Part shown: positions 1-64,000 of the stretch, piece by piece
Position numbering within the stretch: the stretch's first letter is position 1
Layout: each line of letters opens with the position of its first letter
DNA from: a virus
Length of the DNA: 64,000 nucleotides
Virus record (IMG/VR): IMGVR_UViG_3300045988_175028
Direction: 5' to 3' (one strand)
Position numbers and translations under genes: made by a program
The notes under the pieces: model-generated
Told to the model about the DNA's origin: nothing
Seen by the model: the letters and a program-made list of their open reading frames with translations, nothing else
The model's database searches: none

Positions 1-2
1 AT

Positions 3-1571
3 CAAAATGGAATCTTTAAACTTAATACTGGTAGTAATGAAACTATTTCTTATACAGTTAGTAAAAGTTTAAACCAAAAAGAAACAAAAATCTTCTATGA
101 TGTAACTATAATTTCAGATTTAGTACCTGGTCAGAGTTATGACTTTTTCCCCACTTTACAGTTAGCTGGTCTGACAAGTTCCGCCTTGGTGTCTCGACGC
201 CGGACTCCTGTATTAGACCCAACCCCTTCCTCTGGAAGCACTTTGTATATCAAACCTTTTACAGATGGATGGGATAAAATAAATAATAAGCCATCTCTTT
301 CTTCTAAAAAAATTAGTATATCCAAGGGAACTTTCACCAATAATGAACTTACTAAGTTTTATAGCTATTATAATATTGATGAAAATAATAAAGAATGGTG
401 GAAATCAGTAATTATAACTCCTGATGGCAAAGAGGTTGACGTTACGGATTTAGTAAAAGGAGGCGCGTTAAGTGGGGATTATTATGAAAGAAATTTTGAA
501 ATAACTGGAAGCGAAGACCCAGATACCTCTGAGCCTAAATCAGGTTTTTTTGATATACTTCCTAATGGTTTTTCTAAAACGGGGGTTCTAACTTGTGTTT
601 TGAAAAACACTATCACAAATAGATTTGGACAAACTATTTCTAAGCAATCTTCAATCGTAACCTTAGATTTCAATGAAAATCCCGAAGTTATAAGTTTAAT
701 TCGAGAGGGAAATAATGATATTTATTTATACGAAGAATATAGATTACGATTGACTTATACTATAAAGACTTTTTCTTATAATAAGCTTATTAGATATTCT
801 TGTTTAATAAATCGTAAAGATGGGAAAGGATTCGTTTCTTATGGTAATGAAGGAGATATAGAAGACAATAGCCCTTCTCCAAAATTTGGTATAGGTAGAA
901 TTTTTACTAACACTATTGAAGTTACGATTAGTGAGATTCAACAATCTGGGGAATGCTACTTCAATATGATTTTTTATGATGGAGATTCAACGATATATAG
1001 CACTAAAAAGGCTATATCATGTCAAAGAATAAAATTTGCTCCTCCCACCATTTCATTTGATAAAGCTACTTATATAAGTGAGGGAAATACTCTTCCAGGG
1101 AAAGTAAATTGTCAATATAGTATTATTGATTGGGGATATGATAGTAGTCAAGAAAAACTTTTTAGTTCCAAAAGCTTTATATTAAAACTAAATCTTTCTA
1201 AGTATGAGGAAACTGAAAATACTGCCAACACAATTTTTCCACTTACCAAAAGAATTATTGATTTCGAAATTGGTAGATTGACCTTAACTACAACAATAAC
1301 CTATAATGGTCAATCTATTGAAAAACATTCTACCTCAAATGACCTCATAATCTACGGCATCAATCCGACTATTGCTTATCGCCAAAATTACTTAGGAATA
1401 AACACTTCTACTCTTCAAGATGATTCGATAATAACAATAGCTCCAACCTCAGGAAGGAATATTATCTATCTTCAAAAAGTAGGTTCTGCCGATACTTTTA
1501 AAATAAACTTAGCAACCGGTGCTTTAGAAGGTTTTAATATTGATTGTGGTGAAATCACGAATAAAACTTGA
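3..1571 (+). CDS. hypothetical virion-associated protein, 5' end outside window
   Basis: The frame of listed ORF 186..1571 stays open back to nt 3, so the gene enters from upstream. No recognisable motif. Confidence 0.55.
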   Translation, partial: QNGIFKLNTGSNETISYTVSKSLNQKETKIFYDVTIISDLVPGQSYDFFPTLQLAGLTSSALVSRRRTPVLDPTPSSGSTLYIKPFTDGWDKINNKPSLSSKKISISKGTFTNNELTKFYSYYNIDENNKEWWKSVIITPDGKEVDVTDLVKGGALSGDYYERNFEITGSEDPDTSEPKSGFFDILPNGFSKTGVLTCVLKNTITNRFGQTISKQSSIVTLDFNENPEVISLIREGNNDIYLYEEYRLRLTYTIKTFSYNKLIRYSCLINRKDGKGFVSYGNEGDIEDNSPSPKFGIGRIFTNTIEVTISEIQQSGECYFNMIFYDGDSTIYSTKKAISCQRIKFAPPTISFDKATYISEGNTLPGKVNCQYSIIDWGYDSSQEKLFSSKSFILKLNLSKYEETENTANTIFPLTKRIIDFEIGRLTLTTTITYNGQSIEKHSTSNDLIIYGINPTIAYRQNYLGINTSTLQDDSIITIAPTSGRNIIYLQKVGSADTFKINLATGALEGFNIDCGEITNKT

Positions 1572-1618
1572 CTTCTTTCTAATTTTATTATATAATAAAA
1601 TCAAAAGGAGGCAGATTT

Positions 1619-2002
1619 ATGAAAATTACAATTTCCCAACTAATTTCAACTCTAAATATTGAAAAAGAGCTTTTGCCCCAAAAGCTTCCAATTCGTACTG
1701 CTTATAATCTTTCAAAAATCTTCGCACGAGCGCGCGAGGAGCTAGAATTTTATCAAGAGAGATTTAAAGAAATCGTAACCCAATACGGCGAAAAGGATGA
1801 AAATGGAAATCTTATCTTTTTAGAAAATGAAAATGTTTCTATTCCAAAGGATAAGATAGAAAAATGTCAAAAAGAAATTACTGACCTTCAAAACCTAGAA
1901 TTAGAAATTCCAGACTATTCCATTTCTCTAGACAGCTTAGAAGCTATAAAGATTTCTCTTGATGAAATTTCTGTATTACTACCATTTATTTGTGAAAAAT
2001 AA
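1619..2002 (+). CDS. hypothetical protein
   Basis: ATG follows AAAGGAGG. A hairpin plus T-run terminator lies downstream. Confidence 0.6.
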   Translation: MKITISQLISTLNIEKELLPQKLPIRTAYNLSKIFARAREELEFYQERFKEIVTQYGEKDENGNLIFLENENVSIPKDKIEKCQKEITDLQNLELEIPDYSISLDSLEAIKISLDEISVLLPFICEK

Positions 2003-2014
2003 ATAAAAAGTTAC

Positions 2015-2066
2015 GCCTGCTTTTGATTGGTTATTAGAACTTATTAAAAGCAGGCTCTTTTTATTT
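2015..2066 (+). terminator. intrinsic terminator
   Basis: GCCTGCTTTT (2015-24) pairs with AAAAGCAGGC (2046-55), followed by TCTTTTTATTTT. Confidence 0.6.
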
Positions 2067-2120
2067 TGGAATAAGAATTTTTTAATCACTTATAAATAGA
2101 GAAGAAAAAGGAGGGATAAA

Positions 2121-2462
2121 ATGGCAGGATATAATCCATATGCTACAAATTCATATCAAGGAACCCAGATGTTTCCACAACCTCAAGGAAATGTTTATAC
2201 TCTAAATAATTCAATGGAAATTGCCAACATACCAGTTAGTGGCGGTATTTCAGTTGGTATCTGTCCAAGTGAAAATCTTATGTATATAAAAGCTATGGTC
2301 AATGGCGCTCCATCTTTAATGGTATATACAATTACTCCTTGTGAGACAAAACAAAATTTACAAAATGATGAAGTTTCTTCAAGATTAGAAAGACTTGAAA
2401 ATCAAATTGAAGAAATCAAAAAACTATTAGGTGGAGGAGGCAAATTAAAAAATGAACTCTAA
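2121..2462 (+). CDS. hypothetical protein (Q/N-rich N-terminus)
   Basis: AAAGGAGGG RBS. Overlaps the next ORF start. Confidence 0.6.
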   Translation: MAGYNPYATNSYQGTQMFPQPQGNVYTLNNSMEIANIPVSGGISVGICPSENLMYIKAMVNGAPSLMVYTITPCETKQNLQNDEVSSRLERLENQIEEIKKLLGGGGKLKNEL

Positions 2463-2670
2463 TATGTTATCAGCTTTGATGAATATGGGCCACAACCAAT
2501 CCCAAACTCAAACTCAAATAACTCCTCCAATTGACCCCGAAAAGATGAAACAAATGATACCAAATTTGACAAAAGAAAACCTTGTCCAATTAGTTCAACG
2601 GGCTCGTTTGCAAGGAATACCCGAAGACCAAATCGAACAAGGTCTCAACTTTATATTAAGTTTAAAATAA
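2452..2670 (+). CDS. hypothetical small protein
   Basis: Start overlaps the upstream stop region. Same strand as the surrounding block. Confidence 0.5.
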   Translation: MNSNMLSALMNMGHNQSQTQTQITPPIDPEKMKQMIPNLTKENLVQLVQRARLQGIPEDQIEQGLNFILSLK

Positions 2671-2719
2671 CTTTTGCGTCCGGGGCATAAGTTATAATAA
2701 ATAAATGGAGGAATAAAAA

Positions 2720-3418
2720 ATGATGAATGAAGGACTATCCGCAGGTGATATCCTCGCTCTAACTCGCGACCAAGATGGAATGGGTAATGCATGGAATAAC
2801 CCTTTTATCTATCTCGTCTGGTTGGCTCTTCTTGGTGGTAATGGAGGTATTTTTGGCAATCGGGATAACGGAGCTCTTCAGAGTTCTCTAACCCGTTCTG
2901 ACCTTTTCGAAGGCTTCAACAACCAGGATGTAAATAGTCAGTTACGTGGTATCACTAATGGCGTATGTGATGGCTTTTATGCTATCAATAGTGGACTAAA
3001 GGATGGTTTCTATGGTAATCAAGGTGCTATGAAAGATGGCTTCTATGGTATCCAGAGCGCGCTAGCTGAGAACCGTTTTGCACAGCAAAATTGCTGCTGT
3101 GAAATTAAGGGTGGCATTAAAGATCTTTCTGCCGAAGGTTATCGTAATACCTGCGAAATCACAACCGCCATCCATGCCGAAGGCGAAGCTACTCGTGCTT
3201 TGATTAATTCCAACACTATGCAGGAATTACGCGATAAGTTAGCTGACCGTGACCGTGAACTACAAACTGCCAATTTCCAGCTATCTCAGCAAACTCAGAC
3301 TGCTGCTCTAGTCGGAACCCTACGTCCATTCCCTCAGCCCGCATATATTACTTGTTCCCCTTATCAGTCCGCCAACGGAACTTGTGGTTCAAGCTATAAT
3401 TGCGGATGCGGTATCTAA
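2720..3418 (+). CDS. hypothetical Gly/Cys-rich protein with KDGFYG repeats
   Basis: GGAGGAATAAAAAATG RBS. Repeated DGFYA/KDGFYG motifs and a Cys-rich C-terminus. Confidence 0.6.
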   Translation: MMNEGLSAGDILALTRDQDGMGNAWNNPFIYLVWLALLGGNGGIFGNRDNGALQSSLTRSDLFEGFNNQDVNSQLRGITNGVCDGFYAINSGLKDGFYGNQGAMKDGFYGIQSALAENRFAQQNCCCEIKGGIKDLSAEGYRNTCEITTAIHAEGEATRALINSNTMQELRDKLADRDRELQTANFQLSQQTQTAALVGTLRPFPQPAYITCSPYQSANGTCGSSYNCGCGI

Positions 3419-3463
3419 TTTTCTTTTACCGTGAATACATATCCGTATCGGAGGTAAATAAAA

Positions 3464-3880
3464 ATGATTGATAGCTATTCAAATACTTCTCAAGAGGTTG
3501 TGGCTGGAGGCAATATTTCCTTTGCCATAAACAGTATTCAGACTGGGTGTACTGCAACTCATAGCGCTGGCAGTACTACTTTCTCACTAAACAAGCCTGG
3601 TTTCTACTTCATAACATTTAATGGGACAGGTGCTATTACTGGAGCGACTGCAGGTACGATAATTGTCTCTATGTTGAATAATGGAACTCTCGTTCCTGGG
3701 GCAACTGCTAGTGTTTCTTCTGCTTCAACAACCGATGTGCGTAGCTTAGCATTCTCCAAACTCATCCAAGTAAAACCTTCTTGTTGTGCTGTAAATAATA
3801 CCACTAATCTAACCTTCAATAATGCTGGCTTGGCTGCAACTTTTACTAATGTAAATGTTGTAATAACTAAAGTAGCATAA
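3464..3880 (+). CDS. BclA C-terminal-domain-like (C1q/TNF-like) protein
   Basis: The roughly 138-aa Ser/Thr/Ala/Gly-rich beta-type sequence (GFYFITFNGTG...NVNVVITKVA) resembles exosporium BclA-CTD-like proteins. Judged from memory of that family. Confidence 0.4.
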   Translation: MIDSYSNTSQEVVAGGNISFAINSIQTGCTATHSAGSTTFSLNKPGFYFITFNGTGAITGATAGTIIVSMLNNGTLVPGATASVSSASTTDVRSLAFSKLIQVKPSCCAVNNTTNLTFNNAGLAATFTNVNVVITKVA

Positions 3881-3892
3881 GGAGGCATAATT

Positions 3893-4198
3893 ATGGTAAA
3901 ATTCAAAGCATTATATAAGGGAATGAACGACGACCTAAAAGATGCAGAAATGATGATTGACTATGCTTATGAAATCAGTAAACATGAAGAGGACAAAGCT
4001 TTAGCAGATGAAATCGCAAAATACGCTCAATACCGACTAGAACATTTCATGAATTTCCATAAACTATTTGAAAATGAAGCTTCTAAAGAAAAGAATGTAG
4101 ACAAAGAAACCGTTTCAGAATGTATGTGGCATGAAACCCATGAAATGTTCCAGCACTGGTATGACGATATTGAACGAAAAATAAAGAAGTATTCCTAA
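3893..4198 (+). CDS. hypothetical acidic helical protein
   Basis: AGGAGG RBS. Ends at a bidirectional terminator. Confidence 0.55.
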   Translation: MVKFKALYKGMNDDLKDAEMMIDYAYEISKHEEDKALADEIAKYAQYRLEHFMNFHKLFENEASKEKNVDKETVSECMWHETHEMFQHWYDDIERKIKKYS

Positions 4199-4203
4199 CT
4201 ATA

Positions 4204-4239
4204 AGAGAGGAGGGCTTTATTGCTCTCCTCTCTTTTATT
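4204..4239. terminator. bidirectional intrinsic terminator between convergent genes
   Basis: 9-bp stem AGAGAGGAG/CTCCTCTCT with T-runs on both strands. Confidence 0.7.
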
Positions 4240-4963
4240 CCCAATTTACGACTTCAACTTTTTTATAACAAGTTTCACTTATATATTTTCCAATTCCGAC
4301 AGCATCCGCTTCATCTTCAGTAAGACTTACGTCAAACCAATCTTTTGCCAGTTGGCGCATTGAACGCTTTTTATCAGATCTTGAACGTCCTTTCACTCCG
4401 CAGTGAGCGCGCCATGTATTTGTTGGTGCAATTTTGAAAGGAACTCCCAAATCAAAACAAGTCTCCATTAGAATTCCTTGAAGACGGGCTAGGGTCTCAA
4501 AAGTAGTCACACCCATTTTCTCTTGATATTGAATACCCTCGATTCCAACAAAATCTATACTAAAAGTTTTTATAATTGAAACTAACCATTCTTTTATGAT
4601 GTGGTCTCTAGCAATTTCTTCTAAATCAGTGGAAGCACTAAAAATACCATATTTGATGAGTTTTTTATCATCATAGATAGAAAAGCCCGAAACTTTTGTT
4701 GCCTGGTCCAATCCTAATATCCTAAAAGTATCTTTTTTTTTAGGGATGGCTTTTAAAGCTGAAGAAACCAGTGGATTTTCTTTACATAAAGGGCAGTCGC
4801 GCCGAGTACGAATTTTTTTCCAAGGAGCGAAAACATGGTGTCCTTCATTACAGGTATATTCGAGAATTTCGTCTAAATTATGGTACTCGGTAGAAACTAA
4901 ATTCCACCCATCTTTAGACAACTCTGTTTTTATATCTTCTATTTGAATTTTTGCCAATTTCAC
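4235..4963 (-). CDS. RuvC-like Holliday junction resolvase with N-terminal Zn-ribbon
   Basis: ILGLDQATKVSGFS, FVGIEGIQ and EDEADAVGIG acidic motifs in RuvC order. CxxxH...CPLC at the N-terminus. Confidence 0.6.
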   Translation of the reverse strand: MKLAKIQIEDIKTELSKDGWNLVSTEYHNLDEILEYTCNEGHHVFAPWKKIRTRRDCPLCKENPLVSSALKAIPKKKDTFRILGLDQATKVSGFSIYDDKKLIKYGIFSASTDLEEIARDHIIKEWLVSIIKTFSIDFVGIEGIQYQEKMGVTTFETLARLQGILMETCFDLGVPFKIAPTNTWRAHCGVKGRSRSDKKRSMRQLAKDWFDVSLTEDEADAVGIGKYISETCYKKVEVVNWE

Positions 4964-4973
4964 CCACTTCCTA

Positions 4974-5876
4974 TTACTTTAGTCCGGTAGAACCGAAACC
5001 TCCATCAGCCCTTTCTGTATCTTCCATAACTTTATTTACCAAATAAAAATTAGCTTTAGGAACTTCGGCGAGGACTAACTGGGCAAATTTCTCACCCTTA
5101 TGAATATAATGGTCTGCGCCATGTAGGATGGAAGTAATAATAGGATGGCCATTATCATCAAATTCATAAGTAATATCTTGAATGGGGGCCTCCACATTTT
5201 CAATAATAACACAGACTTCTCCGCGGAACCCTGCGTCAATAGTTGCAGGAGTATTTGCGACTCTTAGCTTTGTTTTTAGACAACGACCACTTTTAGGACG
5301 GATTTGTAATTCATAACCATTAGGAATAGCAAATTTTAGACCAGTAGGAATTAGCTTTGTTTCTCCGGGATGGATAGTATAGTCTTCTAGTGCATATAAG
5401 TCCATTCCACTGTCATCTATATGTGCATATTCAGGCATCCGGACCCCTTTTCGGCACTTCTCATAAGGAATTTGGATATACTTTTTAGCAATTCCTTGAG
5501 TTTCACTGATGCAATTAGCTAATCCATTAGCCAGTTGCTTCAGAAAATCCTTCTTTTGGGCAGAGAAACCTTCTAATGTATCAATCTTTTGGCCTAATTG
5601 GGCAAAATTCTGAATCATATCCTCAACAGTAGCTCCATTAGCATTTATTGCTTGGGCAAAAAGCAAACGAGTATTTGCATTATTCAAACTTCGTAGGTAG
5701 CTATCTAAAACACCAGGAGCTAATAAAGCAAATTTATCTTCGGGAAGATTTAATAGCCCGCCAATTGCTTCAAGGGTATCTTCTTTACCAGAAAGTTCTC
5801 CTATTATAGAAGATAGTTGATGAACGTCTTCTTTGGTAATTTTTTTTTGGGTAGAAAAATCAAATATCTCAGCCAT
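4974..5876 (-). CDS. dut: dUTPase with roughly 150-aa N-terminal extension
   Basis: DDSGMDLYA, IRPKSGR, TIDAGFRGE and GGFGSTG motifs. Confidence 0.85.
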   Translation of the reverse strand: MAEIFDFSTQKKITKEDVHQLSSIIGELSGKEDTLEAIGGLLNLPEDKFALLAPGVLDSYLRSLNNANTRLLFAQAINANGATVEDMIQNFAQLGQKIDTLEGFSAQKKDFLKQLANGLANCISETQGIAKKYIQIPYEKCRKGVRMPEYAHIDDSGMDLYALEDYTIHPGETKLIPTGLKFAIPNGYELQIRPKSGRCLKTKLRVANTPATIDAGFRGEVCVIIENVEAPIQDITYEFDDNGHPIITSILHGADHYIHKGEKFAQLVLAEVPKANFYLVNKVMEDTERADGGFGSTGLK

Positions 5877-6093
5877 CTAATTCCTCCCACAACTCTCCAA
5901 AAATTTCAGTTATCTTGACGAGCCATAGCTCACCGATAATCTCACCTTTGGCCTTTTTTGTCTTATAGGTATATCCTGCTGAACCAATAGTAAATCCTTT
6001 CTCACGAGCATCCTTTCGATAATTTTCAATTACTTGCTTAGCTTCTTCTTCTGTAAAACAAATAATCTCTGTTGTTTCTTTATAAGTTCTCAT
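5869..6093 (-). CDS. hypothetical protein
   Basis: Overlaps neighbours in an operon-like chain. Confidence 0.45.
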   Translation of the reverse strand: MRTYKETTEIICFTEEEAKQVIENYRKDAREKGFTIGSAGYTYKTKKAKGEIIGELWLVKITEIFGELWEELDG

Positions 6094-6102
6094 ATACTCT
6101 CC

Positions 6103-6342
6103 TTAGTCTTTTACATCAATATTTAAAGAAGTAAGATTATTTTTATCAATTGATGTTGATGAATTGCTTGTAGTAATTGTAGAATAATAGTAAGGTGTGG
6201 TTGTAATATTAGAACCATAAGAAATAGTATAGCTATCTATTTTACCTTCATTATAAACTTCATTCAGTAGTTTTTGAAGCTCTTCTTTCGTAAATTCTAT
6301 CTTACCCTTTTCATTATGAGGGAATACTCTAATTTTAGTCAT
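6103..6342 (-). CDS. hypothetical protein
   Basis: GGAGAG RBS. Part of the operon chain. Confidence 0.45.
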   Translation of the reverse strand: MTKIRVFPHNEKGKIEFTKEELQKLLNEVYNEGKIDSYTISYGSNITTTPYYYSTITTSNSSTSIDKNNLTSLNIDVKD

Positions 6343-6943
6343 TATTACTCTCCTTCTGTGTTAATTCCATAAATCTTGGTAGCGTCTCAATCCAATTACA
6401 AATCATTTGCCAATCGGGTAGGCGATGATGACGTCGTTGCTGATAGATTGTTTTTAATTGCTGATAATTTGTTGTCATTCCGGCTGTTAGCTCAAAACCC
6501 ATTGGAATATTATAAAGAATTTCGATGTATTTTTCTTCCATAAGTTTTTGAATTTCTTTTGTTTTTTCTTTTAAAGCAGATAGTCTATTATATTCGTCAA
6601 TCTTTTCTTGGCAAATATCAATAATTCGTTTATCTACATAAGCATTACATTGCTTTCTTAGAGAGAATTTTACAGCCTTATGCATCTTGCTTTGACTTGA
6701 ATTAATCTCGAACCAATGATACCGTTCTGCTTGCATCCAGGCATTTTGGCTAATTGTTAAATCAAACTGGACAATAATTCCTTTTAGAGCGTTATCATGT
6801 CCCTGTCCAGTTGGACAAGTTAAACACGCCCTAATACCAGGAGTAAGCTCACTATTCAATTTTTCAATATCGATAGCCTTTGGATATTTAGCAGTTTTGA
6901 TTGCTCGTTCAAGACCATACACTTGGGTATTTTCAATTTTCAT
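6335..6943 (-). CDS. ThyX-like (flavin-dependent thymidylate synthase fold) protein with divergent signature
   Basis: ISQNAWMQAERYHWFEINSSQSKMH aligns to the ThyX RHRxxSxxxxSxRY region but reads RYH...SQSKM. A second RRHHR lies near the C-terminus. Confidence 0.4.
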   Translation of the reverse strand: MKIENTQVYGLERAIKTAKYPKAIDIEKLNSELTPGIRACLTCPTGQGHDNALKGIIVQFDLTISQNAWMQAERYHWFEINSSQSKMHKAVKFSLRKQCNAYVDKRIIDICQEKIDEYNRLSALKEKTKEIQKLMEEKYIEILYNIPMGFELTAGMTTNYQQLKTIYQQRRHHRLPDWQMICNWIETLPRFMELTQKESNND

Positions 6944-7463
6944 TTTTTACCTCCCTAAAAATTAGGTCTTTTGGTAAAAAGTTTTTACAAATATAAATAC
7001 TAGCAAAAGCAACTCCTTTTACCATTTTTGTCATTTCTTTATCTTGATAAAAATTTATCCTTTTATCAAAAATAAGGGCTTGACAGTTCTTTAAATAAGG
7101 GAATCTTTTTTGTCCCTGAAGACTGGGTAAGGGCAATAAAATGGCAAAAGGTTTTCCTAACTCATCTAGTCTCTTTAGAATTTCATCTTTACAAGAAAAT
7201 GGAGGGTTAGAAATTATAATATCATACTTTGGAGGTTCAAAGAAAAAGAAATTTTCTCCATTATCAATATGAGAATAAATAACTTGAAAACCTTTTTCTT
7301 CAAAAATTTTGACATATGCACTATCTTTAGTATCAAAAGGGCACCAAATGATTTTTCCTTTTGGGAGAAATTCTAAAAGAGGCCTCACTGCTTCTACTGG
7401 AGTAAAATATTCATCAGATTGTTTATTCGTTTTCGCGGTTAGATATCCTTTATTCTGTCCCAT
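6933..7463 (-). CDS. small N6-adenine DNA methyltransferase
   Basis: IIISNPPFS motif IV and EYFTP motif. Start moved to ATG 7463 (GGAGG upstream, TAATG stop/start overlap with the upstream ORF). Confidence 0.7.
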   Translation of the reverse strand: MGQNKGYLTAKTNKQSDEYFTPVEAVRPLLEFLPKGKIIWCPFDTKDSAYVKIFEEKGFQVIYSHIDNGENFFFFEPPKYDIIISNPPFSCKDEILKRLDELGKPFAILLPLPSLQGQKRFPYLKNCQALIFDKRINFYQDKEMTKMVKGVAFASIYICKNFLPKDLIFREVKNEN

Positions 7464-7880
7464 TATACCTCCACAATTTGATAAGAACACCCATCAACAG
7501 AATTTATATATTGTAAAACATCTTCATATTCCGGTTTTTTAAACCAATCATTTAGGAGATAAATATAACTAACTTTTTCAATTCCTAAACTTTTGGCTAT
7601 TTTTCTATATTGCGAAATTTTGAAGGCACAGGTTTGAAGTTTTTCGTCAACAGAGCCAGCTACTTTTTGAAATTTCTTTTCATAAATTTTTAGCTCATCG
7701 TTTACTAGGTAAGCTTCATCAGGTAGAAGTTTCTTTGAAATAAGGCTCTTCCAATCAATTTTTAGTTCCTTTAGGTACTGATAAAGCTTATGCTTTGAAA
7801 GATCAATGCCTTCTTTCTTGGCACAACAAATCTTTTCCCCATTTCAGACCATTAGAAGTATCTCTCGGGGCATTAGTCAT
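7463..7880 (-). pseudogene. frameshift-interrupted ORF of unknown function
   Basis: ATG at 7880 opens a 25-codon frame. The +1 frame then stays open for about 125 codons with no Met, ending at TAA 7463-65. The switch must fall near GGGGAAAA (7833-7840). Confidence 0.5.
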
Positions 7881-7883
7881 TTT

Positions 7884-8300
7884 TTAAATCCTTCTTTCTT
7901 TTACAAAATCTCCATCTTCATCAATAAAATAAATATTTCTAATTCCCAAATCTTTTATCAATTTACTACACGCAGGACAAGGGCGAGAGCACGCTCTCTC
8001 ACCCGTTTTCAATTTTCTATAAGTGTAAATAGAAACATCTTTCCATTCTATCTCCTTCCCAATCAATGGAGACAAAGCTGAAATTTCTGCGTGTTCACAA
8101 GAATTGGAGTTTTTATAATCTTCAAAATTACGATACTTATTATAGTAAAATTGAAGAGGACGAGTTTTTGTAGAATTACAAGAAGCAGATAAAATTCTCT
8201 TCCCACTAACAACTACCGCGCCGACTCTTGCCCTATCAAAATTAGAAAGTCTACACATTTGTTTAGCGATATTGAAGAAACTTTTTTCTCTATGAGTCAT
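7884..8300 (-). CDS. dCMP deaminase
   Basis: CEHAE and PCPACSKLI zinc-binding motifs. Confidence 0.8.
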   Translation of the reverse strand: MTHREKSFFNIAKQMCRLSNFDRARVGAVVVSGKRILSASCNSTKTRPLQFYYNKYRNFEDYKNSNSCEHAEISALSPLIGKEIEWKDVSIYTYRKLKTGERACSRPCPACSKLIKDLGIRNIYFIDEDGDFVKERRI

Positions 8301-8358
8301 TCTATCAGCTCATCCTTTCTTTTTACTATAATAAGTATATCATAAAATTATTCTTTTT

Positions 8359-9627
8359 TCAAATTTTTCTTTGGTCGAGCTCTCGTATAATCTTATCTAT
8401 ACTATGAGCGACTGCGATGAATTGAATTGCATTCCAACCTTTTGTAGTCATTGCCGCGCACCCAATTCGTAGGCCAGAAGCTTCCATAGGAGAGCGTTTT
8501 TCATTTGGAACACAATTTTTATTTAGGGTAATTTTGTGTTTATCAAGTTCTTCTTGGACCTCGCGACCTGTGAGATTAGGGAAGTTTTTTGTAAGGTCAA
8601 TTAGAAAAAGATGATTATCTGTTCCGTCTGTAATTACTTTATAGCCCATTGCTTTAAACTCATTACACATTATCCAGGTATTATAAAGAACTTGGAAGAT
8701 ATATTGCTTAAATTCCTGGGTTAAAGCTTCTTCTGCACAGACCGCTTTTCCTGCAATGATATGCATTAAAGGCCCTCCTTGGTTGGTCGGAAAGACAGCT
8801 CCGTCTACTTTCTTTGCCAGTCCTGGCTTACAAAAGATTAATCCTCCTCTCGGTCCACGCAAAGTTTTATGAGTGGTTGTAGTAATAATATCAGCTAGGC
8901 CAAAGGGAGAGGGGTGATGTCCAGCAGCAATAAGTCCCGCGATATGTGCTATATCAACCATAAAGTATGGGCGGTAATTATTCTTTCGTTCAACTAATTC
9001 TTCTAACTGAACTGCATCAATAATATTTTTTATTCTTTTAAAATCAATAATACGACTATATGCACTTGCCCCAGCGAGAACCATCTTCGGATGATAGTAT
9101 CGAAGTTTTTTTTCTAAATCTTCGTAGTCGATAAAACCATTTTCATCGACGCCGTACTCAACTCGATTATAAATTTTTCCACTAATACTAGCTGGGCCAC
9201 AATGCGAGAGATGGCTTCCATTTTCCAAGCTCATGGCTAATACTGTATCGCCGGGTTCCAATACTGCACAATATGCACTAAGATTTGCTTGCGTCCCACT
9301 ATGAGGTTGTACATTTACATGATAGTCAGTTTCAAAAACTTCTCTCCACTTGTCACAACAATACTCTTCAAGTTTATCTACTGTCTGACAGCCGCCATAA
9401 TATCGACCTTGACGGCCAGAATGGCGGTCAAGTTCCGGATACCCCTCGGCATATTTATTTGTTAAACAAGAGGCCATTGTTGCTCGAACAGCGTCACTAG
9501 GATAGTTTTCACTAGCGATGAGTTCGATATTTTCAGACTGACGCTGACTTTCTTCCAAAATTAATTCTGCTATAGTAGGAGAACTTTTTACTACATAATC
9601 ACAAACCGTTGTATCTAAAGAACTCAA
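8359..9627 (-). CDS. glyA: serine hydroxymethyltransferase
   Basis: ELIASENY and TTTTHKTLRGPRGG (PLP-lysine) motifs over the full length. Confidence 0.9.
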   Translation of the reverse strand: MSSLDTTVCDYVVKSSPTIAELILEESQRQSENIELIASENYPSDAVRATMASCLTNKYAEGYPELDRHSGRQGRYYGGCQTVDKLEEYCCDKWREVFETDYHVNVQPHSGTQANLSAYCAVLEPGDTVLAMSLENGSHLSHCGPASISGKIYNRVEYGVDENGFIDYEDLEKKLRYYHPKMVLAGASAYSRIIDFKRIKNIIDAVQLEELVERKNNYRPYFMVDIAHIAGLIAAGHHPSPFGLADIITTTTHKTLRGPRGGLIFCKPGLAKKVDGAVFPTNQGGPLMHIIAGKAVCAEEALTQEFKQYIFQVLYNTWIMCNEFKAMGYKVITDGTDNHLFLIDLTKNFPNLTGREVQEELDKHKITLNKNCVPNEKRSPMEASGLRIGCAAMTTKGWNAIQFIAVAHSIDKIIRELDQRKI

Positions 9628-9812
9628 CTTTCTTCCTCCTTTGCTTCTAAGTAGCCTTTCAGATGTTCATCTTTTAGAGCTTGTTGGATATTCTTCCAAG
9701 CATCTGGAAAAAGAGAACCAATCAAAAAACTAAAACTAATTTCTTCACCATCAAAATTCTCAATAACTTCTGAAATTTTTTGAAAGCGCTCTTTTGAAAC
9801 TGTCATTTCCAT
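9624..9812 (-). CDS. hypothetical small acidic protein
   Basis: Start overlaps the upstream gene end. Confidence 0.45.
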   Translation of the reverse strand: MEMTVSKERFQKISEVIENFDGEEISFSFLIGSLFPDAWKNIQQALKDEHLKGYLEAKEEES

Positions 9813-9824
9813 AACTAATTCTCC

Positions 9825-11639
9825 TTATCCACATCTGCTCCAACCACAAGATTTACATATGACGCATCCGCCCTCTTGTATAAGTTCAGAACCGCACTCT
9901 GGACACTTAGCGCCATTATCAGTCTCTGGATTGAATGGGGGTCTACTCTCAGAGGTTGATATTTGAGAATTGGAATCTGCCAAGGCAATAATTGAATTTC
10001 CTTTCTCAATTCTTTCCTTCATCTCCTTCCACATTTCCATAAGGGCATTACCTACCGCCATAGGACAGCAAGCGCCCTTTGAAGTATCATGCTTTGTAGC
10101 AGTCCGAGAAGCATAACTTGGACAGGCGCCAGTACTTTGAAGCTGGTCGGCAATATCTTCAATTTTTACGCCACCGCGACAAGCTAGGGAAATCATTCGA
10201 GAAAGACCAACCATAAAGTTAGCACATCCACCGGTACTTCCTTTATTTAGATAAATCTCCATCAGGTCTCCCGTCTGGGGATCAAACCAGGCAGTACAAT
10301 GGAGAGAACCACAACCAGTAGTTAGGCGTCGCTTCATTCCAATTAGATTATCAGAGCAGCTAATGATTTCTCCACGAGGTAAACCTTTTTCTTCTTCTTT
10401 TTCTTGAGAGCTGTCGGTCGTTAGAATTCCAAGTCGCTTACAGCCATTTCTAAAAACAGTAATACCCTTTAATCCTTCTTTCCAAGCATTTAGGTAAATC
10501 TCTTCAACATCCTCAATAGTTGCCTCTTCTGGAAGATTCACCGTACTACTAATAGAAGCATCAATATGTCTCTGCCAAGCTCCTTGCATTAGGACTCTAT
10601 TTAGAGGAGAAATTGTTGATGAAGTACAAAACCAATTAGGAAGTTCAGCTTCATCTTTTATTCCATGTTCATCCATATATTCTTTTACAATTGGAGTATA
10701 TACCTTATAATATTCGTCATGACCATGAAGAGATTCAGTTTTTCGAGTGTAGGAGTTAGCAAAAATTGGTTCGATTCCTCCACTAATCCCCAACATCGTA
10801 GAAATAGTACCAGTTGGCGCGATTGTCAGTAATTGACTATTACGAAGACCATAAGCTTCTATTGCTTCTCGTGTACTCTCACAAGTGTTATTTTTTAGAA
10901 AACCACTTTTTTGAACGCAAGATTTATAATTATCATAAGACCCATTATGCCCAGCAAGAAAAGCCGAAGTATATAAAGCTTGGTCAGCCATTACTAGGCC
11001 GATTCTTTCACATAAATGTCGAGCTTGTTCTGAGTCATAGGGAAGTTCCATTTTTATAAGCATATCTGCCAAACCCATAATTCCGAGACCTATCTGACGC
11101 CAATCTGCGACGGATTGCCTCTGTTCTCTTAATGGATGCAGAGGAAGCCCTTCTTCTAATACTTCATTTAAATAAATAATACCATGAGCTACCGTTTCAC
11201 CAAAATCGTCAAAATCAAACTCTTTATCTTTTACAAAAGCAGAGAGATTTATACTTGACAAGAGACAAGAACCTCCCGCAGGAAGGGGCTCCTCCGCACA
11301 AGGGTTGACTCCTGCATATTCAAAAGTATCATCAAACTCAAGTAGATTATAATTGGAAATAGTATCCCAAAAAAGAATTCCAGGTTCTCCCCAATCCCAA
11401 TTATTTTTACATAACTTTTCAAAAATCTCTCTAGCTTTAGCTGTTTTTGTGATAGTTTCGTTAGTTTCTGGACGAGTAAAAGACATTACCCAATCCTTAT
11501 CATTGATTACCGCTTCCATAAAATCATCAGTCACACGAACAGAAATATTCGCTTTAGTAACAGCATCCGGAGAAGTCTTTATATCAATAAAGTCTAAAAG
11601 GTCAGGATGATGGCAGTCTAAGCTAATCATTAATGCCCC
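9825..11639 (-). CDS. nrdJ: ribonucleotide reductase (class II/NrdJ-like), exon 2
   Basis: Begins GALMISLDCHHPD, which continues exon 1 ...GQAGRR. NPCAEEPL, TIAPTG and a C-terminal CPECG...CKSCG Zn-ribbon. Confidence 0.75.
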   Translation of the reverse strand, partial: GALMISLDCHHPDLLDFIDIKTSPDAVTKANISVRVTDDFMEAVINDKDWVMSFTRPETNETITKTAKAREIFEKLCKNNWDWGEPGILFWDTISNYNLLEFDDTFEYAGVNPCAEEPLPAGGSCLLSSINLSAFVKDKEFDFDDFGETVAHGIIYLNEVLEEGLPLHPLREQRQSVADWRQIGLGIMGLADMLIKMELPYDSEQARHLCERIGLVMADQALYTSAFLAGHNGSYDNYKSCVQKSGFLKNNTCESTREAIEAYGLRNSQLLTIAPTGTISTMLGISGGIEPIFANSYTRKTESLHGHDEYYKVYTPIVKEYMDEHGIKDEAELPNWFCTSSTISPLNRVLMQGAWQRHIDASISSTVNLPEEATIEDVEEIYLNAWKEGLKGITVFRNGCKRLGILTTDSSQEKEEEKGLPRGEIISCSDNLIGMKRRLTTGCGSLHCTAWFDPQTGDLMEIYLNKGSTGGCANFMVGLSRMISLACRGGVKIEDIADQLQSTGACPSYASRTATKHDTSKGACCPMAVGNALMEMWKEMKERIEKGNSIIALADSNSQISTSESRPPFNPETDNGAKCPECGSELIQEGGCVICKSCGWSRCG

Positions 11640-12626
11640 CAATATGGACTATATCTTATTTTATTTTGAAAATAAAACTCGGGCGCTACTGTGGTCTTAT
11701 TGTTTCCTCAACCACTAGTCTCTACACGTTCCATCAACTTCTTAGTTGAAATTGATAGCTTCGCTCGGGGTTGTTGGGCGTTCCCCGAATTCACCCAATT
11801 CAAGACGCAGGGCATTCGCTTTATTATATTTTCTTTTTAGAATAATAAAATTATCATCAGGATAAATAAAATTTAGAAATTTTAGTACATCTTTTTTATT
11901 GGCAAATTCTAAGACAAAACAATTTTCGTTTGCTTTTGGCCGAATAATTGTTGAAATGGCGCATTGTTTTAGTAAAATTTGTTGAATACCTGTTAAAACT
12001 TTTAATGATGAAGTAAAAGAAATTTTCTGCCAAATTCTGTTTCTATCTTTTCGTAGTCCCCAGGTCAAACACCCATCTCCATCAAAGAACCCTTGCACCA
12101 AATATCTTTCTAAATTTTTAGAGATAATTGGACAATGTTTATTTTCTTTTGAGGAACAATGTTTATTAAAATCAATAACCAAATCTGAATTGCCAATAGT
12201 GATTCTTGCTCGTGGAAATCGTCTTGCTTCTGGTTTATATGTTAAGTCTTCTCTATAATTAGCTCCAATATAATTAGCAATAAATTGTAATATTTCTTTA
12301 TCATCTAAGCAACATCCAAATTCGATAGAATTATTATTGATGTATCCATCTGCTAACGCATATCCAATAATGTAAGCTTTTTTTGGAGTATCAATTTTAT
12401 TGAACATCTTTGGGTCTTTGTATTTGGGCTTAGCATATTTAGACTTATCATTTAATTTATATTTACTAATCCAATAGCCAACTGTTGACTTACTTTTTCC
12501 AGTAAGTTGAGCAATTTCACGATGAGTTAATCCATCTTCTAAATATTTTTCTAATAATTCTTTATTCATTTAAGAAGCCTCCTACTCTATATATTTTCGA
12601 AAACTTATAATTTATTAAGCGATTTT
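11640..12626 (-). mobile_element. group I intron in the RNR gene
   Basis: 5' exon ends in U (CGU|AAAAUCG). Intron ends ...AUAAGAUAUAGUCCAUAUUG| with the conserved AAGAUAUAGUCC element (11646-57) pairing to GACUAG (11715-20). Carries a LAGLIDADG ORF. Confidence 0.85.
11742..12569 (-). CDS. LAGLIDADG homing endonuclease (intron-encoded) with N-terminal HTH
   Basis: IIGYALADGYI and VQGFFDGDGCL motifs. Confidence 0.85.
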   Translation of the reverse strand: MNKELLEKYLEDGLTHREIAQLTGKSKSTVGYWISKYKLNDKSKYAKPKYKDPKMFNKIDTPKKAYIIGYALADGYINNNSIEFGCCLDDKEILQFIANYIGANYREDLTYKPEARRFPRARITIGNSDLVIDFNKHCSSKENKHCPIISKNLERYLVQGFFDGDGCLTWGLRKDRNRIWQKISFTSSLKVLTGIQQILLKQCAISTIIRPKANENCFVLEFANKKDVLKFLNFIYPDDNFIILKRKYNKANALRLELGEFGERPTTPSEAINFN

Positions 12627-13070
12627 ACGTCTTCCGGCTTGACCAATCTCTTCAGTCGTTTGGCTATATCCCTGCATAAAACTTACCGCGCCGGTGGTTT
12701 GTTCTGCTTGATTATGAACCTTTGCTCCTGCGGGGGCTAATTTAGAAAGGTCAATTCCACAGCCACCACCATAAGAATAAGTTCGAGCTAATTTTTTGCG
12801 ACTTTCAAAAATAGATTCGATATTATCTTCTGGAGGAGTAATAACATAACAATTACTATAAGTTACTCGTGTATCAGTGATTCCCCGATTGCTAAGAATT
12901 CGTCCGCCAGGAATGAACTTTTTTTCAATAATTAGTGCTTTTATTGCTTCATTATTTCCACTAACTCTATCTAACCATTTATCAAATGATTCTTCGTTTT
13001 TACGGTATTTTCTCATCCAAATATCAATACCAAGCAAGTTATCTTTTCCTAGCCATTGCTCTACTGTCAT
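12627..13070 (-). CDS. nrdJ: ribonucleotide reductase, exon 1
   Basis: FIPGGRILSNRG, SNCYV, SYGGGCGIDLSKLAPAG and GAVSFM motifs. The frame runs into the intron (KIA*) after GRR. Confidence 0.75.
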
Positions 13071-13261
13071 TTATTTTCCTCCATATCACAAAACTCACAA
13101 TATCCTCCAACAAAATGATGTTGGCATTGAGATTGATAGTTTTTGTTCTCTCGTAGAAGGCGCGCAACCTCATTATTTAGAGTAAACTGATTAGGCGTGA
13201 GAAGCGTATTGATAAGTTGATTATTCAAATCAATAGCTCTTCGAATTTCAATTTGAGTCAT
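13067..13261 (-). CDS. hypothetical small Cys/His protein
   Basis: CQHHFVGGYCEFC. Overlaps neighbours. Confidence 0.45.
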   Translation of the reverse strand: MTQIEIRRAIDLNNQLINTLLTPNQFTLNNEVARLLRENKNYQSQCQHHFVGGYCEFCDMEENK

Positions 13262-14399
13262 TTATAATTTTCCTCCCATCAAAAATTACTTTTCTCCATT
13301 CATAAAACATTCTAAAGGCTTCATAGTTATTGAATCTAACATATTGAAAAGCATCCCTGGCTTCTTGGGTAGAAGGCCATCTTCGCTGATATTTTGCTCG
13401 CCAGCATTTCCAAGGATCTTGATGTTTAGCTATCCATTTACAATAATCAACGATTCTATCTGCTTTATAATTATAGTATTTTGACCTTATAAACCAATTC
13501 AAGACTTCAAAAAGATTTTGTAATTCAGGAGTTGTGATTAGTGTGTCATTATATATAAGTGAAATTTTTATCCAATGTCTATGGAAAAATAGAACTTGAG
13601 GAAGAATTAAAGGCAAGCGATTCATCAAAAAGTCATTCTCATCCTTACAACCTTCATCAACTTTATAAGACATTTGACTTGTTCCTAAATCCCATAAGTA
13701 TCTCATTTTATCACATAAGACGTCATCCATAAAATTATTATATTGTATTCCAAAAACATCTTCCATAATAGGTAGTCGTAACCATTTTAGTAGTTCTTCC
13801 TCCGAAGATACCTGTATAGGAAATTTAGTTCCAAGTGAATATGGTTTTACAGTATTGCTATTTAGATTATTCCGAGAATACAACCAGTCTTTTATAAAAT
13901 CATAAGCGCCATCAACAGCACCAGCATCGTAATCGTGAAGAATAAGACATCTTGTGTTTTGAAACATATAGTCTTCTTTTTTTAGCCAAGGGTCTATATT
14001 TTTCCCATCAATTGAAAGACGAATATGCGCGCTCCATAAAATTCTCTTGAAAAGGCGCGCATCATCCTTTATACGGCAAAAATTAGGAGAATGACGCTCA
14101 TAGATTGAAAAATCAGGAATAGTTTGTTCGATTTCAAGAGGAAGAGGTTTATATGGACCTGGCTGTATCGCACGCCCTCCAAGAATTATCTTATCATCAA
14201 ATAACTCTCGTGGATAAATTCCATCATCATAATCTTTTCTTACATAAAGAGTAGAGAAGCGTTCTGGCGCCAACTCTGGTGCCAGAACGGAAATTTCTCT
14301 TTTTTTCTTATGATAAGCACAAAGTTTCGCACATTCAAGATTAGGGAGGACATTTTGGTAAGTAAAAAAATCGTAATCATGTACTCCAATTATTCCCAT
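13248..14399 (-). CDS. hypothetical protein
   Basis: 383-aa ORF. ATGA overlap with the polymerase stop. Confidence 0.6.
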   Translation of the reverse strand: MGIIGVHDYDFFTYQNVLPNLECAKLCAYHKKKREISVLAPELAPERFSTLYVRKDYDDGIYPRELFDDKIILGGRAIQPGPYKPLPLEIEQTIPDFSIYERHSPNFCRIKDDARLFKRILWSAHIRLSIDGKNIDPWLKKEDYMFQNTRCLILHDYDAGAVDGAYDFIKDWLYSRNNLNSNTVKPYSLGTKFPIQVSSEEELLKWLRLPIMEDVFGIQYNNFMDDVLCDKMRYLWDLGTSQMSYKVDEGCKDENDFLMNRLPLILPQVLFFHRHWIKISLIYNDTLITTPELQNLFEVLNWFIRSKYYNYKADRIVDYCKWIAKHQDPWKCWRAKYQRRWPSTQEARDAFQYVRFNNYEAFRMFYEWRKVIFDGRKIINDSN

Positions 14400-15856
14400 T
14401 ACTGTTCAATCCTCCCTTGACTTTCTACTGTGCCGTCTTTGTTTATTTTTGTGATTAGCTCAATGCCATGATAAGGAGTATTCTTATATTTTTTCATAAC
14501 GAATTCGTTATCTCTCCTGATGCCTGTAATAATAATTTTGTTTCCTCTACTGAAGATACTTTTTTCAATGACGTGTTTTTTGCCATCGGCACCCCGTTCG
14601 CTAATTTGTTTGTCATAATAAGAAAAGACTTCACCAAAAACTCTTACATTTACGACTCCCTCTCTAGTCAAAACCGTTACCATTTTTTTGCTCTTATCTC
14701 TATCAAGAACAGTACCACAAATGCGATGAATCTTAAAAAGTGGGATTTTCTTTCCTTTTATTTCAATTATTCTATCAATTTCAGGCTGTTCGTTTAGTTC
14801 AAAGAAGTTTGAAAAACCACATAGTCGATAATTGACATCTTGAAGTTCGTGCTGATGAAAATAACAAGAAACGCTGTCCATCTCCCATTTACTAATAGAC
14901 CCAAGACAATATTTATTCCAAACATCAGACATTAGCCTATTATTTACATCATTTAGTAATAATTGGTTATTATCTTTTATGAAAGGACGAATAATATCCA
15001 TCTGAGCTTTATAAATTTTATCCCACTTGGTTTGAGGAATCGCAAATCCACTTTCAGTGTCATAAGGTTCTAGAAAATCAACATCAAAATTCTTTTCATA
15101 AAAGTTCATTGTGATGTTATCTAATCCATAATACTGAGTTCCTACTTTCATCTTTTTTAGATATTTATTGAAATTGAAGACCCGTCTTTGAAGGTCATAC
15201 TCATCAGGAATCAAACCAAAATCAATCAACATCTTCATATTTTGGAGAGTTATCCGTTTTTTCGTATCACTGATTTCTGAGACATAATATTGCATTAAAC
15301 TCTCTCTATTACTAAATTCATCAAAAGCACCAGCTTTTATAAGATTTATCATTTGAGGCTTGTTGATTTTTACTTTTGAGAGAAAATCATCAATTGAGGA
15401 GTAGGGGCGATTTTCAATTATTGATTTTACAATATCTTCGCCTACTTTTACAATTCCGCTCATACCAAAACGAATTATTGACTTTTCTACATCGGGAGAG
15501 AAAGTATAGGTAGATTTGTTTATATCTGGCGGCGCGACATCAATTCCCGACATCTTCATTTTTCCAATGGCAGAGCTAATTTTTCCATAATTTGTGGTTT
15601 TAGTTTTTTTCTTTTTCTTTTTCTCTTTTACGACTTCTTCATCATCTTCATCATCGTCGTTATCATCCTCAAATTCTTCTATACAATCAACATAAGTTTC
15701 TTCAATAGTATCATCTTCCTCGTCTTCTTCTACTCCTTCATTTCCTCCACTATCGCTAATAAGACAAGCGCAATTCCAAAAAATAATCGGAAATTGATAG
15801 GCTAAATTCATTTCTTGAAGAGCGATTAGCGAATAAGCCAAGGTATGTGATGCATT
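14399..15856 (-). CDS. dnaE: DNA polymerase III alpha-like, last exon
   Basis: Starts NASHTLAYSLIALQ, completing the GYGF|N(K)SH motif. Acidic linker and OB-fold-like C-terminus. Confidence 0.8.
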   Translation of the reverse strand, partial: NASHTLAYSLIALQEMNLAYQFPIIFWNCACLISDSGGNEGVEEDEEDDTIEETYVDCIEEFEDDNDDDEDDEEVVKEKKKKKKTKTTNYGKISSAIGKMKMSGIDVAPPDINKSTYTFSPDVEKSIIRFGMSGIVKVGEDIVKSIIENRPYSSIDDFLSKVKINKPQMINLIKAGAFDEFSNRESLMQYYVSEISDTKKRITLQNMKMLIDFGLIPDEYDLQRRVFNFNKYLKKMKVGTQYYGLDNITMNFYEKNFDVDFLEPYDTESGFAIPQTKWDKIYKAQMDIIRPFIKDNNQLLLNDVNNRLMSDVWNKYCLGSISKWEMDSVSCYFHQHELQDVNYRLCGFSNFFELNEQPEIDRIIEIKGKKIPLFKIHRICGTVLDRDKSKKMVTVLTREGVVNVRVFGEVFSYYDKQISERGADGKKHVIEKSIFSRGNKIIITGIRRDNEFVMKKYKNTPYHGIELITKINKDGTVESQGRIEQ

Positions 15857-16968
15857 CTTTACCACTCATGGTTTCCCATGCCGATTAAATCGTTGTGGTC
15901 TGGACTATACCATCATCCTTATCTAATAAGGCGTCACTATTATAGTCTCTGAACGTCTTTCTTAAATAATTATACTTTCTATTCATTCCAAAAGGTCTAT
16001 TATAAACAATTGCGATTAACTTTAATATATTATACTGATTTGCAGTTTCAATTCTATACAAACCGCTTTCAGACATTCTAATTGCGATATCATCCATGAA
16101 GAAATTATTTTTTAACACTTCTGTAATCCACATGGCAAAATCTTTAGACATCGTGCATATATAAAATTGCGCGCCGCCATAGGAAGTTTTAGAAACACAA
16201 CCATCACCGTCAATTATTCCTCGAATAATATAAGGTAAAAATTGTTTTTCTTCATCAAGAAGTTTTGGCGTTGGCAGAATAATTGATTTATTTGGAACAA
16301 TACCAAAACGTTCAACTTGTTTTGATATGCCAGGTATTGTAATTAAAACTCTATACCTGGTTTTGTGGATTCCATCATTATAACTTTTATAGTCAGTGCC
16401 AATCGTTTTTGCCACAAAGCTTATCGCGTCTTCGTCTGTCATATCTAATCCTAATCCATCTCTATCACTTAACACATATCCATCTGTTAGTAATAAACCA
16501 ACAAAATAAGCATCAAATGGAGAAGTTAATTTTTCTAAGGAGTAAACATAACCCCTGCGACTGTTTTGTGCCTCTTTTATTATTTCTTCATAATTCTCTG
16601 GATAATATTTTTTTACTTTGTCCGTTATTGATTTTTTGGTTTTATAACCATACTTATTCATTAGTTCTATAACGGAGGTCCCTTGTTTATATTCTTCAAC
16701 CAATTGTAGTTCTTGTTCTTTGGATAATTTTTTATATCCCATTGTATCTCACCTCTAATTATAAGTAACCTTTGAGATGAGAAAGCATATCATTTTAAGA
16801 AATTTCGCTGCGGATTATCCAATCTTTAATAATTTTACCATACCCGCACTTTTTCTGCGCGGCCGCTATATACGTTACCGTTACAGTTTGGTTATTAAAG
16901 CTCTAAGGAACTTCCCGCAATTTAAGTGATTTTTAACTATATGTTACCATATAGGGCTTCAATATTCT
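15857..16968 (-). mobile_element. group I intron in the polymerase gene
   Basis: P1: exon GGCUUU pairs with intron GAAGCC, with U.G at the splice site. P2: CUAUAUG-GUAA-CAUAUAG. AAUUGCGGGAAG...UCCGCAG forms P3. Intron ends ...GGUAAAG|AAU. Confidence 0.85.
15885..16742 (-). CDS. LAGLIDADG homing endonuclease (intron-encoded)
   Basis: FVGLLLTDGYV and IRGIIDGDGCV motifs. Confidence 0.85.
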   Translation of the reverse strand: MGYKKLSKEQELQLVEEYKQGTSVIELMNKYGYKTKKSITDKVKKYYPENYEEIIKEAQNSRRGYVYSLEKLTSPFDAYFVGLLLTDGYVLSDRDGLGLDMTDEDAISFVAKTIGTDYKSYNDGIHKTRYRVLITIPGISKQVERFGIVPNKSIILPTPKLLDEEKQFLPYIIRGIIDGDGCVSKTSYGGAQFYICTMSKDFAMWITEVLKNNFFMDDIAIRMSESGLYRIETANQYNILKLIAIVYNRPFGMNRKYNYLRKTFRDYNSDALLDKDDGIVQTTTI

Positions 16969-19488
16969 AAAGCCATAACCTTTACTCGTACAAACTAACA
17001 CATTCCAAACATACTTACAGAATTTTTCATCCAATCCTTTTTCTTTTATAATCCTGAAATATTCATCTTGTAATTCAAGAAAAGCTTTAGGATTTTTCTT
17101 TGCGATAGATTTTCTTAGCTTATCTGCCCAGGTAAGGCTGAAGCCTCCGCACTCAGGCAACTGAACTAACTCCATAAATTTTTCCTGAGACTCACAGATA
17201 CCATAAGAAATCTTTACTACTGGCTCAAGAATTTTCATTTCTTCTTTGGTAAGACCGTAATTCTCCATTTCTTTATACCACAAAGAAATATCATTTTTGA
17301 AACGAGCAAACTTATTTAGAGGTTGCTCGGCTCCTTTTTCTTGAGCCATCAAACGAATTACAGAATTCAAAACAGCCAAGTCATCTACTGATTGAGGATG
17401 AGTTAGCGCGATGCCACTAATTCCACTTTGCTTTTCCATTTGGAATAAGCTGGTGATTTTATGGTCCCATACCATCTTCCACATATCCGGTGCTGTTCGT
17501 TCTAAATTATAAATACCAATAACGCTTTCGTAGGTTTCTTTTAGAGTATCTTTCTTTTTAACATATCCATAATCAACTAGTAAATCTAGACAGTTATGAA
17601 TTTTATCCAACGCTTCTACTGATAATAAATCATACTTGATAAGTGATACATCCTCACACGCATGAAGGTCAAAAGCCGTAATGATGGTTCCATCTGGCGC
17701 GCGCATGAGTCCGGTTGAATTAGTAAAAGGTTCATCCACAAAGATTACTCCACCAGCATGGATTCCATACCCACAAATTAGTCCTTCAATTTTTTGAGCG
17801 ACTTCCCAAACTTCAGGATAATTCTCTGTCATTTCATATACAAATTGTTTGATTGGCTTCCAATCATTTTCAGTATCACCATACATACATTGAGATAAGG
17901 TTCGTAGCAATCCACGGTCAGAGGGAATCAATGAGGCTAGATAAGAAGCAATATCAACATCCACTCCCAAACCACGACAAGCCGTAAGAATTGCAGATTT
18001 AGACTTTTCTTGACGAAAAGTGGCAACATTTGAAACTCGATTATCTCCATAGACTTTTCGTAAATGATTTAGGACTTCTGCACGCCGGCCACCCTCAATA
18101 TCTACATCTACATCAAGTACTGAAACTCGATCTGGATTCAGAAATCTCCATCTAAAAGTTTTGGTAGTCTCTTGTAGAGGATTGATTTGAGTTATATTCA
18201 AAAGATAAAGTAGAATAAAACCTACTCCTGAACCTCTTCCTGGTCCAACCAACGTACCAGCTTTCCAACATTCCTCAATAATTCTTTGAAGATTTAGATA
18301 ATAGGCTGACCAATGTGCTTTATTTACATTAGAAGAAATCCATGTCATTTCAAGACAAGCATTGACCTCATCCCAAGTCTTTTGATTCCATAATTCTTGA
18401 GGCCCATCTTCTAGTGCCTCAACAATCATGCAAGCCAAAGCTCTATCACCTATATAATCAGACTCCACGAATGTTTTCAGATAAGGAATTCTTTCTATCC
18501 AACAATTTTGAACATAACTAATTTTAGGTTCTTTCCAAGGAAGCTGAGGAATATATAAAGGCTTTAGAAGACTATAATCCTCACACATATCTTTTATTTT
18601 TAGGATATTCCTATATGCTATTTGTAATTGCTCTTGTGAAAAATATCCAAAATAACTTTCGAGTTCTTCGGTATCCATTAGATAAGTCGTGGCATAGAAA
18701 TCATCTACTTCTCTATCACCATTCTGGGCATTTAGATAAGCTTTATGAATTGTTCTGTCTTCTTTCTTGAGATAGTGTGTATCCGTTGTGATAATATAAG
18801 GAATTTCAAACTCATTCGATAACTCAAAAAGTTTTTTATTGACGTAAATTTGGTCTTTATTATTACTGGGTTGCATTTCAAAAAAGAAATTTCCATGGCC
18901 AAATAAATTATCCATTTGGCTTATCCAGTTATAGATTTTTGGCATCAATTCTGGATTATCTTTTGCTTTTAGAAGTTGAGTGGGGAGACACCCTCCAAGG
19001 CAGGCTGTCGAGCCAATTACATGACCAGGTTCTGCGCCAATAATTTCAAATAAGTCATTATAATAAGTCGGAACTCGACGCATTCCTCGCGCCATATAAC
19101 TTCTCAACCAAGCGCGAGTAGAAATTTCACGAATCTGCTTATGACCAATAGCATCTTTGGCTAATAAGATAAAGTGATAGTATTTATCTTGTCCAGCTTT
19201 ATAATTTGAAGCATTGAGTCCATTTCGACAAAGGTAAATTTCATTTCCCTGAATGACTTTAAAGTTAGGATGCTTTTCTTTTATTTTTTTATAATATTTT
19301 TCAATTCTAACAGCTCCAGAGATACAATCGTGGTTAGTAATGGCTACCACTTCATGTCCCAGCTCAATGGCATAATCAATTAGGTCTTCAACTTTTATAA
19401 TACAATCGCGCAGTCGAAGATTTGAGGTCTCATCATGATTATGAATTAACTAATGTAAACTACCAGGATAATCCAGGATAGTTTTCAT
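16969..19488 (-). CDS. dnaE: DNA polymerase III alpha-like, upstream exon (PHP plus core), with an in-frame TAG at codon 13
   Basis: HNHDETS...AITNHD PHP motifs, then polymerase core up to ...SKGYGF. The only RBS+ATG is at 19488. TAG at 19450-52 is in frame. Confidence 0.7.
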
Positions 19489-19494
19489 TTTTCA

Positions 19495-20199
19495 TCACCT
19501 CTTTCTAAATTCATCACGAACATTGGCTTTATAATTATGTAAATATTTCCAAGTTCTACATCTATTTATATCATATAGTATATTTAAACTAATATTCTCA
19601 TCTCTTGATATTTGAGCTAATGAACGAGAGTCTTTTTCCAATAAGGCTATTATATATTTCGCTTTTTCTTCAGTAATTTTATTAGTTCCTAATTCACCCC
19701 GGCGAACGCTTCCTTGACTTTCTATTCTTATATTTTTCTTATAATGATGAAACCAAATCCAAGTATTGCATCTATTGATATCACTAATAGTATTATAATG
19801 AACCTTATACTGCCTTGCTATTTCTTGTATAGATAATTTTGTATTTTTTAATTTTTCGATAATCTCAAGGACTTCTTTTTCAGTAAGTTTCGCCCAAGGA
19901 TTTTCTTCACTTTTATACTCTTCTCCACCACGAGTTAAATTATATCCTTTTTCTCTTGAAGAATAACTTTTATAATATTCTATCCAATACTTTTCTCTTT
20001 CTTGCAATTCTTGAGGTTCACATTCTTCTATCACTTCAAAAGTAAAATCTTCTTCTCCTAATTTATGAAGTTCTTGGTCAAAATAAGAATATGGTGATGG
20101 CTGATTTAGATGAGCCCATTTTCTTTTTGTAATATCAGTACTTCTCCCTATATATATTTTGTTGTTTTGTTTATTTGTATATTTATATATACCTACCAT
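19495..20199 (-). CDS. GIY-YIG homing endonuclease (free-standing or intron-borne)
   Basis: VGIYKYTN...KIYIGRS...KRKWAHL plus repeated HTH-like modules. Confidence 0.8.
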   Translation of the reverse strand: MVGIYKYTNKQNNKIYIGRSTDITKRKWAHLNQPSPYSYFDQELHKLGEEDFTFEVIEECEPQELQEREKYWIEYYKSYSSREKGYNLTRGGEEYKSEENPWAKLTEKEVLEIIEKLKNTKLSIQEIARQYKVHYNTISDINRCNTWIWFHHYKKNIRIESQGSVRRGELGTNKITEEKAKYIIALLEKDSRSLAQISRDENISLNILYDINRCRTWKYLHNYKANVRDEFRKR

Positions 20200-20205
20200 T
20201 TCTTT

Positions 20206-20499
20206 TTATTCACCAACTATATGACAAGTTTTATTTGGAAATACACTCTTTATTCTAAGTCTATCATCATGTTCGGCTACATCAAAAAATCCCCATCCCT
20301 TATGCAAGCTCATTACTCCTACAATTCTCCAAGGATCTTCGTCAATCAAATAATAAAGTTCGTCTATTTGGATTTTTTCATAAATATCCTCATTTTCAAA
20401 AAGAATATAATTTTCAATTTCCTCTAAGGATTGAAGAGTATTAGGAAGTGAAGCAACTAATTCTTTTGTAAAATTCTCAATTTTATAAATTCCTATCAT
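20206..20499 (-). CDS. hypothetical protein
   Basis: AAAGGAGG RBS directly downstream of a consensus promoter. The tail (...SLH...HDD..RLR) loosely echoes the polymerase N-terminus. Confidence 0.55.
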   Translation of the reverse strand: MIGIYKIENFTKELVASLPNTLQSLEEIENYILFENEDIYEKIQIDELYYLIDEDPWRIVGVMSLHKGWGFFDVAEHDDRLRIKSVFPNKTCHIVGE

Positions 20500-20529
20500 T
20501 TACAAACCTCCTTTTTATTTTCTATATAT

Positions 20530-20558
20530 ATTATATACTAAATTCCAAAAAATTTCAA
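20530..20558 (-). promoter_or_regulatory. consensus phage promoter (TTGAAA-17-TATAAT)
   Basis: Minus strand TTGAAATTTTTTGGAATTTAGTATATAATATATATAGAAAA. Confidence 0.65.
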
Positions 20559-20561
20559 CTA

Positions 20562-22280
20562 TTAGAATGAAAATCTTCCATCTTGAACCTCCATATCTAC
20601 TATAAAGATCTGGGGCAATTCTTGCCCAAGCCAAGTGTTGATATTAGGTCTGCCAACTAAAGTAATATCCATTTCATTTGAAAAACCTTTCAATTCTTCT
20701 ATTAAATCTTTTGCTCTGAACTTAATATAGGTAATTCCATTTTTCTCAATTCGTAAGGTATCTTTATTTTTCCCTATAATTTTTATCTCATTAGGCGAGA
20801 CTACTAAATTAGTAATAGCTATCATCGCTTCAGGATTTTGCTGCCCAAATACCTGCTCATATGGCGCGACATCAAGGATTATGGCTTCTATATCTTTATC
20901 ATTAGCTTTTCTAATAAAATTTACATCATAAATATTTTCTCCAAAATCAATTTGAGAAAGCTCTTTATTTGCAATTTCATGAAGTTTTGAAAGATTTTTG
21001 TCAGAAACGCTAATTCCGAAAGCTTGGTCATGGCCCAACGTATATTCAAAAAGTCCAGTTTTAGATAAAAATTCTTTGAAGGAAGTCAATTCTGTATTAC
21101 TTGGGGCACGGGCGCTACCTCTATCAAAACCTTCAAAATTTCGTCTAGCTAATATAGTAGGTTTATGATATTTTGCCGATAAAACCATAGCCACAAGTCC
21201 ATTTAGCTCAGCGGGAAATTCATCATCATCATCAAGTCTTACAAATAAAATTTGATTTTCCAGCAAATCTTGCTTGAAGATTTTTACTTCTAATTCCTGG
21301 ACTATCTTTTCTTTCATTTTATCTTGATGAACTTTTGCATTTGTGCATTCGCGCGCACTCTCTATACAGAGTCTTTCCATTGTTCCTTTGGCTCCACGTT
21401 TGTGGCACTCTACCATTTCATTTGGTTCAATAAAACTGCGATAAAGTCGATATTTTTCTTCCATTGACCCAACTCGAATCATAGCATTTATAAGAGGAAC
21501 AATATAAAAAGCAACGGTTATAGGATTTATCTTTCCCCCCATTGAATAGTCTTGTTTATCTAATAGAACTCGTAGCATTGTATTCTTTATATTTTGAAAA
21601 CCAGTTTGAACCAAGTATTGATTTTCATATTCAAGCATACTCATCATATCTCCAACTAATGAAACTGCACAAAGGTCAATATAATCATAAGCCCAGTTCC
21701 TCAAAAAATAATCATCTAGGGCTCGGCAAAATTGCCAAACAACCCCTCCACCACAAAGGTTCTTATTTTTATAATTTTTAGAAGTTTGGTTATTTATAAG
21801 TATCATATTGGATGGAATTTCACTTTCAAGTTCTTTTATATGGTGGTCTAAAACAAGGACCGGACAGGTAAAATCCTTTATATATTGTCCATCATTTGTG
21901 GCGCTATCTGGCGCGATAATGAGGCTCCAATCCTTTTTTTCTAATTGCTCCATCATATCAGAAAAACCATGTTGTTTTCCCTCATGAATAAAAAATTCAA
22001 TTTCTTTATCTGGATTCAATCTTTTTATGTATTTATAAATTATAGCAAAAGAACAAATTCCATCGCAATCGCAATCTGCGATAATAGCATAAGGCTTTTT
22101 ATCAAAAATCGTCTTCTCAATAACCCTTATTCCCATTTGGTAATTGTCCAAATCTTCAAAACTTTGTAAGCATTCTTTCGTTGGATGAAGGAAAGCTTGA
22201 ACATCCTGAATACCTCGCGTGCGAAGTAGGTTCTTTCCATAGTCTTCTTTTATCTCTTGATTTACTAGCCGATATTTCAC
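20562..22280 (-). CDS. RecJ-like DHH-family ssDNA exonuclease
   Basis: ADCDCDGICS, APDSATND and VLDHH motifs. Confidence 0.75.
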   Translation of the reverse strand: MKYRLVNQEIKEDYGKNLLRTRGIQDVQAFLHPTKECLQSFEDLDNYQMGIRVIEKTIFDKKPYAIIADCDCDGICSFAIIYKYIKRLNPDKEIEFFIHEGKQHGFSDMMEQLEKKDWSLIIAPDSATNDGQYIKDFTCPVLVLDHHIKELESEIPSNMILINNQTSKNYKNKNLCGGGVVWQFCRALDDYFLRNWAYDYIDLCAVSLVGDMMSMLEYENQYLVQTGFQNIKNTMLRVLLDKQDYSMGGKINPITVAFYIVPLINAMIRVGSMEEKYRLYRSFIEPNEMVECHKRGAKGTMERLCIESARECTNAKVHQDKMKEKIVQELEVKIFKQDLLENQILFVRLDDDDEFPAELNGLVAMVLSAKYHKPTILARRNFEGFDRGSARAPSNTELTSFKEFLSKTGLFEYTLGHDQAFGISVSDKNLSKLHEIANKELSQIDFGENIYDVNFIRKANDKDIEAIILDVAPYEQVFGQQNPEAMIAITNLVVSPNEIKIIGKNKDTLRIEKNGITYIKFRAKDLIEELKGFSNEMDITLVGRPNINTWLGQELPQIFIVDMEVQDGRFSF

Positions 22281-23326
22281 TTCACAATTACTCTCCTTTT
22301 TAATAGCTCTTCAAATTTTTCTTGTCCCTCATCTACTGGAGAGTCCTTCTTTTTTGTAAGGTTTTCTCTATCATAGATAAAAGAAAAATTTGAATAATTT
22401 TTATATTTACTACACATCTTCCACAATTTTTGAAAATAGTCCTCACTTCCAGGCTTTTCTTCATTATCAAAGCAAATAACAATTTCTCTTGGTTGAGCAC
22501 AACGCATCAAAATATCAAGTTGGTACTTATTGAATTGACTTCCACAGGAGGCAACCGCACAGTTAGGAAATGAAAAATTTTCACACATAAGAACGCTTTT
22601 TTCTGCTTCAAAGACATAACAAATTCCATAGCGTTTGATATTTTCCAGATTTTTGTCCAAACCATAGAGGTTTAAACTTAATGGATGTGAATACCATTTA
22701 CCCTCAATTTGAACCGGCATATATTTTCCTACGTTTTCTACCTCCCACTGATTGAGTGCTCGCCCTCTAATTCCAATCAATCCACCTTTAACATTATAAT
22801 GAGGAATTATGATTTTATTTTGACCAATAGAAAAACGAATATTGAATTTATCCATGGCTTTATGAGAAATTCCCTCTTCTTCCCAATCAGCAGGATACTC
22901 TTTTATAAAAACATCCAAGATACCTTTCTCATAAGTTGGAAGTTCTCGTCTTTCTTTTTTTGGCATAAACTCATTTCTTTTTGATTTATAGCTTTCGTTG
23001 ATTTCTGTCTCAGTAAATCTTTTCTCTCCATAACTTTGAACAAATTCTAAAACATCTTCATGCCAGTCATAAGTGATTCCTCTCGTTTCATAATAATGTT
23101 CAATAAAACGAAAGATATTCTGCGCGCCACATTCACTATAACACATAAAAATATGAGTGTTTTTATAATAATAAAGCTTCCAAGATGCTTCATCTAAATT
23201 AGTATTATGACACGCAGTTTTACATAAAAGGAAATCACCCTTGTCTTGCCAAGGAATTTCCAATTTATCCAAAATTTTCTCCACTATTTCATCAGTAAGA
23301 TTTTCAATTATTTCTCTATAGTCCAA
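22277..23326 (-). CDS. DNA primase (Zn-finger plus Toprim)
   Basis: CHN...CYSECG finger, YVFEAEKSV and FDNEEKPG Toprim motifs. TTG start after GAAGGGAGA. Confidence 0.7.
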   Translation of the reverse strand: MDYREIIENLTDEIVEKILDKLEIPWQDKGDFLLCKTACHNTNLDEASWKLYYYKNTHIFMCYSECGAQNIFRFIEHYYETRGITYDWHEDVLEFVQSYGEKRFTETEINESYKSKRNEFMPKKERRELPTYEKGILDVFIKEYPADWEEEGISHKAMDKFNIRFSIGQNKIIIPHYNVKGGLIGIRGRALNQWEVENVGKYMPVQIEGKWYSHPLSLNLYGLDKNLENIKRYGICYVFEAEKSVLMCENFSFPNCAVASCGSQFNKYQLDILMRCAQPREIVICFDNEEKPGSEDYFQKLWKMCSKYKNYSNFSFIYDRENLTKKKDSPVDEGQEKFEELLKRRVIVK

Positions 23327-23340
23327 AGAAATCTCCCTTC

Positions 23341-24885
23341 TTACTTATTTATCTCTTCTAAGAACTTTTGTTCTTTTTCATCCAATTCCCATTCAACCCT
23401 TTGCTGAGTATCATAAAAATCAAGAATAGGATTCATTCTATCATCAGTTATAAATAAATCAGTAAGTCTTAATGTTCCTGTGTTGAAATAACTCCAAATA
23501 CGAACTTGAGTCCAACGACCCGATCGAACCTTGAATACATCAAAGACTCGATTCGGAATTACGCCGCCTATCAAATTTCCATCTTTTTGAAGTATATCTA
23601 TTTCATCTTTTGTAGGTCGCGCGCCGATTACACCATTATCTGCCTTATTTATTGTTGCTCGACCACCAGCTAAACTTGCTTCATTTCGTATTTCTGAATT
23701 ATCATCTGCTTTGGCATTTACCTGAGTTGAAGTAAAAATTGAGACATTTTGTTCAATAGCTAAATCTTTTAGAGCTGTTGCCATCAATGATAAAATTTCA
23801 TCATTTCTAAGATTATGCCCTCGAAATTCATTCAAAACTCCAGGAGAAATAAAAATATAATCAAAAAAGACATAACGCCGTTGGGAAAGAATTACTTCTT
23901 CTCTAACACTTAGTTTTATCTGTTCAATAGAAGGATTTGGTATTCTCATTAGTTTTAGAGTTTTGTAGGTTTTGATTATATGGCGCGCGACCTCAATTCT
24001 TTTTCTTTCGTCATCAGTAAGAGTATTGAACTTAAATTTAGATTCTTCTACTCCACTAAGATATGCCAGAATCATTTTTATTATTTGCTCTGGTTTCTGT
24101 TCTGTCATAATAAAAAGAACAGGCTCGCACGCGCCATTTTTGACCCACTTCCCATCTACTTCACTATAGAAAAATGGAAAAGCCAATTTACACGCGTCAG
24201 CGACAGAAAGTCTTGTTTTACCACATCCACTAGAAAGACTTCGTATTGTAAGAGCCCCAAGCTCTGCACCATTTATAATTGATGAAAAAATCTCTCCATT
24301 GATTGATAGTCCAATACCTTCTTCACTACCAAATGTCTCAATTACATTATCAATTTCGTTCTCCAACTCCCAAGTTTGGACAGTTTCGTTTTGAATATAT
24401 GATTTTTCCACATCTAATAAATTCTTCTTGACTTCTTTTAGTATATCATCTACTGAAAGATTTTTGAAGCGTTGGTTTATATCGAAAGCTTTAGGTTGAG
24501 TTAGGTTTTCACAATAAATATTACTAGTGTCAAGGCCCATTCGTTTGAGGTCTCTTACTAAGTTGAACTTTTTTAGTTCATTATAATAGTAAAGAAAATT
24601 ACCTGGCTCACTCATAAATTCAGCATCTTGAAGGTATTCAATACCGTTATTTTGAGAAAAAACTAACTGCCCACTTGGGGTACTTTCAAGATAACTTGAA
24701 ACATCAACGGGAGTAATATGAGAAGCACCACCTCGATACAAATTATCAATTGCTACAAATAAATAACGAGTAAAAGTTGAGGAGAAATCGGTAGGAGTTA
24801 TTGTATATTTATCTATCTCACTTAGATACTGAGGATGCTTCATTAGACTTCCAATAATTTGGAGTTCTGTATTTCTATCAATCAT
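23341..24885 (-). CDS. dnaB: DnaB-like replicative helicase
   Basis: DnaB-type N-terminus (ELQIIGSLM), Walker A-like SSGCGKT and RecA-fold C-terminus. Confidence 0.75.
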   Translation of the reverse strand: MIDRNTELQIIGSLMKHPQYLSEIDKYTITPTDFSSTFTRYLFVAIDNLYRGGASHITPVDVSSYLESTPSGQLVFSQNNGIEYLQDAEFMSEPGNFLYYYNELKKFNLVRDLKRMGLDTSNIYCENLTQPKAFDINQRFKNLSVDDILKEVKKNLLDVEKSYIQNETVQTWELENEIDNVIETFGSEEGIGLSINGEIFSSIINGAELGALTIRSLSSGCGKTRLSVADACKLAFPFFYSEVDGKWVKNGACEPVLFIMTEQKPEQIIKMILAYLSGVEESKFKFNTLTDDERKRIEVARHIIKTYKTLKLMRIPNPSIEQIKLSVREEVILSQRRYVFFDYIFISPGVLNEFRGHNLRNDEILSLMATALKDLAIEQNVSIFTSTQVNAKADDNSEIRNEASLAGGRATINKADNGVIGARPTKDEIDILQKDGNLIGGVIPNRVFDVFKVRSGRWTQVRIWSYFNTGTLRLTDLFITDDRMNPILDFYDTQQRVEWELDEKEQKFLEEINK

Positions 24886-25421
24886 TCAATGTCCTCCAAA
24901 TTCCATCGAGACTTTTTCTTTTGGGATGTAGTTTTTGGCTTTTTTAGTAGAACTTTTTGCTGAAACTCTCGTTGCTTGATTTGTTCTTCGATTCCAGCCA
25001 AAGTTCCTCGTTCATTGTTCTCTCTTTGTTTCCAATAGGTAGTGGCTTCTTCATAAATAAAGGGAATAATCCCTAACCCCCCATGACCCTTTGACCAGTC
25101 TCCATCTCTAATTTCATAAAAATATTTTAGTGTATAAAAAATACCTTTATAAGTTCCAATTTTATCTTTCTCGACGAATTTTTTCAACTGAGCTTCGCAG
25201 AGATGATAGTCATAAGAAACTTTTAAGTCGTGTGCAATAAAATCATAAATACGTTTTTTCCAATCTTTATCTTTTAGAATATTTCCTTTCTTTAGATTTT
25301 CATAACAAGATTTATGATAATACCATCCTTTAGATGGCATTACCCACTCTGTATCCGCACCGGCTAATTGAGCGTCAAAACGTTCTTTACAGGCACGGCA
25401 GATGACTAAATGTTTTGCCAT
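24882..25421 (-). CDS. hypothetical Cys-rich protein
   Basis: CRACKERF N-terminus. Consensus promoter upstream. Confidence 0.55.
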   Translation of the reverse strand: MAKHLVICRACKERFDAQLAGADTEWVMPSKGWYYHKSCYENLKKGNILKDKDWKKRIYDFIAHDLKVSYDYHLCEAQLKKFVEKDKIGTYKGIFYTLKYFYEIRDGDWSKGHGGLGIIPFIYEEATTYWKQRENNERGTLAGIEEQIKQREFQQKVLLKKPKTTSQKKKSRWNLEDIE

Positions 25422-25444
25422 TTATATCCCTCCAATCTTATTAT

Positions 25445-25473
25445 ATTATACCATATTTTTCTAAAAATGTCAA
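25445..25473 (-). promoter_or_regulatory. sigma-A-type promoter TTGACA-17-TGgTATAAT
   Basis: Minus strand TTGACATTTTTAGAAAAATATGGTATAAT. Confidence 0.7.
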
Positions 25474-25476
25474 AAA

Positions 25477-25500
25477 AGAGGTAGGATTTCTCCTACCTCT
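25477..25500 (-). terminator. intrinsic terminator
   Basis: AGAGGTAGGA/TCCTACCTCT hairpin with a T-run on the minus strand. Confidence 0.65.
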
Positions 25501-25516
25501 AATTTAGTTTTATAGA

Positions 25517-26488
25517 TTACATCGCACGTAAGTCCATGACAGCAAGCTGTAAAAGAGAAACTTGATCCTCAGTAACCTCCGACAGTTTTAGCTTTCGTCC
25601 AAATACCATTTCTACCTTTTTAGACATAGCACGAACTGCTGCTTCCTTATCTTCATCGGTTTGGGCATTATTTACCTTAGTAGTCCAAATCTCACGAGCT
25701 TCAGACATTAAGGCATTGAAGTCGAGTTTTTCTTCCTGGATGATTGGTGCTTCATCAGTTACTAAACCGCCATTTTTTTCTTCCATATCAATAGCCTTAG
25801 CTACCGCTTGTTCAAGCTCATGGAAGCCGAATGGAATGCGAGGTTCAAGATATTTATAACGAGAACCTGCGGTAATAGTGGGAGTGGCACGAGTTTGAAT
25901 CCACCGTTCACTTTCTCCTTTTTCATTCCAGGTTTGAGTAATAACTCCAATAATATCGACAAGACCATTGACAGTTTTTAAACAACGATTATTGAGGTCA
26001 GGCTTATAACCAATTACCTTACCATCATCATCTGCTGTTTCTTTTAGATGGCAAGTCATAATGAGTCCATAGCCCATCATGGTAATTTTACGAAGACAAT
26101 TTTCAAATTCCTTTGAAGTTTGACTATAGCCCCCGCCATAGGGGATATCTCCGATTTTACTCACTCCGTTTTGCTGACAAATAAACTGCTCACAAAGGTC
26201 ATATAGAATACCAATAGTATCAATACAAATAGTTGAATACATTTGTTTTGCTTCAGGCTTTTCTAACTGACGAAGAACTAGCTTGAAATCAGCAAACTTC
26301 TGAATTGGAAGAGCGCGAACGCCAGATTGAGCATTTGTACCAATCTCAGTTGCAAGAATCAGGGCTTTATCACTTTGGGCACAAAATTCAGTCTTTCCAA
26401 TTTTAGGAGCTCCCGCCAAAAGAATGAATTTAGAACGTAAGTCGCGTGAGATTTTATTGGGTTGGAGGGAAAAAATATCAATAGCCAT
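25517..26488 (-). CDS. AAA_24/Sak4-like RecA-fold ATPase
   Basis: ILLAGAPKIGKTEF Walker A and hydrophobic-strand-D Walker B (ICIDTIG). Confidence 0.6.
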   Translation of the reverse strand: MAIDIFSLQPNKISRDLRSKFILLAGAPKIGKTEFCAQSDKALILATEIGTNAQSGVRALPIQKFADFKLVLRQLEKPEAKQMYSTICIDTIGILYDLCEQFICQQNGVSKIGDIPYGGGYSQTSKEFENCLRKITMMGYGLIMTCHLKETADDDGKVIGYKPDLNNRCLKTVNGLVDIIGVITQTWNEKGESERWIQTRATPTITAGSRYKYLEPRIPFGFHELEQAVAKAIDMEEKNGGLVTDEAPIIQEEKLDFNALMSEAREIWTTKVNNAQTDEDKEAAVRAMSKKVEMVFGRKLKLSEVTEDQVSLLQLAVMDLRAM

Positions 26489-26502
26489 AACTATTTACCT
26501 CC

Positions 26503-27426
26503 TTAAAATCCCATATCGTCTCCTGCTAAACGAGAAGTAGTTGGTGCAGGAGTCTTCATCTCACCCTTTACTTTGTTCATATCCTTAACCTTCTGGGCCT
26601 CCAAACGAGCCTTACGGGCCTTCATCGCTTGCGCAAGGTCCTCAACATCAAAGGCCTGCTCACCTTCTAGAGCACTCTGAGAACCACCGGTAATTAGTAG
26701 CTCACTAATACTACGGGTGCGAGTCTTTTCAATGGCTTCACCAAAATCTACATCCTCAATATAAGTCTCAGTAGTAGAGGTAAAGTTCAAACGACCGTTA
26801 GCCTTAAAAGTATAATCGGGCTCCCAATACTGGGTAATAGCATTGATAACATTAGGATTAGAGGCATATAGCTTTACTACCTCAACCTGACCATTCCAAT
26901 TAGGAACAATAGTAGTAACCTCTAGCTTCTTTGGCTCGACTTCAATACCGTCCTTATCAACGACATAATTGATATTAGAAACAGCAAAAGTCAAAGAGAA
27001 ACTGGCCTCAGGCTTAAAATCACCAGTAGCCTTACCAACGAAAGAGGCGCTAATGCGGGGAGAACTTACAAAACGACCATCCTTGGAGAAGAACTCGTTC
27101 ATCTTGATTTTTGCGCCAGTAATACGAATCTTATCGGCACCTTCGCGCCCACCAGCAGACGCAATGGACATAAACTCTTCCTTGACACGCTGAATGCTTT
27201 CATAGGAAGGATTCAGGCCTCCATCCTTCTTATACTTTTGACTAAAAAGATGGACAGGGATTTCAAGATGTAGAGGAACGGCATTTACAACTTGCTCAAC
27301 AAGTACCTTGATAGTTCCTCCAATTGTCTCGATTGTCTCGCCATTCTTGACAAAAGAACCATACTTTAAATCAGTTTCACTTAGTAGACCTTCAATACGA
27401 ACACGGTTTTCGGCTTCATGTAGCAT
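26503..27426 (-). CDS. ssDNA-binding-like protein
   Basis: Position next to the recombinase. C-terminal acidic tip GDDMGF is typical of SSB tails. Confidence 0.45.
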   Translation of the reverse strand: MLHEAENRVRIEGLLSETDLKYGSFVKNGETIETIGGTIKVLVEQVVNAVPLHLEIPVHLFSQKYKKDGGLNPSYESIQRVKEEFMSIASAGGREGADKIRITGAKIKMNEFFSKDGRFVSSPRISASFVGKATGDFKPEASFSLTFAVSNINYVVDKDGIEVEPKKLEVTTIVPNWNGQVEVVKLYASNPNVINAITQYWEPDYTFKANGRLNFTSTTETYIEDVDFGEAIEKTRTRSISELLITGGSQSALEGEQAFDVEDLAQAMKARKARLEAQKVKDMNKVKGEMKTPAPTTSRLAGDDMGF

Positions 27427-27470
27427 AAAATTTTTCTCCTTTTTACATTTACAATAATTACTTTGGTTCT

Positions 27471-27503
27471 TTCATAAAAAGGTAGGAGGAAATTCCTCCT
27501 ACC
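27471..27503 (-). terminator. intrinsic terminator
   Basis: GGTAGGAGGAA/TTCCTCCTACC hairpin plus a T-run on the minus strand. Confidence 0.65.
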
Positions 27504-27519
27504 AAATTATTAAAATAAA

Positions 27520-27771
27520 TTACTCAGCGTCGTCGCTGGGAACAAAGGTGGTACCGGCATCAGTTAGATTTACATAAACTACGGGCTTCTCAGTACCCTC
27601 AACCTCAACCTTCTCACGCTCAACTAGACCCTTCTTCTGTAGGTCAGTTACATTAGCACCTACAGAACGAGAAGCACGACCAATGGCATTACAAATCTCA
27701 TCAATAGAGACATGACCACCATTAGACTTCACATAATCAAATACTTCAGAACTCTTAGCAGTTAGCTTCAT
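27520..27771 (-). CDS. small winged-helix DNA-binding-like protein
   Basis: 83 aa. SIDEICNAIGRASRSVGANVTDLQKKGLV resembles a wHTH. Confidence 0.45.
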   Translation of the reverse strand: MKLTAKSSEVFDYVKSNGGHVSIDEICNAIGRASRSVGANVTDLQKKGLVEREKVEVEGTEKPVVYVNLTDAGTTFVPSDDAE

Positions 27772-27856
27772 TTTAGTTTCTCCTTTTACATATAAAATTA
27801 TTTTTTTTATTATTAGATGAGTAAAGGTTTCATGCCTCTCTCAACTTTCTATAAAT

Positions 27857-27885
27857 ATTATAGCTAAAATTTACAAAACTTTCAA
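27857..27885 (-). promoter_or_regulatory. consensus phage promoter
   Basis: Minus strand TTGAAAGTTTTGTAAATTTTAGCTATAATATTTATAGAAAGTTGAGAG. Confidence 0.65.
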
Positions 27886-27895
27886 ACTTTCAAAC

Positions 27896-30238
27896 TTAGA
27901 AATTTTGGATTTTTATTACTTTTGAATTTCCCCCCAATTTTAGAGTCTTGACTCCTTGTGTGCCACGACTTAATATAGGAATTTCCTCAACTTTCACTCG
28001 AATCTGAGTAGTAGAAGATACAACTAGAATATCGCTAGAGTCAATAAGTGGTAAAAAATCACAAAGATTACCCGCTCTTTGAATCTTTACTCCTTTGGTT
28101 GCGCGTCCGGTAATTTTGAATTCGTTTATATCGGTTCGTTTTGAATATCCATCTTCACTTACAGAAAGAATTTCTCTTGTTTCTTTAGGAATGACTCGTC
28201 CAGAAACAACTTTATCTCCCTCATTTAGCTTAATACCTACAACCCCTCGAGCTACTCTACCAATAGGTCTAATATCTTTAGTTTCGATAATAATAAAATT
28301 TCCTTCCTCGGTAAGGATGCCGACTCTTTCATTTTTCAAAATGAGAATAGAAGCAATCAAATCATCATCATCTAACTTTAAAGCCTGAACGCCAGTGTTT
28401 CTTCGTAAATTATACTCAGAAAGCGCGGACTTCTTCAAAATTCCCTTCTTTGTAAGAAAAAGAATGTTTGAGGACTCTGTATCTTTAGAAAGAATCGTAG
28501 CTGATTTTATTTCATCGTCTCCATTGATGGGTAGGAATGAATTTAGATATTGTTTTTCTCCAATATTGAATTCTCCCATCTTCAAATGATAAAAGGCTCC
28601 GCGCTGTGTAAAAAAGAGAACTTCGTCTGTGTTGTTCCCAATTAGAGTATCAACTACAAATTCTCCTTTATCAAGCTTAAACTTTGAGCCTACACCATTT
28701 CTTCGTTGAGAATAAAGTGTAGAGGTTTCGCTAACAAATACAGCTCCTTCATTTGTGAAAGAAAGAGACAGTTGTTTTTGCTCGATTGTTTCTTCATCAT
28801 TTGAAATATTCAAAATTTTTGTTCGGCGTACGTCTCCAAATTTTTCAGCAACTTCGCGTAAACCTTTTTCAATTTCTTTTTTGAGAAGAGTTTCATCACC
28901 TAAAATGGCTTCAATTCTTTCTTTTTCAGTTTCAAGACTGGACCTTTCAGTTTCTAACTTTGTAATATCTAAATGAGTTAAACGAGAAAGCTTTAGGTCA
29001 AGAATAGCCTTAGCCTGAATTTCATCAATACTTAATAGGCGTTGAAGGCCAATTGAAGCATTCTTCGCATCAGCACTCTGTTTGATAATCTTAATAACTT
29101 CGTCAATCATTGAAATAGCTTTCATCAATCCCTCGATAACGTGAAGACGTGCGAGAATTTTTCTGCGGTCGAATTGAAAACCATTTATATATACGCTTTT
29201 TTCATGTTCCAAATGAGCTTGAAGCATTTCCTTCCAAGTAAAAAGTCTCGGATATCTTCCTTGGTCAAGCATTGTGAAATTGATGCTATAATAATATTGA
29301 AGAGAAGTGTTCTTATATAAATATCGCAGGACTTTATCGGGATTTGCCTTTTTAGATAGATAAATTTTGATAAGAGCAGTTTTTCCTGTCAAGTCATTGA
29401 ATCGTTCTATTCCAGGATTCTTCTCGTCTTCAATAATTTGTTCTAACTCTCCACAAATAGTATTAGTATAAACATTATATGGAATTTCAGTTATTACAAA
29501 ACATCTATCTTTTGCATCAAATTCAACCACGCTTCTTAATTTACAGGCAAATCCAGTGCCATTTTTCATGGACTGCTTTACTTCTTCTTCATTATATAAG
29601 ATAGCACCAGTAGCAAAGTCAGGGGCACAATAGATTTCTTCAAAATCACAATCTGGATTATACAAAAGATGAATTAGAGCGGTATTTAGTTCCTTGAGAT
29701 TGTATTGTGGAACGCTTGAAGCCATTCCAATGCCTATTCCTTGACAACCGTTTACGATATTATAATACCCTTTTGTTGGGAGAACGGCAGGAAATTGTTT
29801 GGTATTGTCATAGCTGTCTCGCCATTCAAAGATAGTTTCTTTATCAATATCTTCAAATAAAATATTTGAAAGTTTAGATAGCCGAGATTCGGTATATCTC
29901 ATAGAGGCCCAGTTTCCACTTTCAATCAAAGAACCAGCATTACCTTTTACATCTACTAAAGGATACCGCATAGCAAAAGGCTGGCCTGCGCGCATAATCA
30001 CAGCTGTGCATGAACTATCTCCGTGAATGTAATAATCGGCCATTGCCATACCTACGGCATTGGCTGTTTTTTTATGGGGGTTAGAAGATGTTAGCTTGCG
30101 AGTAAGCATAGAATAGAAAATCTGGCGCGCAGACGGCTTCAATCCATCTCGCACATCAATTAGTGCTCTTGATTGAAGAACGGCGCCGGCATACTGAGTA
30201 AAACTATCTTTTATAATCGGTGTTAGATTGACTTCCAT
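27896..30238 (-). CDS. type IIA topoisomerase subunit A (GyrA/ParC-like)
   Basis: DGLKPSARQ, YIHGDSS and ASMRYTESRL (catalytic Tyr) motifs. Beta-pinwheel C-terminus. Confidence 0.85.
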   Translation of the reverse strand: MEVNLTPIIKDSFTQYAGAVLQSRALIDVRDGLKPSARQIFYSMLTRKLTSSNPHKKTANAVGMAMADYYIHGDSSCTAVIMRAGQPFAMRYPLVDVKGNAGSLIESGNWASMRYTESRLSKLSNILFEDIDKETIFEWRDSYDNTKQFPAVLPTKGYYNIVNGCQGIGIGMASSVPQYNLKELNTALIHLLYNPDCDFEEIYCAPDFATGAILYNEEEVKQSMKNGTGFACKLRSVVEFDAKDRCFVITEIPYNVYTNTICGELEQIIEDEKNPGIERFNDLTGKTALIKIYLSKKANPDKVLRYLYKNTSLQYYYSINFTMLDQGRYPRLFTWKEMLQAHLEHEKSVYINGFQFDRRKILARLHVIEGLMKAISMIDEVIKIIKQSADAKNASIGLQRLLSIDEIQAKAILDLKLSRLTHLDITKLETERSSLETEKERIEAILGDETLLKKEIEKGLREVAEKFGDVRRTKILNISNDEETIEQKQLSLSFTNEGAVFVSETSTLYSQRRNGVGSKFKLDKGEFVVDTLIGNNTDEVLFFTQRGAFYHLKMGEFNIGEKQYLNSFLPINGDDEIKSATILSKDTESSNILFLTKKGILKKSALSEYNLRRNTGVQALKLDDDDLIASILILKNERVGILTEEGNFIIIETKDIRPIGRVARGVVGIKLNEGDKVVSGRVIPKETREILSVSEDGYSKRTDINEFKITGRATKGVKIQRAGNLCDFLPLIDSSDILVVSSTTQIRVKVEEIPILSRGTQGVKTLKLGGNSKVIKIQNF

Positions 30239-30276
30239 CTTACAGCTCCTTTCTTTTCATTATAATACAATTATAC

Positions 30277-30308
30277 AATAAAAAAGAGAGGAAATCAAAT
30301 TTCCTCTC
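30277..30308 (-). terminator. intrinsic terminator
   Basis: GAGAGGAAA/TTTCCTCTC hairpin plus a T-run on the minus strand. Confidence 0.6.
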
Positions 30309-30312
30309 CTAA

Positions 30313-32172
30313 TTATTCTCTTATTGTAGAAAAATCAATATTTTCAAAAATAAAGTCTCTTCTTGGTTTTACCTCGTCTCCCATTAGCTCAAGAAGCAAA
30401 TCAATAGCTTCTTTACTATAATGTAAAACCTCTAACTGTTGAAATTCAGGGGTAAACATTGAAGCATGAGCAGTTTCCGCAGGAAGCTCACCCAGTCCTT
30501 TCGCACGAGTAACAGTTCCTTTTATACTTTTTCGAGCCTTGGCAAATTCTTCATCAGAAAAATAATAGGTTTCTTTTCCTTTGTTTTCAACTATATACAG
30601 AGGAGACCGAAGCCAGCATAGCCGGCCCTCTTTGATGAACTCTGGAGCCAGGTATAGTAAAGCTGACATAATCAAGAGACCAATATGCATTCCATCAGAG
30701 TCGGCGTCGCTACAAATTGCGAGTTTGCCATATCTCAGCTTTTTACTATCGTATCGACCAGGGGTAATATTCATCGCGCTAAGAATCAGTTTAATTTCTT
30801 CATTTTGAAAAATCTTCTCTTCAGAATTAGATAGACAATTAATAATTTTCCCCTTTAGAGTAAGAATGCCATACTTGGTATAGTCTCTCGCCTGAGACAT
30901 TCCTCCCATAGCACTGTTACCTTCAACGAGTAAAAGCGTCGAATCCTGTCCCAAAAACTCCGCATCCTTCAACTTATCACTCGCAAAAACTTTTTTCCGT
31001 TGATTCTTTTCAACTTCTTTGCCCGCTTCAAGAACTTGACGGCGCGCTTTTTCGGCCATCATCTCTGCTTTTTTTTCCTTGACTAATAAATCAACAACTT
31101 TATCAAATTCATCTTTATGTTTTTTTACAAAATCTTTTATAGCATCAGTAAAAACTGTTTGGGTATATCCTCTCAGTTCTGGATTTTGGATACGAGATTT
31201 AGTCTGATTTTGATAAATAGGATGGGGATGGCGTATATTAACAATATAAACAAGTCCCTTTCTTATCATATCGGCAGTAAAATCTCCCTTAGATAAAGAA
31301 TTGATAGTTCTTGTAAAAGCAGTTTTTGCACCAGTACTCGGTGTTCCACCATCTATATTTAGCGCGCCATTAGAGAAAATATATTCTGTTTCCCTCCCGC
31401 TTGTCCATTGAGCAAATACTTCAACCTCGACTTCATCATCAAATTCTTTATACCCATAGATAAAAGATTTATGTAGAGGCTTTTCAATATTGTCTTTGGC
31501 AAAATCCTTTAACCCTTGTGAAGAGTAGAATGTATCGCTTTTACCTTTATAAGTAAAAATAAACAAAACTTTTGGAATAAAGTAAGATGTAAGTCGAAGT
31601 TCTTCTCGAATTCGTTCGGGTTCAAAGGTGTTTTCATCTTTTTCAATATTTAATACTTCCTTATTTGGAGTAAATCTAAAAGTTGAGCCAGTAGAACTAA
31701 CTTCTCTAATCTTTTCACTTTTATTAGAACATGGAATGCCGTCTTGAAACTTTAGATGATATTCACTACCCTCTCTTCGACTCCAAACTTCAAATTCACG
31801 GGAACACACGCATACTGCCGATGTCCCGATGCCATGACATCCTCGAACTTTTTTATAATTAGAAGTATCAAATTTACCAGAACTGTGAGCAGAACAAAAA
31901 AGTTCAATCAAAACTTCCTCACAATCCTTATTCGGCCCGCGGGGAACTCCAGCCCCATTGTCAATGCAGGTTAGTGTGTTGCAGTCATCAGACAAAATTA
32001 TTTCGATTCTATCTCCGCGTCCCATCATAGCTTCGTCACAAGCATTATTTAGTACTTCAAGAAAACAATTGAAGGAGGCATCCTGTGCAGTTGCTCCTAA
32101 ATACATTCCAGGAGTGGCTCGACAAGCTGTACGAAAATCTCTTATTTGAATTGAATTAGCATCATAACTCAT
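30313..32172 (-). CDS. type IIA topoisomerase subunit B (GyrB/ParE-like)
   Basis: GMYLG, LEVLNNACDEA, DNGAGVP, LLLVEGNSAMG and SDADSDGMHI motifs. Confidence 0.85.
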   Translation of the reverse strand: MSYDANSIQIRDFRTACRATPGMYLGATAQDASFNCFLEVLNNACDEAMMGRGDRIEIILSDDCNTLTCIDNGAGVPRGPNKDCEEVLIELFCSAHSSGKFDTSNYKKVRGCHGIGTSAVCVCSREFEVWSRREGSEYHLKFQDGIPCSNKSEKIREVSSTGSTFRFTPNKEVLNIEKDENTFEPERIREELRLTSYFIPKVLFIFTYKGKSDTFYSSQGLKDFAKDNIEKPLHKSFIYGYKEFDDEVEVEVFAQWTSGRETEYIFSNGALNIDGGTPSTGAKTAFTRTINSLSKGDFTADMIRKGLVYIVNIRHPHPIYQNQTKSRIQNPELRGYTQTVFTDAIKDFVKKHKDEFDKVVDLLVKEKKAEMMAEKARRQVLEAGKEVEKNQRKKVFASDKLKDAEFLGQDSTLLLVEGNSAMGGMSQARDYTKYGILTLKGKIINCLSNSEEKIFQNEEIKLILSAMNITPGRYDSKKLRYGKLAICSDADSDGMHIGLLIMSALLYLAPEFIKEGRLCWLRSPLYIVENKGKETYYFSDEEFAKARKSIKGTVTRAKGLGELPAETAHASMFTPEFQQLEVLHYSKEAIDLLLELMGDEVKPRRDFIFENIDFSTIRE

Positions 32173-32204
32173 TTTATTCTACTCCTTTCTACATTTATAA
32201 TAAT

Positions 32205-32233
32205 ATTATACTCTAAAACTCCAAAAATATCAA
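32205..32233 (-). promoter_or_regulatory. promoter TTGATA-17-TATAAT
   Basis: Minus strand TTGATATTTTTGGAGTTTTAGAGTATAAT upstream of the topoisomerase B gene. Confidence 0.6.
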
Positions 32234-32287
32234 ATTTCCTAAAACTAACTTCCAAAAATCTACTTATAAATACAAAGGAGGGATATT

Positions 32288-32431
32288 ATGACATCCAAAG
32301 AAGCAATTCAAAGTGTAAAAGACTATGTACTTGCGGGCAATAAAAACCTTCAAGTATTAGATACTTTACTAAATAATGTAGCGACCAGCGCCGTTGCAGA
32401 AGCTCTACCCACAACTGAAGATAAGAAATAA
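32288..32431 (+). CDS. hypothetical 47-aa protein (not in ORF track)
   Basis: AAAGGAGGGATATTATG. Followed by a hairpin plus T-run. Confidence 0.5.
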   Translation: MTSKEAIQSVKDYVLAGNKNLQVLDTLLNNVATSAVAEALPTTEDKK

Positions 32432-32442
32432 GAAGGAGAGGC

Positions 32443-32682
32443 TTAAAGCCCCTCCCTTTTTCTTTCATTTTTATACATTCCAATTATAGTTGCCATATCC
32501 TGGGCACAACTATCACAAAGACAAAACTGTTCTGAAACTATTCCTTTTTCACTAAGAAGACCTGCATCTCCACGTCCTCCACGAATAGCTACACCAGTAT
32601 CCCAAATTGGAAGAAACCAAGTATTATAAGAAGTTGGATTAGGAATATAAGTTTCACAAAAATCACAAAAAGTCTTAGTCAT
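32443..32682 (-). CDS. hypothetical Cys-rich protein
   Basis: CDFC...CDSC pairs. Part of the operon chain. Confidence 0.5.
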   Translation of the reverse strand: MTKTFCDFCETYIPNPTSYNTWFLPIWDTGVAIRGGRGDAGLLSEKGIVSEQFCLCDSCAQDMATIIGMYKNERKREGL

Positions 32683-32953
32683 CTTTTTCCTCCACCCAAG
32701 AGAGCCAGCGCATTATTAAATCTTTATTACTAAGAAGATAAAGTCCATAAGGGCAATCATGGTTTATTTCACAAAAACTTACTGAGCTCCCATCATAATC
32801 GTCTGTATCTGAACAATTATTACAAAAAGTATCTGTCATCCACTGGTCATAAATTGTACCTTCAAGCGCCATTTGGTCAGATAGAAATTCTGCCATTTCT
32901 TCCATTGAGAGATTTTTAAGCTTTTCAAAATTTGAAAGATTCATTACATCCAA
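32675..32953 (-). CDS. hypothetical protein
   Basis: Listed start is TTG. ATG at 32944 after AGGAGG is the more likely start. Confidence 0.5.
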   Translation of the reverse strand: MDVMNLSNFEKLKNLSMEEMAEFLSDQMALEGTIYDQWMTDTFCNNCSDTDDYDGSSVSFCEINHDCPYGLYLLSNKDLIMRWLSWVEEKDD

Positions 32954-33117
32954 TCCTCCTCATAAATATCATCGTCTTGAGAGTTAATATAAAAAGAAGC
33001 CATTGTATCGTCTTTTGAGAGAAGATAATCACTTACTCGTTGGAATTGACACCTAAGAGAAATTCCAAGGACGTCATCAAAATTTTCATAGTGATAAAAA
33101 GTAGGCAAATCGTACAT
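32944..33117 (-). CDS. hypothetical 57-aa acidic protein (not in ORF track)
   Basis: ATG after GGAAGGGGAA. Stop overlaps the next start. Confidence 0.4.
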   Translation of the reverse strand: MYDLPTFYHYENFDDVLGISLRCQFQRVSDYLLSKDDTMASFYINSQDDDIYEEDWM

Positions 33118-33185
33118 CTATTTAGTTCCCCTTCCATCTTTTTATTATATTATAAAAGAAAAATGAGAGAAAATCAAATTTCCTC

Positions 33186-33914
33186 TCACCCTCCAGCTTT
33201 CATATTTAATTGCTTTTGTGTCCCATACAAGTCGATATAAAATTTTTCTCTCTCACTCTGTTTATCTTTCGGAACTTCTTCTAAAATTTCAAAACTGTAA
33301 TTCCAAATTCCATTCCGCGCCATATGCGTATGAAGCGTTGAGCTGGCAACTTTTTCCATACCTAGCGCTGTCTGAATGTGAGCTTGCCATCTATCTTTAA
33401 AATTGACGGTTCGACCTATATAAGCCTCCCCAGTTGGAATATAAGTAATCTTATAAATTCCTCCAACTTTCTGCCCGACAACCCTCTTTATCATCTCATT
33501 TACAGGGCGCCGAGCAATACTCTCCCATATAACCTTAGGAAGAACTTCTTTATGACATAAATGATTTCTCATACTATCTAAAAGCTTTATATCTTCAATA
33601 TCATTTTGCGTAAGTTGGATTTTATAGAAATCTTCTTTTTCGATTAGTTCTCGTTCTCGTCGTATCGCTTCATTTATAGCATCGCGCCGACTACGAAAAT
33701 CTTCTAATTCTTTTTTAAGATAGGAAAGTTCATTATTATAACTTCTTTGTTTCGCTTGGAATTCTTGTTGGGCGTTTTCTTCTAAATTTTTGTATTTTTC
33801 TTCTAAAGCCTTTCGATATAATTTATCAGTATCAGATTTTAGTTTTTGAATTTTTCTTTGTTGTTTTAGTAAAAGAAAAATAATTCCTAAAATCAATAAA
33901 ACTAAAACTGCCAT
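33186..33914 (-). CDS. membrane-anchored coiled-coil protein with C-terminal GIY-YIG nuclease domain
   Basis: N-terminal TM segment LVLLILGIIFLLL. GGIYKITY...AYIGRT...RWQAH...E...N motifs. Confidence 0.65.
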   Translation of the reverse strand: MAVLVLLILGIIFLLLKQQRKIQKLKSDTDKLYRKALEEKYKNLEENAQQEFQAKQRSYNNELSYLKKELEDFRSRRDAINEAIRRERELIEKEDFYKIQLTQNDIEDIKLLDSMRNHLCHKEVLPKVIWESIARRPVNEMIKRVVGQKVGGIYKITYIPTGEAYIGRTVNFKDRWQAHIQTALGMEKVASSTLHTHMARNGIWNYSFEILEEVPKDKQSEREKFYIDLYGTQKQLNMKAGG

Positions 33915-33921
33915 TATATTC

Positions 33922-34965
33922 TTACTCCCAATTAGTAATTCTTGTACGCTTTTTTCTTTGTGGCGTCATCCATAAAACACCATCTCGTGCACGAGTAATC
34001 CCAACATAGGATACTCTACACTCTTCGGGACTCCAAAGATTCAACCCCACACAGGCTACATAATCCCATTCCAAGCCTTTTGCACTATGTACGGTCAAAA
34101 CTTTTACTGTATTTTCTTCCATTTTTTTATCTAATTCTTCTTTTTTGAGGTCTCCCTGTTTGAAGCTATCACAAGGAATTCCATTATCAACTAGATAATC
34201 TTTGATAGTATCAACCTGGGCATTGGTTCGTGCTAATACTGCCCATTTATGATATTTTTTACTAATATTTATCATATCTAGAATTAGCTGTTCATTATAA
34301 GGTTTCATTGCCACTGTTCCTCTGACCTGGCGCATAGCAATACTATCATCAGTCATGCTACATTTTTGAAGAGTAGACTTCGCAAAACGAAGAACATCAG
34401 GACAACAGCGATAATTTTCATTCATAGAATAAACTTTTGCCCCAAGCTTTTGCTGATATCTCTTCAAAAGGTCTGGACGACTACCTGCGAAGCCATATAT
34501 CGATTGCCGTAAATCAAAAACAATAAAATATTCTTTCGCGTGAAGCATTTCAAAAATAAATTTTAGTTGAATTTCATTACTATCTTGGGCTTCATCACAT
34601 AAGCAAATATCAATATTCGGCGTGCATTCTGGATGCTTTTGCATTAGATGAAAAAGTCCATCGAATTTTTCGTCGTTCATATACTTTATGGCTTCTTTTA
34701 CACCATTTCTGAGTAGAAGATGCGCGCAATAAGAGTGGATAGTTCCAATAAATAGGTTATCATTATTATCAATTTGAAGACGTTTTTTCATTTCTCCAGA
34801 AGCCATATTTGTAAATGTAAAAGCCACCACACTTTTTCCTTTTTGAATACTTTGACGGACTTTTTCAGTTAAAACTTTCGTTTTTCCTGAACCAGCACTA
34901 CTGCTTACAAAAATAATTGGTTCTGTCGCTTCTAATATAGTATTCTGTATATTACTTAACTCCAA
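33922..34965 (-). CDS. UvrD/PcrA-like SF1 helicase (compact)
   Basis: SSAGSGKTKV Walker A, LCDEAQD, VHSAKGLEWD and YVGITRAR motifs. Confidence 0.75.
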   Translation of the reverse strand: MELSNIQNTILEATEPIIFVSSSAGSGKTKVLTEKVRQSIQKGKSVVAFTFTNMASGEMKKRLQIDNNDNLFIGTIHSYCAHLLLRNGVKEAIKYMNDEKFDGLFHLMQKHPECTPNIDICLCDEAQDSNEIQLKFIFEMLHAKEYFIVFDLRQSIYGFAGSRPDLLKRYQQKLGAKVYSMNENYRCCPDVLRFAKSTLQKCSMTDDSIAMRQVRGTVAMKPYNEQLILDMINISKKYHKWAVLARTNAQVDTIKDYLVDNGIPCDSFKQGDLKKEELDKKMEENTVKVLTVHSAKGLEWDYVACVGLNLWSPEECRVSYVGITRARDGVLWMTPQRKKRTRITNWE

Positions 34966-35081
34966 TTCCTTTCACCTCTTTCTTATATTATTATATCATT
35001 TATTTTAATAAGTGTCAATTTTTTGGAGAATTTATAAGTGATTTTGACTTATAAGTAGAAAATTATAGGAGGTAAAGAAAA

Positions 35082-35369
35082 ATGGAGATGCTAACTTTAA
35101 TTGTTGCGCTATCTGCCGTACTATGGTATGTAATTGACCGTGCGCATCCTCTATGGGAGAATCTTTCTTATGGGAAGTGGATTACTCTTGTAGTCGCTGG
35201 GATTGGCTCTTTCGGTCTGGTATTTTCTTTCGGTCTAGACCTAATCTTTGCTTGCGGTTTAGTAGATAGTGTAAGTATGGCTGGTCAAATCCTAACTGGT
35301 TTTGTACTCATGTCTGGCTCTAGCGCCATTAGTGAAGTTATTGCTCGTATCAAGGGCGAAGGTAAGTAA
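35082..35369 (+). CDS. holin-like small membrane protein
   Basis: 95 aa with 2-3 hydrophobic segments and a charged C-terminus. Confidence 0.4.
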   Translation: MEMLTLIVALSAVLWYVIDRAHPLWENLSYGKWITLVVAGIGSFGLVFSFGLDLIFACGLVDSVSMAGQILTGFVLMSGSSAISEVIARIKGEGK

Positions 35370-35385
35370 AATAGAAAATGAAAGG

Positions 35386-35417
35386 GAGAGGACTTTTGTC
35401 CTCTCCTCTTTTTTTAT
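35386..35417. terminator. bidirectional intrinsic terminator
   Basis: GGAGAGGAC-TTTT-GTCCTCTCC followed by a T-run. Confidence 0.7.
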
Positions 35418-35884
35418 TGATGTAATTCCTCTTCTGTAGAAACAACCAACCAAGTTCGAATTATTTTCATAATTCCATCTATAAAAGAATTACCACCCTG
35501 AGCGTGATAATCTTGATAAACGGCGCAAACAAACTCTTTATCATATTGTAAAATTCTTTGATAGGGTAAATATTTATAGTAAATTCTTACAATATCTTTC
35601 CTAAGCATATCATTAGAAGACTTAATGAGCATTCCTAACTTTTCATCTTGCAGACGATTTTTCTCTTCAAATGTTGCTATAATAGGAGTCAAAATTTGTT
35701 CGGCAACTTTTTCGGTTGTTTTTTGGACAATCTCTTCCTGCCTTTTCTTTTCAGCTTCGATCTTCTTTTTCTTCATCTTTTGAAACCATTCAAAATTTCC
35801 GCATACTTTTTCTAAAACTTGCCAAAAAAGAAAAATTAGAATGAGGATGCCTCCTAGGCTATTCGCAACTTCTTGGATAGTCAA
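35414..35884 (-). CDS. hypothetical membrane-anchored protein
   Basis: N-terminal TM segment and a Lys/Glu-rich linker. Confidence 0.5.
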   Translation of the reverse strand: MTIQEVANSLGGILILIFLFWQVLEKVCGNFEWFQKMKKKKIEAEKKRQEEIVQKTTEKVAEQILTPIIATFEEKNRLQDEKLGMLIKSSNDMLRKDIVRIYYKYLPYQRILQYDKEFVCAVYQDYHAQGGNSFIDGIMKIIRTWLVVSTEEELHQ

Positions 35885-35938
35885 AAGAAATCCCTCCTCT
35901 CTACTTCAAATTATAAGTAGAAACGAGGGACTTCCTCT

Positions 35939-36379
35939 CTATTTTTTTAGATATTCTCGATAAGCATTATCATTATGATAGCGGGTCCGGGCCAAATAAG
36001 CATCATTTAGTAAGTCCTTTACCGAAGAAATTTTATCCATGTCCCACCAAGGGATACAATAAAGAGGAATTTTATGAGAAAGACAATAACTTATTTTTTC
36101 TCTATCTCTCTCTTGTGCTTTTAGGAAATCAGAGCGATTTTTGTAAAAGATTTTTGTAAATTCCGTATGCTGACGTCCTTGGACTTCTAAAAGAATATTC
36201 TCTTCGGGAAGGAAAAAATCAAATCTATAATATCCATGATGAAGGTCACCAAAAGTTTTTTCCTTTACAAATTTGACTTTTTCCCTATTGAGAATTTCAA
36301 TTACTTTTTTCTCGTAAGATGAAACTTTATACATTTCCAAAAATCTGATACCAGTCGCACTCACTCGCCATCTTATCAC
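35939..36379 (-). CDS. PD-(D/E)xK-like nuclease (DUF559/Vsr-like)
   Basis: RFDFFLPEENILLEVQGRQH motif. The real start may be the internal Met at 36334. Confidence 0.4.
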   Translation of the reverse strand: MIRWRVSATGIRFLEMYKVSSYEKKVIEILNREKVKFVKEKTFGDLHHGYYRFDFFLPEENILLEVQGRQHTEFTKIFYKNRSDFLKAQERDREKISYCLSHKIPLYCIPWWDMDKISSVKDLLNDAYLARTRYHNDNAYREYLKK

Positions 36380-37436
36380 TTCTTAGGCGAACAGGGCGCG
36401 GATGCCTTAGACCATAACTATCAGCCATAACTTCCATTGCTGTAATCTCAATGACTTTTCCAAGATAAGATTTCCAATTCAATAGAATTTCCTCTTCAAG
36501 TCCGCTAAGATTTCCAACCTGAACCAGCTTCCCATCTTTATAAGCTCCAATTTTTAGAGAGCCAGCGCCACCAAGAAAATACATTTTTGTAATTGGTTCA
36601 ATGGGATCTCCATCACTATAATTTTTATATAGAGAGTCCTCGACTTTCTCACCAGTAGATAAGTTCTCCCAGTACTTCCAGCTCATAAGCTCTTTTCCAT
36701 TGTAAAGACGAGTCGGCACGTTTGCTCCCATAATTACCACATCCAGGGTCTCTTGAAGTTCTTTCTTCACTTTGATTGTCATATGCGCGGGAGTTCGCTT
36801 GAAATAAATTGGGCAGTCCTTTCGAGTAATTACTACTCCTTCTCGTCCAGAAGCTAGATAGTCTTGAAGACGATTCCACAATTCTTTCCCATTATAATAT
36901 TTAGCCCATTCTACATAAGGAGAACTTAATTGAGTAGAGATTTTTTCCAAAAGAGAAAAGCGCTCTATAGCTTTTGTATCTACTAGATTTACTCCATTAT
37001 AGGCACAGATATCAAAAATATAGAAATGAAGCTTCTGGCCACTCTCTTGACGAGCAATGCACTTATCTTTGAGACATCCCAAAAGAGAGGTAATATTTTT
37101 TGAACCTTCATGTCCGGGAAGATAACATTCACTTAGGAGGACGGTCCCATTAGGTAATTGTGCCATAAAATCCTGAAGTTGGGGGACCCATTCAATTTTA
37201 TTTACGGCTTCACCCTTTACATTTTTTTTGCGGGCTACCATAAAACAATTTCCATCCTCATCCTTTATGAGACGCTGATAATAGCCATCAACTTTCAGAG
37301 CGCCATAATAATCTCCACTATAAATAGCATTTACCACTTCTGACTTTCGTTTTTCTTCAGAATAGGATGCGGGAATGCTCCAATAACGCATACTTTCTGA
37401 ATTGACCCAATCAATATCACCAATAAATCCCTTCAC
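36327..37436 (-). CDS. ATP-dependent DNA ligase
   Basis: ALKVDGYY (KxDG adenylation site), EGVVI and OB-domain C-terminus. Confidence 0.75.
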   Translation of the reverse strand: MKGFIGDIDWVNSESMRYWSIPASYSEEKRKSEVVNAIYSGDYYGALKVDGYYQRLIKDEDGNCFMVARKKNVKGEAVNKIEWVPQLQDFMAQLPNGTVLLSECYLPGHEGSKNITSLLGCLKDKCIARQESGQKLHFYIFDICAYNGVNLVDTKAIERFSLLEKISTQLSSPYVEWAKYYNGKELWNRLQDYLASGREGVVITRKDCPIYFKRTPAHMTIKVKKELQETLDVVIMGANVPTRLYNGKELMSWKYWENLSTGEKVEDSLYKNYSDGDPIEPITKMYFLGGAGSLKIGAYKDGKLVQVGNLSGLEEEILLNWKSYLGKVIEITAMEVMADSYGLRHPRPVRLRSDKMASECDWYQIFGNV

Positions 37437-37989
37437 AATTTTCTCCTTTCAAAAATAAATCCGTAAATTTATAAGCTATTTTTTCCAAATCTTCCAAAGT
37501 TCCATCATTATGGATATAAGTATTATAAGTATAGTTATGAACGTCAGAATCAGCATGGTTAGATTGAACCTGTTCATCAGTCTCAATCCTCTCTACTATC
37601 AGAGTCCGCGCGCCAATTCTATCAACAAATTTTTGAATTTCCTTTGGTTCTCGACACATTATAAAGTAAAGGCACTTTTCTTCATTATATCCTAGCTGCT
37701 TCCAGATTTCTTTACACCCTACATAAGAATTAATAATGTCTTTATAAGGAATATCATCCCATTGAGTCAAAATATCTTTTAGGTCTGATAGAAATTTTCT
37801 ATCTTTAGGAGTTTTTTGGCCATTCCAACCACAGAATTTAGCAACCTCTTTTACAAAATCAACTGTAGAAATAATTCTACAACTATAAGGGCCGACTCTT
37901 TTTTCCATTATTTTTTGAACCATTTCACAAAATGTATCTTTTCCTGACCTAGGTTAAGGAAAGCCGTTGACAACAACGACATTTCTCAT
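37417..37989 (-). CDS. P-loop (d)NMP-kinase-like protein with an in-frame TAA at codon 12
   Basis: GAGGTG RBS plus ATG 37989: MRNVVVVNGFP-TAA-PRSGKDTF..., continuous with listed ORF 37417..37923. Confidence 0.55.
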
Positions 37990-38156
37990 TCAATCACCTC
38001 TTTTATTATTATATGTAATTATATTTCTTACATATGGTCTATATAGGGCTCCCACCTATTTCTTACTCTATATCGTTTTTGTTTCTTTTTACATAAAAAG
38101 AAAATTTTCCTGCTTACAGGTTTATTTATATCATAAATCCAGACAAAAAACAAATT

Positions 38157-38618
38157 TTAGATTGATTTTCGGGCTTCTACGGCTAACTTATCGACCTCAT
38201 CATTCCAATCTTTTGAGCCCGTGTGCCCTTTTACTTTTTCAAAAGAAAACCGTTCATCCTCAAAAAAAGGAATAAGTTGTTGCCAAAGCTGGTTGTTTGC
38301 GACTGGCTCTTTTTTAGAATTTTTCCATCCATTCTTTTGCCAATTGCGAAACCATTTTTGGACATAGCAATTATGGCAATAAGCACTATCAGTTCGAATT
38401 GTAATTTGGTCAGAGGGGCAGACTTCTTCAGCCCATCTACAAGCTGCAAGAATAGCTAATAACTCACACATATTATTTGTTGCCTCTGGAATTGGCATTG
38501 ACCAACGATAAATTTCTTTACTGTCTTCTACCGCAATAAAAGCCGAACCACCAGGTCCAGGATTACCAGAACAAGCGCCGTCAGTATAAATATAAATCAT
38601 TTGTAATACTCCTCCCAA
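38157..38618 (-). CDS. rnhA: RNase HI
   Basis: IYTDGACSGNPGPGG, NNMCELLA and RTDSAY motifs. Confidence 0.85.
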   Translation of the reverse strand: MGGVLQMIYIYTDGACSGNPGPGGSAFIAVEDSKEIYRWSMPIPEATNNMCELLAILAACRWAEEVCPSDQITIRTDSAYCHNCYVQKWFRNWQKNGWKNSKKEPVANNQLWQQLIPFFEDERFSFEKVKGHTGSKDWNDEVDKLAVEARKSI

Positions 38619-38995
38619 ATTTCATCCGGAGTAGCTTCAATTTCCGTAAAGGTAAAATTTAGAAACTTCTCGATGTCGATTCCCTCGGAAAAACTCCTCG
38701 CGCGCTTAGTGTGCCGAATATCTTTAGGGGAAAATAAGTGCTTCCAGAATCCCATTCCCAAAATAATCTTTTCACTATTATTGATATTACTTACAAGGCG
38801 CGCGACCTCAAAAATGTACATATGAGTATGATTGCTGGGGTCAAAATTTTTGAGTTCGATTTTATTATCATGTCGTTTTGCATAGGACATTAGGTTTGTA
38901 GCTGTTCTGCTCACAGCTAAATCATACATTTGAAAATTTGCCATAATATTTCTCCTTTTACTTTTTATATTATAATTATATAATAAAATAGCCAA
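38597..38995 (-). CDS. hypothetical protein
   Basis: First gene of the leftward operon. Promoter TTGAAT-17-TATAAT at 38975-39003. Confidence 0.55.
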   Translation of the reverse strand: MAILLYNYNIKSKRRNIMANFQMYDLAVSRTATNLMSYAKRHDNKIELKNFDPSNHTHMYIFEVARLVSNINNSEKIILGMGFWKHLFSPKDIRHTKRARSFSEGIDIEKFLNFTFTEIEATPDEIWEEYYK

Positions 38996-39003
38996 AAATT
39001 CAA
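38975..39003 (-). promoter_or_regulatory. promoter TTGAAT-17-TATAAT
   Basis: Divergent control region 38996-39147. Confidence 0.5.
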
Positions 39004-39089
39004 ATTTATTATATGCTAATTTGACTTTTGAGAAAATTTGTGTTATTTACGGGCGAGCGCGCGTTTTATATAAAGGTATAGGGAAAAAT

Positions 39090-39118
39090 TTGATTTTTTA
39101 GATTTTTTGAGGTATAAT
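39090..39118 (+). promoter_or_regulatory. promoter TTGATT-17-TATAAT
   Basis: TTGATTTTTTAGATTTTTTGAGGTATAAT upstream of the 39148 gene. Confidence 0.5.
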
Positions 39119-39147
39119 TTTTATAGAAATGAAAGGAGTTGAAATAC

Positions 39148-39432
39148 ATGCGAGTTTCACCAGATGATATTATTAGATTCAATAATCTATATTTGGAGTT
39201 AAAGACTTATGCCGGAGTAGCGAGAGAAACAGGATTTTCTGCTTCGACTGTAAAGAAATATATTATAAAGGATTATGTGCCTGCTGAAAAGGTAGAGACG
39301 CAGAAGTTTAGTGGAGACCTCCCTGAGTTTGTGTCTGAAATTTTTCGCAAACAGGATTGGGCTTCTTTTTTGGACATGACTGAGGCAGAGTATGATGAAA
39401 TAAAAGAATTATGGAAGGAGATGTCTCTATGA
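39148..39432 (+). CDS. HTH DNA-binding protein
   Basis: ATG 39148 after GAAAGGAG. YAGVARETGFSASTVKKYI helix-turn-helix. Confidence 0.55.
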   Translation: MRVSPDDIIRFNNLYLELKTYAGVARETGFSASTVKKYIIKDYVPAEKVETQKFSGDLPEFVSEIFRKQDWASFLDMTEAEYDEIKELWKEMSL

Positions 39433-39791
39433 AGAAGTATTTTTATCTGGAAGAGAGTCCTTATATGGCGACCTATCAGGCAATTTATCTCAATCATGGG
39501 AGTTTTCCTTTTGAGGGAAAGATTTATGGGTCTTTTAATTTGATGCCGGCACGCCTTTTAGGCTTGACTTATGCTCAATATCTTCGTTTTTGCAGAGACG
39601 TCCTTGGGGCGACTTTGGTGGGGAAAAATAGTAAGTATCCAGTGGCTTATTTCCGTCTTACCCCTGAAGTCCAGCAGTTTGTAAAGCTTTTGAATAAACG
39701 TGCCGAAATGGCCGTTTTTGAGCATGACCATCCCTATGATTTAGAAGTGAAATTGGATGGAACAATCGTAAAGAAAGGAGAAAATGAATGA
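39429..39791 (+). CDS. hypothetical protein
   Basis: ATG 39429 after GGAG. Overlaps neighbours. Confidence 0.55.
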   Translation: MKKYFYLEESPYMATYQAIYLNHGSFPFEGKIYGSFNLMPARLLGLTYAQYLRFCRDVLGATLVGKNSKYPVAYFRLTPEVQQFVKLLNKRAEMAVFEHDHPYDLEVKLDGTIVKKGENE

Positions 39792-45325: not shown

Positions 45326-45872
45326 AAGGGTCGTCTCGCCCTTAGTCAGAAAGAGACTATTTAGAAAGTTCGAATAAATTTTCCGCTTCCTATTTACGAA
45401 GAAAATGGGGTCCTTTCCGGTGGCGACAAGTAGAACCGGCGTTCGGGAGTCATCGAAAACTTCTCCATAGTTAGTGGGGCTAACTCGCAGACAGTGGAAA
45501 GTATCCTGTGTAAAACTGAGGCTTTCTCGGCATGGCCACCTGGTCGTTAGAATAGGTTGACTACTTATTCGCTGGTGACTTAAAAGACTCTTTTCTAATT
45601 TCTTTGAGGGCGCGGTGTCAAAAAATTAGACGAAATTGGAGCTATCGTATAATAGGTCGCCTTGGACTGCTCATAATAGTGATTGCTAACAAATGCGGGA
45701 GGGCACTCGCAGTAAATGACATGGTAAGGGACAAGGACCAACTAACTGGACATTTACACTAATCAAAACTGAGGTGTGGATTTTCTACTCAGTGGCTACA
45801 ACGACCAACTCAAGAGTGTCGGGTGTAAAGTAGGTTTTGATTAGGTTAATATGAGGAGTGAGTAGATATTTT
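45326..45872 (+). ncRNA. ORF-free GC-enriched structured block 2
   Basis: 547 nt between tRNA-Gly and tRNA-Glu, about 45-50% GC by eye against about 33% for the genome. No plausible CDS. Confidence 0.3.
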
Positions 45873-45947
45873 GGCCCGTTAGTCAAGTGGTTAAGACATT
45901 GGATTTTCATTCCAGTAACATCGGTTCAAATCCGGTACGGGTCACCA
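45873..45947 (+). tRNA. tRNA-Glu(UUC)
   Basis: GGCCCGT/ACGGGTC acceptor, loop TTTTCAT, A73-CCA. Confidence 0.85.
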
Positions 45948-46277
45948 AAGCCACCTATTGGGGTTCTCATGTGAAAATTATTGAACAAGCTACCCGACGA
46001 TGGAAAAGCGACTAAAACGATTGACCCACAATCGTAAAGAGAACGAGGCTTACATAAGCAAAAAGTAGGATAATGCTTATAAGAAATCCAGCATAAGGTT
46101 GGTTGACGATAGCAAGATGCTATACGAAGCGGATAATTGGTGGTCGAAAGTCCGTACAGTTGGGTGGTGACCAGTCCTAACAAAGCTCCCGTAAGAGACC
46201 TGGTCTTACTTTCAAATTTTTAAGTCGAGGGTTGTGGAGAGATAGGGAGAGTGAGTGAGGCTAGCTCGTGTAGACTT
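45948..46277 (+). ncRNA. ORF-free structured block 3
   Basis: 330 nt. Contains GGTCGAAAGTCCGTAC (46140-55). No plausible CDS. Confidence 0.3.
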
Positions 46278-46283
46278 AAAAAT

Positions 46284-46312
46284 TTGAAATTTTTCTAAAA
46301 TTTATGTATAAT
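46284..46312 (+). promoter_or_regulatory. consensus phage promoter
   Basis: TTGAAATTTTTCTAAAATTTATGTATAATATATACATAAAGTTGAGAAAG. Confidence 0.65.
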
Positions 46313-46337
46313 ATATACATAAAGTTGAGAAAGATAT

Positions 46338-46413
46338 TGCGGTATAGAGAAGTGGTTATCTCGCTGTCCTCATAAGTCAGAAATCGCTAGTTCGAATCTA
46401 GCTACCGCAACCA
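46338..46413 (+). tRNA. tRNA(CAU): elongator Met or lysidine-type Ile2
   Basis: TGCGGTA/TACCGCA acceptor, loop CTCATAA, A73-CCA. Confidence 0.8.
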
Positions 46414-46887
46414 TGGACTCCCACAAGTCCAGATAAACTGTGGACTCTCGTAGAGGATGGATTTATAGGATAAACTACCACCGGCGTCTAGTTTGGATGA
46501 TATGTGGCATAGTCATTTGTAGAGAGTATACTAAATAAAAACGAAAGCAATCCTATAATTGTATTTTGAAAACTAAACAGCTTGATTATAACAATAAGGC
46601 ACCTCGGTGAAGACACAAGACCATGTGGCCGAGACATTACCTTCGCTTTCGAGCGTACTACGCATTTCTACTCAGAGGGATACCTTTGTTTAGATGTGCT
46701 TCGGAGAGTCGTGAGATTTTCTGATTGCGGGAGGCTGAACCAACCGCTGTTAGAGGTAATGGTGCTGAAGTAATTGCTGATAAAAACATTGTCTCATTGC
46801 TATCGCAATAGAAAGCTAGGCGTCAAAAGCGTAAGCCGAATCCAAGTAAGGGTGTAGATTGGTCGTCTATACTAAACCTTGGAAAAG
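46414..46887 (+). ncRNA. ORF-free structured block 4
   Basis: 474 nt. Listed ORFs here lack an RBS and overlap on both strands. Confidence 0.3.
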
Positions 46888-47115
46888 ACCAATAAGGTAG
46901 TTTGCTGTGATGGTATGGAAACATACCTATAAGATGAGGTCAAAGTCCGAGTAGCTACAAGCAAGGACTCTTGTAAAAAAGAAATTACTAAGGAAATTTC
47001 TGAATGGTTAGTGAAAGGTGCGAGTAACCAATCTCGTATAGGAATTGATACTTTGTATCGGGGCAAGAACTTATAGAGCGACGGCTCTATGGGTCAGACT
47101 TGTCTCCCTATTGGT
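46888..47115 (+). ncRNA. candidate miniaturised RNase P RNA-like gene
   Basis: Closing helix ACCAATAAGG/CCCTATTGGT. A P3-like hairpin is followed by GAGGTCAAAGTCCGAG, GTGAAAGGTGCGAGTAAC, GGGGCAAGA and ATAGAGCGACGGCTCTATGGGTCAG. These appear in the same order as conserved regions CR-I, II, III and V of bacterial RNase P RNA. Confidence 0.4.
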
Positions 47116-47213
47116 TGAATATATCAGAAAATTATGGAGGTAGGGTGAAGGCCCGCCTTGTAGTTATAATCAAGTTATTTAGTTTTTATTTTATAAAAGA
47201 AGGGATTTTTAGT

Positions 47214-47501
47214 ATGAAGTATTATTCTGAAACACTAAAGAAGATTTATGATACTCAGGAAGAGCTTATCAGCGCTGAGTGTGCTTATAAGAAAAAGCTC
47301 GACGAGCAAAAGAAGAAAGAAGCCGAAGAGGCTGAGCGTCTAACCAAGCTAAAGGCAGAGAAGGAAAAGCGCCTTCAAGAAATTGATGAAGCCAGAGAAG
47401 CTTATAATAAGCTACTGAGAAATTATTGGAAGGATTACGGAGATTATGACATTGGTAGTGCTTTTCGTAGTTTATTTAATGTTATTGGTTTTGGCGAATA
47501 A
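47214..47501 (+). CDS. hypothetical coiled-coil protein
   Basis: ATG 47214 after AAGAAGGGA. The listed TTG start at 47100 is rejected. Confidence 0.55.
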   Translation: MKYYSETLKKIYDTQEELISAECAYKKKLDEQKKKEAEEAERLTKLKAEKEKRLQEIDEAREAYNKLLRNYWKDYGDYDIGSAFRSLFNVIGFGE

Positions 47502-47513
47502 TTCATAACTAAT

Positions 47514-47547
47514 GGGTCGGAACCTATACGGCGCCGACCCTCTTTTT
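47514..47547 (+). terminator. intrinsic terminator
   Basis: GGGTCGG/CCGACCC plus TCTTTTT. Confidence 0.7.
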
Positions 47548-47636
47548 ATAAATAAAGACTAACTTAGTAGAAAAAAGGATAGAAAAATCTACTTTTGAGT
47601 AGAAAGGAAAATCTATCCTATGGAGGATATTTTTTT

Positions 47637-48272
47637 ATGAAGAGATGTGAAGAGCAGATGGTATTACCTTTGGTCCAGATTCCGGAAAGTGCGAACTACT
47701 CATTGCCAGATGAAACTCTTTTAGCCTTTTACCATGATTTGGACGAGAGAGTTTTTTGGATTAGCGATGAAATTAGCGCCTACACTCTAAATCTTGCTCA
47801 TTATATTCTGAAATGGAACCGGGAAGATAAGGATATCCCTATCAGAGAAAGAAAGCCTATCAAACTTCTTATTCACTCTCCTGGTGGTTCATTAGATGTA
47901 TTGGGGGTTCTTTATGACCTAATTCGACTTTCAGCTACTCCTATTATTGGTATAAATATGGGTCAGGCATACAGCGCTTCTGCTATGATTCTATTAGCGT
48001 GTCATAAACGCTATGGTCTAAAAAATTCGACAGTTCTTTTTCATAAAGGTAGCTGTAATGGAGCGGGAGGCTCATATGAAGAACTAAGAGCCTTCATGGA
48101 CGAGTATCGGCGTCAGGTTGAGCAACTTTCAGAGATTATTATAGAACGCACTATTTTTGATAAAGAAGAAGTAGAAGAAAAAATGAAAAGTGATTGGTAC
48201 TTAACTGCTGAAAAGTGCGTAGAGAAAAAAGTTTATGATGGAATTATTACTTCTATTTATGACCTAATCTAA
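47637..48272 (+). CDS. ClpP-like serine protease
   Basis: IHSPGGSLD...GQAYSASAMILLA...VLFHKGS matches the ClpP Ser/His arrangement. ATG 47637 after GGAGGA. Confidence 0.7.
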   Translation: MKRCEEQMVLPLVQIPESANYSLPDETLLAFYHDLDERVFWISDEISAYTLNLAHYILKWNREDKDIPIRERKPIKLLIHSPGGSLDVLGVLYDLIRLSATPIIGINMGQAYSASAMILLACHKRYGLKNSTVLFHKGSCNGAGGSYEELRAFMDEYRRQVEQLSEIIIERTIFDKEEVEEKMKSDWYLTAEKCVEKKVYDGIITSIYDLI

Positions 48273-48281
48273 GGAGGCACA

Positions 48282-49106
48282 ATGAGTTATACTGGAATTT
48301 ACTACTTCTCTTTACCAGAAAATGATGATCTCGCACGGTTCTATGAAAATCCCAGCGAATTTGCAGATAGACTAAAAGAGAATCAATATTTAATTCTTGA
48401 AAATGATAAATATGAACCTATTGATTTTTATAAGAAAAGAAACGGTTGGCTTGAAAGAATTTCTTATCCAATTTTTGAAAGCCAATTTTGTGGGGTAATG
48501 AAACCTAGAAATCCTGAACAGAGATGTGCCATGGACCTTATTCATAGTGATGTCCCAATCAAGCTTATAACCGGCCCATTCGGTAGTGGCAAGACCTTCA
48601 CTATGGTTGAGGGAATGATGGAGGCTCTTCAAAAAAATAAATTCGAAAAAATTATTTTTATTCGAAACAACATCCAAGTAAGAGATACAGACGCACTCGG
48701 TGCCCTCCCTGGGGACGAGCTAGCGAAGACTCTTCCATATGTAATGCCTTTGGCTGACCACTGTGGAGGTATTGAAGGACTAAAGACTTTGATTGATACG
48801 GGCCGTCTTGAAGTTATTCCTCTTGGCTTTCTTCGCGGGCGTAGCATCCGTAATTCTATTCTTTATTCTATGGAAAGTGAAAACCTTACAAAAGAGCACA
48901 TTCAACTAATAATGGGCCGTATTGATGAAGGTTCTCAGCTTTGGATGGATGGAGACGTCAAGCAGAGAGACCGAAGTTCTTTTGAAAAAAGTCAGGGTCT
49001 TGAAACTATGATTGAAAGATTAGCTGGTAATTCAAATTTTGGATATGTAAAATTAGAGAAGTCTGAGCGCTCAGAGGTCGCGCGCATGGCAGATTTATTA
49101 GATTAA
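48282..49106 (+). CDS. phoH: PhoH-like ATPase
   Basis: ITGPFGSGKTF Walker A and PLGFLRGRS motif. Confidence 0.75.
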   Translation: MSYTGIYYFSLPENDDLARFYENPSEFADRLKENQYLILENDKYEPIDFYKKRNGWLERISYPIFESQFCGVMKPRNPEQRCAMDLIHSDVPIKLITGPFGSGKTFTMVEGMMEALQKNKFEKIIFIRNNIQVRDTDALGALPGDELAKTLPYVMPLADHCGGIEGLKTLIDTGRLEVIPLGFLRGRSIRNSILYSMESENLTKEHIQLIMGRIDEGSQLWMDGDVKQRDRSSFEKSQGLETMIERLAGNSNFGYVKLEKSERSEVARMADLLD

Positions 49107-49174
49107 CCAGGAGTTTTCCTGTTTATAATATATGGGAGGGCCTTGGCTCTCCCTAATTCTTTAGGTGATGAAGT

Positions 49175-50857
49175 ATGGCTACACCAAGTAAATTTAGAGA
49201 AGTATTAGATAGAAACAAAACGTTAGCTGATTGCTATGTTTATTATAAACGATTAGAGACTGATATAGATGATAACCCACAATTAGCAGTTGCAAATAGG
49301 AATTTGATAAAAGCTATTACAGATGGAGTTCAGTCAGTAGGAGCTAGTTATATAGGAGCTCAGCAATCAGTAGGAGTACTTCGTCGAATGGCGAAAAGTG
49401 AAGCTCAAAAAGAACAGCGATTACTAAATACGGTATTCAAGGTAAATGTTGTTGTTGATTGGGATGACAAGACTCAAGTAAAATCACTAATAGATACTTA
49501 TAATAGCTGCCTGAATCTAAAAGAAGTTTATGAAAGAAATTTGTTTCTTATAAAGAATTCTAATGGTGCTAAAGGGGTCTTTAGTTTCTTTGCTACTTAC
49601 TTTAGTAAAGTTTGGGATGAAAAGTGGCCCCATATGGCGGAAGACATAGCTCAGCATATTGATTTGAGCAAACCGCAAGAAACGGGGAAATATATCGGAA
49701 AAGTTATTGATGATAATATGTCAGATATTATTGTTCGAAGCTTAGAGCTGATGTTTTCGGCTAAAAATGAGTTGAAGTCAATGCCCGAAGAGATGCAAAA
49801 TGCTTATAATCTTTTTTTGACTAAAATTAGAGATTTGCAAACAGCAGGAAGTCTTGCTCAAAAAGTGTATAAAGCATATAATCTTGATAAGGTCAAAGAA
49901 TATATAGTAAGTCGGCTAACTGGTGATGATTTCAAAAAGCTAAAGAATGGTTTGAGCCGTTCAGAGATTGAAAATTCATGGAATAATAAAGGGTCTCAGC
50001 AGGCTGGTATCTTTTTTGAGCATTTAGTTGATACTATACAAGGAGAAATTGGAAGAGAATTAGCAAAAAGTAAAAATATACGAGTTGAGAATTTTCACCC
50101 TGGCTCATATGGCGCGACTTCAATTTCAGCAGATAATATAATGAGTATTGGAATAGATCCCACTCTAATAGAAAAAACTTTGGAAAAAGCTCGAAGTTCA
50201 GGTATGAAAAATCATATAGAAGCCTTTAATGAATTGGGAGAAAAGCTTAGTAATTTAAGAGATGGATTTCTTATTTATACGACAGATAAAAACTATACAC
50301 TAAATAAAAAGTTTGAAACTTATTTTGGCGGTTATGGCGCGAAGAATATAAGCGCACGCACTACATTAGATGTACTTACCCCAATAGTCAAAAATGCTAG
50401 AACCTTGGTCGGTATGGCCTTGCAGTTAGGAGAAGGCGCGCTAGCTAAGGAAAATGGTTTGATTGATGAAGAAGTTTTATCTCGGATGTTTGCTAAACAA
50501 ATAGCTTACTTTTTATTTGATGACCATCAAACAATTGGGGAAATTCAAAGAGATGTTGGTGCAAGATCAATTCACATGATGGATATGAATGGAGTAATGA
50601 TTCCTCTTTCCTTTTTTATCTCTCTTTTGGCAGATAGTATTCAGTATGGAATCATGAATCCAAAAAAGATTGCTCAGGTAAAATTTCATGCTCCTAAAAT
50701 TCTTTTTCCAACGATGGCGGAACAAAAAGCTTATACTCCAGATAAAAATGACCCTGAGAGCGCTTGGAGAAAACAAAAAGAATATGCTTTAGATGAAACT
50801 AAAATAGAATTTCGCTTCTTAGGTGGATTACGGGATATATTAAAAGAATATGTATAA
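49175..50857 (+). CDS. hypothetical 560-aa protein
   Basis: Long ORF followed by terminator CTCGTC-TTCG-GACGAG. Confidence 0.6.
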   Translation: MATPSKFREVLDRNKTLADCYVYYKRLETDIDDNPQLAVANRNLIKAITDGVQSVGASYIGAQQSVGVLRRMAKSEAQKEQRLLNTVFKVNVVVDWDDKTQVKSLIDTYNSCLNLKEVYERNLFLIKNSNGAKGVFSFFATYFSKVWDEKWPHMAEDIAQHIDLSKPQETGKYIGKVIDDNMSDIIVRSLELMFSAKNELKSMPEEMQNAYNLFLTKIRDLQTAGSLAQKVYKAYNLDKVKEYIVSRLTGDDFKKLKNGLSRSEIENSWNNKGSQQAGIFFEHLVDTIQGEIGRELAKSKNIRVENFHPGSYGATSISADNIMSIGIDPTLIEKTLEKARSSGMKNHIEAFNELGEKLSNLRDGFLIYTTDKNYTLNKKFETYFGGYGAKNISARTTLDVLTPIVKNARTLVGMALQLGEGALAKENGLIDEEVLSRMFAKQIAYFLFDDHQTIGEIQRDVGARSIHMMDMNGVMIPLSFFISLLADSIQYGIMNPKKIAQVKFHAPKILFPTMAEQKAYTPDKNDPESAWRKQKEYALDETKIEFRFLGGLRDILKEYV

Positions 50858-50862
50858 GATAA

Positions 50863-50888
50863 GGCTCGTCTTCGGACGAGTCTTTTCT
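50863..50888 (+). terminator. intrinsic terminator
   Basis: GGCTCGTC-TTCG-GACGAGTC plus T-run. Confidence 0.65.
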
Positions 50889-50897
50889 CTTTATAAT

Positions 50898-50926
50898 TTG
50901 AAAAATTCTTATATTTATAATATAAT
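50898..50926 (+). promoter_or_regulatory. consensus phage promoter
   Basis: TTGAAAAATTCTTATATTTATAATATAATATATATAGAAAGTGAGAAAGGAG. Confidence 0.65.
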
Positions 50927-50957
50927 ATATATAGAAAGTGAGAAAGGAGTAAATAAA

Positions 50958-51587
50958 ATGGATTTTCCCTCTCGTCAAACTATTCATGAGGTAGCGCAAG
51001 TTCTAAATGAATGGGGAATTACCGATTTCTTCAAAGGCACCTATAAGCAAAATAGTAATCGTTTCAATGTTTGGTGTTTGGAACTTTCCAAAAATACTAA
51101 CCTAAAAGTGTCGAATGGATGCACAAAAATTGTAGTGAAGTTTGGGGATGATGGTTGGGTTATAAAGATTCCTTATAAGACTGAAATCAATTATTGTCAT
51201 CGTGAAGCAGAAAATTACGCACGGGCTCATAAAGCTCATCTTACTAACTTTTTTGCTCCTTGTTATTTCTATGGAGTAATTGATGAAATTCCAATTTATC
51301 TACAAAGACTGGTAGATAAAGAAGATTCAACAATTACTAGTGAATGTTGGAATTTTGCATATAGCAACAATCCCCAGGAAAAGGAAGAGACTGATGAAGA
51401 TTATGCTGATAGAATCAGCAGCTATGTTGAAAATGATATGGATGATTATGAAGTAGTTGAGGCCATTATTGGAGAAAATCGAAAACTTTTTGATTTTATC
51501 TATGAAAATGATATCAATGACCTTCATAAAGGAAATTTTGGATATTTGAATGATGCACCGGTTATTTTTGATTATAGCGGTTTTTGA
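50958..51587 (+). CDS. kinase-fold (APH/choline-kinase-like) protein
   Basis: ATG 50958 after AAAGGAG. DINDLHKGNFGY resembles the HxDxxxxN catalytic loop. Confidence 0.4.
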   Translation: MDFPSRQTIHEVAQVLNEWGITDFFKGTYKQNSNRFNVWCLELSKNTNLKVSNGCTKIVVKFGDDGWVIKIPYKTEINYCHREAENYARAHKAHLTNFFAPCYFYGVIDEIPIYLQRLVDKEDSTITSECWNFAYSNNPQEKEETDEDYADRISSYVENDMDDYEVVEAIIGENRKLFDFIYENDINDLHKGNFGYLNDAPVIFDYSGF

Positions 51588-51607
51588 TAAGAAAGGAGAA
51601 TAAAAAA

Positions 51608-52051
51608 ATGAATTATGTCTATGTTAAGTTTAGTGGTACGGAGAAGAATTATGTCTATAAGACTAAGTTGAATCTCATTAAGAACGCGACCTATAAGATT
51701 GTTGCCGATGGGATTACAACCTATGCTAGTCCTGTCAAGGTCTGTTCTATTGTTCCTACTCGGCCTAATTTTGGCGGTATTATTCGTGAGATTACCACTG
51801 CCGAAATTATTACTGCTCCTCCTCGTCCTAAGGTAACGGCGAAGTTTGTTATCAATAAGGAAAAGGGTACGACTGTTGCTCTTTGGAAAGATGGAACTAA
51901 GACTATTGTGAAGTGTCAGACTGGGGATTCTTTTGATGCGGAGAAGGGAATCGCAATGTGTTTTATGAAGCGATACTTCAATAATCGTGGATGGTATAAT
52001 GAGTGGATGCGTGAGGTTCTGAAAGAGAATGGCTTGGCTGAAGAGAAGTGA
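51608..52051 (+). CDS. hypothetical protein
   Basis: ATG 51608 after GAAAGGAG. Confidence 0.55.
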   Translation: MNYVYVKFSGTEKNYVYKTKLNLIKNATYKIVADGITTYASPVKVCSIVPTRPNFGGIIREITTAEIITAPPRPKVTAKFVINKEKGTTVALWKDGTKTIVKCQTGDSFDAEKGIAMCFMKRYFNNRGWYNEWMREVLKENGLAEEK

Positions 52052-52195
52052 GGAAGGTTATTGCCTTCTTCACAACTGTAAGCTCGGTCGGCGCCAAGTA
52101 CATGAAAAATGTACGAATCCTCATCGAGTAGGTTGCACAGATGGAAAGAAATGTAAACATTTATTGGTTATAAGAAAGGGGATGAACACAAAATA

Positions 52196-53119
52196 ATGTC
52201 AGCATTAATTATGTTGATGGGACTTTCTGGTTCTGGAAAAAGCACTTTGGCAGAAGAATATGCTAAGCTGTCTGGTGGAAAAGTTTTTTCTTCTGACAAA
52301 ATTCGAGAAGAACTTTTTGGAAATGAAAACAATCAAACTCATAATGGAGAAGTTTTCAACGAGCTTCATAAACGAATTAAAAAAGCTTTAAGGAAGAACG
52401 AAATTTGTATTTATGATGCTACGAATTTAAACAGAAATAAAAGAATTAGCTTTCTTCGTACTCTTTCAGATATCACTTGTGAAAAAATTTGCATGATGGT
52501 TGCAACTCCAATTGAAATTTGTATTAAAAGAGACCAAAACAGAAGCAGAAAAGTTGGGAAAAAGGTTATTCATCGACAAGCTACTCAATTTCAAATTCCT
52601 TTAGATTATGAAGGCTGGGATAGTATTATGATTTATAACAATCCCAATTTTTCTGCCTCAGATTATAAAAAGCTAATTGATTATTTTCCAAAAGCAGTTA
52701 TGCCACATGACTGCACACCATGGCATACAGAGAGCGTACAAGAACATCTTAATAGAACTTTAATGGAGATGTCTTTGCGTACTAATGAATATTATTTGCT
52801 TCTTGCATCACGATATCATGATATTGGAAAATTCTATACTAAGACTTTTTATGATAGAAGCAAAAAGAAGACTACTGATAAAGCTCATTACTATGGACAT
52901 GAAAACTATGGAGCCTATCTTTTTATGACCTCCTATGATTTTGTTACAAGTGGAAGTCTCAAACCAGCTTTTGAACAGGCATTGTTGCTTATTGCTCTTC
53001 ATATGGAATTTGGTTCAAGAAAAAGTAAAGTTTTAAAAGAAATTCCAAAAAGTGCTCGTGAAGCCTTAGAGCTTTTAAATGAATGTGATATGCTTGGAAG
53101 TGTGAGAGGAGAGGACTAA
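52196..53119 (+). CDS. bifunctional polynucleotide 5'-kinase (P-loop) plus HD-domain phosphoesterase (RNA end-healing)
   Basis: LMGLSGSGKST Walker A and YDATNL at the N-terminus. C-terminal H...HD (RYHDIGK)...H pattern. Confidence 0.65.
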   Translation: MSALIMLMGLSGSGKSTLAEEYAKLSGGKVFSSDKIREELFGNENNQTHNGEVFNELHKRIKKALRKNEICIYDATNLNRNKRISFLRTLSDITCEKICMMVATPIEICIKRDQNRSRKVGKKVIHRQATQFQIPLDYEGWDSIMIYNNPNFSASDYKKLIDYFPKAVMPHDCTPWHTESVQEHLNRTLMEMSLRTNEYYLLLASRYHDIGKFYTKTFYDRSKKKTTDKAHYYGHENYGAYLFMTSYDFVTSGSLKPAFEQALLLIALHMEFGSRKSKVLKEIPKSAREALELLNECDMLGSVRGED

Positions 53120-53464
53120 ATGAAATTTTTTGGAACTTATGGTTGTAGTATGACCAACTCTATTTATAATATTGCTATTGAAGCAAGGGATGCTCAAAGC
53201 GCGCTAAAGTTTTGTTATGATAGTGCAGTAGAGGATAGAGATAGTTATGAAGGGCTTTATGGAGTTGAAACTTGGGAAGAGATTGCTGAGAATGAGGGTT
53301 TTATTATAGGGGAAATGTCTCAAGCGGAAGAGAACTATATTGATGACTTGTATGTTGACTCTATTGAGAGTGATATTATCTATAATATAGAGCCTTTTGA
53401 CATAAATAATGAGGAGCATCTAGAGATACTGAAAGAACAAGAATGTGAATTTTGGCAGGCGTAG
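53120..53464 (+). CDS. hypothetical acidic protein
   Basis: ATG directly after the upstream stop. Confidence 0.5.
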   Translation: MKFFGTYGCSMTNSIYNIAIEARDAQSALKFCYDSAVEDRDSYEGLYGVETWEEIAENEGFIIGEMSQAEENYIDDLYVDSIESDIIYNIEPFDINNEEHLEILKEQECEFWQA

Positions 53465-53477
53465 AAAGGAGGCTAAA

Positions 53478-54563
53478 ATGGAACTTCAAAAGTTTCTAAT
53501 GGAGTATAAAGACGATTGGGAGGAAATCTTGGATAGAGAGCCTTATTGCCTAAAATGGAACAAGTGGAAAGGTTTCGTAAGTTTCAAGTATAACCAAATT
53601 CAGTCTGATTTTTCTAATCCAATTGTCCGCGAAGCCAGAGGAGCAGTCTTTGTGGAAGAAACTTGGGAGTGTGTATCTAGAGCATTTGATAAGTTCTTCA
53701 ACTATGGGGAACCTAATGCTTCTGCAGTTGATTGGACCACCGCGCGGATTATGGAGAAAATAGACGGGTCGCTGATGCGTCTTTTCTACTGGAAAGGCGA
53801 ATGGTATCTAGTTACCAATTCTGGTATCGATGCATATTCTGCACCGACTGGTAATGTGAATTATCCGACTTTTGGGCGTATTTTTGAGGAAGGTCTTCGG
53901 AATTTGGGATATAAAAGTTTAGAGGATTTTTGTAATAAACTAAACAAGTATCGGACTTATATGTTTGAGTTGGTTAGTCCTTATACTCGTGTAGTAATTC
54001 CCTATGAAAGTATTGGAATTTATTATCTTGGAGAGCGCAGAATGATAGATTATCAGGAGTTTTATTGTCCTCCTGTTTTTCCAGAGTTTTGTCATCCTAA
54101 ACTTTATAACTGTTCTAATCTTTTTGATTTGATTAGAATGGCGCAAGAGCTTCCTTGGGATAAAGAGGGCTATGTTGTATGCGATAAAAACTTCAATCGT
54201 ATCAAAGTTAAGTCTCCTCAGTATGTTCTTGCTCACTACGTCCGCAATAATAACGTAATTACAGAAGAGCGCCTAATGGAAGTAATCCTAAAAGGAGAAA
54301 TTGAAGAGTTTTCTTGCTACGCAAGTGAATATCTTCCCAAATTACAGGAACTTCAGAAGAGAAAATCTACTTTACAAGCAGAGGCTGAACTCCTTCGTTC
54401 TCTTCTCCAGTCCCAGTTCCATTTTACCTCCCGAAAGGAGTTCGCCTCTACTGTAAATAAAATTTCTAATCCAGTAATTCGCCAGTTTTGTTTTAGTGAT
54501 AAGACTTGGGAAGATATGACCAAAGATTGGTCTGCAAAAAAGTGGGTTGAGAAATTGAAGTAA
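53478..54563 (+). CDS. ATP-dependent RNA ligase
   Basis: ATG 53478 after AAAGGAGG. IMEKIDGSL (KxDG adenylation site), FELVSP and GYVV motifs. Confidence 0.65.
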   Translation: MELQKFLMEYKDDWEEILDREPYCLKWNKWKGFVSFKYNQIQSDFSNPIVREARGAVFVEETWECVSRAFDKFFNYGEPNASAVDWTTARIMEKIDGSLMRLFYWKGEWYLVTNSGIDAYSAPTGNVNYPTFGRIFEEGLRNLGYKSLEDFCNKLNKYRTYMFELVSPYTRVVIPYESIGIYYLGERRMIDYQEFYCPPVFPEFCHPKLYNCSNLFDLIRMAQELPWDKEGYVVCDKNFNRIKVKSPQYVLAHYVRNNNVITEERLMEVILKGEIEEFSCYASEYLPKLQELQKRKSTLQAEAELLRSLLQSQFHFTSRKEFASTVNKISNPVIRQFCFSDKTWEDMTKDWSAKKWVEKLK

Positions 54564-54591
54564 AAGATAAAACTGAAGGAGGATAAGTCTT

Positions 54592-55134
54592 ATGACACGT
54601 AAAAACTTAGTTCTCCTGTTGGCAATTATCTCATTTATCTGCCTGGGTTTTATTGCCCAGGCTAATTTTTTTATTACAAAAATTGATGCTATTGAAAGAG
54701 AAAATTCTAACTTGTCAGCAGAGAATACTAGTAAAGAGCAACAAATCCAAGAACTTGAGGAACGCAATCGCGCCTTAGAAGAAGAACTTCAAACTAAAAT
54801 AGTTTATTTTGAGGAAGAAGAAATTCTAGCAAAACTTCTATGGTGTGAAGCAGGAAATCAATCTTGGGAAGGGCAGGTATATACTTGTTCTGCTATTCTA
54901 AATTATTGTGAAAGAAACAATACCTCAATTTGGGATAGCGCACATAATATAAATGCTTTTGAGCCTGCACCATATGTTGATGACGCTGAACCAACAGCGA
55001 CACAATATGAGGTTATTTATTATGTATTGAATGGAGGGAGAATTCCTGATATTTGTTGGTTTAGAACCGGTCAATATCATGATTTTGGAACTCCAGTTGC
55101 AAAAGTTGGCGACCATTACTTTTCAAAGCCATAA
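54592..55134 (+). CDS. SleB-type cell-wall hydrolase with N-terminal signal-anchor
   Basis: TM segment LVLLLAIISFICLGFI, coiled coil, and LAKLLWCEAGNQSWEGQ...SAILN motif. Confidence 0.55.
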   Translation: MTRKNLVLLLAIISFICLGFIAQANFFITKIDAIERENSNLSAENTSKEQQIQELEERNRALEEELQTKIVYFEEEEILAKLLWCEAGNQSWEGQVYTCSAILNYCERNNTSIWDSAHNINAFEPAPYVDDAEPTATQYEVIYYVLNGGRIPDICWFRTGQYHDFGTPVAKVGDHYFSKP

Positions 55135-55135
55135 G

Positions 55136-55174
55136 AAAAGACCCTACACCTTAGAAGTGTAGGGTCTTTTTTTT
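55136..55174. terminator. bidirectional intrinsic terminator
   Basis: GACCCTACAC/GTGTAGGGTC plus T8. Confidence 0.75.
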
Positions 55175-55466
55175 ACTTTGTCAGAAGATTCCAAAGGTCA
55201 TCTATTGTTTTTAGAGGAATATCATTCCCATTTTCTGTTACAGTGCCTGGCTTCCATTTTTCTCCAAAGTTTAGTTCCCACATCCAGTAACCAATCCAAT
55301 CACACTTATCATCAAACTGGGCCTTCAGATATTTTGTAATCTCACTTTCAATTTCCATAACAGGACTATTTACAAAATCAATACCATAGTCTTTATATAA
55401 ATTACAAATATACTCACTATGATTTCTTACTGCATTGATAAGTTCTGAAAAATTCTCTTTGGTCAT
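55173..55466 (-). CDS. hypothetical protein
   Basis: Lone minus-strand ORF between terminators. GAGGAA RBS. Confidence 0.5.
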   Translation of the reverse strand: MTKENFSELINAVRNHSEYICNLYKDYGIDFVNSPVMEIESEITKYLKAQFDDKCDWIGYWMWELNFGEKWKPGTVTENGNDIPLKTIDDLWNLLTK

Positions 55467-55638
55467 AAATAATTCCTCGCTCTTTATAAATTCTTTATAT
55501 ATTTATTATAGCAGAAAATTCGACTTTTTCAAGTTTTCACTAAAAAGTGAGGGGAAGAAAGTTTCTTTTCTAAAATCTTGAAAAGAGGTTGAATAGTTTT
55601 TACTTATAATTTGAGGAATGAGTAAGGAGGAATTTTAT

Positions 55639-56178
55639 ATGCGATTACTTGATGAACGCACCTACGCATTCCAATGGGATAGCAATATCTATGTTGTTCT
55701 ACCAAAAGCAAACGTAGGTGACGAAGTCCATTTTGCTCATCGGAAGGATAAAAAATCATTAGTAGTAATAGCAAAAGAGATTGACACAACCGTGGTCGCA
55801 ATGGTTCCTAACTTGCTGTTACAAAAAGCCGGCTTTATTCAGATTTATCATTTTATAACAGATGAAAAAGGAAATAGAACTGTAAATAGAGAAGAATTAA
55901 AAGTCCTTGAAAAAGAGAAACCTGATGACTATTTATATGAAGAATCTCAGGTCTTATCTTGGGAATATTTAGATAAAAGAATTACGGCTCTTGAAAAAGG
56001 TGGCACGGGTTCAGGAGGTATTGGAACAGAAACTACTGTTGGTGGAGTAAAAAGTTCTAATGAACCTAATAAGATAAAAATTCTTGAAGATGGAACAATG
56101 GAAGTCAATCCGATTTCTTTTGAGAAGCTATATACTGAAGAGACAGGTGATGTGGTTATCTCAGGAGGAGGGGCGTAA
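55639..56178 (+). CDS. hypothetical structural-module protein
   Basis: ATG 55639 after AAGGAGG. Confidence 0.55.
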   Translation: MRLLDERTYAFQWDSNIYVVLPKANVGDEVHFAHRKDKKSLVVIAKEIDTTVVAMVPNLLLQKAGFIQIYHFITDEKGNRTVNREELKVLEKEKPDDYLYEESQVLSWEYLDKRITALEKGGTGSGGIGTETTVGGVKSSNEPNKIKILEDGTMEVNPISFEKLYTEETGDVVISGGGA

Positions 56179-56205
56179 TTTTAGAAAAGGAGGATAAATG
56201 AGTTT

Positions 56206-57447
56206 ATGGCAACTCTAAACATCCGCATCCAACTTCGCAACGATACGGCTGAAAATTGGACTAGTGCTAATCCAGTTTTGCTAAAAGGCGAAATGGGTGT
56301 TGAAATTGATACTGGAAAAACAAAAATTGGTAATGGTACTGATAACTGGAAAACTTTGAAGTATTCTGGTGTAGATGAGGATACCATCAAGGGAATTATT
56401 GACAATAATCGTAGTGCTTTTACAGAAGTAACTCCTAATGAGGGAGAGACTGATGCCCAAGCACTGGCACGCGTCATTACTAATCCTAAGAAGGGAGATA
56501 TGGCAGTTGTAGTAAGAACTTTTGTAGAAGGTAAACAATCTTATACTGCTTATATCCATGATGGTACTGGTTTCAAAGCTATGGATGGTAATTATTCTGC
56601 GGAGAATGTTTATTTTGATAAAGACCTAAAATTGACGGAAGCATTTGGTCGTTATAAGCCCGATGCATCTGGTTCTGTTAAAGTTCCATCCACCGGTCAG
56701 AGTGTTTATAGTCTAATTGATGATGCTTTCTCTCAGTCTAGAAATCCCACCACTACTCAACCTAGTGCTTCAGTTAGTATTACGGCCAATAGTGGTACTT
56801 TTGAAATAGGTACAAAAAAGAACCTAACTTATAGTGCCTCTTTGAATACTGGGGCTTATTCTTATGGCCCTACTCCTACAGGAGTTAGTGCTACAACTTA
56901 TACAGCTACTTGCGACGGAAAGACTCTAACAGGTGCAACTGGTACATTTGAAAATATTGTAGCAGATGGAACAAAAAAGATTAGTATTTCTATCGCTCAC
57001 TCTGCTGGTAGTATTCCTAAAACGAATAAGGGGGCAGATTATGCAGATGGTCAAATTAAAGCTGGCACCAAAACAGCCACTTCTAGTCAAGCCTTAATTG
57101 GCGTCCGTTATATGTTCTGGGGCCCGATGACTGAGGATGTCGCTCTAAATTCTGCAAATATTCGTGCTTTGGCTCATAACAAGGCAAGTGGCACTGGTAA
57201 TCTTTCCACTTTCGGAGCTGGTGCGGGAGCCAAAAAGGTAGTGGTAGCTGTCCCTGCTGGCCGGAGAATTACTAAAGTAATAATGCCCAGCGCGCTAAAT
57301 GCTGATGTCACTTCTCTATTCGTAAAGCAAGGCACACAAGTTCAGGTTCAAGGTGCTAATGCTTACGCTGCTGCTGCCTATGATGTATATGTTTATCAAC
57401 CTGCTTCTATTGATGCTGGTGAAACATATACCGTAACTATTGGTTGA
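56206..57447 (+). CDS. tail-fibre-like protein
   Basis: N-terminus IRIQLRNDTAENWTSANPVLLKGEMGVEIDTGKTKIGNGTDNWKTL is a motif common at phage fibre/hyaluronidase N-termini. Confidence 0.55.
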   Translation: MATLNIRIQLRNDTAENWTSANPVLLKGEMGVEIDTGKTKIGNGTDNWKTLKYSGVDEDTIKGIIDNNRSAFTEVTPNEGETDAQALARVITNPKKGDMAVVVRTFVEGKQSYTAYIHDGTGFKAMDGNYSAENVYFDKDLKLTEAFGRYKPDASGSVKVPSTGQSVYSLIDDAFSQSRNPTTTQPSASVSITANSGTFEIGTKKNLTYSASLNTGAYSYGPTPTGVSATTYTATCDGKTLTGATGTFENIVADGTKKISISIAHSAGSIPKTNKGADYADGQIKAGTKTATSSQALIGVRYMFWGPMTEDVALNSANIRALAHNKASGTGNLSTFGAGAGAKKVVVAVPAGRRITKVIMPSALNADVTSLFVKQGTQVQVQGANAYAAAAYDVYVYQPASIDAGETYTVTIG

Positions 57448-57465
57448 TAAGGAGGGAAATAGACA

Positions 57466-60186
57466 ATGGCTGTTATTATGAATGATGCCGCTTATATGGG
57501 TTTCCCTCTTAGTATAAAGCGTGGAAACCCTGCACCTGTTGATACAACTGCTGTTTGGTATAGTAAGACTGAACTAGAAGCTTATGCAAAATCTGGTGCT
57601 ACTGCTTATGTTGGTCAAATTTTGACCTTAGTTGCTGACAATAAGTGTGAAGCCTTCATGATTTCTAATGAGGCTGGTACGCTTATCAAGTTAGCTCAAA
57701 CCACTGCTTCTGGCGACCTCGCGCATGATGTCGCTACGCTACAAGGCCAAGTTGCAGACCTAATTTCTAAGGTTGGTGCTGAGGCAGGTACTGATACCGA
57801 AGCTACTGGTCTTTATAAAGAAATTGCTGATGTTCTTGCTGTTGCTAATGGAAAGGTTGGTAGTGTCAAGGCTACTGATGCTTCTGTAGTAATTGGCGGA
57901 ACTCCTACTGCTCCCACTGTTGGCATTCAGGTATCAAAGGGTGAGGGCAATGCACTTACTCTTGAGGCCGACGGTCTCAAGGTTTTGGTTCCTGATGTAA
58001 TCCATCCTGAGTATTCTGTTGTTGCCGATAAGAATCCTGGGAGCTTCTCTGCGGTTTATCATCTAACCAAGGATGGAGCGAACGTTGGTGCCGCAATCAA
58101 TATCCCCAAGGATATGGTTGTGAGTTCTGGTTCTGTAGAAACATATAATACTGGTAATCTACCTACTGGCGTAACCGTGGCTGGTACTTATATTGTTCTC
58201 ACTCTTGCCAATGCTACGAGTGATAAGCTTTACATCAAAGTTGATGACCTAATTGAGTATGTAACGGGTGGTTCTGGTGAAAACGATGCCATCCAAATCA
58301 ATGTTACTTCTGATACTCATAAGGTTTCTGCATCCGTCAAAAATGGCTCTCTAACCCTAGCAATGCTAAGCTCCGCTGTTCAGGCTTCTCTAAAGAAAGC
58401 AGACAGTGCAGTTCAAAGTGTTGCCGAAGGTACTACTAATGGTACTATTTCTGTAGATGGTACTGATGTTGCTGTTCATGGTTTACAGAATGGCGCTTAT
58501 GCCACTGTAAAGTCCTTGAATGATACAGCTCAAGGCTATGCTACCGCCGTAAAGACCGAACTAGTCGGTGCTGATTCTGATGAAGCTTCTGCTTCCACAA
58601 TTGCTGGGGCAAAGAAATATGCTGATAGTGTTTCTGCTACTGCTAAATCTGAGGCTATTGCCGGTGCCCAAGCTAAGATTGAGACGCTAGATGTACCTGA
58701 TAAAGCCGTTGCCAAAAAGTTCGTTAGCGCAGTTAGTGAGACCGACGGTAAGATTACGGTTAGCCGTCGCGAGCTAGTTGCAGACGATGTACCCACCTTG
58801 GGTATTTCCAAGATTGACGGACTACAGACTGCACTAGACGCCAAGCAAAATGAACTAGTATTCAATACTGCTTATGATAGTTCTACTAATAAAGTAGCTA
58901 CCATGACAGATGTTGGAAATGCTAAAGATGCTTTAGTCGGAACTGATGCTGATACCAAAGCTTCTAATACCATCAAAGGTGCTAAGCTTTATGCTGATGA
59001 CAAGGCCTCTTCTACTCTAGCTGATGCCAAGGCTTACGCCGATGGTCTTGTTGCTGGCGATTCTGGTATTACTAAGCGAGTAGATGCCCTTGAAGCAAAG
59101 GTAGATACTACTGGTAAAGTTTCTAAAGCGATTGCCACTGCAAAGACTGAAGCTATTACTACGGCTGGAACTAATGCTGATACAAAGATTTCTGCCACTA
59201 AGACCGAAATTCTTGGTGAAGAAGGATATCAGCAAACTGTAAAGTCTGCCTATGAACTAGCTGAAACAAAAGCCACCTTAGCAGAAGCCGTGGCAGAAAT
59301 CGAAAAGAAAAATTATGCTACTAAGGCTGAGGCCCAAGGTTATGCCAATGCCAAAGACACAGCTATCGCCAATGCTAAGAAAGCTGGTACTGATGCTCAG
59401 GGTGCAGTAGATGCTCTTTCTAAGAAAGTTGGCTCCATTCCCGAAGGCTCAAAAGCCACTACGGTAGTTGGTTATGTCGATGAAAAGATTGGTGCTATTC
59501 CTGCCCAAACTGATTATACCGTAACGGTTACTCCTTCTACTGTTGAAGGTCTAGCAAAGCGCTATACAGTCCATCAGGAAGCCACTGGCCTCGATGTGAA
59601 TATTGATATTCCTACCGATATGGTAGTGAAGTCTGGTGCGGTTGTCACTAATCCTGCTGGTCAAACCGCTGGCACTTATCTGGTCCTAACTCTCGCGAAT
59701 GCTACTAATGATAAAGTTTATATCAATGTTGGTAATTTGATTGAGTATGTGACTAGTGGTTCTAGCGCTACCGATATGGTAAAAATCGCAGTCAGCGCTG
59801 ACCACAAGGTAACTGCTTCTATTACTGATGGAAGTATTACTAAGGCTAAGTTAGCTACTGCGGTACAGGGTAGTCTTGATAAAGCCGATAGCGCTATTCA
59901 GCAAGCCGGTCTAACTACCGCTCTTGAGCCTTATGCTAAGACGGCTGACGTAGCCAAAGGCTATGTTGCCAAGGAGATTGGTAAGCGTCTAATGAGTGAT
60001 GCCGAAGGCACTAAGCTTGAAGGTATTGAAACTGGCGCGCAGGTCAATAAAATTGAAAGCATCAAGGTAGGCGGAACTGCTTTGAAGATTACTGAGAAAG
60101 CAGTAAATATCTCCCAGATTTCTACCGATCTTTTGATAAATGGTACTGAGACTTTGATTCTAAATTGCGGAAACGCTAACGAGTAA
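57466..60186 (+). CDS. 906-aa fibrous (Ala-rich coiled-coil) tail/head fibre protein with an internal domain duplication
   Basis: Long Ala/Thr/Lys repeats and two roughly 100-aa homologous domains. Confidence 0.6.
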   Translation: MAVIMNDAAYMGFPLSIKRGNPAPVDTTAVWYSKTELEAYAKSGATAYVGQILTLVADNKCEAFMISNEAGTLIKLAQTTASGDLAHDVATLQGQVADLISKVGAEAGTDTEATGLYKEIADVLAVANGKVGSVKATDASVVIGGTPTAPTVGIQVSKGEGNALTLEADGLKVLVPDVIHPEYSVVADKNPGSFSAVYHLTKDGANVGAAINIPKDMVVSSGSVETYNTGNLPTGVTVAGTYIVLTLANATSDKLYIKVDDLIEYVTGGSGENDAIQINVTSDTHKVSASVKNGSLTLAMLSSAVQASLKKADSAVQSVAEGTTNGTISVDGTDVAVHGLQNGAYATVKSLNDTAQGYATAVKTELVGADSDEASASTIAGAKKYADSVSATAKSEAIAGAQAKIETLDVPDKAVAKKFVSAVSETDGKITVSRRELVADDVPTLGISKIDGLQTALDAKQNELVFNTAYDSSTNKVATMTDVGNAKDALVGTDADTKASNTIKGAKLYADDKASSTLADAKAYADGLVAGDSGITKRVDALEAKVDTTGKVSKAIATAKTEAITTAGTNADTKISATKTEILGEEGYQQTVKSAYELAETKATLAEAVAEIEKKNYATKAEAQGYANAKDTAIANAKKAGTDAQGAVDALSKKVGSIPEGSKATTVVGYVDEKIGAIPAQTDYTVTVTPSTVEGLAKRYTVHQEATGLDVNIDIPTDMVVKSGAVVTNPAGQTAGTYLVLTLANATNDKVYINVGNLIEYVTSGSSATDMVKIAVSADHKVTASITDGSITKAKLATAVQGSLDKADSAIQQAGLTTALEPYAKTADVAKGYVAKEIGKRLMSDAEGTKLEGIETGAQVNKIESIKVGGTALKITEKAVNISQISTDLLINGTETLILNCGNANE
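58104..58425 (+). repeat. fibre domain repeat copy 1
   Basis: PKDMVVSSGSV...TYIVLTLANATSDKLYIKVDDLIEYVTGGS...ADSAVQ. Confidence 0.7.
59611..59901 (+). repeat. fibre domain repeat copy 2
   Basis: PTDMVVKSGAV...TYLVLTLANATNDKVYINVGNLIEYVTSGS...ADSAIQ. Confidence 0.7.
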
Positions 60187-60226
60187 ATGTATAGGTGGGG
60201 AGTTTCGGCTCCCCACATCTTAAAAC

Positions 60227-60255
60227 TTGAAATTTTACAAAATTTACGATATAAT
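60227..60255 (+). promoter_or_regulatory. consensus phage promoter
   Basis: TTGAAATTTTACAAAATTTACGATATAATATAATAAAGTAGGGAG. Confidence 0.65.
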
Positions 60256-60339
60256 ATAATAAAGTAGGGAGATAATTCCCAACTGGTTTGAAAGCGATAG
60301 CCGGTATTTATTGCCTTGAAATGATAGGTTAGAAAGAAG

Positions 60340-60377
60340 CAGACTTCAGGCCAGTTTAGGTGAGGTCTGTTTATTTT
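60340..60377 (+). terminator. intrinsic terminator inside the leader of the fibre operon (attenuator or sRNA end)
   Basis: 9-bp stem CAGACTTCA/TGAGGTCTG plus TTTATTTT, 20 nt before the RBS of the 60398 ORF. Confidence 0.6.
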
Positions 60378-60397
60378 ATGCCTATAAGGAGGTAAGA

Positions 60398-60649
60398 ATG
60401 GCGAATAAGGAAATAAAAACCAGGATTCAGAACAAAAATGATACCTCTGAAAACTGGGCAAAAGCGGTAAATTTCGTCCCTCTAAAGGGAGAAATCATTA
60501 TTTATAATGATACTTTACAATTTAAAATTGGGGATGGAACGACTTTACTTTCTCAGTTAGAATTTACAGATAAAGAATTTACTTCTGAAGAAATTAGTAC
60601 CTTATATGGAAGTAGTAGCGTTGAACTATCTGAGGAAGTCACGCTATGA
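60398..60649 (+). CDS. small fibre-N-terminal-motif protein
   Basis: TRIQNKNDTSENW...KIGDGTTLLSQL. TAAGGAGG RBS. Confidence 0.55.
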   Translation: MANKEIKTRIQNKNDTSENWAKAVNFVPLKGEIIIYNDTLQFKIGDGTTLLSQLEFTDKEFTSEEISTLYGSSSVELSEEVTL

Positions 60650-61802
60650 GTAAAGTTTTATGTGAAAAAAGTGATTTGGTTGCTATTGTTGATTCAGTTA
60701 GAAATAAAACTGGAACTACTGATGGAATGAGAGTAAGTGAAATCCCTCAGAAGATTGAAGCGATAGAGACTGGGAGCAATATAAATCTTCAAGAAAAAGC
60801 TCTTACTATTACCTCTAATGGTATCACCACTGTCACTCCGGACACCAGCTATGATGCGCTAAGCAAAGTGGATGTAACAGTAAGCGTGGTTGGCGACGGA
60901 GGTCCGCCGACAGGCCCTTATATAGAGTATACATCCCTCAACAGTTCTGGTAGAGTGTTTACTGCTAAATTTCGAGGAACCATTGTTCCAGAGTATGCAT
61001 TCGCTTATTTGGCGGAATTGACATCAGTAGATATGCCAGACAATGTAATTGCAATTAGTGATAATGGTTTTTATCGCTGCCCAAAGCTCCAATTAACAAG
61101 TCTCCCACCCAGAATTACCTCACTCGGAGATTTTGCATTCTCTGATTGTTCAAAGCTAGCGTTAACAAGCCTCCCTTCTGGAATCACCTCAATAGGAGAC
61201 CAGGCATTTAGGGATTGCTTTAGTCTCGCATTGACAGGTCTTCCTTCTAGAATTACCTCAATCGGAGATTACACATTTAGGAATTGTTCAAAGATGGTAC
61301 TAACAAGTCTCCCTTCTGGGATTACTTCAATCGGAGATTTTGCGTTTCTAAATTGTTACCAACTATCATTGACGGTCCTACCCTCTGGAATTACCTCGAT
61401 CGGACAGTATGCATTCAACAACTGCCCAAAGCTCGCATTGACGACCCTGCCCTCTGGGATTACTTCATTGCCAACAGCCGCATTTCAGTACTGCCCAAAG
61501 CTCGCATTGACGACCTTCCCGTCTGGAATGACCTCGATTGGAGCTTATGCATTTAGGCAGGGTACAGGTCTCGCATCAATAACCCTTCCCCCGCACTCAC
61601 TACAATCGGAGATTTTGCATTTGCCAATTGTACTGGGTTAGAAACGGTTAGATTTACGAGCACGGTATCCTCAATCCCAAATGGAGTATTTTCCGGATGC
61701 CCAAAACTGTCTACCATTTATGTTCCGTGGTCGCAGGGGCAAGTAGCAAATGCTCCTTGGGGTGCGAGCAATGCCACCATTATTTACGATTATACTGATT
61801 GA
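60646..61802 (+). CDS. BspA-type leucine-rich-repeat receptor-binding-like protein, reading frame broken at a C5 run
   Basis: About 9 LRR units of LTSLPSGITSIGDxAFxNCxKLA. After CCCCC (61588-92) the repeat pattern continues in the -1 frame to TGA 61800-02. Confidence 0.6.
61075..61650 (+). repeat. tandem 69-bp coding repeats (LRR units)
   Basis: 23-codon periodicity visible in DNA and protein. Confidence 0.75.
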
Positions 61803-61908
61803 GAGCAACACCCAGATACTGAGTAATTCATTACCAAATAAAGTTAAAAAATTCTTCGAACAATAAAAAATGATTATTTTAGTATTTTATAAATAGGAGA
61901 GAAGAAAA

Positions 61909-62076
61909 ATGAAAATTTTAGGAGAGAACTCTCTCAAAACTCTTATCTCTTTAATTAGAGGAGAAGTAGCCCTAAAACAAGACAAAATTATGTCAACCGT
62001 AACCTCCGTCCCTACAACAAAACAAACCCCCATTATCTATAATAGTAGTGATGGAAAATACTACTTATGGAGGTAA
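61909..62076 (+). CDS. hypothetical 55-aa protein (not in ORF track)
   Basis: AGGAGAGAAGAAAAATG. Stop lies just before the next RBS. Confidence 0.45.
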   Translation: MKILGENSLKTLISLIRGEVALKQDKIMSTVTSVPTTKQTPIIYNSSDGKYYLWR

Positions 62077-62080
62077 GATA

Positions 62081-63001
62081 ATGGCATATGAGGAAATTTT
62101 GACAGTGAATAGTTCTATTCAATCAAAGCGAACTACGAAAGTAATAGCTAATAGTAGTACAGAAACCCTAAAAGATGGAGAACTTCTAATTGTTAGAGAT
62201 GGAAACAATCCTCCTAATTTACGCGCGGGAGATGGCACTACTCAAATCAAGAACCTGAAAGATATGGTTCCAGGAGTAGCTTCTACTTCAACTCCAGGTC
62301 TTATGAGCGCTTCGGACAAAACGAAGTTAGACGGAATTGCCACTGGGGCAAATAAAACAATAGTAGACGGCGAGCTGTCTGCTTCATCAACTAATCCCGT
62401 TCAAAATAAAGTTATAAATGCTGAATTAGGAAAGAAGTTATCTCTCTCCGGTGGGACTATGACAGGTGCACTGACTACAAAGGGTATCAAGCTCACTTCG
62501 GGGACAGATTATGGTGCTACTTTACCCAGTAGCCCAGTAACCAACCAATTATTCTTTCAGACAGCCGAAACTAATTTTGTCTTGGATAATGTCTATCCAA
62601 TCGGTTCTATTTATATGAATGTAAATAGTACAAATCCTGGGACGCTCTTTGGAGGAACTTGGGAGCAGATTCAAGGCAAATTCTTACTTGGAATGAGTAG
62701 TAGCTATCCTGCGGGGAGCCAAGGCGGCGAAGCCAGTCATACCCTGACGACAGAGGAGATGCCCAGCCATGGACACAACCCGGCTAACCAGTCAGGATAT
62801 TTTGGCTTTATTACCAATAGTAAGAAGGCGTTCGAAGTGGGTGATATGGGCGTTCAGAGTGGTAGTGGAAGATATTATCCCTATTCCACAGTAGCGTTTG
62901 ATATCAGCCGTAACTCTTTGACCGGTACTACTGGTGGAGGAAAATCCCACAACAATATGCCTCCTTATCTAAGTATATATATTTGGAAGAGAACTGCGTA
63001 A
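62081..63001 (+). CDS. tail fibre protein with C-terminal phage tail-collar domain
   Basis: ATG 62081 after GGAGG. GGEASHTLTTEEMPSHGHN...GGGKSHNNMPPYLSIYIWKR. Confidence 0.7.
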   Translation: MAYEEILTVNSSIQSKRTTKVIANSSTETLKDGELLIVRDGNNPPNLRAGDGTTQIKNLKDMVPGVASTSTPGLMSASDKTKLDGIATGANKTIVDGELSASSTNPVQNKVINAELGKKLSLSGGTMTGALTTKGIKLTSGTDYGATLPSSPVTNQLFFQTAETNFVLDNVYPIGSIYMNVNSTNPGTLFGGTWEQIQGKFLLGMSSSYPAGSQGGEASHTLTTEEMPSHGHNPANQSGYFGFITNSKKAFEVGDMGVQSGSGRYYPYSTVAFDISRNSLTGTTGGGKSHNNMPPYLSIYIWKRTA

Positions 63002-63012
63002 GGGGTGAGTAA

Positions 63013-63789
63013 ATGGCTTATTTTGATGGTCCAAAATCCTCAAAAAATTGGTATGCAAGGCTTGAATATTCATATAGTCAATCAGCCTCAGCTACTACAA
63101 TTACTTTGACCCTAAAAGTATATGATGCAACAGGATACTCTTACAATGGAGATACAAATAGCGCTTATTACGTTATTCAAGGAGAAAAAGTTTATCAAGC
63201 ATATAATTTTGGCTCAGCTGGTTGGTACACCATTGGAAGTAAAACTGTAAAAGTAACCGATACTTCTGCTACTTCTCTTAGAGTATCAGCTATGTGGTGT
63301 TCTAATAATGAGACTACTTATACCCCATACTCTCTTTCAGTATCAGGAACAATAACCTTCCCTCAAATTGCCCCACCTCCTCCAAGCGTAAATATTATAT
63401 CTGTTCAGCCTATTCCAGAATTCATAGCTGGTTATGATGGAGACAGCTTTACGCTAACTTGTAATCCTTCAGGAGGAACTGGATATACCTACAAATGGTA
63501 TAAAGGAACTACAATTGTTGGAACCTCTAAGAGTTTGACAGGAACACTTTCCCATAGTGCTTATGACAATACCTATGCTTATTGTATTGTTAATGACTCA
63601 ACAGGTGGAAAAGCAACAACTAATAAGTGTGAATTTCGAGTAGGAACTTCGGCTAGTCAAACACAAGTTTCAACTAAGCATACCGAATTAGCTAGGATTT
63701 ATAACGGAAGTAAGTTTTTATATGGGATTCCATTCATCTATAAAAGCGGATGGAAATATAGTGCTTGGAATGTAACAGCACAGATATAG
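63013..63789 (+). CDS. structural protein with Ig-like domain
   Basis: FTLTCNPSGGTGYTYKWYKG is typical of an Ig-like repeat. Confidence 0.5.
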   Translation: MAYFDGPKSSKNWYARLEYSYSQSASATTITLTLKVYDATGYSYNGDTNSAYYVIQGEKVYQAYNFGSAGWYTIGSKTVKVTDTSATSLRVSAMWCSNNETTYTPYSLSVSGTITFPQIAPPPPSVNIISVQPIPEFIAGYDGDSFTLTCNPSGGTGYTYKWYKGTTIVGTSKSLTGTLSHSAYDNTYAYCIVNDSTGGKATTNKCEFRVGTSASQTQVSTKHTELARIYNGSKFLYGIPFIYKSGWKYSAWNVTAQI

Positions 63790-63848
63790 CTATTGCAAAT
63801 AATAAATCAAAATCGATAATTAACTTCAAATAAAAAGGAGGACTCAAA

Positions 63849-64000
63849 ATGTCTAAAAAAGTATTTCTAAGCCCCTCAAACCAGTATGATAATCATTATG
63901 CCTATGGCAACACCACCGAGGCTGTTCAGTGTGGTAAGATTGCGGAGGCTTGTAAGGCGGCTCTAATCCGTAATGGTATTGACGTTATGCTAATGCACGA
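63849..64000 (+). CDS. N-acetylmuramoyl-L-alanine amidase-like endolysin, 3' end outside window
   Basis: AAAGGAGG RBS. VFLSPSNQYDNHYAYGNTTE... resembles amidase_3-type N-termini. Confidence 0.45.
   Translation, partial: MSKKVFLSPSNQYDNHYAYGNTTEAVQCGKIAEACKAALIRNGIDVMLMH

Follow-up and report, generated by a model that had tools for sequence, protein, structure and literature searches.

An in-frame stop codon kept in the Walker A coding sequence of a phage kinase gene: a candidate six-nucleotide ribosome hop within a homing-endonuclease cassette

Introduction

How could a kinase be expressed from a gene in which a stop codon interrupts the Walker A motif? The question is raised by a locus in the IMG/VR virus record IMGVR_UViG_3300045988_175028, of which we analysed a stretch of 64,000 nucleotides (hereafter, the window). 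The original prediction, made from the letters of this stretch, was that ribosomes hop over six nucleotides between two identical proline codons; a pseudogene created by a 6-nt duplication and restarting downstream was its alternative. Natural examples of translational bypassing are very few, namely T4 gene 60 with its homologues, the yeast mitochondrial byps and a candidate in a Streptomyces phage, and in-frame hops over a stop have so far been shown only in engineered constructs.

Results

Reading frame of the kinase gene

Codon-by-codon reading of the minus strand bears out the predicted layout. A Shine-Dalgarno sequence (GAGGTGAT at 38000-37993), which is kept in all cassette-bearing relatives, precedes ATG 37989-37987, and the frame continues as AGA AAT GTC GTT GTT GTC AAC GGC TTT to the junction codons CCT (37959-57), TAA (37956-54), CCT (37953-51) and AGG (37950-48), followed by TCA GGA AAA GAT (37947-36), ACA TTT TGT GAA and ATG (37923-21). 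The translation from ATG 37989 is MRNVVVVNGFP-TAA-PRSGKDTF, and its frame is that of the 168-aa ORF 37417..37923. Read without a skip, 37417..37989 splits into an ORF of 11 codons and, after it, an open frame of 178 codons, with the TAA (37956-37954) interrupting the Walker A motif. When TAA-CCT is skipped, the result is NGFPRSGKDTF, as had been claimed, and only then is a canonical GxxxxGK[ST/D] loop (GFPRSGKD) present after the beta-1 strand. A +1 or -1 frameshift around the stop was rejected as a candidate, as it yields no P-loop when read by eye. Where other ORFs of the window adjoin in one frame, they mark an ordinary gene boundary or lie in an antisense frame. The features of the locus are listed in Table 1.

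Table 1. Features of the kinase locus and the phage tRNA in the window
Feature	Position	Strand	Basis or remark
P-loop kinase gene, dNMP-kinase-like	37417..37989	-	a skip of 37956-37951 (6 nt) would give 188 aa
Shine-Dalgarno GAGGTGAT	37993..38000	-	3 nt 5' of ATG 37989
Putative take-off codon CCT (Pro11)	37957..37959	-	sequence
In-frame stop TAA, in the A site at the putative take-off; next base C	37954..37956	-	always a stop in relatives
Putative landing codon CCT, matching take-off	37951..37953	-	decoding would restart at AGG 37950-37948
Rest of Walker A, AGG TCA GGA AAA GAT (R-S-G-K-D)	37936..37950	-	sequence
Internal ATG, Met23 of the hop product	37921..37923	-	gene callers' start; without Shine-Dalgarno, not conserved
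5' stem-loop GUCGUUG-UUGU-CAACGGC, 7 bp	37963..37980	-	ends 3 nt 5' of the take-off codon
Hairpin TTTCCT-(11 nt)-AGGAAA	37940..37962	-	arms 37962-57/37945-40; unsupported as a functional element
Endonuclease 3'-end relic, AAA GAG GTG ATT GAA TGA (..KEVIE, stop)	37986..38003	-	nucleotide homology to L141 and to the relics of L038, L040 and L202
ATAATA, residue of the recipient's original start	38004..38009	-	alignment of type A and type B upstream regions
Phage-encoded tRNA-Pro(UGG)	43362..43436	+	ARAGORN

Identity of the kinase and spacing of its P-loop

The window kinase scores 21.5 bits against the Pfam family DNMK (PF21448), below the cutoff of 27.1; some homologues carry this domain. The PHROG 139 'dNMP kinase' match (E = 1.7e-8) covers the N-terminus only. 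An AF2 model of the hop product (pLDDT 90.8) has a predicted NMP-kinase fold, and a Foldseek search with it retrieved phosphomevalonate kinase 3ch4 (TM 0.60), dephospho-CoA kinases and the T4 dNMP kinase 1dek (E = 9e-4), while a PDB sequence search with the family profile gave no informative match. The gene is described as coming from a gut phage. Megablast of the locus and of the surrounding 15 kb against INPHARED found no close relatives among isolated phages; the nearest isolates are Enterocloster phages (40% aa), the kinase genes of which are intact. A scan of genome contigs for prophage or host copies gave 45 pattern matches, none of them kinases. 'Two hypothetical proteins' of a Rhizobium phage were considered as a split gene and rejected, since this proved to be the neighbour gene, overlapping by 4 nt.

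Of the 120 homologues in the set, 100 have a P-loop, and 98 of these show the GxxxxGKD spacing. The two exceptions, P0027 and P0099, are stop-bearing genes that were translated with TAG as Q and TGA as W. The family survey gave the same picture, the spacing being canonical in all 72 intact loci, so that two extra sense-coded P-loop residues occur in no homologue (98/98 and 72/72 intact). Every stop-bearing allele regains GxxxxGKD once the stop and the codon after it are deleted.

A stop plus one codon recurs among relatives

Kinase alleles with the six extra nucleotides were found on 36 independent contigs, the window included, and in every one of them the first extra codon is a stop. The stop lies at the same codon in 35 and a codon off in one. 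TAA, TAG and TGA are all found, and the 9-nt site exists in 11 versions. All 20 independent contigs with the same N-terminal module have the stop at codon 12, although the pattern behind this count left everything after the Pro codon unconstrained. The prediction had left it to relatives to tell whether the stop is kept, and those sharing the module do retain the stop and one codon. This window-type allele (type B) occurs in 6 of 14 related IMG/VR genomes, and on 20 contigs with 5 junction versions. The relatives that lack the six nucleotides are of type A, MIIVVNGAPRAGKD, and have a different 5' module.

An unbiased scan of IMG/VR with the pattern N-G-x-P-(any 4 codons)-G-K-D-T gave 41 matches. 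All 13 kinase loci among them are stop-bearing: seven are window-type loci already known, and six, including L038, are further loci with the long spacing, each with an in-frame stop. The non-kinase matches have no stop within the four free codons. A sequencing or assembly error in the window, for which nothing counted, has a negligible probability, because the same or variant six nucleotides recur in 36 separate, independent assemblies from many samples and different studies.

Codons flanking the stop

In 8 of the 11 site versions, the codons flanking the stop are synonymous (Pro/Pro, Leu/Leu or Arg/Arg), the pairs being CCT/CCT, CCT/CCC, CCT/CCA, CTT/CTT, CTC/CTC, CTT/CTC and CGC/CGT. In these versions, as with CCT...CCT in the window, take-off and landing codons are readable by one peptidyl-tRNA. 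The flanking codons also covary: L040 has CTT-TAA-CTT where L047 has CTC-TAG-CTC, and the adjacent Ala, Gly and Lys codons of the two loci differ only synonymously. In relatives, CCT, CCC, CCA or CTT stands at the landing position, and nearly all differences in the remainder of the Walker A motif are synonymous.

The other three versions, from six contigs and four kinase lineages, read CCT-stop-CTT and are only a near-match. They count against a hop, as tRNA-Pro would pair at this landing codon only via a G-U pair at the middle position. CCT-stop-CTT may be the ancestral state of the cassette, and the matched codons could partly be a by-product of cassette assembly from overlapping copies instead of selection. 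The window itself encodes a tRNA-Pro(UGG) (Table 1) that can decode CCU at the take-off position as well as CCN at the landing position; its connection to the hop is speculative.

Candidate RNA signals

The original prediction placed the take-off codon in the 5' arm of a TTTCCT/AGGAAA hairpin. The hairpin is present, and its pairing is a part of the minimum-free-energy fold of the window sequence, but a role as a signal finds no support in the comparison: there is no covariation, and 4 of the 9 sequences have lost the terminal pair. The arms are the obligatory Phe-Pro and Gly-Lys codons, and the intact relative L037 shows the same complementarity.

A different stem-loop lies upstream (37980-37963). 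Its energy is -7.6 kcal/mol, whereas 41 intact kinases average -0.7, and 2 of its 7 pairs show GC to AU compensatory changes in either direction; the upstream hairpin of the Leu class adds one further compensatory change. In both the Pro and the Leu classes this hairpin ends 3 nt before the take-off codon, while intact kinases do not have it. In the Arg/Arg class it is weak (-1.4 and -2.8 kcal/mol). The evidence for the upstream hairpin comes from few sequences that are not phylogenetically independent.

Integrity of the gene and context of the stop

All stop-bearing genes with the full ORF on the contig are otherwise intact (167-190 aa); the truncated L027 was left out of this judgement. As judged by sequence comparison, the gene is under purifying selection, with dN/dS of 0.06-0.4 within groups sharing a junction. 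However, these phages recombine freely. The body of the window gene resembles a type A allele (89%) more than it does the other type B alleles, and the low dN/dS and intact bodies could have been imported by recombination with functional alleles, not kept after insertion. A pseudogene restarting at Met 37923, the alternative in the original prediction, finds no confirmation: the ATG is ATT in L005, no start lies nearby in L141 or L040, and the internal ATG has no Shine-Dalgarno sequence, whereas ATG 37989 has one.

The tRNA genes that ARAGORN calls in the window and in 14 loci include no suppressor tRNA. When every ORF of the window was compared with the relatives by tblastn, no systematic in-frame stops that would indicate genome-wide recoding came to light, and neighbouring genes contain none except a single TAA in the ligase of L006. 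An odd tRNA with an 8-nt anticodon loop and AGG (L030, L035) was considered as a promoter of the hop and rejected as not specific, since the loop of this tRNA-Glu-like locus differs in every genome, a type A genome included.

In every version of the site, the stop is followed by C. At genuine stops of the window C is the rarest following base, found after just 4 of 48. In E. coli, termination is slow when the chain ends in Pro, and likewise when C follows the stop codon.

A homing-endonuclease cassette in the Walker A coding DNA

The six bases had been taken, in the alternative to the hop, for a simple duplication. They turn out to belong to a homing-endonuclease cassette. In L141, an intact homing endonuclease of 299 aa (phrog_374, E = 6e-54), a PD-(D/E)XK/DUF2726-like nuclease with Cys-rich repeats, lies within the kinase ORF, and the recipient's own first 9 codons persist upstream of it. 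Its ORF ends in AAA GAG GTG ATT AAA TGA, homologous to the 18-nt relic that is all that remains of the endonuclease in the window and whose TGA overlaps the kinase ATG. Endonuclease relics are also found in L038, L040, L201 and L202, and recipient remnants are kept in L038 and L201. Type A alleles, like L017-19, still have the original start, ATG ATA, of which the window retains a residue. Alignment of these loci shows that the cassette sits inside Walker A coding DNA and is associated with the endonuclease. A GIY-YIG endonuclease beside the kinase in L003 was rejected as the nuclease of the cassette, as it is absent from the window and most type B contigs.

The cassette was inserted within the Walker A coding DNA and rebuilt the 5' end of the kinase gene. 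With it came the Shine-Dalgarno sequence, located in the last codons of the endonuclease, a new ATG that overlaps the stop codon of the endonuclease gene, a copy of kinase codons 1-10 that replaces the original ones, and the six additional bases that place a stop and one further codon midway through the P-loop. The endonuclease was later deleted in the window, where the relic remains.

Discussion

On balance, the comparative data lean towards a 6-nt translational hop that expresses the kinase. The proposed hop, from CCT over TAA to CCT, appears to fit them best because the stop stays while switching among TAA, TAG and TGA, because its flanks are synonymous in three codon families and covary, because the six-residue spacing is never sense-coded in the family, and because the P-loop codons 3' of the stop change almost only synonymously. 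Ribosomes would initiate at ATG 37989, make MRNVVVVNGFP and then stall, CCU holding the peptidyl-tRNA-Pro while UAA-C occupies the A site. A fraction of them would slide 6 nt, the tRNA-Pro would re-pair with the matched CCU, and decoding would restart at AGG to give ...NGFPRSGKDTF..., in which the GxxxxGKD loop is canonical. As the hairpin 37980-37963 leaves the ribosome, its refolding may favour the forward movement. By analogy with T4 gene 60, the six bases probably protect the allele against cleavage by its own endonuclease. With them in place, a stop would allow some functional enzyme to be made by hopping, while a sense codon would give only an enzyme with a broken P-loop. The sequences show the architecture of the site, its conservation, the link to the endonuclease and purifying selection; the hop, its efficiency and the immunity role are what we infer.

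The stop-bearing allele could instead be a selfish null allele, in which the cassette has inactivated a dispensable or host-complemented kinase and which persists by past homing and frequent recombination, any protein starting at Met 37923 and lacking the P-loop. In favour of this, the cassette is the scar of a mobile element, the 168-aa ORF is all that gene callers report (unless they assume an alternative code), and the gene bodies are mosaic, so that their integrity and low dN/dS could stem from recombination with intact alleles. We nevertheless hold this to be unlikely. The window lineage has lost the endonuclease, yet the allele is as widespread and as diverse in its junctions as described above; no fully covered stop-bearing gene has a second lesion, the stop has mutated only to other stops, the 10 codons from the stop to Met23 evolve synonymously, and the restart codon is not conserved. 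Moreover, free recombination and purifying selection on the family should replace a null 5' module by type A. Readthrough of the stop by a near-cognate tRNA, to which we give little credit, would add two residues to the P-loop and make the protein at a low, possibly regulated level. The weak termination context with Pro before and C after the stop, the conservation of the stop and the CCT-stop-CTT versions without a perfectly matched landing codon would suit it; on the other hand, it demands a spacing never sense-coded in intact homologues, has the residue after the stop alternate between Pro and Leu in the most constrained motif of the protein, and leaves the synonymous, covarying flanks in three codon families unexplained. 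Nor does any single suppressor fit three different stop codons, and none was found.

It is improbable that the 11-codon ORF is a leader peptide or attenuator, regulating a downstream cistron through Pro-stop stalling or attenuation with the hairpin and a U-rich tail. The mini-ORF has a strong Shine-Dalgarno sequence and ends in Pro-stop, and a terminator scan flags the stem-loop 37980-37963, followed by TTTCCTT, as terminator-like. The hairpin is weak, however, its U-tract is interrupted and that of the Arg/Arg class is missing, the downstream start codon is not conserved, and the downstream P-loop codons are conserved in the frame of the leader; moreover, judging from the predicted structure, a product without the beta-1 strand and P-loop could not be a kinase. 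An alternative genetic code or a phage suppressor tRNA is scarcely credible, although ENA gene callers implicitly assumed one (TAG to Q, TGA to W), P0027, P0099 and P0219 being deposited with Q or W at the stop position, and one relative has a TAA within its ligase gene. All three stops occur at the site and all three end normal genes of the window, the other genes are uninterrupted, and ARAGORN finds no suppressor tRNA in the window and its relatives.

Returning to the hop, its geometry is that of synthetic E. coli stop-hops, which, as the review PMC5009743 describes them (Weiss, Dunn, Atkins & Gesteland 1987; O'Connor et al. 1989), use matched codons around a stop: nine nucleotides specify a single amino acid, which leaves the product two residues short of what readthrough would make. 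Those hops were engineered, inefficient and without biological role, whereas the arrangement in the kinase is natural, conserved on at least 36 phage contigs and located in an essential motif. The same review by Atkins et al. (2016; PMC5009743) knows of no natural stop-hops, and our literature searches for stop-hop, ribosome hopping and bypassing with homing endonuclease and kinase yielded no prior description, and none after that review.

The closest parallel is T4 gene 60, where the bypass belongs to a MobA homing-endonuclease cassette (Manning & Atkins 2022, bioRxiv 10.1101/2022.08.31.505936) and the bypassed insert shields the allele from its own endonuclease MobA. In both systems the insert lies in a conserved phage gene of nucleotide metabolism, the homing-endonuclease element brings a new N-terminal region, and the insert outlasts the loss of the endonuclease. 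A 5' stem-loop upstream of take-off, of the gene 60 type, is also present in the kinase (37980-37963). The differences are considerable: the gap is 50 nt in gene 60 and 6 nt in the kinase, the kinase site has no gap-internal Shine-Dalgarno sequence and no supported take-off stem-loop, and the endonuclease family and target gene differ, with no sequence homology. The nascent-peptide stimulator on which gene 60 depends lies ∼14-30 residues upstream of take-off; it cannot operate in the kinase, where take-off is at codon 11, because the nascent peptide has only 11 residues.

Other bypasses are more distant. The 10-nt candidate bypasses in the terminase of Streptomyces phage Hau3 (PMC10732093) are also short, lie in a phage gene and were inferred from conservation of the protein junction, but their gap shifts the frame and the trigger is a rare sense codon, UUA, whereas the kinase gap is in frame and triggered by a stop. 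According to the account in PMC10732093, bovine placental lactogen over-expressed in E. coli undergoes a two-codon in-frame hop (Kane et al. 1992), likewise of 6 nt between matched codons, but as a tRNA-limitation artefact over a sense codon and not as a conserved natural feature. Unlike the kinase site, the byp elements of Magnusiomyces capitatus are mitochondrial, GC-rich and 27-55 nt long, with an unassigned codon in the A site (PMC5009743).

The chances seem to us even that the kinase site is the first natural, evolutionarily maintained stop-hop, with an insert serving the self-protection of the cassette, and thus a minimal, independently evolved counterpart of gene 60/MobA. Such a system would work without a nascent-peptide signal and may be helped by the 5' hairpin. 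The locus is a natural series, with 11 site versions, three take-off tRNA families, all three stops, landing codons that match fully or nearly, and hairpins that vary by compensatory changes, and could serve to define the minimal requirements for a hop. On the practical side, gene callers mis-annotate these genes as truncated ORFs or with the stop as Q or W. If the reading is true, even an enzyme's most conserved motif is open to homing endonucleases, since the ribosome can edit out the scar, and the logic of gene 60/MobA would extend to a second, independent system.

A Stop Codon in the Catalytic Loop

The original prediction had placed an in-frame TAA between two CCT codons in the Walker A motif of the kinase gene, and the sequence bears this out. 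Downstream of the start codon the frame reads AGA AAT GTC GTT GTT GTC AAC GGC TTT CCT TAA CCT AGG TCA GGA AAA GAT ACA TTT TGT GAA ATG, translated as MRNVVVVNGFP-stop-PRSGKDTFCEM, and it is the frame of a 168-aa ORF in the mechanical ORF list. The protein obtained by removing the insert (the stop and the next codon, 6 nt) has 188 residues and ∼1,700 homologues in phage metagenomes, while its family matches are only weak: 21.5 bits to Pfam DNMK, under the cutoff, and E = 1.7e-8 to PHROG 139 'deoxynucleoside monophosphate kinase'. A 16-sequence alignment gave a confident AlphaFold model (pLDDT 90.8) with the P-loop fold of NMP kinases; in the PDB it best matches phosphomevalonate kinase (TM 0.60), dephospho-CoA kinases, and the T4 dNMP kinase 1dek. 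In the model, strand beta-1 comprises residues 4-9, the P-loop residues 10-14, and the next helix residues 15-29; therefore, the stop is located in the catalytic loop.

The kinase gene is accompanied by genes for RNase H, an ATP-dependent DNA ligase, and a tRNA array, and the window contains no second kinase copy. Related contigs are ∼95-120 kb long, with at least one of the records labelled as human gut metagenome. The nearest isolates, at 40% identity, are Enterocloster phages, and their kinase genes are intact.

Coordinates of features in the window and in related loci (L numbers)
Feature	Location	Strand	Details
Endonuclease relic	38003-37986	minus	AAA GAG GTG ATT GAA TGA; nucleotide homology to the L141 endonuclease 3' end
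Shine-Dalgarno sequence	38000-37993	minus	GAGGTGAT, strong
Start ATG	37989	minus	follows the Shine-Dalgarno sequence
Upstream hairpin	37980-37963	minus	GUCGUUG-UUGU-CAACGGC, 7 bp; exactly 3 nt separate its end from the take-off codon
CCT codons around the stop	37959-57 and 37953-51	minus
In-frame stop TAA	37956-37954	minus
168-aa ORF	37417..37923	minus
Free-standing 146-aa nuclease ORF	35939-36379	minus	after the ligase gene
tRNA array	41595-46413	plus	11 genes
tRNA-Glu-like gene	45008-45077	plus	anticodon loop AUGGUCU ('Thr')
tRNA-Glu-like gene, L030	8878-8954
tRNA-Glu-like gene, L035	6412-6488
tRNA-Glu-like gene, L155	9298-9340
tRNA-Glu-like gene, L154 (contig 178722)	10758-10799 (match)	minus
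GIY-YIG endonuclease, L003	3558-4172
Ligase in-frame TAA, L006	3998-4000
RNase H frameshift, L004	about 2645-2660
Type A start region, L013 and others	about 1470-1500

Conservation of the Stop

Close homologues have one of two 5' types. Type A (MIIVVNGAPRAGKDTF, 186 aa) lacks the insert. Type B genes are called as truncated proteins starting with MVQK or MEER, but their DNA carries the N-terminal module of the window and an in-frame stop at the same codon. When we searched with a pattern anchored in this module and unconstrained beyond the Pro codon, the stop was present at that codon in all 20 independent contigs, in five versions; hence, relatives do keep it, a check that the original prediction had proposed. 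Type B accounts for six of the 14 closely related IMG/VR genomes.

Two homologues, P0027 (..GLPQLRTGKD) and P0099 (..GFPWLMSGKD), are listed with sense codons at the stop position. We rejected these, as the DNA has TAG and TGA, respectively, the Q and W resulting from alternative genetic codes applied by the depositors' gene callers. The public calls of P0027 (L005), P0099 (L036), and P0219 (L201) all read an in-frame TAG as Q or TGA as W; this single stop led to alternative codes being assigned to short contigs, creating spurious 'sense' versions in the databases. The kinase lineage of P0099 is only 51% identical to that of the window, and in its closest relative, L037, the site is uninterrupted (GGA TTT CCA ATG TCA GGA AAA).

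We then scanned IMG/VR for the abnormal six-residue spacing (N-G-x-P, any four unconstrained codons, G-K-D-T) and sorted the matches by BLASTP against the kinase set. All kinase matches had an in-frame stop, while no non-kinase match had one within the four codons. Among the new matches were three arrangements not seen before, in two of which the stop is shifted by one codon in the 3' direction, and a second protein search yielded more of the Leu class. The same pattern gave 45 matches in 596 Gb of bacterial genomes, none of them a kinase.

Arrangements of the stop site
Source	Site	Class
Type B, version 1	CCT TAA CCT AGG
Type B, version 2	CCT TAG CCC AGG
Type B, version 3	CCT TAA CCA GGA
Type B, version 4	CCT TAA CTT AGG
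Type B, version 5	CCT TAG CTT AGG
L038	TTT CCT TAA CTT AGA AGC GGG AAA	Pro-stop-Leu
L040	GGC TAT CCT CTT TAA CTT GCC GGA AAG	Leu-stop-Leu
L047	GGC TAT CCT CTC TAG CTC GCA GGC AAA	Leu-stop-Leu
L055, L062, L065	GGC TAT CCT CGC TAA CGT GCG GGA AAR	Arg-stop-Arg
L201 (second search)	CTT TAG CTT	Leu
L202-204 (second search)	CTT TAG CTC	Leu
L205-208 (second search)	CTC TAG CTC	Leu

In total, the insert occurs in 36 contigs as 11 versions of the 9-nt site, with TAA, TAG, and TGA all represented. The codons flanking the stop are synonymous in eight versions, the remaining three being CCT-stop-CTT, and deleting the stop and the next codon restores GxxxxGKD in every case. Spacing is canonical in 98 of the 100 listed homologues with a P-loop; the other two are P0027 and P0099, whose stops were mistranslated. 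A survey of the 80 top-ranking family loci in IMG/VR gave 72 intact loci, all canonical, and eight with the stop.

Is the Region Beyond the Stop Translated?

Ten codons separate the stop from the internal ATG, and the differences seen there within type B are nearly all synonymous (AAA/AAG, ACA/ACT/ACC, TTT/TTC, TGT/TGC), and the P-loop stretches of L040 and L047 have six differences, all silent (take-off Leu, stop, landing Leu, Ala, Gly, Lys). The alternative initially considered, a restart at the internal Met, is not supported: the ATG used by gene callers is ATT in L005, L141 and L040 have no nearby start codon, and in the window this ATG has no Shine-Dalgarno sequence.

All stop-bearing genes fully covered by their contigs are otherwise intact (167-190 aa). 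Within groups sharing a junction, dN/dS is 0.06-0.4, for example 0.15 at dS 1.7 for L040/L047 and 0.16 for L055/L062; L017 and L018 differ by 11 synonymous and three non-synonymous changes. The gene body in the window is 89% identical to a type A protein and only 81-86% to several type B proteins. As these phages are mosaic, part of the intactness and of the selection signal could have entered by recombination instead of having been preserved since the insertion.

Termination Context and Hairpins

The base following the stop is C in all 11 versions, as the landing codons are all CCN, CUN, or CGN, compared with only four of 48 genuine stops in the window. In E. coli, termination is reportedly slowed by C after the stop and by a C-terminal Pro.

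The upstream hairpin has GC<->AU double changes in two of its seven pairs. The Leu class has a different hairpin (AUAGUC..GGCUAU) in the same register, with one more double change in L202 (AUAAUC/GGUUAU). Over the 27 nt that end 3 nt before the take-off codon, Pro- and Leu-class sequences have folding energies of -4.1 to -7.6 kcal/mol and Arg-class sequences have -1.4 and -2.8, while 41 distinct intact kinases average -0.7 with a minimum of -2.9 (Mann-Whitney p = 2.5e-6 for nine stop-bearing sequences that are phylogenetically non-independent). In gene 60 bypassing, refolding of a 5' stem-loop behind the ribosome is a proposed driver of forward movement (bioRxiv 10.1101/2024.12.09.627546; 10.1101/2022.08.31.505936).

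The TTTCCT/AGGAAA complementarity around the stop, originally noted as a hairpin, exists and is part of the minimum-free-energy fold. Still, it shows no covariation, its last pair is broken in four of nine sequences, and intact relatives have it too, since its arms coincide with Phe-Pro and Gly-Lys codons that are obligatory.

Genetic Code and tRNA Genes

General recoding is very unlikely. We found no suppressor tRNA in the window or 14 related loci, and no in-frame stops in real coding regions of the relatives' neighbouring genes except one TAA in the L006 ligase. The 48 long ORFs of the window end with TAA (32), TGA (12), and TAG (4), and its adjacent in-frame ORF pairs are ordinary gene boundaries. 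The L006 stop, at a GAA of the window (GK*LW vs GKELW), is the only such case and reflects either a genuine nonsense mutation or a fault in assembly; the L004 RNase H frameshift in a run of T's is probably a homopolymer sequencing error.

The tRNA array lies on the other strand at a distance of ∼4 kb from the kinase and comprises Gln, Ser, Asp, Asn, Trp, Pro-UGG, Leu-CAA, an odd 'Thr', Gly, Glu, and Met. The odd gene, between tRNA-Leu(CAA) and tRNA-Gly(UCC), has a D-arm like that of E. coli tRNA-Glu and discriminator G, and its anticodon stem-loop differs in every related phage, the loops being 8-nt UGCAGGAA (ARAGORN 'cagg'), GGGCAAC ('Cys'), AUGGUCU ('Thr'), and AGAUAUAC (not called). It is found in type A and type B genomes alike, and may be a decoy or a fast-evolving tRNA.

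Origin of the Insert

In L141, the interrupted kinase is immediately preceded by a 299-aa ORF whose stop overlaps the kinase ATG (AAA GAG GTG ATT AAA TGA). The ORF has matches in phage homing/HNH endonuclease families (phrog_374, E = 6e-54; phrog_559; phrog_9084 'homing endonuclease') and has a PD-(D/E)XK/DUF2726-like C-terminal domain. Upstream of it are the recipient's own Shine-Dalgarno sequence and first nine codons (ATG AAA ATA GCG GTA GTT AAT GGG TTT), after which the frame breaks; therefore, the element is inside the kinase ORF, in P-loop DNA, and supplies a replacement kinase 5' end. The window retains a relic of such an endonuclease, preceded by ATAATA, which corresponds to the type A start ATG ATA still present in L017-19. 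The window allele is thus the scar of a cassette that has lost its endonuclease by deletion. In other contigs, the relics end with ..KEMM*, ..KEVV*, or ..RGVIL*, and L038 and L201 keep the recipient's original N-terminal codons beside them.

The bypassed insert of T4 gene 60 likewise belongs to an endonuclease cassette, that of MobA, whose recognition site it disrupts, and it often outlasts endonuclease loss (bioRxiv 10.1101/2022.08.31.505936). By analogy, the 6 nt may protect the kinase allele from cleavage.

Other endonuclease genes occur nearby. The 146-aa ORF in the window shares the nuclease domain of the cassette endonuclease (phrog_9084 'homing endonuclease', E = 4.5e-22; motif ..IPLYCIPWW..) but not its N-terminal Cys-rich repeats. 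In L003, the kinase and ligase genes are separated by an inserted GIY-YIG homing endonuclease (Pfam E = 3e-12; phrog_314) that is absent from the window; it exemplifies the endonuclease richness of these genomes. In type A loci, the ATG lies 8 nt downstream of a perfect TATAAT and 14 nt downstream of AAGGAG, so translation of the intact allele may use a very short leader or even be leaderless; unlike type A, cassette alleles have a canonical Shine-Dalgarno sequence.

Proposed Hopping and Its Alternatives

These data support and extend the central interpretation of the original prediction, and we lean, with some reserve, towards expression of the kinase by a 6-nt translational hop. A peptidyl-tRNA on the take-off codon would meet a poorly terminating stop, un-pair while the mRNA slides by 6 nt, and re-pair with the matched landing codon, where decoding would resume. 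Hopping would also explain why the stop is conserved: at this site it would let a fraction of correct enzyme arise, whereas a sense codon combined with the 6 nt would give only an enzyme with two additional residues in Walker A. The geometry is exactly that of synthetic 'stop-hops' in E. coli, whose natural occurrence was explicitly unknown in 2016 (PMC5009743); our literature search found no later report of a natural one. Known stop-hops are inefficient, and the CCT-stop-CTT versions would require a G-U pair at the middle position. The latter form, present in four kinase lineages, may be the ancestral state of the cassette. The landing codon is CCN in 17 of the 20 contigs of the window's lineage, a pattern that selection for a better match could have produced; the matched codons may also be partly a by-product of cassette assembly.

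Recombination also confounds the selection tests. A selfish null allele is the leading alternative, though an unlikely one. Stop-codon readthrough seems less probable still. The little that remains is shared by an attenuator, recoding, and error. A terminator scan does flag the upstream hairpin with the adjoining TTTCCTT, within the first codons of the kinase, as intrinsic-terminator-like, but we consider an attenuator unlikely, given a weak hairpin and a U-tract that is interrupted and, in the Arg class, missing.

Judging from the relatives, the stop site is a recurrent, mobile-cassette-associated feature of a phage kinase family and not an oddity of one window.

Follow-up and report, generated by a model that had tools for sequence, protein, structure and literature searches.

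The window, a 64,000-nucleotide stretch of the IMG/VR virus record IMGVR_UViG_3300045988_175028, carries a tRNA array and, downstream of it, genes for a putative polynucleotide kinase fused to an HD phosphoesterase (Pnk-HD) and for an RNA ligase of the Rnl1 family. On the evidence of a promoter motif at position 50898 and a strong terminator hairpin at 55133-55173, the two genes share one operon with the following features:

50898..50926, + strand: phage promoter that opens the operon, TTGAAA-N17-TATAAT and then ATATATAGAAAG (sequence motif)
50958..51587, + strand: first operon gene, encoding a small protein with a protein-kinase-like fold, phrog_4301 (conserved motifs, AF2, Foldseek)
51584..52196, + strand: two small overlapping ORFs, 51584-52051 and 52029-52196 (no Pfam match)
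52196..53119, + strand: Pnk-HD, N-terminal 5'-OH polynucleotide kinase and C-terminal HD phosphoesterase (Pfam, PHROG and structure matches, invariant residues)
53120..53464, + strand: acidic 114-residue ORF between Pnk-HD and the ligase (no Pfam or PHROG match)
53478..54563, + strand: Rnl1-family ATP-dependent RNA ligase for end sealing (Pfam, PHROG, PDB alignment, ribosome-binding site)
54592..55173, + strand: last operon ORF (54592-55134, 180 residues, N-terminal hydrophobic segment, phrog_17417) and the terminator closing the operon (PHROG, hairpin)

The stop codon of ORF 52029-52196 overlaps the Pnk-HD start codon, and the 114-residue ORF begins directly after the Pnk-HD stop codon. The extended promoter motif recurs four times inside the tRNA array (at 42161, 43453, 43644 and 46284), and a terminator-like hairpin lies at 50861-50884, just 5' of the operon promoter. 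The phrog_4301 protein has invariant positions at the lysine of VIK, a glutamate, INDLHxGN and DYSG, and its AF2 model (pLDDT 87) yields weak Foldseek matches, all of them to kinase-like folds and including the tRNA 2'-kinase ArkI; its homologues adjoin Pnk-HD in several other lineages. A megablast search of positions 49000-56000 against GenBank phages returned zero matches, and the host is probably a gut Firmicute.

By its sequence matches and invariant residues, the 307-residue Pnk-HD ORF (structure model with pLDDT 94) has an N-terminal kinase domain (residues 4-134) followed by an HD domain (residues 177-298). Pfam assigns AAA_33 to residues 4-134 (E 2e-23) and HD to residues 177-276 (E 4e-4, 21.0 bits, slightly below the 22-bit cut-off), with a precomputed PF01966 match present in several homologues, and PHROG 505, 'polynucleotide kinase', matches with an E value of 3.5e-21. 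Among solved structures, Clostridium thermocellum Pnkp is closest through its kinase domain (4gp7, E 7e-18), which also comes first in Foldseek (4gp6 and 4mde), ahead of mammalian PNKP, the fungal Trl1 kinase and T4 Pnkp; the kinase domain dominates the matches of this whole-protein model, which are uninformative about the HD domain. Across 25 homologues with 40-84% identity, the kinase motif set is complete and invariant at G9, G14 and K15 of the P-loop (GLSGSGKST), S32-S33-D34 with the catalytic aspartate after strand 2, R37, and the lid arginines R116 and R118. The C-terminal invariants (H177, H184, H208-D209, H235, H269 and D298) include the complete H...HD...H...H...D metal-binding pattern of HD phosphoesterases, formed by H184, H208-D209, H235, H269 and D298, and Pfam detects no HAD domain in this region. 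These data confirm, by homology, that 52196-53119 encodes a protein in which a 5'-OH polynucleotide kinase is joined to an HD phosphoesterase at the C-terminus, as the first-pass annotation had read it from the P-loop and the HD-like C-terminus.

The ligase ORF (361 residues) matches Pfam RNA_lig_T4_1 with 57 bits against a cut-off of 28.3 bits (E 3e-15) and PHROG 562 (T4 gp63/Rnl1, E 6e-45), and its closest solved structure is T4 Rnl1 (2c5u, E 1e-8). Alignment with 2c5u pairs EARGAVF with ECRGIMF, DKFFN with EKFFN, MEKIDGS with TKEDGS, FELVSP with FEFVAP, EGYV with EGYV and KVKS with KIKS, so that the KxDG adenylation lysine and the remaining nucleotidyltransferase motifs are all present. The PHROG profile spans residues 31-340 and the T4 Rnl1 alignment stops at 283, the last approximately 80 residues being too divergent for comparison with the C-terminal domain that in this family targets the ligase to breaks in tRNA anticodon loops. 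We place the start at ATG 53478 rather than GTG 53445 because an AAGGAGG ribosome-binding site lies 6 nt upstream. The earlier recognition of a ligase by its KxDG motif (MEKIDGS) is thus upheld, and 53478-54563 is confirmed by homology as coding for an RNA ligase of the Rnl1 family that has the full set of catalytic motifs. The homology check on membership in the Pnk, HD and Rnl families placed both ORFs where they had been proposed to belong, with alignment scores far beyond chance.

The tRNA array contains three tRNA genes interrupted in the anticodon loop, each by a small tRNA-like insert:

40863..41011, + strand: tRNA-Ile(UAU), split at 34/35 by a 72-nt mini-tRNA (insert 40898-40969, TATCGCA...TGCGATA-G-CCA), a proposed substrate
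41147..41286, + strand: tRNA-Thr(UGU), split at 35/36 by a 65-nt mini-tRNA (insert 41181-41245, GGTAGTT...AATTACT-A-CAA), a proposed substrate
43223..43358, + strand: tRNA-Lys(UUU), split at 35/36 by a 61-nt mini-tRNA (insert 43257-43317, GGGGAAG...CTTCTCC-A-CCA), a proposed substrate

These interruptions, which the first-pass annotation had described, are recovered by ARAGORN with intron detection (three in the window; default ARAGORN reports none of the three), and the same tRNA bodies are intact in sister phages, whose alignment sets the insert boundaries to the single nucleotide. Each insert corresponds exactly to +1 through nucleotide 76 of a small tRNA-like RNA, with a 7-bp acceptor-like stem, a stacked 5-bp T-arm-like hairpin and a 4-nt tail, and Rfam places a tRNA match inside the Thr insert (41181-41242). 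Removal of the inserts in silico restored perfect cloverleaves of canonical Ile(UAU), Thr(UGU) and Lys(UUU) tRNAs in all 17 distinct interrupted alleles; the junctions predicted after splicing are ...GAGCACCCAACTT/ATAATTGGGAGG... (Ile) and ...GTAGCCTTT/TAAGCTATTGG... (Lys). In none of the sampled arrays does one isoacceptor have both a split and an intact copy. Within the Ile insert family, compensatory double changes affect six of the seven acceptor pairs and one T-stem pair, and no pair is broken. A twister-like element and a RAGATH-33 RNA also lie in the array, the RAGATH motif class being named after its association with self-cleaving ribozymes.

In all we counted nine or ten insert types, 46-85 nt long, in Ile, Thr, Lys, Asn, Gln, Leu and suppressor tRNAs; they come from four confirmed phage lineages, and two others hold additional copies. 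The inserts are confined to anticodon loops but their sites differ (32/33, 34/35 and 35/36), which indicates that the cut sites are set by the insert and not by the host tRNA. One identical 61-nt insert occupies three distinct tRNA-Lys bodies, and its flanks are co-converted; the genome is also rich in homing endonucleases. Queried by blastn with the interrupted Ile and Thr genes, the GenBank phages gave no isolate with a similar insert, and our literature search turned up no account of phage tRNAs with tRNA-like introns or of splicing by RNase P and a ligase.

Insert ends had been proposed to be defined by tRNA end-processing enzymes, an idea that agrees with boundaries at a mature 5' end and at nucleotide 76 but fits less well with the Thr insert, whose tail is ACAA and not NCCA. 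Among the first four insert families, position -1 is U in three, position +1 is G in three and the tail is NCCA in three; U at -1, G at +1 and an NCCA tail are features favoured by bacterial RNase P. One further insert (L089) possibly lacks any CCA.

Rfam returned only tRNA and tmRNA-end matches in the inserts and no ribozyme, which together with their length of 46-85 nt makes self-splicing unlikely. Group I introns are ruled out by size (the core usually exceeds 200 nt) and by Rfam, and small ribozymes were rejected on geometry, size and the Rfam results. A bulge-helix-bulge is ruled out since the junction forms a 3-nt by 8-nt internal loop beside a 7-bp helix, and archaeal or eukaryal splicing at a fixed position by the varying sites, the 7-bp helix with a 4-nt tail at the junctions and the lack of an EndA match by Pfam in the scanned window ORFs. 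The same ORFs contain no nuclease candidate for insert excision by Pfam and no methyltransferase-HIT genes; Tpt1/KptA is absent from the 48 window ORFs scanned with Pfam, and Rfam finds no phage-encoded RNase P RNA.

As tRNA-shaped inserts cannot plausibly self-splice, some RNA ligase must rejoin the split tRNAs. The scanned window ORFs yielded no RNA-joining enzyme besides Rnl1, which is the sole candidate in the window with suitable chemistry and so the obvious candidate for this task.

The gene pair is a known kind of heal-and-seal cassette that recurs in Tsamsa-like Bacillus phages, where Tsamsa gp174 (Rnl1) overlaps gp175 (Pnk-HD), and in many gut-phage contigs. Pnk-HD itself is rare, with 415 matching stretches in the entire viral collection. 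Of 90 screened loci of approximately 20 kb, 32 contain an Rnl1 gene, and 31 of these belong to the 84 loci selected by Pnk-HD. In the window's clade of 14 genomes (window included) the cassette is universal and introns occur in 10; the other four (contigs 177369, 179000 and 180318 and the ENA scaffold of L033) carry the cassette with intact tRNAs only, which argues that the cassette predates the inserts and is independent of the introns.

Elsewhere, one lineage (L054) combines an Asn intron with Rnl1 and Pnk-HD, and a suppressor-tRNA(CUA) lineage (L117), also recovered by an insert-first search, has its intron 2.2 kb upstream of Rnl1 and Pnk-HD. In a lineage of approximately 150 kb, an Ile intron neighbours Pnk-HD and an RNA ligase from another family, identified through PHROG 968 (phrog_968) only, with no Pfam or PDB sequence match. 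Overall, the interrupted tRNAs of all four assessable lineages have an RNA ligase and Pnk-HD nearby, at distances of about 2-12 kb, a co-occurrence that is partly by construction as three of the four were found by the Pnk-HD search. The insert-only contigs (L038 and L040, 12-17 kb, and L167, 9.4 kb of a 155-kb contig) have no cassette in the stretches available, which are too short to show its presence or absence, and contig 122718 was not among the returns of a second protein search. Tsamsa has no tRNA in the 91 kb examined and is hence silent on introns; Enterocloster phage PMBT24, whose DNA polymerase (about 38% identity) places it among the nearest isolates, lacks tRNAs as well as Pnk-HD and Rnl1 and is uninformative as a cassette-less control. 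The proposal that this cassette ligates the split tRNAs is plausible and gains from its proximity to introns in four of four lineages, but the association is not specific, the pair being carried by intact-tRNA genomes (4 of 14) and by Tsamsa-like phages.

The identities of the two enzymes, their operon and the structure of the introns are demonstrated here; for the module as a whole we infer roles in both repair and splicing. The Pnk-HD kinase would phosphorylate 5'-OH RNA ends, its HD domain would strip 2',3'-cyclic or 3'-phosphate ends, and the Rnl1-type ligase would seal 3'-OH/5'-phosphate breaks in the anticodon loops of tRNAs, in the manner of T4 Pnkp and Rnl1. Within the window's phage clade the module is ancestral, and most likely it serves mainly to repair tRNAs that host anticodon nucleases have cut; in the window's phage a second role is most likely exon joining in tRNAs invaded by mobile mini-tRNA introns. 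We give even chances to the account that combines all of this, an ancestral module devoted primarily to tRNA repair with splicing of mini-tRNA introns as its second job.

In the splicing route that we envisage, host RNase P would cleave at insert position +1, leaving the 5' exon with a 3'-OH, and an endonuclease would cleave after insert nucleotide 76, either an RNase Z-like activity that yields a 5'-phosphate or a cyclizing nuclease, after which Pnk-HD would heal the ends. The acceptor, D and anticodon stems would keep both tRNA halves together while Rnl1 seals the anticodon-loop nick. RNase P leaves a 3'-OH, which is usable only by an ATP-dependent Rnl-type ligase and not by the host ligase RtcB. 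CCA inhibits RNase Z of the B. subtilis type and exonucleolytic 3' trimming cannot release an intact 3' exon, so the second cut is without a known enzyme; indeed, we know of no established Firmicute enzyme that cuts right after an encoded CCA while sparing the downstream RNA. If both cuts yield 3'-OH and 5'-phosphate ends, Pnk-HD would be idle in splicing. That mobile mini-tRNA introns of gut phages are excised by host RNase P and a 3' endonuclease and their exons rejoined by the phage ligase, with Pnk-HD if healing is needed, is a tentative reading to which we assign somewhat less than an even chance.

The cassette might instead serve solely to mend tRNAs cut by anticodon nucleases, the inserts being handled by other enzymes or not at all. 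This would leave the rejoining of split tRNAs unexplained, the 3'-OH product of RNase P being of no use to host RtcB, and introns are always near such cassettes wherever this can be assessed. Yet every clade member has the cassette, with inserts or without, Tsamsa-like phages carry it with no tRNA in the 91 kb examined, Pnk-HD also adjoins Thg1-like tRNA repair genes, and Rnl1 with a kinase/phosphoesterase has been treated as counter-defence repair (PMC7824862). We consider a purely reparative function unlikely, at about one chance in four. A metal-independent endonuclease or a self-cleaving insert could also generate 2',3'-cyclic phosphate and 5'-OH ends at both junctions, in which case HD, kinase and ligase would all be required as in Trl1; the regular company of kinase and HD domain with the ligase would then make sense, and the twister-like element and RAGATH-33 RNA of the tRNA array and the operon-linked kinase-like phrog_4301 protein speak for it. 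The tRNA-like shape and the exact +1/76 boundaries favour tRNA end-processing enzymes instead, Pfam gave no nuclease candidate in the scanned ORFs and the inserts match no ribozyme model, making this route improbable.

It is, finally, quite improbable that the interrupted tRNAs are dead genes, with inserts that are selfish DNA or freed mini-tRNAs as the real products, no ligation, and a merely coincidental proximity of the cassette. The inserts are mobile, as the 61-nt insert shared by three tRNA-Lys bodies with co-converted flanks illustrates, homing endonucleases abound in the genome and phage tRNAs are often dispensable. However, perfect cloverleaves in 17 of 17 interrupted alleles and the lack of a spare intact copy in any sampled array speak against decay, and both the restriction to anticodon loops and an RNA structure kept by compensatory changes would be needless for selfish DNA.

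By itself the gene pair simply adds to the known RNA repair cassettes of phages, and its interest comes from its surroundings. To our knowledge, protein-dependent tRNA splicing is considered archaeal and eukaryotic, and the known bacterial and phage tRNA introns are all self-splicing. If the splicing reading is correct, a protein-dependent tRNA splicing pathway exists in the bacterial world, phage RNA repair cassettes permit the existence of these introns and explain the tolerance of a new class of mobile introns, and Rnl1-type phage ligases gain a second biological role besides counter-defence. Default tRNA gene finders would then overlook functional phage tRNAs, as default ARAGORN missed all three here.

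T4 Pnkp and Rnl1 repair PrrC-cleaved tRNA-Lys. The pair described here resembles them in its Rnl1-family ligase with all catalytic motifs, its P-loop 5'-kinase, in which the catalytic Asp and Arg residues are the same, its organization as two phage-encoded proteins and its expected substrate, the tRNA anticodon loop. It differs in that 3'-end healing would fall to an HD phosphoesterase rather than the HAD (DxDxT) phosphatase of T4, and in that the kinase is nearest to the bacterial C. thermocellum type and the host is probably a gut Firmicute. In mitochondrial 'tRNA punctuation' and MALAT1-mascRNA, an embedded tRNA-like structure is cut by RNase P on its 5' side and by a 3' endonuclease. A tRNA-like shape is likewise proposed to define the insert cut sites, but the flanks, never rejoined in those systems, are here tRNA halves that need ligation. 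The inserts share their location in tRNA anticodon loops with archaeal bulge-helix-bulge introns (EndA and RtcB) and bacterial group I introns, and with the latter a presence that varies between close relatives; the bulge-helix-bulge geometry is impossible here, and a group I intron would be much larger than these inserts.

The Runella slithyformis HD-Pnk adjoins an ATP-dependent ligase gene (Munir and Shuman 2017, as summarised in PMC6097658). The two systems share a bifunctional HD phosphoesterase and 5'-OH kinase encoded next to, or in Tsamsa overlapping, an ATP-dependent ligase; the domain order is reversed (kinase then HD here, HD then kinase in Runella), the partner here is of Rnl1 type, and the scanned window ORFs include neither Tpt1 nor methyltransferase-HIT genes. 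Fungal and plant Trl1 combines the same three activities and, if the splicing reading is right, performs the same task of anticodon-loop exon joining. Trl1 is a single ligase-kinase-2H phosphodiesterase polypeptide that needs a 2'-phosphate and Tpt1, and its substrates are cut by TSEN at a fixed position, whereas here the activities are divided between two proteins, HD replaces 2H, no Tpt1 is found and the cut sites would be defined by the insert.

The two genes that the first-pass annotation had put forward as the machinery rejoining three split phage tRNAs are both present where it placed them, as ORFs of 307 and 361 aa in one operon (together, the cassette).

50861-50884, terminator-like hairpin before the operon
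50898-50926, promoter of the extended form TTGAAA-N17-TATAAT-ATATAxAxAAAG
50958-51587, first gene; its ~210-aa product has a catalytic signature like that of protein kinases (VIK, E, INDLHxGN, DYSG)
52196-53119, Pnk-HD, predicted end-healing enzyme (307 aa)
53478-54563, predicted RNA ligase (361 aa)
55133-55173, strong hairpin closing the operon

The ORF at 52196-53119 is predicted, from its sequence and a structural model, to be a two-domain end-healing enzyme. Its N-terminus is recognized as a polynucleotide kinase by Pfam AAA_33 (residues 4-134, E 2e-23) and by PHROG 505 'polynucleotide kinase' over the same residues, and among solved proteins it comes nearest to the Clostridium thermocellum Pnkp kinase domain (E 7e-18). 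A Foldseek search with an AlphaFold model (25 homologues as input, pLDDT 94) likewise ranked C. thermocellum Pnkp at the top, with mammalian PNKP, fungal Trl1 kinase domains and T4 Pnkp next. Pfam HD matches residues 177-298 below threshold (21.0 bits, with a cut-off of 22 bits); the HD assignment is supported by the complete signature (H184, H208-D209, H235, H269, D298). These residues, together with D34, R116, R118 and the P-loop of the kinase, do not vary among homologues sharing as little as 40% identity.

The ligase ORF starts at ATG 53478, preceded by an AAGGAGG ribosome-binding site, and its identity is confirmed by Pfam RNA_lig_T4_1 (57 bits, with a cut-off of 28.3 bits) and PHROG 562 (E 6e-45). 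Among solved structures, T4 Rnl1 matches best, with every catalytic motif aligned, and we assign the product to the Rnl1 family on these alignments. Both enzyme identities agree with the first-pass annotation. A Pfam scan of 48 window ORFs detected no further RNA-joining enzyme.

The operon ORFs are closely packed between the promoter and the closing hairpin, some overlapping. The extended promoter occurs four more times within the tRNA array, a common form that argues that cassette and array are probably under shared regulation. Structural matches of the 50958-51587 product are weak and exclusively to kinase-like folds, the tRNA 2'-kinase ArkI among them; its homologues adjoin Pnk-HD in at least six phage lineages (L034, L050, L053/L054, L056, L106 and the L112 group).

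ARAGORN identified 11 tRNAs in the window by default and three more with intron detection, carrying anticodon-loop inserts of 61-72 nt. Of 13 related viral contigs whose arrays we compared, 12 contained tRNAs, and several encode insert-free versions of the same tRNA bodies. These intact alleles corroborate the interruption of all three genes and fix the insert boundaries exactly.

40863-41011, tRNA-Ile(UAU); insert 40898-40969, loop CTT / ATAA, site 34/35
41147-41286, tRNA-Thr(UGU); insert 41181-41245, loop CTTG / TAA, site 35/36
43223-43358, tRNA-Lys(UUU); insert 43257-43317, loop CTTT / TAA, site 35/36

In each sampled array, the Ile, Thr and Lys tRNAs are single-copy, either interrupted or intact and never both together, and in-silico removal of the insert yielded canonical tRNAs for all 17 distinct interrupted alleles.

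The 5' end of each window insert is nucleotide 1 of a 7-bp acceptor-like stem and its 3' end lies 4 nt past that stem, with tails G-CCA (Ile), A-CAA (Thr) and A-CCA (Lys), and a hairpin of 5 bp and a 7-nt loop stacks on the 3' stem strand as in a tRNA acceptor/T-arm minihelix. Two of the inserts exceed the gathering threshold of the Rfam tRNA model. In line with the earlier proposal that tRNA end-processing enzymes define the inserts, their ends coincide with those of a mature tRNA-like molecule (+1 to nucleotide 76) in every independent type. RNase P-type features comprise a 12-bp coaxial helix and, each in three of the first four types, U at -1, G at +1 and NCCA. Among Ile-family inserts, six of seven acceptor pairs and one T-stem pair show changes in both partners, with no pair disrupted, which argues that the RNA structure is under selection. 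Several insert types share an unusual T-loop, GGCAGNA. The Lys insert (43257-43317) aligns with the Rfam tmRNA model at its joined ends (24.9 bits, E 4e-7). It resembles the tmRNA tRNA-like domain, including the alanine identity set G3:U70 and A73-CCA; it might be aminoacylated or bound by SmpB.

Sequence comparison indicates that mobile mini-tRNA introns of 46-85 nt form a class in phage anticodon loops (Ile, Thr, Lys, Asn, Gln, Leu and CUA suppressor), and our literature search for such tRNA-like introns returned no paper describing them.

56-nt type, another tRNA-Lys
85-nt type, tRNA-Asn of L054
75/76-nt types, ~150-kb phages, relatives of the Ile insert
46-nt type, amber-suppressor tRNA, site 32|33
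49-nt type, tRNA-Gln of L167
47-nt type, tRNA-Leu of L167
L089, insert possibly without CCA
L025 7770-7902, mini-tRNA intron locus
L054 3826-3986, mini-tRNA intron locus
L092 1844-1995, mini-tRNA intron locus
L117 6521-6660, mini-tRNA intron locus
L167 5640-9170, mini-tRNA intron loci (4 of 17 tRNAs interrupted)

Near-identical phages differ in the presence of these introns, and all copies found of the 61-nt Lys insert are identical; they sit in three tRNA-Lys bodies, between which most acceptor-stem positions differ. A second lineage (L038, L040) has D and anticodon arms beside this insert that are identical to the L007 type, with differences in the remainder of the tRNA, a pattern resembling a co-conversion tract. 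The arrays of L038 (834-7226) and L040 also include CUA and UUA suppressor tRNAs, suggesting that this phage reassigns stop codons.

Other elements occupy the array and its surroundings. A full-length ROOL RNA (46579-47173, 302 bits) lies at the array end and, inside the array, are a RAGATH-33 RNA (44650-44762, 139 bits, above threshold), a sub-threshold twister-P1-like element (43741-43829, 43 versus 67.2 bits, E 4e-7) and an odd 70-nt tRNA-Thr(GGU) call (45008-45077) with a mismatched anticodon stem and no encoded CCA. The 5'-OH and cyclic-phosphate ends produced by self-cleaving ribozymes are substrates for Pnk-HD. An HNH endonuclease ORF (44105-44602, within 44005-44637) and a 78-nt tRNA-Leu(CAA) allele have taken the place of the 5' part of the relatives' 82-nt allele, whose 3' remnant persists at 44603-44637; L011 has the same arrangement, which looks like allele replacement driven by a homing endonuclease. 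Free-standing homing endonuclease genes are many (11742-12569, 15885-16742, 19495-20199, 33186-33914; two LAGLIDADG, two GIY-YIG). One LAGLIDADG ORF sits between 16933-19350 and 14399-15865, which are the two parts of a split DNA polymerase III alpha gene.

Action of the cassette as the exon ligase of the mini-tRNA introns would best account for how the interrupted tRNAs might function, and we infer it with slightly less than even confidence. Since the insertion site varies, it must be the insert that specifies where the cuts fall. RNase P cleavage leaves a 3'-OH on the upstream fragment, an end that an ATP-dependent Rnl-type ligase can seal and RtcB cannot. For the 3' cut, no enzyme is established: exonuclease trimming cannot release the 3' exon whole, and CCA is avoided by RNase Z of the B. 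subtilis type. Thermotoga RNase Z is known to cleave directly after CCA. The Thr insert, with its CAA tail, is one that lacks a CCA ending. In all four assessable lineages, mostly drawn from Pnk-HD-selected loci, some 2-12 kb or less separates the interrupted tRNAs from a ligase and Pnk-HD; contigs known through the insert alone are too short to judge. An insert-first search also recovered two of the four.

Window's clade (14 cassette-bearing genomes, window included), interrupted tRNAs, ligase and Pnk-HD
L054, interrupted tRNA, ligase and Pnk-HD
Suppressor lineage (L117), interrupted tRNA 2.2 kb upstream of the ligase
150-kb lineage, phrog_968 ligase (not of the Rnl1 family), adjacent to a nucleotidyltransferase, Pnk-HD and a Thg1-like gene

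The cassette is present in all 14 clade genomes, four of which have intact tRNAs exclusively, so it arose before the inserts and does not depend on them. Pnk-HD alleles within the clade differ at up to half of their residues. In L001-L012 and L033, they (~8700-9640) form three groups with 88-97%, 52-54% and 48-49% identity to the window, and the adjacent ligase (10001-11077) retains 82-94% throughout. The two genes thus have separate histories, which suggests that the healing enzyme has undergone mosaic replacement.

In the ~150-kb phages (L197 7433-9591 and 17771-18652; L034 13520-14308), Pnk-HD belongs to a larger tRNA repair island, in which the genes flanking it encode a Thg1-like enzyme, a nucleotidyltransferase resembling RlaP and the phrog_968 RNA ligase, which has a KMHG motif and no Pfam or PDB match. 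Pnk-HD matches just 415 stretches across the whole viral collection and has 290 homologues in the protein database, many from 100-175 kb contigs. A ligase profile screen of 90 loci, 84 of them chosen through Pnk-HD, found an Rnl1 gene inside the ~20-kb locus in 32. Tsamsa-like Bacillus phages and one Lysinibacillus phage encode full-length homologues of Pnk-HD (31-35% identity), adjoining genes that carry an RNA ligase or tRNA ligase annotation; in Tsamsa, the Pnk-HD gene gp175 is overlapped by the Rnl1 gene gp174. A published comparative study interprets Rnl1/Rnl2 ligases that accompany polynucleotide kinases and HAD, calcineurin-like or HD phosphoesterases as RNA repair by which phages counter host defence (PMC7824862). 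The cassette is a variant of this known repair module, with kinase-HD order and an Rnl1 partner, and its primary role is probably repair. The bacterial HD-Pnk of Runella shares both activities with the phage protein and its gene also adjoins a ligase; its domain order is opposite, the phage enzyme being kinase then HD (PMC6097658).
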